Shown: one piece after another, positions 1 to 32,000 of the stretch | How the letters are laid out: every line of letters starts with the position of its first letter | Numbering within the stretch: position 1 is the first letter of the stretch | NCBI RefSeq assembly: GCF_036323395.1 | Contig: NZ_AP028907.1 | Span: forward strand, 690,001 to 722,000 | DNA: 32,000 nucleotides | Reading direction: 5' to 3' | From: Pyrodictium abyssi | GTDB taxonomy: Archaea; Thermoproteota; Thermoprotei_A; Sulfolobales; Pyrodictiaceae | Notes under the pieces: model-generated | Database searches by the model: none | Told to the model about the DNA's origin: nothing | Seen by the model: only the letters and a program-made list of their open reading frames with translations | Translations under genes and position numbers: made by a program

Positions 1-293
1 ACACGGTTGTCAACGCGACGCCGCTGGGCAGCAAAGCCTGCTGCCCAGACGAGGCCCCTCCGGTGCTAGGAGGGCTGCACGAGGGCCAGGTCGTCTTCGA
101 CATGGTGTACAAGCCTCTAGAGACGCTGCTCCTCCGGAGAGCCCGCGAGGCAGGAGCCAGGACCGTGGATGGGCTGTGTATGCTCGTGTGGCAGGCCCTA
201 TACACGGACGAGATATGGCTCGGGATAGAGCCGACCCCGGAGCTCTACAACGCCGCCCGCGAGGCCGCCCTCCAGGCCATGAGGGAGGCCTAG
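1..293 (+). CDS. aroE: Shikimate 5-dehydrogenase, C-terminal part (5' end outside window)
   Basis: Frame 3 is open from base 3. The translation TVVNATPLGS...VVFDMVYKPLETLLLRRAREAGARTVDGLCMLVWQA carries the NATPxG and DxVYxPxET / DGxxMLxxQA AroE signatures. Stop is TAG at 291-293. Confidence 0.85.
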   Translation, partial: TVVNATPLGSKACCPDEAPPVLGGLHEGQVVFDMVYKPLETLLLRRAREAGARTVDGLCMLVWQALYTDEIWLGIEPTPELYNAAREAALQAMREA

Positions 294-685
294 ACGGGCA
301 TGAACCACACCCTCTCCACGCCCCGTATCCGCCTCACCGTGGACATCAGGGGCTTCAGCTCGAGGGCGGAGGCCTCCACGACTGCTATGTTTATGCAACG
401 TTTGTCGTCGAGCAGCTGGTGGTAGAGCGCTCTCACCAGCGGCTGGTGGCTATGGAAGGCCTCTATGACTTTGCGGTCCGCTGTCGAGCCCTCGTCGTGG
501 CGCGTGACCGTCACTATTATCCAGGTTCTCCTCTCCCGGCCCTCTCCGGCCGCCTCTAGCTGCTCTATCATCCTCCTCAGCGCCTCCCGCACGAACTCCG
601 AGCGCCCCACGAAGCCCAGCTTCTCCATGTAGACGTCTATCTTCTCGAGTAGGCTCTCAGGTATAGAGACGCTGACTATCGGCAT
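290..685 (-). CDS. nikR: NikR-like metal-responsive regulator (ribbon-helix-helix N-domain plus C-terminal metal-binding domain)
   Basis: 131 aa. The N-terminus MPIVSVSIPESLLEKIDVYMEKLGFVGRSEFVREALR is a CopG/RHH fold signature. The C-domain has FHSHQ...YHQ...DDKRCINIAVVE, with His/Cys placed as in NikR nickel sites. I could not confirm the full H-H-H-C set by eye. The gene is divergent from a P1B ATPase. Confidence 0.7.
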   Translation of the reverse strand: MPIVSVSIPESLLEKIDVYMEKLGFVGRSEFVREALRRMIEQLEAAGEGRERRTWIIVTVTRHDEGSTADRKVIEAFHSHQPLVRALYHQLLDDKRCINIAVVEASALELKPLMSTVRRIRGVERVWFMPV

Positions 686-745
686 CTCTTGGCCCCCGGG
701 CCTCCTGGCCCATATAATAGGGGGCCACGTAGCTCCTTAATATCT

Positions 746-795
746 CTGATATAGTTAGCATAGATGACTCTTAACAATAACCGTTATTATATCAG
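746..795. promoter_or_regulatory. Nested inverted repeats in the AT-rich nikR / ATPase divergent intergenic region (candidate operator)
   Basis: The outer inverted repeat is CTGATATA (746-753) paired with TATATCAG (788-795). The inner element is a perfect palindrome, AATAAC-c-GTTATT (776-788). TATA-like stretches (catataatag, ccttaatat) surround them. Confidence 0.4.
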
Positions 796-807
796 CGCTG
801 GCTGTAC

Positions 808-2610
808 GTGGCGAATGGTGCCGCGTGGTGGCCGATACACACCGCGAGGCCGTGGCTAGCACTGCTCGCCGCTAGCGCCGTGGCCCTGGCCCTAGAGCTT
901 CTGGGCCGGAGCGCTGCCCGCTCGTAGCGCTACTGGCTGCTGCGCTGCTGGCGAGGTTTGCTGCAAAGCTCCGGGAGGGGAGGATAACTGTCGACCTCCT
1001 CATGGGGTTCTCGCTGCTAGTACTCTACATGGAGGGCTTGCTCCTCGAGGCTGCGCTCGTGGCTGGGCTCAACGCTGTAGCCGAGATAGCCGAGGGCCTG
1101 GTAGAGGGGTCCGCGAGGCGCCGGCTAGCAGGGCTAAGGGAGCTGCTCCCGCGTAGCACGCTTGTCCGCCGCGGCGACGCTGTGGTAGAGGTGCCCGTAG
1201 ACGATGTGGGGCCTGGCGACATAGTGGTGGTGCCTCATGGCGGCACTGTGCCCGTCGACTCTACGCTTATGAGCAGATACGCTGTGTTCGACACCTCCAT
1301 GGTGACGGGCGAGCACACTCCGAGGCGGCTCGAGCAGGGATCGCTTGTCGAGAGCGGCTACGTGAACATCACCGGCGCCGCCATAGAGCTTCGGGCTGCT
1401 AGGCCGGCGGGGGGAGAGCCTGCTACAGCTGCTAGTACGCGAGGCCGAGGAGGCACTTGCCCGGAAGACCAGCGCGGAGAGGCTCATAGAGCGCATAACC
1501 CCCGCCTACATGGTGCTGCTCTTCGCCGTCTACGCCGCAGTCTCGCTAGCCCTCGGGCCCAGCCGGGGCCTCGTAGCAATACTAGCTGGGTGCCCGAGCA
1601 CCTACATAATAGCGTCTAGCTACACCTACATGTTGTCGCTGAGCCTGCTGGCCCGGCGCGGCGTAGTGGCCCGGGGCGCCTTCTCGAGGACATGAGCGCC
1701 CCGGGTATGGGCTGTGGTGCTGGACAAGACGGGTACGCTCACACCAGGCTTGCTCAGGGTAGCCAAGGTGGTTCCGGGGAGGCGGTTCAGCAGAGAGCTG
1801 GTGGACCTGGTAGCCGCTGCTGCCCGTATGAGCCTGCACCCCGCGTCGCGGGCTCTCGCAGAGCTGTCCCGGAGCCCGCTACCCGTCGACTATGCCCGCG
1901 AGGAGCCGGGAAGGGGCATCGTTGTCAGGGTTGCGGGCCGCTACGTGGTACTGGGCTCCTGTGGCTTCGTGGAGGAGTATACGGGCGAGAAGCTGCCGCC
2001 AAGGCCATGCGGGGACGTGGCGACCGTCTACGCCGCGGTGGACGGGGTCTTCGCGGCTGCCTTCTGCCCAGACGAGGAGCTAGGCACGGGCAGCGCCTGG
2101 GCTGTGGAGAAGCTGAAGAGCATGGGGCTGAGAGTGGTTATCGCTAGCGGCGACTCTAGCGGCTCCGTCCGCCGAGCCGCGGAGAGGCTCGGGGTGGAGT
2201 TCTACGCTGGGCTCCGGTCGGGCGACAAGAGGGCTCTAGTGGAGAGGCTCCGGGGCCATGGCCCCGTAATGGTTGTGGGTGACGGTGTTAACGATCTCCC
2301 GATGCTCGCTGCCGCTGACGTGGGCGTAGCCGTGGCCCGCGTAGCGCTGGTGGCTAGGAGTGCCGACGCTATCCTCCTCCGGGGCCCACCGGGGCTGATA
2401 GAACTCCTCAGGGTTGCCCAGGTGTTCCGCACCTCGCTGTACGCAGGGTTCACCGTAGCCACTGTGCTCAAGCTCGCCGCCGTCGCCGCCGGGCTTAGCG
2501 GCGCGCCACTCCCCTTGGTTCTAGCGCTGGGGGACGACGGGGCAATACTCACGGCTGTGGCTGCTGCTAGCCTAGCCGCGGCGGGGCTACGCAGCCGTAC
2601 CAGGTACTAG
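808..2610 (+). pseudogene. P1B-type (heavy-metal) P-type ATPase without N-terminal metal-binding domain, disrupted
   Basis: Motifs present are TGE (MVTGEHTP), a CPS transmembrane motif (AGCPSTYII), DKTGTLT, SLHP and VGDGVNDLPML. The reading frame changes near 917-925 (stop TAG at 925-927 in the start frame). It changes again at a G6 run at 1409-1414, where RPAG|ESLLQLLVREAEEALARKTSAERL continues in another frame. An in-frame TGA at 1693-1695 lies between GAFSRT and APRVWAVVLDKTGTLT. Confidence 0.75.
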
Positions 2611-2750
2611 CCCCGAGACTAGGCTGCACTAGGCACGGGCACCGGGACTACCCCTAGCCGCCTTCTCGGCTCTGTGGATAGTCAGATAGTCAACTTGCAA
2701 AACTGATAAGAGAGGATATGCGCCCTCCTTGACGCTGGCAGGGGTTCTAG

Positions 2751-3665
2751 TTGTCACTATTCCAGAGTAGCCCCGGCGGCGCTGTGGACGCACCCTATGA
2801 AGATGCGTCTCTCATATCTGAGGAGCTGAGGCTACTCCTACGCCGCCGGGCCCCCGGGATGATAGTTGTACTGAACACGTACTCTCGGAGAATGTATGGT
2901 GTAGAATACCACGTGCTTCTGGCTAGGTCCCCTGCCTCCGCATACCGTGTGCTTGAGAAAGCGTACCGCGGCAGGGCCCCGAGCGCTGCCCGGGAGCTTC
3001 TAGCCCGGCCCCTCATGGAGGCTCTTAGGAGGACTAGCGTAAGCGAAGACGAGATAATAGAGTGTGCTGCCAGAGGAGATGATATAGGAGTATTCATAGC
3101 GCTTGGCCTGGCCGAGGACACAGGCCTGGAAGGCAGGGACAACGGCGGCGGGGCCTTCAAAGAGGCTGCGTCTGCAGCTCTTGCATGCTCTATTAGGATA
3201 GAGGAGATAGCAGCGAGAATATACAACCGCATAGCCGAGAAGCTTGAAGGCCCTCTAGCAGATGCCCTCGCTCCAGCACTAGACTACATAGCTAATAGCA
3301 GCCGTGTACACTCCAGCGTGCTTAGCAGCGTAGCCTCGGCACTCGGCATAAGCGTAGGCAAGTGCCCGGACGACGACAAGGGCCTTCTAGCCGAGCTAGA
3401 AGCGCTCTATAGACAGCTTAGCAGCAGAGACTCGATAAGCCTGGAAGACGCTCTAGCCGTGTTTAGGAAGCTAGCGGCCGTGGAGAGGAGTATAAACGAA
3501 GAGGAGTACGTGAAGCTCCTCATACCCCTGCTCGGCAATATGCTCGAAGGGAGAATGCTAAGGCTCTACCACAGCCTGCTAGAGTCGATCATAAGAGACG
3601 AGGAGAACCACGAAAGGATAGCAAAAATGGTCTATAGCCTGCTTGCAGAGGGTGTAAAAAGATAG
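2751..3665 (+). CDS. Hypothetical protein; C-terminal half resembles a ferritin-like/rubrerythrin-like four-helix bundle (weak)
   Basis: 304-aa ORF with a TTG start at 2751; an alternative ATG is at 2859. Helical segments are IRIEEIAARIYNRIAEKL, AAVERSINEEEYVKLL and ESIIRDEENHERIAKMV (E...ExxH pattern). I recognised no confident family. Confidence 0.55.
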   Translation: MSLFQSSPGGAVDAPYEDASLISEELRLLLRRRAPGMIVVLNTYSRRMYGVEYHVLLARSPASAYRVLEKAYRGRAPSAARELLARPLMEALRRTSVSEDEIIECAARGDDIGVFIALGLAEDTGLEGRDNGGGAFKEAASAALACSIRIEEIAARIYNRIAEKLEGPLADALAPALDYIANSSRVHSSVLSSVASALGISVGKCPDDDKGLLAELEALYRQLSSRDSISLEDALAVFRKLAAVERSINEEEYVKLLIPLLGNMLEGRMLRLYHSLLESIIRDEENHERIAKMVYSLLAEGVKR

Positions 3666-3668
3666 ACT

Positions 3669-6600
3669 CTAGTCCTCCTCTTCCTTTTCGAGCTCTTTGC
3701 CCTTCTCCTCGCTCTTCTTAGACTCCTTAGTCTCCTTCTCATGCTTCTCCTTGACCTCCTCCTTCTCGGACTTAGCCTTGCCGGCTGACTCGGCTGTGCT
3801 GCTGGGCTTCGTAGTCTCCTTCTTTGCGCCTACGCTCTCCTTCTCGGACTTTGACTCCTCCCTCTGCTGTTCACTAGAGCCCTTTTCCTCCGGTTTCTGC
3901 TGGACGCCCTGGCTCGTGCCTGCAGCCGTAGCCTGGGCCTGGACGCTGTCTAGCAGCTCGTCTGCCTGCTGTAGTAGGCTACGAGCATCAGCCACCAGGC
4001 TTTGAGCGCTCACTAGGTCGCCTGCCTCTACTGCGCTCTTAGCCTGGGAGAGCAGGGCTACAGCGTTGTCGACGAGGGCTTTAGCCTGGTTTATCATCTC
4101 TTCTAGAGTCTCGTTGCCAGCTGCTAGCTGTCCTAGCCTATCGATGCGCTCATAGAGCTTCTCTGCGCGGTCGAGTAGGCTGTCTATCTCCTTCTCTAGG
4201 TTCTCGGCCGCATAGTAGCCAGTGGCATTCTGAGCCTGCTGTGTTGCAGTTGCATTGGCTGCTGTGGTGTTACCATGTACCATGCTACCGGCCTGCTCTT
4301 TGCCTGGCCCGGTCTCCTCTTCGTGCTTCTCTTCTCCCTCCTTCTTCTGCTTCTCTACCTCCTCCTTGCCGCTGGTGCTCTCTTCTCCGGCTTCAGTCTT
4401 GCTCTTGGATTCCTCCTTCTCCTTCACCTTCTCTCCGGGCTTCTCTGCCCCACTGCTCTCCTTGTTCTCTGTCTTCCCCTCTGTCTCCTTCTTTGTCTTC
4501 GACTTCTCTTCCTCCTTTTCCTCCTTCTTGTTCTCTGCTAGCTCCTTCTCCTCCGTCTTAGCCTTCTCCTTCTCCTTAGCCTCCTCCTCTGGCTTCTTGC
4601 CATGCTTAGCCTTCTCAGCAGCCTTGACAACGTTCATGTACATGCTAGCTATCTGGCTCGATAGCTGCGCCTTGTAGGCTGCCTCGCTCGCCTTCTCTAG
4701 CGCCTCGCGGTACAGCTCAAGGGCCTTCGCTATGTTGCCCTTAGCTAGCTCTTCTTCAGCACGCTTCATGTATGCTAGCGCCTTTGCCAGCTCTTCCTGG
4801 GCGTCGTAGAGCTTGTCGAGGGCCTCTTCTCTGGCCTCAGTGTAGTTGACCTGCTGTATCACCTGCATGCTCTGGTTTATAGCAGCCCTAGCGCTATCTA
4901 TCTTGGCCTCTAGCCTGGCCTTGAGCGCTGCTAGCGTCTCGTTGCCCAGTATAGGCTGGTGCTCGTACTTCTCCTCTGGCTTCTCGCCGAGCTGTTTCTC
5001 CGCGGTCTTTACCAGGTAAGCGTTAGCCTTGTTGACGTACCTCTCGGCCTTCGCTACGTACCTCTCGACGTCGTCGAGCACCTTTACCACGGTTACTAGG
5101 TCGCTCTGTTCGAGCGCTGTACGCGCTATTGCTAGCCTCGCGCTAGCCTTCGCTAGCTCTTCCTTGGCGTCACTGAGCAGGTCTAGCACCTTGGGGTCGC
5201 TGGTAGCGTTTTCCAGCACTGCTATCTCGTCCATTAGGGTGCTTATCCTGGTTGATAGCCTGTCTATCCTCGCGGAGAACGCCGCTATTACAGCCTCTAT
5301 TGTAGCGTTGGTGGTGTTCAAGCCGGCAGCTGCGTATATCTTCGCGGCGAGCATGGCCTGCTGGATGGTCTCGTTGGCGCTAGCCATACTGGCTAGGGCC
5401 ACCTGTAGCATGTCCTCTTCCTCGGGCTCAACACCCATTTCCCTTAGCTTCTCCTGGACCTTCTCTACCAGCTTGAGCGCCTTGGCCAGGCTCTCCTGTA
5501 GCCTGGCCATGTACTGGGCTACATCGGTAACGTTGGTAGCGTTAGCCGCCTGTAGCAGCTGCGCCATAGTGGCGTTATCTACCTGCATGGCTAGCATGAA
5601 TACCTTGCTTGCCTCTATCCTGGCTACTACCTGTTTCATGACCTGGGTCACGTTCTCCGCAGTGTAGTTGCCGAGCCTAGTCATGTTGCGGAGCTGCTGT
5701 GCTAGCTGTATTAGCTCGGTGTCATTCAGCTTGTAGGCCATCTCCTCTACAGTCTCTACTATCTTCTCCATCACACGTTCCTGTATCCTCTCCTTGACCT
5801 TCTCAACAGACTTTTCGCTGGTCTTCTTTATCCGCTCTACTAGCACCTTGTGGGCTACCACAGTCTCGTGTAGTAGCTGCATCACCTGGTCGTCTGTTAG
5901 GCTGCTTAGCTGTGTAGCCGTTGTCACCGCGTGGTATATCATTACGGCGTAGTCGAGCGGTATGTCTAGGGCCTCTGCTATCTGCTCCGGCGTCGCGTTG
6001 AGCAGTCCTAGGCCTGCTAGCACGCTGCGTATCATGCTGCTGTAGACTAGTACTAGGGCGCGTGCTTCGCCGGGTGTGGCGTTAGCCAGGTGCGTGAATG
6101 TCATGTTGAATTCTATGCCTGGTGTGGATACTGATACCGTGGTTGTCACGTTTACCTCTACTGTCTCGTTGCTGGCTGTGACCTCTGCGCCCGCTGTCGT
6201 CTCTACTATTGCTGTTGTGTTTATTGTATTGCCTTCGGTCGTGTTTGTTGCTGTCGTTGTCTCTGTCACGTTCTCTATCGTTGTCGTATTTTCTACTAGC
6301 TCGCCAGTGGTTGTCACGTTGGTAGTGTTGGTGGTCTCGGCCGTGGTAGTGTTTTCTAGCAGTGTTGTCACGTTCTCTATTATTGATACTGTGTCCGTTG
6401 TGTTCTCTACTACTGTCGTTGTCTCGGTCTCGTTTGTCTGAGTCGTGTTCTCTAGGGTTATTGTTGTTGCCTCTGTAGTCTCATTGACTAGTGTTGTATT
6501 GTCTACCGTTGTTTCTATTGTTGTTGACTCGTTGACTGTTTCTGTGGTATTAGTCAGTAGTAGTTCTGTTGTATTGTCGGCTGTTGTGTTTACATCTGTG

Positions 6601-6749
6601 GTGTTGTCTAGTAGTGTTGTAGTGTTTGTGTCCTCCTCGGCTACAGCTACTGCTACTAGTAGGGGTGATATGCTGCTGATCGCGAGTAGTGCTATGAAGC
6701 CTAGGGCTATGATGCTTAGTAGTCTTGGGCTATGGATCGGGGTGGGCAT
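3669..6749 (-). CDS. Large secreted or surface-anchored glycoprotein candidate with four regions: N-terminal signal/anchor, sequon-saturated Asn/Thr tract, long alpha-helical coiled-coil region, and two Lys/Glu-rich low-complexity blocks
   Basis: The ORF is open to TTG 6857 (1062 aa). I prefer ATG 6749, which has AGGTGA 5 nt upstream and starts MPTPIHSPRLLSIIALGFIALLAISSISPLLVAVAVA|EEDTN. An ATG at 6839 is also possible. I count about 42 N-x-S/T sequons by eye. There is no Cys after the hydrophobic segment and no C-terminal transmembrane helix. Confidence 0.85.
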   Translation of the reverse strand: MPTPIHSPRLLSIIALGFIALLAISSISPLLVAVAVAEEDTNTTTLLDNTTDVNTTADNTTELLLTNTTETVNESTTIETTVDNTTLVNETTEATTITLENTTQTNETETTTVVENTTDTVSIIENVTTLLENTTTAETTNTTNVTTTGELVENTTTIENVTETTTATNTTEGNTINTTAIVETTAGAEVTASNETVEVNVTTTVSVSTPGIEFNMTFTHLANATPGEARALVLVYSSMIRSVLAGLGLLNATPEQIAEALDIPLDYAVMIYHAVTTATQLSSLTDDQVMQLLHETVVAHKVLVERIKKTSEKSVEKVKERIQERVMEKIVETVEEMAYKLNDTELIQLAQQLRNMTRLGNYTAENVTQVMKQVVARIEASKVFMLAMQVDNATMAQLLQAANATNVTDVAQYMARLQESLAKALKLVEKVQEKLREMGVEPEEEDMLQVALASMASANETIQQAMLAAKIYAAAGLNTTNATIEAVIAAFSARIDRLSTRISTLMDEIAVLENATSDPKVLDLLSDAKEELAKASARLAIARTALEQSDLVTVVKVLDDVERYVAKAERYVNKANAYLVKTAEKQLGEKPEEKYEHQPILGNETLAALKARLEAKIDSARAAINQSMQVIQQVNYTEAREEALDKLYDAQEELAKALAYMKRAEEELAKGNIAKALELYREALEKASEAAYKAQLSSQIASMYMNVVKAAEKAKHGKKPEEEAKEKEKAKTEEKELAENKKEEKEEEKSKTKKETEGKTENKESSGAEKPGEKVKEKEESKSKTEAGEESTSGKEEVEKQKKEGEEKHEEETGPGKEQAGSMVHGNTTAANATATQQAQNATGYYAAENLEKEIDSLLDRAEKLYERIDRLGQLAAGNETLEEMINQAKALVDNAVALLSQAKSAVEAGDLVSAQSLVADARSLLQQADELLDSVQAQATAAGTSQGVQQKPEEKGSSEQQREESKSEKESVGAKKETTKPSSTAESAGKAKSEKEEVKEKHEKETKESKKSEEKGKELEKEEED
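6075..6626 (-). repeat. Degenerate coding repeats of (E/D/T)N(T/V/E)T units inside the large glycoprotein gene
   Basis: Residues 78-261 contain 23 N-x-S/T sequons. The plus-strand 9-mer TGTCACGTT (antisense of N-V-T) recurs at 6144-6152, 6264-6272, 6312-6320 and 6366-6374. Confidence 0.6.
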
Positions 6750-6860
6750 TGTTCTCACCTGTGGCTCCCCGGGTATCCCCTGGGGGCTCTGGTTCTCAAA
6801 AGGGGGCGGCCGGTACCATGGCGGACTACATGGTTTCATTAGGTGTGGAACAAACAATTG

Positions 6861-6899
6861 GTTCCAGGACCTAACTGGAACGCTAACGTCTTAAAATAT
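6861..6899 (-). promoter_or_regulatory. TATA-like box plus inverted repeat upstream of the large glycoprotein gene
   Basis: The only strongly A/T-rich element in the 325-bp divergent intergenic region is TTAAAATAT (6891-6899). The inverted repeat GTTCCAG (6861-6867) / CTGGAAC (6875-6881) lies between it and the first possible start codons. That placement is typical of an operator overlapping the transcription start. Confidence 0.35.
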
Positions 6900-7074
6900 G
6901 GTTAGCCTTGCTTCGCGCGGCAGTCAGAGCCCCCGGGACCAGAGGTAGGGGTTCGTTGCATGCGTAAGAGCAATACTGTGCCGTGCGCCTAGCCATAGTG
7001 TATGGGTGCACCCAGATGCCGGGCTTCTGGCTGCATAGAGGGATACAGGGTCTGTGAACGGAGGGTGGTAGGCC

Positions 7075-8319
7075 ATGTCTACTGGGCTGTCCCGTATACT
7101 AGTCTCCGCTACTATACTACTAGCTATCGCTGCCCTAGGAATCGGCGCCGTGAGCGCTAAGGCCGAGCTTACCGAGACGCCACTGATAACTATCGGCGGC
7201 GATGGCGTTGTCACCGTAGAGGTGTGGGGCTCGGCGTCGCCGGGCCTAAACGAGTACCCAGCGCCAGCCCCAGCGATACCAGCTACGATAGAGGCGCGGC
7301 TGAACGGCGAACTACTCCCAGCCATATACACGGAGAACAGCATATACATTGCTACATCAGCGAGCGGCGACGTATACATACACTACATAGCGGACGTGGC
7401 CGAGGCCAACGGCGTACTAAAGTTCAACATAACGTACAATGGGCCCGTCAAGCTCTACATAAGCCCGGGAGTAGTCCTGCTTACACTCCCTCAGGGCTTT
7501 GTGAACGCTACCAGTGTCGACGGCTCCCTCATACTCTACATAAAGGGTCCAAGCACCATAGAATATACCCTAGTGTCCGCGCCAGTACAGCCAGCACCAG
7601 CAGCTACAACCACAGCAGCTACAGCTACGCAGGCTACACAACAGCCCGCCGAAACCACCACAACCACAACAGCTACAACCACGACCACAGCAACAACAAC
7701 TGAGACAAGCTACACAGAAACACCAACAGCCACCACGACGACCCAGACAACAACCACGACCACGACGGCTGCCACAACCCCGGCAGGAAAGGCTGAAGCC
7801 ACGACCACTACTCCGGCTAAAACCACGACAACCACTACCACTACGACCAAACAAGAGACCATAGAGACAACAACGGCCACGACAACAGCAACGGCAGCAG
7901 CTACCCCTACAGCCACAACGACACAGACGCCCACCGCGACACCTATTACAACACCACAGGAGAGCAAAGGCAGCTCAGTGCTACCACTGGTGGCCCTGGC
8001 CGCTATTGCGGCAGTAGTAGGCGGCCTTGTGGCACTTAGACGGAGCAATTTTCGTAGCAGGGGAAATAGCCCCGCCACAGAGCCCAGAGTAGTCTCAAGC
8101 ACCGTCCTCGACGAGGTGGACCGGCTGATAATCAGGAAGCTCGAGGAGCACGGTGGCTCGATGCTGCAGAGCCAGCTGCTGAGGGAGACCGGGATACCGA
8201 AGACCACGCTATGGAGGCACGTGAGGAGGCTAGCAGAGCAAGGCTACATAAGGATAGAGAAAGAGGGCAAGTCTAACAGGCTGACACTGCTAAAGAAGCC
8301 CGAGGAGGACCAGCACTAG
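7075..8319 (+). CDS. Single-pass membrane protein with four parts: N-terminal signal/anchor, extracellular beta-rich domain, Thr-rich stalk and transmembrane helix, and cytoplasmic C-terminal winged-helix DNA-binding domain
   Basis: 414 aa, with GGAGGGTGG 6 nt upstream of the ATG. The N-terminal hydrophobic segment is ILVSATILLAIAALGIGAVSA. The stalk (nt 7579-7962) has 68 Thr in 126 residues by my count. The transmembrane helix is SSVLPLVALAAIAAVVGGLVALRRS (7969-8040). The wHTH is LIIRKLEEHGGSMLQSQLLRETGIPKTTLWRHVRRLAEQGYIRIEKEGKSNRLTL (8101-8289). Confidence 0.85.
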   Translation: MSTGLSRILVSATILLAIAALGIGAVSAKAELTETPLITIGGDGVVTVEVWGSASPGLNEYPAPAPAIPATIEARLNGELLPAIYTENSIYIATSASGDVYIHYIADVAEANGVLKFNITYNGPVKLYISPGVVLLTLPQGFVNATSVDGSLILYIKGPSTIEYTLVSAPVQPAPAATTTAATATQATQQPAETTTTTTATTTTTATTTETSYTETPTATTTTQTTTTTTTAATTPAGKAEATTTTPAKTTTTTTTTTKQETIETTTATTTATAAATPTATTTQTPTATPITTPQESKGSSVLPLVALAAIAAVVGGLVALRRSNFRSRGNSPATEPRVVSSTVLDEVDRLIIRKLEEHGGSMLQSQLLRETGIPKTTLWRHVRRLAEQGYIRIEKEGKSNRLTLLKKPEEDQH

Positions 8320-8392
8320 CCCCTGGTGGCCCCGGGCCCAAGCGCTGAGCAGCTCCGGTTTTCCCCACCCAGGAGGGGTTGCTGGTGTCCTT

Positions 8393-9169
8393 CTAGCCCT
8401 TTGTCCCCTTCAACCTCTCTGGGAGGCTACATAGCTCTCCCGTCCTCTTCATGGCCCATGTCCCTATTAGTAGCGCATCTGCACCCGCCTCTGCGAGTCT
8501 AGCCGCCTTTTCGGCGCTGTCTATGCTGCTCTCTGCCACGAGGAGCGCGCTGGAGGGTTTCCGGGCTGCTGCCCTGGCTGTTTCTTCGAGGAGGCGCTGG
8601 TAGCTTATCTCTAGGGTCTCGAGGTTCCGCGCGTTTATACCGACTAGTGCCTCGGGGTAGCTGTTCATTGCCTCGACCGCGTCTTCTGCCCGGTGGGTCT
8701 CTATGAGCGCTTCTAGGCCTAGGCTTCTCGCCTCCTGGTAGAGCGTGTCGAGCTGCTTCCAGCCAAGCATGTCGAGTATGAGGAGTGCTGCTGAGGCGCC
8801 GGCGCGCTGGTACTGCTCTAGCTGGGCCCGCGACGAGGGGAAATCCTTGGCTACTACGGGGCGGTGCTGGGCGAAGAAGGCTACTAGCTCTAGGCTGCCG
8901 CAGAACCAGTAGGGCTCCACTAGCACCGAGTAGGCGTCCGCAACGGGTAGTGTCGCTTCCAGGTAGCTCCAGGGCGTATGGTAGGCTACGAAGCCTCGGG
9001 GGCTGCACCGCTTGTACTCGATTATCAGTGCTGGCCTCTTCTCCTGCCCTACGGCGCGCTCTACTGCTTGGCGGAGGCTCGTGGGCCTAGGGGGCGAGGC
9101 TAGTAGTTCTGTGCGCTTCCTGCTCCACCTGTAGGCCTCTGCTAGGAACCCACGCGGGAGGCGCTCCAT
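8393..9169 (-). CDS. trpC: Indole-3-glycerol-phosphate synthase
   Basis: 258 aa. Motifs LIIEYKRCSPRG, VAKDF, LLILDML, IETH, VGINARNLETL, AESSI and LLIG match IGPS. It is the last gene of the tightly packed trp operon. Confidence 0.9.
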   Translation of the reverse strand: MERLPRGFLAEAYRWSRKRTELLASPPRPTSLRQAVERAVGQEKRPALIIEYKRCSPRGFVAYHTPWSYLEATLPVADAYSVLVEPYWFCGSLELVAFFAQHRPVVAKDFPSSRAQLEQYQRAGASAALLILDMLGWKQLDTLYQEARSLGLEALIETHRAEDAVEAMNSYPEALVGINARNLETLEISYQRLLEETARAAARKPSSALLVAESSIDSAEKAARLAEAGADALLIGTWAMKRTGELCSLPERLKGTKG

Positions 9170-9181
9170 GTTCTCCGGGCC

Positions 9182-9772
9182 TCACCATGGGTTGTCTAGG
9201 AAGTTGCGTAGTATCCTGGGCCCGGTTGGCGAGGCCACGCTCTCGGGGTGGAACTGCACACCGTGGACGGGGTATTCGACGTGCCTTAGCCCCATTATCT
9301 CGCCGTCGCTCCGGCTCCGGGCTGTGACCTCTAGGTGCACTGGCGGATCGTAGACGACTAGGCTGTGGTACCTCACTGCTGTGAAGACCCGGGGCACGCC
9401 GTGGTAGAGCCGGCCGCCGTAGTGCTCTATCTCGTCTAGCTTGCCGTGCATTATCCGGCGGGCGCGGCGTATCTTGGCTCCGTAGGCTACCCCGACCACC
9501 TGGTGGCCCATGCATACGCCTAGTATCGGGATCCTGGGGCCTAGGCGGCGCACCAGCTCTATCGAGATGCCTACGTCGCGTTTTACCAGCGGGTTGCCCG
9601 GGCCCGGCGATATTATGATCCGGTCCGGGTTTATCCTCTCGACGCCGGAGACTGTTATCTCGTCGTTCCTCACCACTATGCTGCGCGCGCCCTGCTCCGC
9701 GAGGACGTGTACTAGGTTGTAGACGAAGCTGTCGTAGTTGTCTATTATGAGTACGAGCGTGTCGTAGGCCAT
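9182..9772 (-). CDS. trpG: Anthranilate synthase component II (glutamine amidotransferase)
   Basis: 196 aa. Signatures are LIIDNYDSFVYNLV, the catalytic GVCMGHQ and FHPES. Confidence 0.95.
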   Translation of the reverse strand: MAYDTLVLIIDNYDSFVYNLVHVLAEQGARSIVVRNDEITVSGVERINPDRIIISPGPGNPLVKRDVGISIELVRRLGPRIPILGVCMGHQVVGVAYGAKIRRARRIMHGKLDEIEHYGGRLYHGVPRVFTAVRYHSLVVYDPPVHLEVTARSRSDGEIMGLRHVEYPVHGVQFHPESVASPTGPRILRNFLDNPW

Positions 9773-9784
9773 GGCTCCCGGCCT

Positions 9785-11080
9785 CTATCCTTCCACGCCT
9801 AGGGCGCGGCGTATCGCTGCAAGCTTGTGCCTCGTCTCCATGTACTCGCGCTCGGGGCTGGAGTCGTACACTATGCCGGCGCCGGCCCGTGTCTCGACCG
9901 TCGAGTCGTCTATGCTCCATATGCTTCTTATCACTATGGCTGTCTCGCCAGCGTAGCCAGCGTAGACTCCCGCCGCGCCAGCGTAGGGGCCCCGGGGGCT
10001 GTCCTCGAGGCGCGCAATAGTCTCCATGGCGCGTGGCTTCGGGGCGCCGGAGACCGTGCCCGCCGGGTTGACGGCTGCTAGGACTGTCGCGTAGTCTACG
10101 CCGGGCTGCGCTACCGCCTCTACGCGGCTCACTATGTGCTGTACTGCGCTGTACTTCTCCACGTCCATGAACCTTGTGACCCTCACTGTGCCGGGGGCCG
10201 CGTAGCGGCCCAGGTCGTTGCGGGCCAGGTCTACTAGCATGAGGTGCTCTGCCTGCTCCTTCTCGTCGTGGAGCAGCTCCTCCTCGAGCGCAAGGTCCTC
10301 CTCCGGCGTCTTGCCGCGGGGCCTCGTGCCGGCTATCGGGTGTGTTTCCAGCCGCCCGTTCTCCATCCTCACTAGGAGCTCTGGGCTAGACCCGGCTATC
10401 CAGCGCTCCCCGAGCCTCATGTAGAACATGTAGGGCGATGGGTTGCCGTCGGCGAGCCGGCTATAGAGCGCGATGGGCTCCTCCTTGTACTCGTAGCGCT
10501 CGAAGCGGGAGAGCACTACCTGGAGGAACTCGCCCCTCGCTAGAAGCTCTATCGCCTCCCGGACCCAGGCCTCGAACGTGCTACGCGGCGTCTCCTCGAC
10601 CGGGCCGCGGGCCACGGCCCACCCGTCTACGCCGCGTTCACCCGTCTCGGCGTCGCCGGGGCAGACCGTGGCGTGGCCCCGGGCGTTGTCGTAGACTACA
10701 AGGGTCTCGGGCTGGAAGACCGCCACTACGGGCCACGTGTGCTGCTTCAGCATGGGTGCTAGCCAGGGCTCGGTAGCCGCCACCGCCTCGTAGCCGACGA
10801 CGCCGAACACCATGTCCCGGCACGGTATGCTAGTACACTCGCCGCTGGCGAGCCTGCGTAACGCGTCGTAGGCTTCCAGGGGGTTGCGCTCCTCCACGAC
10901 ACGGCGGGCGCCGTAGGCCACTATCGTGTAGCGGGCTTTCTCGCTGGGCCCGGTACCGCTCTCAAGGAGCGCGACGTACCCTGTGTGCTCCTCTGCCCAT
11001 GCTGCGAGGCGGCGGGGCTCTGGCGCCCTCGAGATGGGTATGCGGCGGCAGTCCTGCCACATGGAGTCTGCTAGCTGCAC
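9785..11080 (-). CDS. trpE: Anthranilate synthase component I
   Basis: 431 aa with a GTG start; an alternative ATG is at 11062. Signatures are LLESGTG, SPELLV, GTVSGAPKPRAME and GPYAGAAGY. Confidence 0.95.
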   Translation of the reverse strand: MQLADSMWQDCRRIPISRAPEPRRLAAWAEEHTGYVALLESGTGPSEKARYTIVAYGARRVVEERNPLEAYDALRRLASGECTSIPCRDMVFGVVGYEAVAATEPWLAPMLKQHTWPVVAVFQPETLVVYDNARGHATVCPGDAETGERGVDGWAVARGPVEETPRSTFEAWVREAIELLARGEFLQVVLSRFERYEYKEEPIALYSRLADGNPSPYMFYMRLGERWIAGSSPELLVRMENGRLETHPIAGTRPRGKTPEEDLALEEELLHDEKEQAEHLMLVDLARNDLGRYAAPGTVRVTRFMDVEKYSAVQHIVSRVEAVAQPGVDYATVLAAVNPAGTVSGAPKPRAMETIARLEDSPRGPYAGAAGVYAGYAGETAIVIRSIWSIDDSTVETRAGAGIVYDSSPEREYMETRHKLAAIRRALGVEG

Positions 11081-11742
11081 CCCGCGAGCACCTCTACCAG
11101 TTGTTTCACCTTCCCTGGGTCCTTACGGCCAGGCTCGGCTTCGACACCGCTGCTCACGTCGATCATGTAGACCCCGGTGGAGGCTACTAGGCAGGCGTTG
11201 CTCGCGTCTATGCCCCCGGCTGCTGCCGCCCTCCGTGTACATGCCGCCGCGCGGCGGTAGGCTTCCAGGGGGACTCGTAGCCCTGCCTCGTAGCGCCTCC
11301 CTAGCCCCTTCACAGCGTCTACAAGGAGGTACTCGTGGCTAGGCACGGTCTCCGCCGCGGTGCAGGGGTCGGGGCTGAGCTTTTCGCCGTCCCATAGCGC
11401 GACGGGTGCCAGCGCTACGCCTAGCTCGTCTAGGCCTGCTTTGAGCTCCTCTAGCTCCGCTGGGCCGGCGGGCTGGTGGTACTGCAGCACGTGGAACACC
11501 TCTAGCCTAGCCGCCAGGTCTATGGCCTCGTGGACGCTGTAGCCGTGGGCTACGAGGACGCGCCGGCTCCTCGACACGGTCTCTGCGAGGCTGCGGGCTT
11601 CGCCGGGCTCGAGCACCCTTGGCGTCACCCTGGTCTTTGCGACTATGAAGCCTAGGTAGTCTGTTAGCCCGTCCAGCGTCTCGACATCGCCTCTACGCGT
11701 GAGCCCGCATATCTTCAGCTTTGGCCGCAGCATTGCTGGCAT
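11071..11742 (-). CDS. trpF: Phosphoribosylanthranilate isomerase
   Basis: 223 aa. The N-terminus KLKICGLTRRGD and the TIM-barrel PRAI pattern are present. The gene overlaps the trpD 3' end; an alternative ATG is at 11733. Confidence 0.9.
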   Translation of the reverse strand: MPAMLRPKLKICGLTRRGDVETLDGLTDYLGFIVAKTRVTPRVLEPGEARSLAETVSRSRRVLVAHGYSVHEAIDLAARLEVFHVLQYHQPAGPAELEELKAGLDELGVALAPVALWDGEKLSPDPCTAAETVPSHEYLLVDAVKGLGRRYEAGLRVPLEAYRRAAACTRRAAAAGGIDASNACLVASTGVYMIDVSSGVEAEPGRKDPGKVKQLVEVLAGCS

Positions 11743-12773
11743 GCCTCGCGGAGGCTGTCTATGAGCATGGCTACCCTGCCCTCGCTGAGCGCCTGCACCG
11801 CTGCCTCGGCTCCGTCGCGTAGACTCTTCACCCGGCCCGCAGCGTAGAGGGCAGCCGCGGCGTTGGCCGCTACGAAGTCGCGGTCGCTAGGCCTCCCACC
11901 GCCGCGGGCTACTGCTAGGAACCGCTCGACGCTCTCCTCTGGCGTCTCTATCCGGAGCTCCTTGAGGCTGTACCGCTTCAGGCCCAGGTCCTCTGGCTCT
12001 ATCGTGTACTTCTCTAGGGTGCCCTTGTTTAGCTCGTATATAGTGGTCCTACCGGATACGCTCACCTCGTCTATCCCCGGCTCGCCGTGGACTACTAGGA
12101 GCCTCTCGTAGCCAAGCATACTGCCCGCTGAGGCCATGACCTCGAGTAGTTCTGGCCGTGCTACGCCGAGCACCTGGCGGCGGACGCCGCCCGGGTTCGC
12201 GAGGGGGCCGACGAGGTTGAACACTGTCCTTATGCCGAGCCGGCGGCGAACCGGCATAACCCTCTTCATTGCCGGGTGGTAGCGGGGCGCGTAGAGGAAG
12301 GCGAAGCCCGCGCGCCTCAGCATACACTCTGCCTCGCGTGGGCCATGGTCTATCCTGTAGCCCAGCGCTTCGAGGAAGTCCGCGCTTCCGCTACGGCTGC
12401 TTACGCTCCGGTTGCCGTGCTTTAGGACAGGGACTCCGAGGCTCGCTGCTACCAGCGCTGCCGCGGTCGAGGCGTTCAGGGTGTGCGAGCCGTCGCCGCC
12501 GGTGCCAGCCGTGTCGACCGGGTCTAGGCCAGCAGTGTCCACCTTTTCGCATGCATCGCGGAGCGCTGTGGCGAAGCCTGCTACTATGTCTGCTGTCTCC
12601 CCGTAGGCACGGAGAGCCACTAGTATAGCTGCTATCGCTGTATCGTCTAGCTCACCGCTCAGCATAGCCGCTGCTATCTTCTTGGCATCGTCGAAGCCTA
12701 TGCCAGTCCCTGTTAGTAGAGCCTCTAGTATCCTGGGCAGGTCTATGCCCGTGGATGCCACCTGGGGGCTCAC
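11715..12773 (-). CDS. trpD: Anthranilate phosphoribosyltransferase
   Basis: 352 aa. Signatures are DTAGTGGDG, KHGNRSVSS and FNLVGPLANP. GTG 12773 overlaps the trpB stop (GTGA). The alternative GTG 12761 lies 9 nt after GGAGGTG. Confidence 0.95.
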   Translation of the reverse strand: MSPQVASTGIDLPRILEALLTGTGIGFDDAKKIAAAMLSGELDDTAIAAILVALRAYGETADIVAGFATALRDACEKVDTAGLDPVDTAGTGGDGSHTLNASTAAALVAASLGVPVLKHGNRSVSSRSGSADFLEALGYRIDHGPREAECMLRRAGFAFLYAPRYHPAMKRVMPVRRRLGIRTVFNLVGPLANPGGVRRQVLGVARPELLEVMASAGSMLGYERLLVVHGEPGIDEVSVSGRTTIYELNKGTLEKYTIEPEDLGLKRYSLKELRIETPEESVERFLAVARGGGRPSDRDFVAANAAAALYAAGRVKSLRDGAEAAVQALSEGRVAMLIDSLREACQQCCGQS

Positions 12774-14071
12774 CTCCTTGCGTTAGCCGGCTCGGGCACC
12801 TGGCCGTCGACTATCCTTGAGCTAATCTTCTCGTAGGCGTCAATGTCCATTAGCCCGTGGCCGCTCAGATTGAAAACTATGACAGAGCCTGGCTCGGCGC
12901 GGCGAGCAACATCGATGGCCGCCTTTATTGCGTGGGTGCTCTCCGGCGCCGGGAGTATGGCCTCCGCCCGGGCGAAGATACGGGCTGCCTCGAAGACCTC
13001 CTCTTGGCTGTAGGCCGCTGCTTCTACCAGGCCTAGCTTCCTTAGGAGCGATAGGCTCGGGGCTGCGCCGTGGTAGCGGAGCCCGGCAGCGTGGATAGGC
13101 GGCGGCACGTAGTCCTTGCCGAGGCTGTACATCCTAGCCAGGGGGAGTACTAGCCCCGTGTCGAGGCCGTCGTAGCGGTATGTGCCCTTGCTGAGCCGGG
13201 GTGCTGCAGTGGACTCTGCCGCTATGAACTGTGTCTTGTCGAAGCCTTCGCCGCGTAGCCGCATGCCCAGCGCCGGGTAGGTGAACCCGGCCATGTTGCT
13301 GCCGCCGCCGACGCATGCTATCATGTAGTCTGGCTCCTCGGGGAGCTGCTGGAGGAGCTCCTGGCCTATCACTGTCTGGTGCGTGACCACGCTCTCGAGC
13401 ACAGAGCCGGCGACGTAGCGGCGCCGGGGGTTCTCGAGGACGTACTCAATAGCCTCCGTTATTGCTAGGCCTAGGCTGCCAGGGTGGTCGGGGCGCTCCC
13501 GTAGCGCCCGCCGGCCGGCCTCCGTCACTGTGCTGGGGCTGGGGTGCACCGTGGCGCCTAGCGCCTGCATGGCTATGCGGCGGGGCTTCTTCTTCTCGTA
13601 GCTGCTCCTCGTCATGAACACTGTAGCCTTGAGGCCAAGCATCGCCGCAGCCATAGACACCGCGAGGCCCCACTGGCCTGCCCCAGTCTCGGTGGCCACC
13701 TCCTCGGCGCCGTCGAGGAGGGCATAGTAGACCTGTGGCACAGCCGTGTTGAGCTTATGGCTGCCCGTGGGCAGCACGCCCTCGTACTTGTAGTATATCC
13801 GTGCCCTACCGTGGACGCCGATCGCCTTCTCAAGGCCCTCAGCGCGTATGAGCGGGGTAGGCCGGCCAGCCTTCCTGTAGGCTTCGCGGACGCGCTCGGG
13901 TATCGGTATGAGCCGGCTGAGCGTATACTCCTCGTCTATCAGCCTGGACGGCAGTATCTTGACAAGCAGCGCTATCCTCGAGTCCTCGTCCTCCAGGGGG
14001 TCTAGGAGCGGCGGCAGCGGTACGGGCAGGTCGGCTACTATGTTGTACCAGTAGCGGGGCACATCCACCAT
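12770..14071 (-). CDS. trpB: Tryptophan synthase beta chain, long TrpB2-type
   Basis: 433 aa. Signatures are GSHKLNTA (PLP lysine context), GGGSNMAG and LSGHGLMD. The length and HKLNTA motif fit the TrpB2 class rather than canonical TrpB1. Confidence 0.95.
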   Translation of the reverse strand: MVDVPRYWYNIVADLPVPLPPLLDPLEDEDSRIALLVKILPSRLIDEEYTLSRLIPIPERVREAYRKAGRPTPLIRAEGLEKAIGVHGRARIYYKYEGVLPTGSHKLNTAVPQVYYALLDGAEEVATETGAGQWGLAVSMAAAMLGLKATVFMTRSSYEKKKPRRIAMQALGATVHPSPSTVTEAGRRALRERPDHPGSLGLAITEAIEYVLENPRRRYVAGSVLESVVTHQTVIGQELLQQLPEEPDYMIACVGGGSNMAGFTYPALGMRLRGEGFDKTQFIAAESTAAPRLSKGTYRYDGLDTGLVLPLARMYSLGKDYVPPPIHAAGLRYHGAAPSLSLLRKLGLVEAAAYSQEEVFEAARIFARAEAILPAPESTHAIKAAIDVARRAEPGSVIVFNLSGHGLMDIDAYEKISSRIVDGQVPEPANARR

Positions 14072-14078
14072 CGCATCC

Positions 14079-14846
14079 TCACCCCTCGCCGTGGCTTGTC
14101 TTCGCAGAGTGTACGGCCTGGTGGATGCTGCAGGCCAGGCTCCTGGCTTCGTCGACGCCTTTCTCCTCTATGAGCCGTAGGATCGCCGAGCCGACTACCA
14201 CCGCGTCAGCGCCGCTACGGATCAACGCTGCTGCTGTCTCGGGCCGGCGTATCGCGAACCCTGTGAGCAGGTACCGGCTGCCGACCAGCATTCTGGCTAG
14301 CTTGACGTTCTTCTCCACTGCTATCGGCAGCTCGACTCCTGTGGCTGGCTGTAGGCCTAGGTAGATGTAGAGAGGGTCTAGCGCAGCGTAGCGCTGGAGC
14401 CAGCTGTGGGGGAACCTGCTGGAGGCAAAGAAGCAGGGCCTTAGCCCGGCCCGCTCGCTCTCCTCCACATACTTGTCGAGCATCTCTGGGTAGTCGAAAG
14501 CCAAGTCGGGTAGCAGTACGCAGCCAGCGCCCACAGAGGCTGCCGCCTCGAGCAGCCCGCGGAGGCTGTCCACGTAGTCCTCCATGTAGGCCATCAGGGT
14601 GAACGGCTTGTCTATGCCCGTCTTCTCTAGGAGCTTTAGCGTCTCGACGCCCCGTAGCCCTGCTGCGACTACGCGGCGGTGGCTAGCACGCACCGTCGGC
14701 CCGTCGTACTTTGGCCTCGCCGTTGGCAGCCCCAGCTCGTAGAAGTCTACACAGCTGGAGAGGCTCCCGAGGATCTGGGAGAACCGGGCCGGCTCGGGGA
14801 ACCCTATGGTGAGGTATACGCTGAACCCCGGCCGGCTTAACTCCAT
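14079..14846 (-). CDS. trpA: Tryptophan synthase alpha chain
   Basis: The start is set at ATG 14846 (MELSRPGFSVYLTIGFPEP...ELGLPTARPKYDGPTV). The longer GTG 14906 start would lie between the TATA box (14918-14925) and the expected transcription start. Confidence 0.9.
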   Translation of the reverse strand: MELSRPGFSVYLTIGFPEPARFSQILGSLSSCVDFYELGLPTARPKYDGPTVRASHRRVVAAGLRGVETLKLLEKTGIDKPFTLMAYMEDYVDSLRGLLEAAASVGAGCVLLPDLAFDYPEMLDKYVEESERAGLRPCFFASSRFPHSWLQRYAALDPLYIYLGLQPATGVELPIAVEKNVKLARMLVGSRYLLTGFAIRRPETAAALIRSGADAVVVGSAILRLIEEKGVDEARSLACSIHQAVHSAKTSHGEG

Positions 14847-14900
14847 TGGCAGGACATCACTCCCACTCCTCCGCCAGGAGGCTTGTCCAGGGCTAGTCCG

Positions 14901-14925
14901 GCCCACTGGACTCCCACTATAAAAG
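14901..14925 (-). promoter_or_regulatory. trp operon promoter: TATA box flanked by a hexamer direct repeat
   Basis: The plus strand reads GCCCAC(14901-14906)-tggac-TCCCAC(14912-14917)-TATAAAAG(14918-14925). On the coding (minus) strand this is CTTTTATA-GTGGGA-gtcca-GTGGGC. The TATA box starts 1 nt after the upstream gene's stop codon. A third GTGGGA lies at 14861-14866 in the leader. Confidence 0.5.
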
Positions 14926-14926
14926 C

Positions 14927-16306
14927 TTACCGGGCGCGCTTGCCCCGGAGCAGGTAGTGTGTAGGCCTGCCGAGAGCCATCTCCGCGGCCTCTCGCAGCG
15001 CCTCGCTGACGGACGGATGCGGGTGCACCACGCTGGCAAGCTCCTCTAGGGTGACGCCCTTCTCCACCGCGAGGGTGGCCTCGGCTACGAACTCGGAGGC
15101 GCGCGGCGCCGCAGCGGCTAAGCCGAGTACCTTGAGGCTACGCTTGTCGTATACTATCTTGACGAGCCCCGCCTCGGAGCCCTCCATGACCGCTGAGGCT
15201 ACGCCGCCCAGCCTTATCCGGGCCTCGGCAGCGTCTAGGCCCGCTTTGCGGGCTTCTTCGAGCGTATAGCCTACCTGGGCTAGCTCTGGCTCCATGTAGA
15301 CCACCATGGGCACCGCCTTCGGCCTGTACACCGCGCTACCGCCCGCAGCGTTGACACCCGCAACGATGGACTGAGCCACGGCCTTGTGCGCGAGGAGCGG
15401 CGGCCCAGCCGCATCGCCCGCCGCGTAGACACCGGGTACACTAGTGGCCATGCGCTCGTCTACCTTTATGTAGCCCCTCTCGTCGAGCTCTACGCCAGCC
15501 TCCTCCAGGCCTATCCCCCGGGTCGCGGGGCGGCGCCCTGTGGCCACGAGCACCGCGTCAGCCTCTATCTTCTCCCCGTTCTCCAGCACCGCCTCCACGT
15601 GGTCTCTGCCGCGCTCTAGCCGGGCTATCCGGGCCGAAGTGTACACCCTGACGCCGAGGCCGCGGAGCAGCCTCCGGGCAGCAAGGGAGAGGTCGCGGTC
15701 CATGCCGGGTAGTAGCCGGGGCATGAGCTCGACGAGGCTAACCTCGACGCCGAGCCTGGCCATTATATCCGCGTACTCGACGCCGATAGGCCCACCGCCC
15801 ACTATGAGGAGCCTACCGGGGAGCTCTTCCAGCCCTAGGAAGCTGCGGTTGTCGTGCACCCGGTTCCCGTCAGGCTCTAGGCCTGGAGGCGACCAGGGCT
15901 CCGTGCCAGGCGCCAGCACTATCCTGCCAGCCTCTAGGACCGCGCCGCTGGCTTCCACGAGCCTACCTGGGCGGAGCCGAGCCCTCGCATGGATTATCTC
16001 CACGCCGTAGCCCTCTAGGAGCTGCTCTATCCCAGACCGTATCTTCTCGACAACACTCATGGCTTCGCGGATCAGCTTCCCGTGGTCTATCTCCACCCTA
16101 CCCACGGAGGAGGCTATGCTCGCTGCGAGCGCTATGCGGCGTAGAGCCTTAGTCGGTATACAGCCGTAGTTCGTGCACTCGCCGCCCAGAGCGCGTGCCT
16201 CTACGAGGGCTACACGAAGCCCCCTCTGCGCAGCGTGGACCGCTGCCGGGTACCCGCCTGGGCCACCACCGATAACGACCACGTCGTAGCGTCGTGTTTC
16301 TGTCAA
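14927..16306 (-). CDS. lpdA: Dihydrolipoamide dehydrogenase (E3)-type flavoprotein disulfide reductase
   Basis: Signatures are [13 protein letters not shown] (FAD), the redox centre [13 protein letters not shown], a second Rossmann motif [12 protein letters not shown], and C-terminal [10 protein letters not shown]. The start is placed at TTG 16306, 6 codons before the FAD motif. The 78-codon extension to ATG 16540 looks non-protein-like. Confidence 0.8.
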
Positions 16307-16500
16307 GCCTGGGCCCCAAGGGGCTCCGGCTGGAGCCGGGAATATCTGTCTACCACATCCGGTATCCCCCGGGCCAGCCGCAGGAAACAGAGAACAGCTG
16401 TTGCCCCGGGCCTCGCCCGGCCTCCTGGACGCTAGGTCACGGAGCCAACCACATATATTCCCTCGGGCCGGCTGGCCCAGGGAAGAGGTGCCGCAGGGGC

Positions 16501-16995
16501 ATGGAGTGTGCAGGCTCCTACCCTGTGGAGGTCCGTACACATACTGCTCTCCACGTGTTGAAGGGCGCTGTCGTGAAAGTCCTGGGGCCTGGGGCCCGGT
16601 GGACAGCCTCCACCTACGTGGACGGTAGCCACGGGAGGCTGACTGTGAAGTTCGACCGTAAACCGAGCCCCGAGGAGATTAGGCGCATCGAAGAAGAGGC
16701 AAACCGGGTTGTCAGAGAAGACCTCCCAGTAGAGGTGGTTGTGCTACCCCGCCGTGCCGCTGAGGAGAAGTATGGAGACCTCATCTACGACCTATTCCCC
16801 GTCCCAGACCACGTCACGGAACTCTCGATAGTCATTATCCGGGATAGGAGTGGAGAATTATGGAACATTAACGCGTGCAACAAGCAGCACACTGCCAGCA
16901 CCGGGTGCATCGGCCGCATCCAGGTCGGTAAGCCCCGGTTTCGCCGCAGTAAACAACTCCTGGAGATACCGTTCGACATAGAGCCCGACGGGTAG
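16501..16995 (+). CDS. alaX: AlaX-S type alanyl-tRNA editing protein (tRNA_SAD domain)
   Basis: From ATG 16501 the translation is [29 protein letters not shown]...[10 protein letters not shown], with the HxxxH and CxxxH zinc motifs. It is about 164 aa, typical of free-standing AlaX-S. GAGGTG lies 11 nt upstream. Confidence 0.85.
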
Positions 16996-17022
16996 CCCGG
17001 AAAGGGGGTGCGCACCGTCCAG

Positions 17023-17715
17023 CTATTCTAGCACGCCCATGAGCCTCCATGCCTGGAGGAGTTCTCTCAGCGTTAGCTGGCCGGGGGCTACGGGCTCGCC
17101 TAGGCTAGCGTAGGTCAGGGCACCGCCCATCAGCGGGGCTAGTATCCGGGATAGCCTGCCTAGCCGCCCCATAGCGAAGGCTGCCGCCCGGCCCGGCCAC
17201 CGGGAGTTTATGCCGAGCACCTTCCAGTTATCCTCCAGGGTTTTAGCGGTCGTAACTACCTTTACTACCGCTGCGCCGCGGCGTATCATGTCGCCCGCGT
17301 AGCTGTAGAGCACCTCGGGTGGCGGCGTCCAGCGGAAGTCGTGCATGGATACTATCACGCGGCCCCTGGCGGCCTGGAGCGCCTCGTCGAGGAGGCTAAA
17401 GCGGTACTCGACATCTATCAGCCAAGCCCCATGGTCTAGCAGGGATAGTAGTGTGTCCAGCTTCTCCCTGTCGGGGCCACTGTAGCGGCCGCCCTCGCGG
17501 CTATCGCGGAGCGTGGCTATAGCGCGGATACCCCGGCTAGACAGCTCTTCTACGGCACGCTGGGCCTCGCTGAGGCCGTAGCCTAGCAGATCCAGCCTCA
17601 GCTCTACTACTCGGCAGCCCTCCCGGGCTACTGCCTCTGCTAGCTGGCTTGGCGGAGCTGGTTCCGGTATGCAGGCGACCCGGTCGAGTAGCCTACTGGC
17701 CACTGCTTGCTGCAA
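17023..17715 (-). CDS. aroD: 3-dehydroquinate dehydratase, type I
   Basis: 230 aa with a TTG start; an alternative GTG is at 17703. VVELRLDLL and the type I DHQase TIM-barrel pattern are present. It overlaps the aroB 3' end. Confidence 0.85.
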   Translation of the reverse strand: MQQAVASRLLDRVACIPEPAPPSQLAEAVAREGCRVVELRLDLLGYGLSEAQRAVEELSSRGIRAIATLRDSREGGRYSGPDREKLDTLLSLLDHGAWLIDVEYRFSLLDEALQAARGRVIVSMHDFRWTPPPEVLYSYAGDMIRRGAAVVKVVTTAKTLEDNWKVLGINSRWPGRAAAFAMGRLGRLSRILAPLMGGALTYASLGEPVAPGQLTLRELLQAWRLMGVLE

Positions 17716-18811
17716 GGCGCCACGCCTCGGCTAGAAGGTCTAGCGCCTCCTCGATCCCCATTGACACCAATACGGGCTTTCCTATCTCCTTCAGCATCGG
17801 CATAACTATCCTGTTGCCACGTCTCTTCTTGTCTAGCTTTATCGCCTCCAATGTCTCCATGGGGTCTAGCCCTGACGGCGGCGCTGTCGGCAAGCCTATT
17901 GAGGAGAGCAGCGAGCGTATCTCCTCTATGTCCTCCCTAGGCGCGCCAAGCTTCATTGTGGCTGCTATCCCCTCGACTACTAGGCCTATTGCTACCGCGT
18001 AGCCGTGTCTCATTGTGTATCCCGTCGCCTTTTCTAGTGCATGAGCTACCGTGTGACCGAGGTTGAGTATCATCCTGTCGCCACGCTTCTCGCGGTAATC
18101 CCTAGAGACTATGCTCATCTTCACGTCTAGGCTGTACTTCACAGCCCTCGTTAGCGTCTCGGGGTTCCGCTTAACGAGCCCCTCCGCGTTGCCGCGGAGC
18201 CAGTCTAGGAGGTCGCGCCCGTGTATAGCCGCGTGCTTGACTATCTCAGCGAGGCCAGAGACGTACTCTTCGTGTGGAAGCGTTCCCAGGTGGTCTATGT
18301 CTGCCACGACTATCCTGGGGTGGTGGAAGACTCCTACAATGTTCTTCGCGCCGAGGTTTACCGCTGTCTTGCCCCCAACAGCCGCGTCCGCCATAGCTAG
18401 GAGCGTTGTCGGGACTGTGGCCCAGTCTATCCCCCTCATGTAGGTGGCTGCCACGAAGCCAGCTGTGTCTGAGACCGCGCCACCGCCGTAGGCTACTAGG
18501 AGTGCGTCACGGGGCACGTTCTCCTTAGCCATCCAGCTCCACAGCTGGACTACTGTGTCGAGTGTCTTGGTCTTCTCGCCGCCCGGGAGCTCGGTGAAGT
18601 AGACCGGGATGCCTGCATCGCGGATACCTGCTAGTATGTCGCCGAGCATAGCGCGGGGCGCGCCCGCGTCAGCGACGACTACTATCGTGGAGTAGGGGCC
18701 GTACTCGAGCGCTAGCCTGCCTATGAGGCGGCGGGCGCCCGGGCCAACGATTATGGCTACGTCGTGGCTGTCCTGGATTATCCAGCAGCCACGGTCCGCT
18801 TCCTGACTCAT
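17693..18811 (-). CDS. aroB: 3-dehydroquinate synthase (canonical AroB type)
   Basis: 372 aa. Signatures are GGGAVSDTAGFVAATYMRGI, the metal-site motif LNLGHTVAHALE and HGYAVAIG. It has an ATGA overlap with the upstream DAHP synthase gene. Confidence 0.9.
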   Translation of the reverse strand: MSQEADRGCWIIQDSHDVAIIVGPGARRLIGRLALEYGPYSTIVVVADAGAPRAMLGDILAGIRDAGIPVYFTELPGGEKTKTLDTVVQLWSWMAKENVPRDALLVAYGGGAVSDTAGFVAATYMRGIDWATVPTTLLAMADAAVGGKTAVNLGAKNIVGVFHHPRIVVADIDHLGTLPHEEYVSGLAEIVKHAAIHGRDLLDWLRGNAEGLVKRNPETLTRAVKYSLDVKMSIVSRDYREKRGDRMILNLGHTVAHALEKATGYTMRHGYAVAIGLVVEGIAATMKLGAPREDIEEIRSLLSSIGLPTAPPSGLDPMETLEAIKLDKKRRGNRIVMPMLKEIGKPVLVSMGIEEALDLLAEAWRLAASSGQ

Positions 18812-19626
18812 ATTAGCCCAGCTCCCCGTAGCTGGTCTACAAGTTCCTCGAACATCTTAAACGGTAGCTGCTGCTTAGAGTCGCTGAGCGCCTTGTCGGG
18901 GTTAGGGTGGACCTCCATCATTACCCCGTGAGCGCCTGCTGCTAGGGCTGCGCGGGCTAGCCATGGCACTAGGCTGCGGCGGCCCGCTGGGTGGCTCACG
19001 TCCACTATTATCGGCAGCCTTGACACCTCCCTGACCACCGGCACCACTGTTATGTCTAGGCTGAAGCGGGCGTACTCGTTGAAGCCCCTGGTCCCCCTCT
19101 CCACCAGGGCGACCTCCTCCAGCCCGCCAGCTAGTAGGTACTCGGCGCTGCAGAGCCACTCGTTTATCGTTGCTCCGAAGTGTCTCTTGAGGAGCACTGG
19201 TTTGCCCGCCCGGGCTAGCTCGCGGAGGAGCGGGGTGTTCTGCATGTTGCGCGCGCCGACCCACATTATGTCTACGTACTCTGCCGCCGTCTTCACGTCG
19301 CGTGGGTCCATGACCTCGGTGGCTACCGGTAGTCCCGTCCGGTCGCCGGCTTCCCGTAGCCATTCAAGGGCCTTGGCTCCGTGGCCCTGGAAGCTGTAGG
19401 GGCTAGTGCGCGGCTTCCATGCGCCGCCCCGTATCACCACGTTGCGGAAGCCGTACTTGTCAACGAGTATCCTCTTTATCGCCTCGGCTGTCTCCACTAT
19501 CATGTCTCTGTCTTCTATGCTGCAGGGGCCCGCTATTATCACGGGTGTTTCGCCGCCTATCTCGACCCCGCGTACGCGGAAGCGTATGGGCTCGCCGCTC
19601 TCGCGGAGGACACGCCTACAGTCCAT
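18808..19626 (-). CDS. aroF: 3-deoxy-7-phosphoheptulonate (DAHP) synthase, short type I-beta
   Basis: 272 aa. Signatures are VIIAGPCSIE, GGAWKPRTSPYSFQG, KRHF and DVSHP. No regulatory extension domain is present. Confidence 0.9.
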   Translation of the reverse strand: MDCRRVLRESGEPIRFRVRGVEIGGETPVIIAGPCSIEDRDMIVETAEAIKRILVDKYGFRNVVIRGGAWKPRTSPYSFQGHGAKALEWLREAGDRTGLPVATEVMDPRDVKTAAEYVDIMWVGARNMQNTPLLRELARAGKPVLLKRHFGATINEWLCSAEYLLAGGLEEVALVERGTRGFNEYARFSLDITVVPVVREVSRLPIIVDVSHPAGRRSLVPWLARAALAAGAHGVMMEVHPNPDKALSDSKQQLPFKMFEELVDQLRGAGLI

Positions 19627-19708
19627 CGCGCGTGCACCCCGTGAGCTTTTTGTGCGCGCCTGGCGCCCTTAGCGCCGCGCCCTGGAGGCCTCTGGGCCGC
19701 GAAAGGGC

Positions 19709-19734
19709 TTTATACTGTTCCCACTCTGGTGGGA
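19709..19734 (+). promoter_or_regulatory. Candidate promoter/operator of the tkt-tyrA operon
   Basis: TTTATA (19709-19714) is followed after 4 nt by the inverted repeat TCCCAC (19719-19724)-tctg-GTGGGA (19729-19734). A second TTTAAA lies at 19757-19762. Confidence 0.4.
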
Positions 19735-19890
19735 CTCTTAGCCTGGGACAAAGAGGTTTAAAGCCGAAGGAGGGGGCAGCTTATTGTATCGGAGCTAGGC
19801 GGGATACTCGGAGCAGGTGATGTCCTTGGAATTTCGCTGAGCGAGAAGCTCCATGAGATATCTCTCCGCGCCCGTCAGCGCATTATACGC

Positions 19891-20619
19891 ATGGGCGTGG
19901 TGGAGAAAAGCGTACACGTAGGCGCGTCGCTCAGCGTGCTCGACATCCTAGTGACGCTGTACTTCGGCAGAGGCTTGAGGAAGACTGGCAGCAGGCCGAC
20001 GGAGCGCGACTGGCTGATACTGAGCAAGGGCCACGCTGTTCCCGCGCTCTACGCTGTTCTAGCCGAGATGGGGCTCATATCAGAGGAGAAACTGGACTCG
20101 ATAAGGGCTATCGACGGGCTTGAGGGGCATCCAGACTTCACGACCGAGGGCGTAGACGTGTCTACCGGCAGCCTCGGCCAGGGCCTGAGCATCGCAGCCG
20201 GTATAGCATACGCTATGAGGCTCGATGGCACCGAGGACCGGCACAAGGTCTACGTGATACTGGGTGACGGCGAGCTAGACGAGGGCCAGGTATGGGAGGC
20301 CGCTGCTACTGTGACGCACCTGGGCCTCCGCAGCGTAGTAGCAATAGTGGACGTTAACGGGTTCCAGCTCGACGGTCCGGTGGAGGCTATCAAGACTAAG
20401 GGCGATCTCGTTCTCCGCTGGCGTAGCCTCGGCTGGAGCGTGATAGAGGTAGACGGCCACGACTACGAGATGCTCCTCTCCGCGCTGGGGGCTGCTGACC
20501 AGGAGAAGAGGCCGACGGTTATACTCGCCTACACGCGTAGGGGCAAGGGTCTAGGCTTCCTAGAAGCGAGTGGGGGCCAGCACATTGACCGTAAGCATGC
20601 AGAGCGGTTTGCCGAGTGA
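19891..20619 (+). CDS. tkt: Transketolase, N-terminal (TPP-binding) subunit
   Basis: Signatures are GHAVPALYAVLAEMG, LEGHP, STGSLGQGLSIAAG and GDGELDEGQVWEA. The coordinates start at the first in-frame ATG. Conserved-looking N-terminal sequence (ISLSEKLHEISLRARQRIIR) continues upstream with no canonical start codon (see findings). Confidence 0.85.
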   Translation: MGVVEKSVHVGASLSVLDILVTLYFGRGLRKTGSRPTERDWLILSKGHAVPALYAVLAEMGLISEEKLDSIRAIDGLEGHPDFTTEGVDVSTGSLGQGLSIAAGIAYAMRLDGTEDRHKVYVILGDGELDEGQVWEAAATVTHLGLRSVVAIVDVNGFQLDGPVEAIKTKGDLVLRWRSLGWSVIEVDGHDYEMLLSALGAADQEKRPTVILAYTRRGKGLGFLEASGGQHIDRKHAERFAE

Positions 20620-21559
20620 GCTCCGGGGTGTAACCCGGATACGCGACGCTGTAGGCAAGGCGCTGCTGTTCCTCGGCGACGCCGACCCGGACGTGGTAGT
20701 GCTGACCGCGGACGTTGCTAGGAGTACTAGGACCTCGTGGTTCGCCGAGAAGTTCCCCGAGAGGTTCGTCAACATAGGGATATCGGAGCAGGACATGGTG
20801 GGGTTTGCCGCCGGGCTCGCGCTAGCCGGGAAGAAGCCCTACGCAGCGGCCTTCGCCATGTTCATGATGAGGGCCTGGGAGCAGATACGGAACAGCATTG
20901 ACAGAATGAACCTCGACGTGAAGCTGCTGGCCACCCATAGCGGGTTCAGCGACCACGGCGACGGCGCTAGCCACCAGAGCCTCGAGGACATAGCACTGAT
21001 GCGCGTACTCCACAACATGGCTGTAGTGGTCCCGGCCGACCCGCCGCAGGCCTACAAGGCCCTGCTGAGGGTACACGAGGAGGTAAGGGGCCCAGTATAC
21101 TTCAGGATAGGCCGCGACTACTCGCCCCAAGTGACCGACCCCGGCGCCGAGTACCGGTTCGGCGAGCTAGAGCTGCTTAGGGACGGCAGCGACGTCGCGC
21201 TCGTCTCAGCCGGGCCCATACTGTCGCAGGTGGTGGAGGCTGCTGAGCTGCTCCGCCGCGAGGGCGTAGACGCCGCTGTAGCCAACATGCACACAGTGAA
21301 GCCGCTGGATGAGCATGGCCTCGAGAAGCTCGCTAGGCGCACCGGGCTAGTGATCGTGGTCGAGGAGCACTTCCCCCGGGGCGGTTTATTCGGCGCCGTG
21401 GCCGAGGCGCTCGCCCAGCGTTACCCCGTACCCATCCACCCGGTAGCTGCCAAGGGCTATGGGCATAGCGCGCGTAGCGTGCTCGACCTCTACCGGGAGC
21501 ACGGGCTCCTAGCCCAGTCGATAGCCTCCCGTGTCCTCGAGATACTGGCCAGGGGGTGA
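20597..21559 (+). CDS. tkt: Transketolase, C-terminal (pyrimidine-binding) subunit
   Basis: Signatures are TRIRDAVGKAL, VNIGISEQDMVGFAAGLA and HQSLEDIALMR. The ATG 20597 start overlaps the end of the N-subunit gene. The ORF is open from GTG 20570. Confidence 0.85.
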   Translation: MQSGLPSELRGVTRIRDAVGKALLFLGDADPDVVVLTADVARSTRTSWFAEKFPERFVNIGISEQDMVGFAAGLALAGKKPYAAAFAMFMMRAWEQIRNSIDRMNLDVKLLATHSGFSDHGDGASHQSLEDIALMRVLHNMAVVVPADPPQAYKALLRVHEEVRGPVYFRIGRDYSPQVTDPGAEYRFGELELLRDGSDVALVSAGPILSQVVEAAELLRREGVDAAVANMHTVKPLDEHGLEKLARRTGLVIVVEEHFPRGGLFGAVAEALAQRYPVPIHPVAAKGYGHSARSVLDLYREHGLLAQSIASRVLEILARG

Positions 21560-22620
21560 CCAGGGGAGCCTTGACCGGCGGGGATGCAGCCGAGGCGTTA
21601 CGCTCGAGCCTACTCCGGATAGACCGCTCCCTAGTCAGCCTGATAGCAGCACGGCTCAACATAGCCGACGTCCTCGGCGGGGTGAAGCGGAGCGAGGGTA
21701 TGCCGGTCTACGATAGGGCGCGCGAATTGACCGTCGCCAGCCTGCTCGCCGATGAGGCTCGGAGCCTAGGCGTGCCAGACAGCCTCATCAAGGAGATATA
21801 CTTCATGCTGGCCAGGGAGTCGAGGTGCCGCCAGCTCTACTGCCCTGAGGCGCTAAGGGTAGCCTTCTACGGCTACGGCCGTATGGCCCGGATGCTGGCA
21901 GGCATGATGTCCCATGGCGGCTGCTGGGTGGCCATAACCGGGAGGAACCCTGAGAAGGCCCAGGAGGCTGCACGAGCCGTAGGAGCCCGGTACATGGAGC
22001 CCAGGAGGGCCATCGACTGGGCCGACATGCTGGTCTACGCTGTGCCGAGCACCGCCGTGCCAGAGCTGCTTAGGGAGCACCTGCCAATGCTCCGTGAGAG
22101 CATGTTAGTAGCCGACATAGCCTCGGTGAAGACCCCCCTCGTCGAGAAGATAGCGCTACTCCTCGGAGAGGGCTCGCCGGAGTATGTGAGCCTCCACCCG
22201 CTCTTCGGCCCCCTAAGCTGCCCAGCCGGCGAGAACGTGGCCGTAGTGCCGGTCAGGCTCGAGGGGTGGCGCCCGAGGCTAGAGAAGCTCTTCACGGGCC
22301 TTGGGCTCAACCCGGTATACGTGACCGCTGAGGAGCACGACCGCGTAATGGCTGTCAACCAGGTACTACACCACCTAGTATACGACCTCTACCGGGAGGC
22401 TGCTAGGATACTCCACGAGAAGCTGGAGATAGACCCGGGGCGCTCGAAGGAGCTCGTAACCTGGAGCCTCAAGAAGACAGAGAACATAGCCGCCCGGCTC
22501 GAGCAGCTCCACAGCGTGGTCGAGGAGATACGCCGGGAGAACCCCTACACGGAGGAAGTATTCAAGGCCCTCAGCCAGGCCCTTCAGCGACTCGCTGAGG
22601 CCCAGGCGGGCGACTCCTAA
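21556..22620 (+). CDS. tyrA: Bifunctional chorismate mutase (AroQ-type) / prephenate dehydrogenase
   Basis: 354 aa. The N-terminal ~90 aa (LRSSLLRIDRSLVSLIAARLNIADVLGGVKRSEGMPVYDRARE) is an AroQ helical chorismate mutase. The remainder (VAFYGYGRMARMLA...IASVK...HPLFGP) is prephenate dehydrogenase. The GTG start overlaps the tkt stop (GTGA). Confidence 0.85.
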   Translation: MTRGALTGGDAAEALRSSLLRIDRSLVSLIAARLNIADVLGGVKRSEGMPVYDRARELTVASLLADEARSLGVPDSLIKEIYFMLARESRCRQLYCPEALRVAFYGYGRMARMLAGMMSHGGCWVAITGRNPEKAQEAARAVGARYMEPRRAIDWADMLVYAVPSTAVPELLREHLPMLRESMLVADIASVKTPLVEKIALLLGEGSPEYVSLHPLFGPLSCPAGENVAVVPVRLEGWRPRLEKLFTGLGLNPVYVTAEEHDRVMAVNQVLHHLVYDLYREAARILHEKLEIDPGRSKELVTWSLKKTENIAARLEQLHSVVEEIRRENPYTEEVFKALSQALQRLAEAQAGDS

Positions 22621-22637
22621 TTAGGCCCCCGGCCGCG

Positions 22638-22642
22638 TTTTT
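22638..22642 (+). terminator. Oligo-T tract after the tkt-tyrA operon
   Basis: TTTTT lies 18 nt after the tyrA stop and is preceded by the GC-rich ggcccccggccgcg. Archaeal terminators are typically oligo-T. Confidence 0.3.
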
Positions 22643-22678
22643 GGGGTAGACGGAGATACGCTGTACCGCCTGGTTCAC

Positions 22679-22903
22679 ATGCGCCTACGCTCCTTCCGTT
22701 CTCCTTCTTTAACTCGTTCACGGGAATGCCATGGCTGGCCAATAGGGATACTCATAGCATTCTATGTCTACAGCGACGCTTCCCGTAGATACCCACGGGG
22801 CAGCCTAGCTCCGCTCGTCTGGACCATAGCTGTCGTGTTCGGCGGGCTACTGGTGCTGGTACTCTACCTCCTCGTAAGACCACAGGAGCGGAGAGAAGAC
22901 TAG
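22679..22903 (+). CDS. Small two-helix membrane protein (hypothetical)
   Basis: 74 aa. WPIGILIAFYVYSDASRRYPRGSLAPLVWTIAVVFGGLLVLVLYLLVRP resembles the short YVYxDA-type membrane proteins common in archaea; this comparison is from memory. Its 3' end overlaps the aroC stop by 4 nt (convergent). Confidence 0.4.
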   Translation: MRLRSFRSPSLTRSRECHGWPIGILIAFYVYSDASRRYPRGSLAPLVWTIAVVFGGLLVLVLYLLVRPQERRED

Positions 22904-24045
22904 CCAGCCGGGCCTCCAAGGCCCCTCTCCAGGCGATGGTAGTGCTCAAGCCTCCACGGGAGCCAGCGTAGCAAGTGGTCTGCCACAACGAGGGCTGCCG
23001 CAGCCTCGACGACGGGTACTGCTCTGACAGCTATTGCTGGGTCGTGGCGGCCTCTGCCGGTTATCTCGGCTTCTTCTAGTCCCCGCCAGTCTATCGTCTT
23101 CTTTGGCAGCCTTATCGTCGAGGTCGGCTTGAAGGCTACACGGGCTACTATGGGCGCCCCGGCTGCTATCCCGCCGAGTATTCCGCCGCCGTGGCCCGGG
23201 ACCGGTGTGGGCGCCGCATCTGGGCCTAGTACCAGGTCGTCTGTGGCCTCTGAGCCCCTCATACGTGCCACGGCCATACCGGTGCCGAATTCTACGCCCT
23301 TCACGCCGGGTATCGCGAAGAACGCTTTTGCTAGGTCGCCGTCCAGGGTGTCGAAGGGCGGCTCGCCGAGGCCGGGCGGGGCGCCTAGTATCCAGAGCTC
23401 TACTAGGCCTCCGAGGCTGTCGCCCTTCTTCATAGCCTCTATTAGTGCTTGCTCCATCTCCCGGGAGGCGGCCTCGTCGTGGCAGAATACTGGGCTCTTG
23501 TTTCTCTCCTCGCGCAGCCTCTGGAGCTGCTCGCCGCCGGCGAGGCCCCGGGGCTCCGGGCACTCGGCTGGGCCGAGCGCCCTGAGGTACGCATAGAACT
23601 GTATGCCGTGCATACCGGCTATCTTCTTAGCCACCGTGCCCGCGGCTACTAGTGCTGCTGTGAGCCGGCCGGAGAAGGGGCCGCCGCCGCGGTAGTCGTT
23701 GAACCCCATGCTCCGGAGCCTTGCCGTGAGGTCGGCGTGGCCGGGGCGCGGCCTATAGCGGACCACCTGCTCGTAGAAGCTGCTGTCCACGTCGCGGTTG
23801 CGTATTAGCATGGCTAGGGGCGCGCCCGTGGTGTAGCCCATGTGGACGCCGGAGAGTATCTCTACGCGGTCCTCCTCGCGGCGTGGCGTGGTGAGCCGGC
23901 GGCCCGGCCGCCGTAGCTCAAGCTCCCTGTCTATCTCCTCCGGCGAGACCGGTACACCGGGCGGCACGCCCTCTAGCACAGCGCCTATGCAGCAGCCGTG
24001 GCTCTCCCCGAATATGGTGAGCCGCAGCACAGTGCCCAGCGGCAT
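22900..24045 (-). CDS. aroC: Chorismate synthase
   Basis: 381 aa. Signatures are LRLTIFGESHG, RPGHAD, GRLTAA and GGILGGI. Confidence 0.95.
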   Translation of the reverse strand: MPLGTVLRLTIFGESHGCCIGAVLEGVPPGVPVSPEEIDRELELRRPGRRLTTPRREEDRVEILSGVHMGYTTGAPLAMLIRNRDVDSSFYEQVVRYRPRPGHADLTARLRSMGFNDYRGGGPFSGRLTAALVAAGTVAKKIAGMHGIQFYAYLRALGPAECPEPRGLAGGEQLQRLREERNKSPVFCHDEAASREMEQALIEAMKKGDSLGGLVELWILGAPPGLGEPPFDTLDGDLAKAFFAIPGVKGVEFGTGMAVARMRGSEATDDLVLGPDAAPTPVPGHGGGILGGIAAGAPIVARVAFKPTSTIRLPKKTIDWRGLEEAEITGRGRHDPAIAVRAVPVVEAAAALVVADHLLRWLPWRLEHYHRLERGLGGPAG

Positions 24046-24060
24046 CCCGGGGCTACACCT

Positions 24061-25386
24061 CTACCGGGCTGTGTTGCTTCCGGCCTCCCTTATCTCGGCG
24101 CCCAGGGCTCTAAGCGCCTCCCAGAACCCGGGGTAGGACTTGGCCACCACGTCGGCTGGCTCTACTACGACGGGCTTCTCGGAGACGAGGCCCAGCAGAG
24201 CAGCAGCCATCGCTATCCTGTGGTCGCCGTGGCTACTGTAGGCTACGCCGCCGGGGAGCCTGCCACAGCGCCCGACAACCTCTATGCAGAGCCCCTCGCC
24301 GGGCGCCTCCAGCAGCCTCGCGTCTACGCGGGAGCGGCGAAGCAGGTCCATAACCGCCTCGGCACGGTCGCTCTCCTTGAGCCGTAGCCTCTCCACGCAG
24401 CATATCCGGGAGCGGCCGCAGGCAGCCGCCGCGAGAGCCGCGAGGGTCGGCGCCAGGTCCGGGGAGTCGCGGATACAGACGCTGAAGCCCTGAAGCCCCC
24501 CGCTGGGCGCCTCGGCTGCGACGCTCTGGCCGCTGACCCGGATCCGGGCCCCCATCTCCCGGAGCACGTCGAGCACCGCGCGGTCCGGCTGCGGGTCGCC
24601 GGGGTCAACGCCCCGGACCACGGCCCGGCCGGCCAGCGCCCCCGCCGCGAGAAGCGGGGCAGCGCTGCTCCAGTCTCCCGGGACCCTGTACCTAGAGGGC
24701 CGGAGCGGCCCCTCGACCCGGAACCAGCTGTAGCCGTCCCTCTCCACACTGGCCCCGAACGCCTCGAGGACCCGGACCGTGATGTCCACGTAGGGCCGGG
24801 ACTCGAGCCCCTCAACGGCCACCTCTAGGCCTTGGGGGAGCCCCGCGCCCAGGACTAGGAGGGCCGAAAGGTACTGGCTGCTCTCCCTCGCGTCTACGCG
24901 CGTAGAGCCGCTGCGTGCCGGCCCCTTCACCGCGTGCGGCGGGCAACAGCCACCGGAGAGCAAGTACTCGACGCCCAGCCTGGCTAGGGCCTCGAGGAGG
25001 GGCCTCACCGGCCTCTTGTGGAGCCTGCCCCTCCCGTACACGAGGACCGGCTTATCGAGGAGCGCCGCCACGCCCGTCACAAGCCTCATCGTAGTCCCCG
25101 ACTCGGCCGCGTCTATGCAAGGGGTCCACTCCAGCGCTCCTGCTCCCGGCGAAGCCAGCTCCAGGGCCCCGTCCCCCTCTACGCTGGCGCCTAGCTGCTT
25201 GACGGCTGCGAGCGTGGCCCGAGTGTCGTTGCTCCAGAGCGGGTTCTCTACCACAGACCTTCCCGCCGCTAGGAGCCCGGCGAGGAGCGCCCGGTGGGTG
25301 TAGCTCTTCGAGGGCGGCGCCTCCACGCTGCCATCGAGCCGGGAGGGCGCCACCTCGACCCTCCTGGGCAGCCACGCCTCCTGCAT
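24061..25386 (-). CDS. aroA: 3-phosphoshikimate 1-carboxyvinyltransferase (EPSP synthase)
   Basis: 441 aa. Signatures are PPSKSYTHRALLA, SSQYLSALL, RLKESDR and GDHRIAMAAALLGL. Confidence 0.95.
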   Translation of the reverse strand: MQEAWLPRRVEVAPSRLDGSVEAPPSKSYTHRALLAGLLAAGRSVVENPLWSNDTRATLAAVKQLGASVEGDGALELASPGAGALEWTPCIDAAESGTTMRLVTGVAALLDKPVLVYGRGRLHKRPVRPLLEALARLGVEYLLSGGCCPPHAVKGPARSGSTRVDARESSQYLSALLVLGAGLPQGLEVAVEGLESRPYVDITVRVLEAFGASVERDGYSWFRVEGPLRPSRYRVPGDWSSAAPLLAAGALAGRAVVRGVDPGDPQPDRAVLDVLREMGARIRVSGQSVAAEAPSGGLQGFSVCIRDSPDLAPTLAALAAAACGRSRICCVERLRLKESDRAEAVMDLLRRSRVDARLLEAPGEGLCIEVVGRCGRLPGGVAYSSHGDHRIAMAAALLGLVSEKPVVVEPADVVAKSYPGFWEALRALGAEIREAGSNTAR

Positions 25387-25434
25387 TACCCTATCCAGCC
25401 CCCTACAGCGCTACCAGCCGCTCTAGAGGCCGCA

Positions 25435-25462
25435 GATATACCTATGCCCACCGGGCTCCCAC
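25435..25462. promoter_or_regulatory. aroA / shikimate kinase divergent promoter: TATA-like box plus hexamer direct repeat
   Basis: GATATA (25435-25440) is followed after 5 nt by GCCCAC (25446-25451)-cgggc-TCCCAC (25457-25462). This is the same 6-N5-6 arrangement seen at the trp promoter. Confidence 0.45.
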
Positions 25463-25478
25463 AAGGGGTGCTCGACGC

Positions 25479-26357
25479 GTGGCGGCGCAGCAGCGTGAGA
25501 AGGGAAGAGCACACGGAGCCCTAGGGATAGTCAACGCTATCGGCAGCGGAGGCTACGGAGCCGCTGCAGCACTCGACCTCGGCGTAGAGGTGGAGGTGTG
25601 GAGGTGTAGCCGCCCAGCCGGCTACACGGTGACCCGGGGCCAGCGTGTCGACATAGACCCGGCAATACTCGACGCGGTCGCGGAGACCGCGGGCAGCTTC
25701 CTCGGGCGCAGCGTCGGCCCCGTATGCGCGAGAGGCTCCTCGGAGGTGCCCCTCGAAGCCGGGCTTAAGGGGAGTAGCGCGCTAGTCAACGCGCTGCTAG
25801 AGGCTGTGCTAGGCCTCCACGGCGTCTCCCTCGGCGTAGAGGAGCTGGCCCGGCTCGGCGTAGAGGCGGCGCGGCGCGCCGGGCTCACCGTCACCGGTGC
25901 TCTGGACGACCACTTGGCCGTGAGCGGGTGCGGCGCGTACGCCACAGACAACAAACGCCAAGCCATAGTGGCGCGCGAGCCCAGCCTAGGCGGCTACGCC
26001 GTGATAGCTGTGCCCGGGCGCCGAAGCATAAGGGGCATAGACCCCGGGGCCTTCCGGCGCTACGAAAGGCTCTACGCCGCCGCGTGGAGGCTTGTGCTCG
26101 CAGGCGACTGGCACGCAGCCGCCACCGTGAACGGCGTCGCCACAGCAATGGCCACGGACGATGAGCCGCGGAGGCTCCTAGTACTCCTGGCGGAGGACGG
26201 CGTAGAGGCTGTAGGGGTGTCCGGCAAGGGCCCCGCAGTCTACACCATCACGAGCAGCACGGACACAGTCCCCAGGATCAGGGCTGCGCTGGAGAAGGCA
26301 GTAGGAGCCCCCACCCTCGTCTCCAAGCTTCTCCCCTGCACCCAGGCCCCCCGCTAG
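25479..26357 (+). CDS. aroK: Shikimate kinase, archaeal GHMP-kinase type
   Basis: 292 aa with a GTG start. GIVNAIGSG and the GHMP motif GLKGSSALVNALLEAV are present, and the gene sits in aro context. It is not the bacterial P-loop AroK fold. Confidence 0.85.
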   Translation: MAAQQREKGRAHGALGIVNAIGSGGYGAAAALDLGVEVEVWRCSRPAGYTVTRGQRVDIDPAILDAVAETAGSFLGRSVGPVCARGSSEVPLEAGLKGSSALVNALLEAVLGLHGVSLGVEELARLGVEAARRAGLTVTGALDDHLAVSGCGAYATDNKRQAIVAREPSLGGYAVIAVPGRRSIRGIDPGAFRRYERLYAAAWRLVLAGDWHAAATVNGVATAMATDDEPRRLLVLLAEDGVEAVGVSGKGPAVYTITSSTDTVPRIRAALEKAVGAPTLVSKLLPCTQAPR

Positions 26358-26403
26358 AGATCAGATCCGTGAGACTTATCCGGCCATACAACCCTAGCAT
26401 GCA

Positions 26404-26838
26404 CTATTCAACAACATCCACGCCGACCCTCCGGGCTACCTCCTTCAGGTACTCATCCATAGTAGCCAGCTGGCTGCCGAACCGCTTAGCCGTAGCAAGT
26501 ATAAGCGCGTCATTAGGTAGGAGGCCATAATCCTTGACCGGCGAGGCCGCTTCCTTTAGTATCTCTGCGTCCTCCTCGAGGACGACACATGAGAATAACG
26601 CCCTCTCCACGTCATCGAGGTTGACAGACCTGACCAGTCCTGGATTCCGCTTTAACGCCTCCGGAGGCTTTCCACTCCTCTCCCGTATATGGATGTAAAG
26701 AGCCTCAGAGAACACGATAGCGTTTATGCAGGGCGTCGCTGCCAGCTCCATGATCCTCCTCACTAACCTAACAGCGTCAGGATTATTTTTGCCGTACTCG
26801 ATGAATACACTCGAATCAATAAAGACTCGCCTGCTCAT
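26404..26838 (-). CDS. vapC: PIN-domain ribonuclease toxin (VapC)
   Basis: 144 aa. MSRRVFIDSSVFIEY (first acidic residue), SEAL, LLPNDALILATA and ATMDEY give the conserved acidic quartet pattern of PIN domains. Confidence 0.9.
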   Translation of the reverse strand: MSRRVFIDSSVFIEYGKNNPDAVRLVRRIMELAATPCINAIVFSEALYIHIRERSGKPPEALKRNPGLVRSVNLDDVERALFSCVVLEEDAEILKEAASPVKDYGLLPNDALILATAKRFGSQLATMDEYLKEVARRVGVDVVE

Positions 26839-27045
26839 ACCATTCCTCCCGCTCCGCCTTCCCGGAGTACGTTCCCCGCAGCTTCTCTAGAGCACCCACC
26901 AACTCTAGCCATCGGGCACCCCGAACCACTAGTATCACTTCTCCATCCCTGATCTCGACCTTCAGTCTCTCCCCGGTCTCAGCTTTAGCTTTTTAGCCAC
27001 CTCCTCGTCGAGACGAATAGTCCTCTCATCCAGCACTATAGCCAC
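26816..27045 (-). pseudogene. vapB: AbrB/SpoVT-type VapB antitoxin, frameshifted
   Basis: GTG 27045 gives MAIVLDERTIRLDEEVAKKLKLRPGRD, stopping at 26962-26964. The expected continuation (G)ERLKVEIRDGEVILVVRGARWLELVGALEKLRGTYSGKAEREEWYEQ runs in another frame to TGA 26816-26818. The shift is at the G4 run at 26971-26974 (minus strand). Confidence 0.6.
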
Positions 27046-27204
27046 ACAAGCCACCAATGTAGGGCAGCATAATGGAGAGGTTAAAAAGAGGCCACACTAC
27101 CGACAGACCCCTATCACGAAGCTAGCAATCCTCGTGAAGACTACAGCATAAGCGGCAAGAGAGGCAGGCATACGCTACAAAGTGAGGCTACATTATTGTG
27201 TAGA

Positions 27205-27772
27205 CTACCAGCTGTCGTCGTACTCCACCAGGCAGCCAACCACTCTGCCCCTATCATCGTAGAGGAGCATAAACCTGTTAGCACGCCAATGCGCCGAGCT
27301 AAAGTAGACAGCACTAACGATATCAACCATGCCTCCAGAGATGTTGAATATGAGCCCCAGGCAAAGAATCAGCCCAGCGAGCCCGTGACGAGGCCAGACC
27401 TTACCACCGCTAGTATAATCACGCTCAGTACCTGCGGAGCAACGGCGACTATAAGGTATTGAAGGGGCGTCATCCAGAGATAATCCATCATTATAGCACC
27501 TATGTGGGAACGCCGTCCTAATCCTGACACCCTGGACACCCATAAGCCGTGCAGAAGCGGCGTGAACGAGTTCATGGAGCAGTGCAATACCTACTTAATA
27601 CCGCTACAAGAGTAACAATATTTATCTCGACTACGCAGACCCTACTGCAATGCATAAGGTTGCCACATAGTATAGAAACGTACCTTGCCAGCACAATAGG
27701 TGCTACAAGTGCAGCAACAAGGCCTGCGTATACGCTCCAGGCTCTCCGCAGGACCACTCTCCTCTGCTCCAT
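27205..27772 (-). pseudogene. Decayed membrane HExxH (zincin-like) peptidase gene
   Basis: Pieces lie in three frames:
- MEQRRVVLRRAWSVYAGLVAALVAPIVLARYVSIL...IVTLVAVL, from ATG 27772
- VGIALLHELVHAASARLMGV, with HELVH at 27562-27576
- SHIGAIMMDYLWMTPLQYLIVAVAPQVLSVIILAVV, in the frame of ORF 27369-27587
- LAGLILCLGLIFNISGGMVDIVSAVYF..., running to stop at 27205
The gene resembles DUF3267-type 'putative zincin peptidase' membrane proteins; this comparison is from memory. Confidence 0.55.
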
Positions 27773-27835
27773 AGCTCCATCGATCCGTCCGCTATATTCC
27801 TATACCTCAAATAAATATGGTGCATCACGCTGGTG

Positions 27836-28597
27836 CTAGAGCTGGCGTAGTAGGTATTTCTCTGTGAGTTTGCTGCGTGGCTCTGTGAATACTCTGCTCG
27901 TCGGCCCTACCTCTATAAGCTCGCCGTAGTAGAGGAACGCGGTATAGTCTGCTATGCGCGCCGCCTGCTGCGGGTTATGCGTCACTATGATTATTGGTAT
28001 CTCCTTCTTTAGGTCGAGCACGAGCTCCTCTATCTTCTCCGTGGCTACCGGGTCTAGGTTTGCTGTAGGCTCGTCCATTAGGAGTAGCCGGGGCTTTAGT
28101 GCCAGGGCGCGGGCTATGCTTAGCCTCTGCTTCTGCCCGCCGCTCAGCTTCGCCGCCGGCATGTGGAGGCGGTCTTTCACCTCGTCCCAGAGGTACGCCC
28201 TCTCTAGGGCCCAGCGGACTAGCTCGTCTAGCTCCTTCTTACTCTTCACCATCCGGTTCAGCCTGGGGCCTATAGCCACGTTGTCGTATATGCTCATGTG
28301 GGGGAAGGGGTTCGGGTGCTGGAACACCATTCCTATGCGGCGCCGCACCCACGTGGGGTCAACATTCGGCGCGTAGATGTCTATGCCGTCGAAGTATACA
28401 TGGCCCTCTACGTGGACGTCCTCGTAGAGGTCGAGGAGCCTATTGAAGGCGCGGAGTAGCGTTGACTTGCCGCTGCCGCTGGGCCCCATGAGCGCGAACA
28501 CACTCTTGTCTGGGACCTCTAGGCTCACGTTCTTTATCACGTGCTTGTTGCCGAACCATATGTTTAGGTTCTCTGCTTTCAGCACGTAGCCGGCCAT
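27836..28597 (-). CDS. pstB: Phosphate ABC transporter ATP-binding protein
   Basis: 253 aa. Walker A is GPSGSGKST, the signature motif is LSGGQKQRL and Walker B is LLLMDEPT. The PstB-typical N-terminus reads [17 protein letters not shown]. Confidence 0.95.
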
Positions 28598-28599
28598 GG

Positions 28600-29469
28600 C
28601 TACAGCCGCACCCCTTTCACGAGGAGCCTGGCTACCACCATTATCGTGAACACTATGGCTAGGAGGACTAGGCTTGCGCCCCAGGCTAGCTCGTGGTAGC
28701 CCGGCCCAGGCTGCTGTATAAACTCGTAGATGAGGAGGGGGATAGCGCCGCCGGGCTCTGTGAGCCCCGTGGGGGGCCGATTGAAGGCGCCTCCTATGGT
28801 GAAGAGTAGGGGCGCGGTCTCGCCCGCCACCTTGGCTATGCCGATCAGTACGCCGACTATTATGCCGCGGCGGGCGATGCCCAGTATTACGCGGTATACT
28901 GCCTTGAGTCGGGATACTCCTAGGCTGAAGGCTGCCTCGCGCAGGTCGTGGGGGACGCCGCGGAGCGCTTCGCTTACCTGGACAGCCACGTACGGCATCA
29001 TCACCAGCGAGAGGGCTAGCGCGCCAGCCAGCATGCTGTAGGTGCCCATGGGCTGGACCACGGTGGCGTATATGTAGAGGCCTACGAGTATCGTTGGGAA
29101 CTCTACGAGGAGGAGGCTGAGCACTAGTACTAGTCTCGATATCCCTGCGCGCCGGAACTCGGCGACAAACACGCCGGCGAAGAGTGCTAGGCTCACGCCT
29201 ATGGCTGAGGCGAGCGCTATGAGCATAGCTGAGCCTAGCAGGACAGGGCCTATACCGCCAGGGTTGCTTGGGTTCTGGGGCTGTGGCGGCGATGTCAGGA
29301 AGTCTAGTAGCCCTACCTTTGCTATCACCTTGGCGCCGTTGACTACCACTGTGTAGACTATGTGTGCTAGGGGCGCTACTGCTAGGAGGGCTAGTGACGC
29401 GAAGACTGCTAGGCCTAGGATGTTAGCTACGCGTCTTCTCTGCTCTATCCTAGGGGCTGCGCTAGACAC
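28600..29469 (-). CDS. pstA: Phosphate ABC transporter permease PstA
   Basis: 289 aa and polytopic. The EAA loop is [26 protein letters not shown]. It is positioned between pstC and pstB. Confidence 0.9.
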
Positions 29470-30463
29470 GGCTTATCTCCTCCTCCCAGCGCTTTATGTA
29501 GAGTATGCCTATCGTGTTGACTACTAGGCCTATGGCGAACAGTGCGAGGCCTCCGGCGAATAGCGCGCTCTCCATGTACTCGTAGTAGCTGGCTGACTTG
29601 AACATGCTGGCTATTAGGCTCGACACTGTAACACCGGGTCTTGAGACTGCTATCGGTGTGTCGAGCGAGTTTCCTATAACCAGGCTCACTGCTACCGTCT
29701 CGCCCATAGCCCTGCCGAAGGCGAGGATTAGCCCAGCTATTATGCTCGGCTTTATCGCGCCGAGTAGTATCCTTATCGTCTCGAACTTAGTCGCCCCCAC
29801 ACTGTACGCGGCCTCTCTCAAATGCCGTGGAACCATTGAGTATGCTTCGCGTATTACTGCCGCCGCGTAGGGTACCACCATTATGCCGAGCATCACGCCT
29901 GCTGTTGCTATAGTGTACCCGGTTACGGGGCGCTCGCTGAAGAACGGTATCCAGCCAAAGTGTTGGTACATGAACCCTAGTATCTCCTTCATGGTGGGGG
30001 CTAGGTAGGTGGCGCCCCATATGCCGTATACTATCGTGGGCGTAGCCGCCATCAAGTCTACGAGTACGGCTACTGCGCCCCGTAAACGCCTCGGGGTAAG
30101 CTCCTCTATCGCGACCGCTAGGCCCACGGCTAGGGGCGCTGCTATGAGGATGGCTATTACGCTTGTGTAGAGTGTGCCGTAGATCGCGGCTAGCAGCCCG
30201 TACTCCTCCTTCTCAGGGTTGTCCTCTACAGCCCTCCACGCGTTCTTGGTGAATATCGATAGCCCCTCATGCTCCAGCACGGGCAGTGACTTGATGAGTA
30301 TGACTGCGAGCATGGAGGTGAGTATGAGGAAGACTAGGAGTGGTATAGGCAGGTGTAGTAGGAAGAAGCGTTTGTCGTCCCGGCTACGGAGCCGGGGCAG
30401 GAAGCCCTCTAGGCTTAGCCTAAAAACCCTAGATCTGCCCCTGGAGGCCGGCTTCCTCTCCAA
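29462..30463 (-). CDS. pstC: Phosphate ABC transporter permease PstC
   Basis: 333 aa with a TTG start and polytopic. The EAA loop is EAAYSVGATKFETIRILLGAIKPSI. The start codon choice is uncertain. Confidence 0.9.
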   Translation of the reverse strand: MERKPASRGRSRVFRLSLEGFLPRLRSRDDKRFFLLHLPIPLLVFLILTSMLAVILIKSLPVLEHEGLSIFTKNAWRAVEDNPEKEEYGLLAAIYGTLYTSVIAILIAAPLAVGLAVAIEELTPRRLRGAVAVLVDLMAATPTIVYGIWGATYLAPTMKEILGFMYQHFGWIPFFSERPVTGYTIATAGVMLGIMVVPYAAAVIREAYSMVPRHLREAAYSVGATKFETIRILLGAIKPSIIAGLILAFGRAMGETVAVSLVIGNSLDTPIAVSRPGVTVSSLIASMFKSASYYEYMESALFAGGLALFAIGLVVNTIGILYIKRWEEEISRV

Positions 30464-30508
30464 TTCCGGCGATACCCCGCCTCTAGTGCCAGGTGTTGCT
30501 CGCCCAGT

Positions 30509-31663
30509 TCAGCCGCCGCACTCCAGGAGCTGAGCTGCCTGGGATACTACCTTCTTTAGTTGCTCGGGTAGCGGCGCATAGCCCTCGGGTAGGTTCTCTT
30601 GGCCCTGTGATCCTATATACTCTATGAATGCCTTCATCGCATTGCACTTGGCTGGGTCATCCCACTTCTTCCATACTATGAGGAATGTCTGGCCTGCTAG
30701 CGGATAGGCGTCTGGGCTCGCCGACGAATAGACGAACTCCCTGGCTACGCTGCTCCAGTCGTCGAGAGGGCTCGGCGGGTTGTTTATAGCGAATGCTGCG
30801 GACACTGTTTCGGGGCTTGGCGCCACGAACTTACCTGCTGGGTTCTGTAGCCTGGCGTAGGGCAGCCCATACCTTAGCGCGTAGGCGAGCTCGACATAGC
30901 CTATTGAGTAGGGTGTCGTCTTTACTGCTTGCGTCACGCCCTGGTTGCCCTCCTGGCCTATGCCGCGGCCCGTCTTGTCCACCGGCCACCGGACGGTCTT
31001 ACCTATGCCCACTTTATCTTCCCATTCCTTGCAGGTCTTAGCCAGGAATGTTGTGAATATCTGCGTGGTGCCGCTCGAGTCGCTACGGTGTACTGCTATT
31101 ATCTCCTTGTGTGGCAGCTTGTCAGCGACACCGGGGTTTAGCTCCTTTATGGCTGGATCGTCCCAGTAGACTATCTCGCCAAGGTATATCTTCGCTATTA
31201 CTTCGCCGGTTAGGTTTAGCTGGGTGTTGCCTATCTCTGGTATGTTGTATACTATCGCGACCGCGCCTAGTACTACGGGGAACTGTAGTATCTGGCCCTT
31301 GTACTTCTCCCACTTGTTGCGCGGTAGCGGCGGGTCGCTACCAGCAAAGTCTACGAGGTGGTTAAGGATGTCCTTGACTCCCTTCCCGCTGCCGCCGCCA
31401 GTGTACTCTATAGCTATACCCGGGTTCTTTGCCGTGAAGTCACTTATCCACATATCCATAGCTGGCTTCACGAACGTGGAGCCGCTGCCTAGCAGGCTTA
31501 CCTCTTTACCGGCTCCTCCGCCCGGAGCGGTCGATGTAGCCGTCGGCACAGCTGTAGATGTTGGCGCGGCCTTCTCCCCACTCTTACCCATTAGGGTTAG
31601 ACCGACTACAGCGGCTACTACGAATATGCCTACCAGTACCAGTATCGTCTTGTTGTTCAACAC
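30509..31663 (-). CDS. pstS: Phosphate-binding protein PstS (membrane-anchored)
   Basis: Signatures are GSGSTFVKPAMDMW, TGGGSGKGV and HRSDSSGTT. The ORF is open to GTG 31687. I prefer GTG 31663 because GGAGGTG (31669-31675) lies 5 nt upstream. The resulting N-terminus is MLNNKTILVLVGIFVVAAVVGLTLMG. Confidence 0.9.
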   Translation of the reverse strand: MLNNKTILVLVGIFVVAAVVGLTLMGKSGEKAAPTSTAVPTATSTAPGGGAGKEVSLLGSGSTFVKPAMDMWISDFTAKNPGIAIEYTGGGSGKGVKDILNHLVDFAGSDPPLPRNKWEKYKGQILQFPVVLGAVAIVYNIPEIGNTQLNLTGEVIAKIYLGEIVYWDDPAIKELNPGVADKLPHKEIIAVHRSDSSGTTQIFTTFLAKTCKEWEDKVGIGKTVRWPVDKTGRGIGQEGNQGVTQAVKTTPYSIGYVELAYALRYGLPYARLQNPAGKFVAPSPETVSAAFAINNPPSPLDDWSSVAREFVYSSASPDAYPLAGQTFLIVWKKWDDPAKCNAMKAFIEYIGSQGQENLPEGYAPLPEQLKKVVSQAAQLLECGG

Positions 31664-31716
31664 ATACCCACCTCCTATACTAGGCACGTGTTCTCCGGGA
31701 CCCCATGTTGCTGTCT

Positions 31717-31813
31717 CGGGTACCCGGTAGCCGGGCTAGGGTCTATAGAGTTCTACTTATAGCGCCTATAGACTGTCTAGAGGCTATGTAGAATAGTCTA
31801 GTATCTCTAGAGG
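31717..31813 (-). promoter_or_regulatory. pst operon upstream region with palindromes and phased TCTAGA-like motifs
   Basis: A 10-bp perfect palindrome CGGGTACCCG lies at 31717-31726. The inverted repeat GTCTATAG (31741-31748) / CTATAGAC (31766-31773) flanks a TATA-like CTATAAG (minus strand). The direct repeat TCTAGAGG occurs at 31776-31783 and 31806-31813, 30 nt apart. Related TCTAGT is at 31797 and ACTAGA at 31817. Confidence 0.35.
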
Positions 31814-32000
31814 ACACTAGAGAATGCCAAGGAGCGCCCTGCGGGCAGAGCATAGGGGATGAGGAGTAAGTTGAGGGGACGGCTCCGGAGCTCAGCCTAG
31901 GTGTTGTACCGCACTGCCCCAGGGCCGGGGGCTGTCCTGGGGCTCGGCCTCGGCTGTAGTCAGCACAAGCCCATGCTACTCTACCCGGGGCTACACAGGT

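Follow-up and report, generated by a model that had tools for sequence, protein, structure and literature searches.

Paired GTGGG half-sites at the aromatic amino-acid promoters of Pyrodictium as candidate operators of a pathway regulator

Control of aromatic amino-acid genes in archaea

Two archaeal regulators are among the closest described systems. In Thermococcus kodakarensis, Tar (TK0271) recognizes the box TGGACA-N8-TGTCCA and coordinates the whole aromatic pathway, that is, the trp operon, the tyr/phe genes, and the aro operon including the transketolase; Tar boxes are found upstream of the BRE/TATA, where they are activating, and the tar gene is itself within the aro operon (PMC6737238). 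In Methanothermobacter thermautotrophicus, TrpY acts at TRP boxes, its gene is divergent from trpE, and it has no known control over aro genes (PMC6737238). Crenarchaeota almost never have homologues of Tar or TrpY, and a third regulator or mechanism is possible (PMC6737238). In agreement with that remark, we found in the literature no described crenarchaeal aro/trp operator and no GTGGGA operator, and an earlier note on the DNA analyzed here, made from the sequence alone, had also known of none.

The DNA in question (the window from here on) is the whole stretch of 32,000 nucleotides from Pyrodictium abyssi, with a G+C content of about 62%. Its gene content is that of a Pyrodictium-type aromatic amino-acid (aro/trp) supercluster, and the assignments of its trp operon, aroG-B-D, tktN-tktC-tyrA, aroA-aroC, and archaeal shikimate kinase are correct. 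The relevant genes are:

8393..14846, minus strand: trpA-trpB-trpD-trpF-trpE-trpG-trpC operon (NCBIfam and Pfam matches)
14927 to about 16306, minus strand: lpd-like flavoprotein gene (about 459 aa), with its stop codon at 14927-14929
17023..19626, minus strand: aroG (DAHP synthase)-aroB-aroD operon, divergent from tkt
19783/19891..22620, plus strand: tktN-tktC-tyrA (split transketolase and chorismate mutase/prephenate dehydrogenase)
22900..25386, minus strand: aroA (EPSP synthase)-aroC (chorismate synthase)
25479..26357, plus strand: aroK, archaeal GHMP-type shikimate kinase, divergent from aroA

Between aroD and trpA, all the Pyrodictium genomes examined carry the lpd-like gene and an ORF with an AlaX-like tRNA-editing domain (about 16500-16995 in the window).

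Three paired sites in the window

Every aromatic-pathway transcription unit of the window has a paired site near a TATA-like box, at a distance of 0-3 nt, and the exact pair is absent from the other intergenic regions of the window. The sites and the promoter elements that go with them are:

14901..14917, minus strand: candidate trp operator, direct repeat GTGGGAG-TCCA-GTGGGC on the transcribed strand, abutting the TATA box
14918..14925, minus strand: trp TATA box CTTTTATA, 1 nt from the stop codon of the lpd-like gene
19700..19715, plus strand: BRE-like CGAAAGGG, then TATA box CTTTATAC, facing tktN
19719..19734, no strand assigned: candidate tkt/aroG operator, inverted repeat TCCCAC-TCTG-GTGGGA, that is, TCCCACTCTGGTGGGA
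25436..25445, no strand assigned: TATA-like block ATATACCTAT, the single A/T block in the 92-bp aroA/aroK divergent region, directly beside the repeat
25446..25462, no strand assigned: candidate aroA/aroK operator, direct repeat GCCCACCGGGCTCCCAC, on the plus strand GCCCAC-CGGGC-TCCCAC

At the trp promoter, the plus strand reads GCCCACTGGACTCCCAC (14901-14917) and then directly TATAAAAG (14918-14925), the repeat joining the TATA box without a gap. The probable trpA start, an in-frame ATG at 14846, is about 55 nt further on, behind an SD-like sequence, and CCAATGGAG is kept in the alignment of trp promoters (A1). At tkt, the inverted repeat starts 3 nt beyond the TATA box (19708-19715). The same A/T block in reverse, GTATAAAG, is the sole TATA candidate for aroG in P. 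occultum, and the inverted repeat, standing in the region that aroG-B-D shares with tkt, is about 85 nt upstream of the aroG ATG. The aroA/aroK repeat, which on the aroA strand reads GTGGGAG-CCCG-GTGGGC, faces two ways: it is downstream of the A/T block towards aroK, and upstream of it, over the BRE position, towards aroA. These TATA boxes, promoter assignments, and start sites are all predictions based on sequence and conservation.

The two direct repeats share the core GTGGG-N6-GTGGG with a period of 11 bp (GTGGGAG-N4-GTGGGC), and the core of the tkt site is CCCAC-N4-GTGGG. All the sequences quoted in the earlier note are present where it placed them, and its claim that the composite exceeds chance, twice at TATA-like boxes, is borne out: GCCCAC-N5-TCCCAC is found 2 times in the window versus 0.01 expected, with two or more matches in none of 100 dinucleotide-preserving shuffles. 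The two direct-repeat sites are in fact closer to each other than had been noted, with identity at 15 of 17 positions and a match at 3 of the 5 spacer bases (YGGRC). The inverted composite TCCCAC-N4-GTGGGA is found once versus 0.00 expected from the shuffles. The lone hexamer GTGGGA is not enriched in the window (9 found vs. 13.7 expected), and thus the signal lies in the pairing of half-sites and in their placement.

A third GTGGGA of the trp leader, also pointed out in the earlier note, is indeed at 14861-14866, but as an operator element it is not conserved: it is kept in P. delaneyi and missing from P. occultum and from a 95%-identical relative (L069). It also overlaps the SD-like sequence GGGAGTGAT upstream of the trpA ATG. 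On both grounds we have rejected it as a part of the operator, and it probably lies outside. Two other elements of the trp leader can be mentioned. One is (G/C)TGGA (window 14886-14889; columns 72-75 of A1), found without variation 15-19 nt past the second half-site in all six promoters of that alignment, also present in the metagenomic locus L079, and near the predicted trp start site; it could be a third, degenerate half-site. The other is the 13-mer CCCTGGACAAGCC, also present upstream of aroA in the relative L001 (2673-2682), which has no GTGGG pairs.

How do these sites compare with the described systems? The likeness to Tar is that one short paired motif is common to the trp, tyr, and aro/transketolase promoters, an analogy of logic only. 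The Tar box itself is absent from the window (4 matches at up to 3 mismatches vs. 7.5 expected, none in a promoter), and its half-site TGGACA is neither enriched in the window nor present in the promoters. Unlike Tar boxes, the Pyrodictium pairs follow or abut the TATA box, and are upstream of it only in the aroA reading; the half-sites are direct as well as inverted, and no regulator gene was found in the aro/trp clusters.

The likeness to TrpY is that the operator overlaps the trp core promoter, promoter occlusion being the likely mode. The TRP box is TGTACA, which is found 7 times in the window, none of them in the trp promoter region (between 14840 and 14960). In contrast with the TrpY arrangement, the gene upstream of the operon in Pyrodictium is lpd-like and has the same orientation as trp, and the motif extends to shikimate and tyrosine genes. 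Neither in Pyrodictium nor in the relatives L072 and L073 is there a regulator gene divergent from the first trp gene.

As in the TyrR/TrpR systems of E. coli, where the TyrR box is TGTAAA-N6-TTTACA, several unlinked or divergent aromatic operons would be under one operator. E. coli belongs to another domain of life, with another transcription machinery and other motifs, and no homology is implied.

Conservation across the Pyrodictiaceae

Related loci were fetched using DAHP synthase, TrpA homologues, and shikimate kinase homologues, and a metagenome scan with TrpA gave two loci, one of them informative (L079). The TrpA of the window is 87% identical to that of P. delaneyi, 85% to that of P. 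occultum, and 95% to those in contigs from Logan runs.

At trp, a TATA box followed after 0-4 nt by GTGGG-N6-GTGGG is found in seven lineages: the window, L069, P. delaneyi (L065), P. occultum (L068), L072, L073, and L079. All 7 have the A/T-rich octamer 0-4 nt upstream of the repeat, within DNA of 62-70% GC. In the six aligned promoters of A1, the ten half-site positions are invariant versus a mean column identity of 64%. The four-base spacers across the seven lineages are TCCA, CCTG, TTTA, CCCC, TTGG, GGGG, and TGGG, and the upstream flanks are unalignable. The gene upstream of the trp operon is the lpd-like gene in Pyrodictium; in L072 and L073 there are NiFe-hydrogenase/ferredoxin genes, with a PIN-like gene as the upstream neighbor in L073; and in L079 the preceding gene is ABC-ATPase-like, as judged by reading its C-terminal translation only. 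The lpd-like gene is absent from the trp operons of L072, L073, and L079. The trp site is kept despite these unrelated upstream genes, which argues that promoter and operator travel with the operon.

At tkt, the inverted repeat after the TATA box is kept in four Pyrodictium genomes (window, P. delaneyi, P. occultum, and L069), in the arrangement CTTTATAC-(T/C)GT-TCCCAC-N4-GTGGG, with spacers TCTG, TCTG, CTCG, and TCCG. In the corresponding alignment (A2), GCGAAAG and the TATA box are invariant, and the two bases in between differ in P. occultum. At aroA/aroK, three genomes (window, P. delaneyi, and P. occultum) have kept the repeat and the A/T block in an otherwise divergent intergenic region; the A/T blocks ATATACC, TTATACC, and ATAAACC are aligned (A3). 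Thus all three alignments have a conserved site amid diverging flanks, and invariant half-sites in the presence of changing spacers and flanks indicate selection on the half-sites. Phylogenetic footprinting had been proposed in the earlier note as a check, with absence from orthologous promoters counting against the motif; the motif is kept at the orthologous trp (seven lineages), tkt (four), and aroA/aroK (three) promoters.

Some observations concern P. occultum in particular. The Logan assembly of this species (DRR667394, L067) differs from the NCBI genome (L068) at 23 of 20,762 positions, among them a T to C change in the first trp half-site (GCGGGAG; 9927-9942 in both L067 and L068), which may reflect natural variation of the operator or a mistake in the assembly. 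A further exact inverted repeat, CCCACCGAGGTGGG, is peculiar to P. occultum; it stands 8 nt past GTATTAAC (L076 905-918, which is L068 8472-8485), between the lpd-like and AlaX-like genes, where the window, P. delaneyi, and L069 have none. And a pair of CCCAC half-sites, spaced by 21 bp or about two helical turns (L068 20072 and 20093), lies upstream of the P. occultum aroE (shikimate dehydrogenase), a gene that the window does not contain; this pair may be a weak additional site.

The start of tktN is unusual. Its frame is open from 19762, and the first canonical start is the ATG at 19891, with no ATG, GTG, or TTG earlier. The Tkt profile has 36 positions before the point where the ORF from 19891 starts matching, and therefore the tktN protein should reach further upstream; the conserved N-terminus begins near 19783. 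The SD GGAGGGGG (19769-19776) and a block GC(T/C)TATTGT(A/T)TCG are kept across genera (compared were window 19762-19891, L075 about 4185-4215, L076, L069, L001-L004, and L078 2817-2840). In frame, the block reads TTG-CCT-ATT-GTA in Pyrofollis and L001, and CAG-CTT-ATT-GTA in Pyrodictium, which suggests a non-canonical start (ATT?). In the +1 frame, it is a mini-ORF TTG-TAT/TTT-CGN-AGC-TAG (M-Y/F-R-S-stop).

Among more distant Pyrodictiaceae, L002, L004, and L008 carry the repeat in the interval from a TATA-like box to the aroG and/or tkt start. In L004, aroG and tkt each have a direct repeat of their own, in the sense orientation and 26-29 nt past a TATA-like box; in L008, GTGGGCTGCTGGTGGG follows CTTATAGG at a distance of 16 nt, upstream of aroG; and in L002, tkt has one repeat, and a copy with one mismatch lies over the aroG start. 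An inverted repeat, CCCACCAGGGTGGG, is found in L005 36-49 nt before the aroG start, inside the 3′ end of the upstream ORF as mechanically called, where the nearby TATA-like sequence is weak. In L077, in which aroA and aroK are separated, the repeat is between a TATA-like ATTTAG and the aroA start, with none at aroK. The repeat stays with aroA alone, and thus aroA is a real target.

The genes that keep aroA and aroK apart in L077 are two PIN/AF2212-like pairs. PIN-domain (VapC-like) toxin genes are present beside the aro/trp clusters of several Pyrodictiaceae (window 26404-26838, minus strand; L072, L073, L077, and L078).

The GTGGG pair is absent from the loci examined in Pyrolobus fumarii, Pyrofollis japonicus, the lower-GC MAGs L001 and L003, and Acidilobaceae, which makes the motif lineage-restricted. 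Pooling 14 non-redundant archaeal sequences (about 270 kb), we observe 14 exact direct and 6 exact inverted repeats, where dinucleotide shuffles lead one to expect 1.0 direct (at most 4) and 0.5 inverted (at most 3); the P. occultum figure is from the NCBI sequence and includes the extra inverted repeat found only in that species. All 20 are just upstream of, or between, aro/trp-cluster genes. As a control, 56 bacterial loci fetched incidentally (850 kb) have no exact repeats. This enrichment covers about 270 kb, and the shuffle expectation extrapolates to roughly ten chance matches per 2 Mb. The consensus of the direct repeats is t-n-GTGGG-A-G-N4-GTGGG-C.

A putative regulator and how it would act

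The GTGGG pairs are very probably the binding site of a regulator. Invariant half-sites, TATA-adjacent placement, movement with the operon, and absence elsewhere in the sampled DNA are together the marks of a transcription-factor operator. Our main reading, to which we give a probability of about 0.75, is that the three sites are operators of one sequence-specific regulator of aromatic amino-acid biosynthesis in Pyrodictium and some Pyrodictiaceae, most likely a repressing one. The idea of a common regulator site at trp and aro promoters, put forward in the earlier note, has the support of phylogenetic footprinting, including that at aroG, tkt, and aroA of distant Pyrodictiaceae. From sequence alone, we infer protein binding, repression, and effector as follows.

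The recognized unit would be the half-site GTGGG(A/C), paired either directly with an 11-bp period or inverted as CCCAC-N4-GTGGG. The pairs, 0-3 nt from the TATA box, would cover the interval that TFB and RNA polymerase need, or the BRE on the aroA side, such that a bound protein would block assembly of the pre-initiation complex and repress, presumably when the aromatic amino acids or a pathway intermediate are plentiful. Since the pair is in the TFB/RNA polymerase space at trp, tkt, the aroK side, the aroA of L077, and the aroG of L004 and L008, or else over the BRE, repression by occlusion is the most likely mode.

Archaeal repressors such as MDR1, LrpA, Phr, and TrmB/TrmBL1 (at TGM) bind just past the TATA box and block RNA polymerase recruitment. 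By analogy, the Pyrodictium site would act from the interval between the TATA box and the predicted start. A site over that interval or over the BRE, as expected for archaeal repressors in general, is what we observe, and it is conserved. The sites of those repressors differ in being palindromes of fixed symmetry, while the Pyrodictium half-site is used both head-to-tail (11-bp period) and head-to-head (9 bp center to center). That it is usable in both arrangements suggests a regulator protein with loosely coupled DNA-reading units. A similar usage is known from some ribbon-helix-helix repressors; omega of pSM19035, for one, binds heptads whichever way they point.

Three findings do not sit easily with a repressor. 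The orientation of the repeat varies: it runs with transcription at trp and against it on the aroK side and at the aroA of L077, and at tkt the repeat is inverted. The sites of L004 and L008 are 16-29 nt from the TATA box, as opposed to 0-4 nt elsewhere. And towards aroA, the site precedes the TATA box, where activators bind as well.

The last of these brings up the first alternative, a regulator that activates, or acts both ways depending on position, and that would be needed to fire the promoters when aromatic amino acids are scarce. Tar activates in Thermococcus, and TrmBL1/Tgr switches between activation and repression. The geometry at aroA-aroC, where the repeat is immediately upstream of the TATA-like box, and at the Pyrodictium aroG, where the inverted repeat is upstream of GTATAAAG, makes such a regulator possible. 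It is a poor fit to the TATA-downstream position at trp and tkt: the pair is between the TATA box and the gene at trp in seven lineages, at tkt, at the aroA of L077, and at the aroG of L004 and L008, and it takes up the room that TFB and RNA polymerase require. To our knowledge, this TATA-to-gene position is the repressor position in all archaeal systems studied. We consider activation or dual action unlikely.

A second alternative would make the hexamer part of the core promoter, contacted by TFB or one of its paralogues in the manner of a downstream BRE and marking a class of promoters. The eukaryotic BREd consensus is RTDKKKK, of which GTGGGAG, found directly past the trp TATA box, matches 6 of 7 positions. 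Such an element would have a fixed orientation and distance at many promoters. What we observe instead is both orientations and an inverted pair, the need for a second copy 9-11 bp away, distances of 0 to 29 nt from the TATA box across species, and confinement to aro/trp among the promoters sampled. Variation in orientation and distance, together with pathway specificity, leaves a BREd-like element with very little probability.

Least probable of all is an element acting in RNA, a chance or compositional repeat, or a functionless relic of promoter duplication: GTGGG and CCCAC pentamers are common in 62% GC DNA and the inverted repeat could in principle form a 6-bp hairpin, but the shuffles expect only 0.01 and 0.00 matches, the half-sites are invariant while spacers and flanks change, the trp and tkt sites are within about 20 nt past the TATA box and upstream of any plausible start site, and the window has no known RNA family (Rfam).

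The putative regulator gene and the candidate regulon

Returning to a repressing regulator of the aromatic pathway, we found no candidate gene for it beside any site, in the window or in the loci of its relatives. The aro/trp clusters have only enzymes, a 74-aa membrane protein, and the lpd-like and AlaX-like genes, with no MarR-like wHTH gene, and the ORFs flanking the sites of L002, L004, L008, L072, and L073 have no DNA-binding domains.

Three ORFs of the window were considered. We have set aside a 414-aa wHTH protein (7075-8319, plus strand) as an improbable regulator. A signal peptide is followed by a Thr-rich linker, a single TM helix, and, at the C-terminal end, a winged helix (HTH_24/DUF7343), and from its sequence the protein looks like a membrane-anchored transcription factor. 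Its gene is convergent with trpC and divergent from a secreted-looking ORF of 1062 aa (3669-6857, minus strand), which is Thr/Ala-rich, with an N-terminal hydrophobic segment and no Pfam match. P. delaneyi, P. occultum, and L069 also have the pair. Beside trpC, the 414-aa gene is conserved only inside the fully syntenic genus Pyrodictium, and no copy adjoins the trp operons of L072, L073, and L079. A NikR-like gene (290-685, minus strand; RHH plus NikR_C) adjoins a P-type ATPase and is probably a metal regulator. That ATPase is apparently split into two ORFs, 1002-1619 and 1714-2610, both on the plus strand, one with the E1-E2 ATPase domain and the other with the HAD domain; it may be a frameshift or a pseudogene. 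Finally, the 74-aa ORF after tyrA has a hydrophobic translation that reads as a membrane protein.

A more specific form of the proposal, which we hold to be somewhat better than an even bet, is that the sites are the operator of a "third" archaeal aromatic regulator, unrelated to Tar or TrpY and possibly from an uncharacterized family, that would read GTGGG head-to-tail or head-to-head and would occlude the core promoters of the trp, tyr, and shikimate genes. We would describe the motif as a probable regulon operator, the operator sequence itself being undescribed in the literature we found. Since it is a cis element of a known kind and restricted to one lineage, its value lies in its usefulness and not in any change of paradigm. 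It defines a small candidate regulon (trp, tkt-tyrA, aroG-B-D, aroA-C, and aroK), and it offers a natural example of one half-site in direct and inverted arrangement in organisms growing near 100 °C. It also provides a conserved bait of 16-17 bp for finding the regulator, by DNA-affinity purification or by screens of recombinant transcription factors. With respect to the possible third regulator of Crenarchaeota (PMC6737238), the Pyrodictium motif is a concrete lead towards finding that protein.
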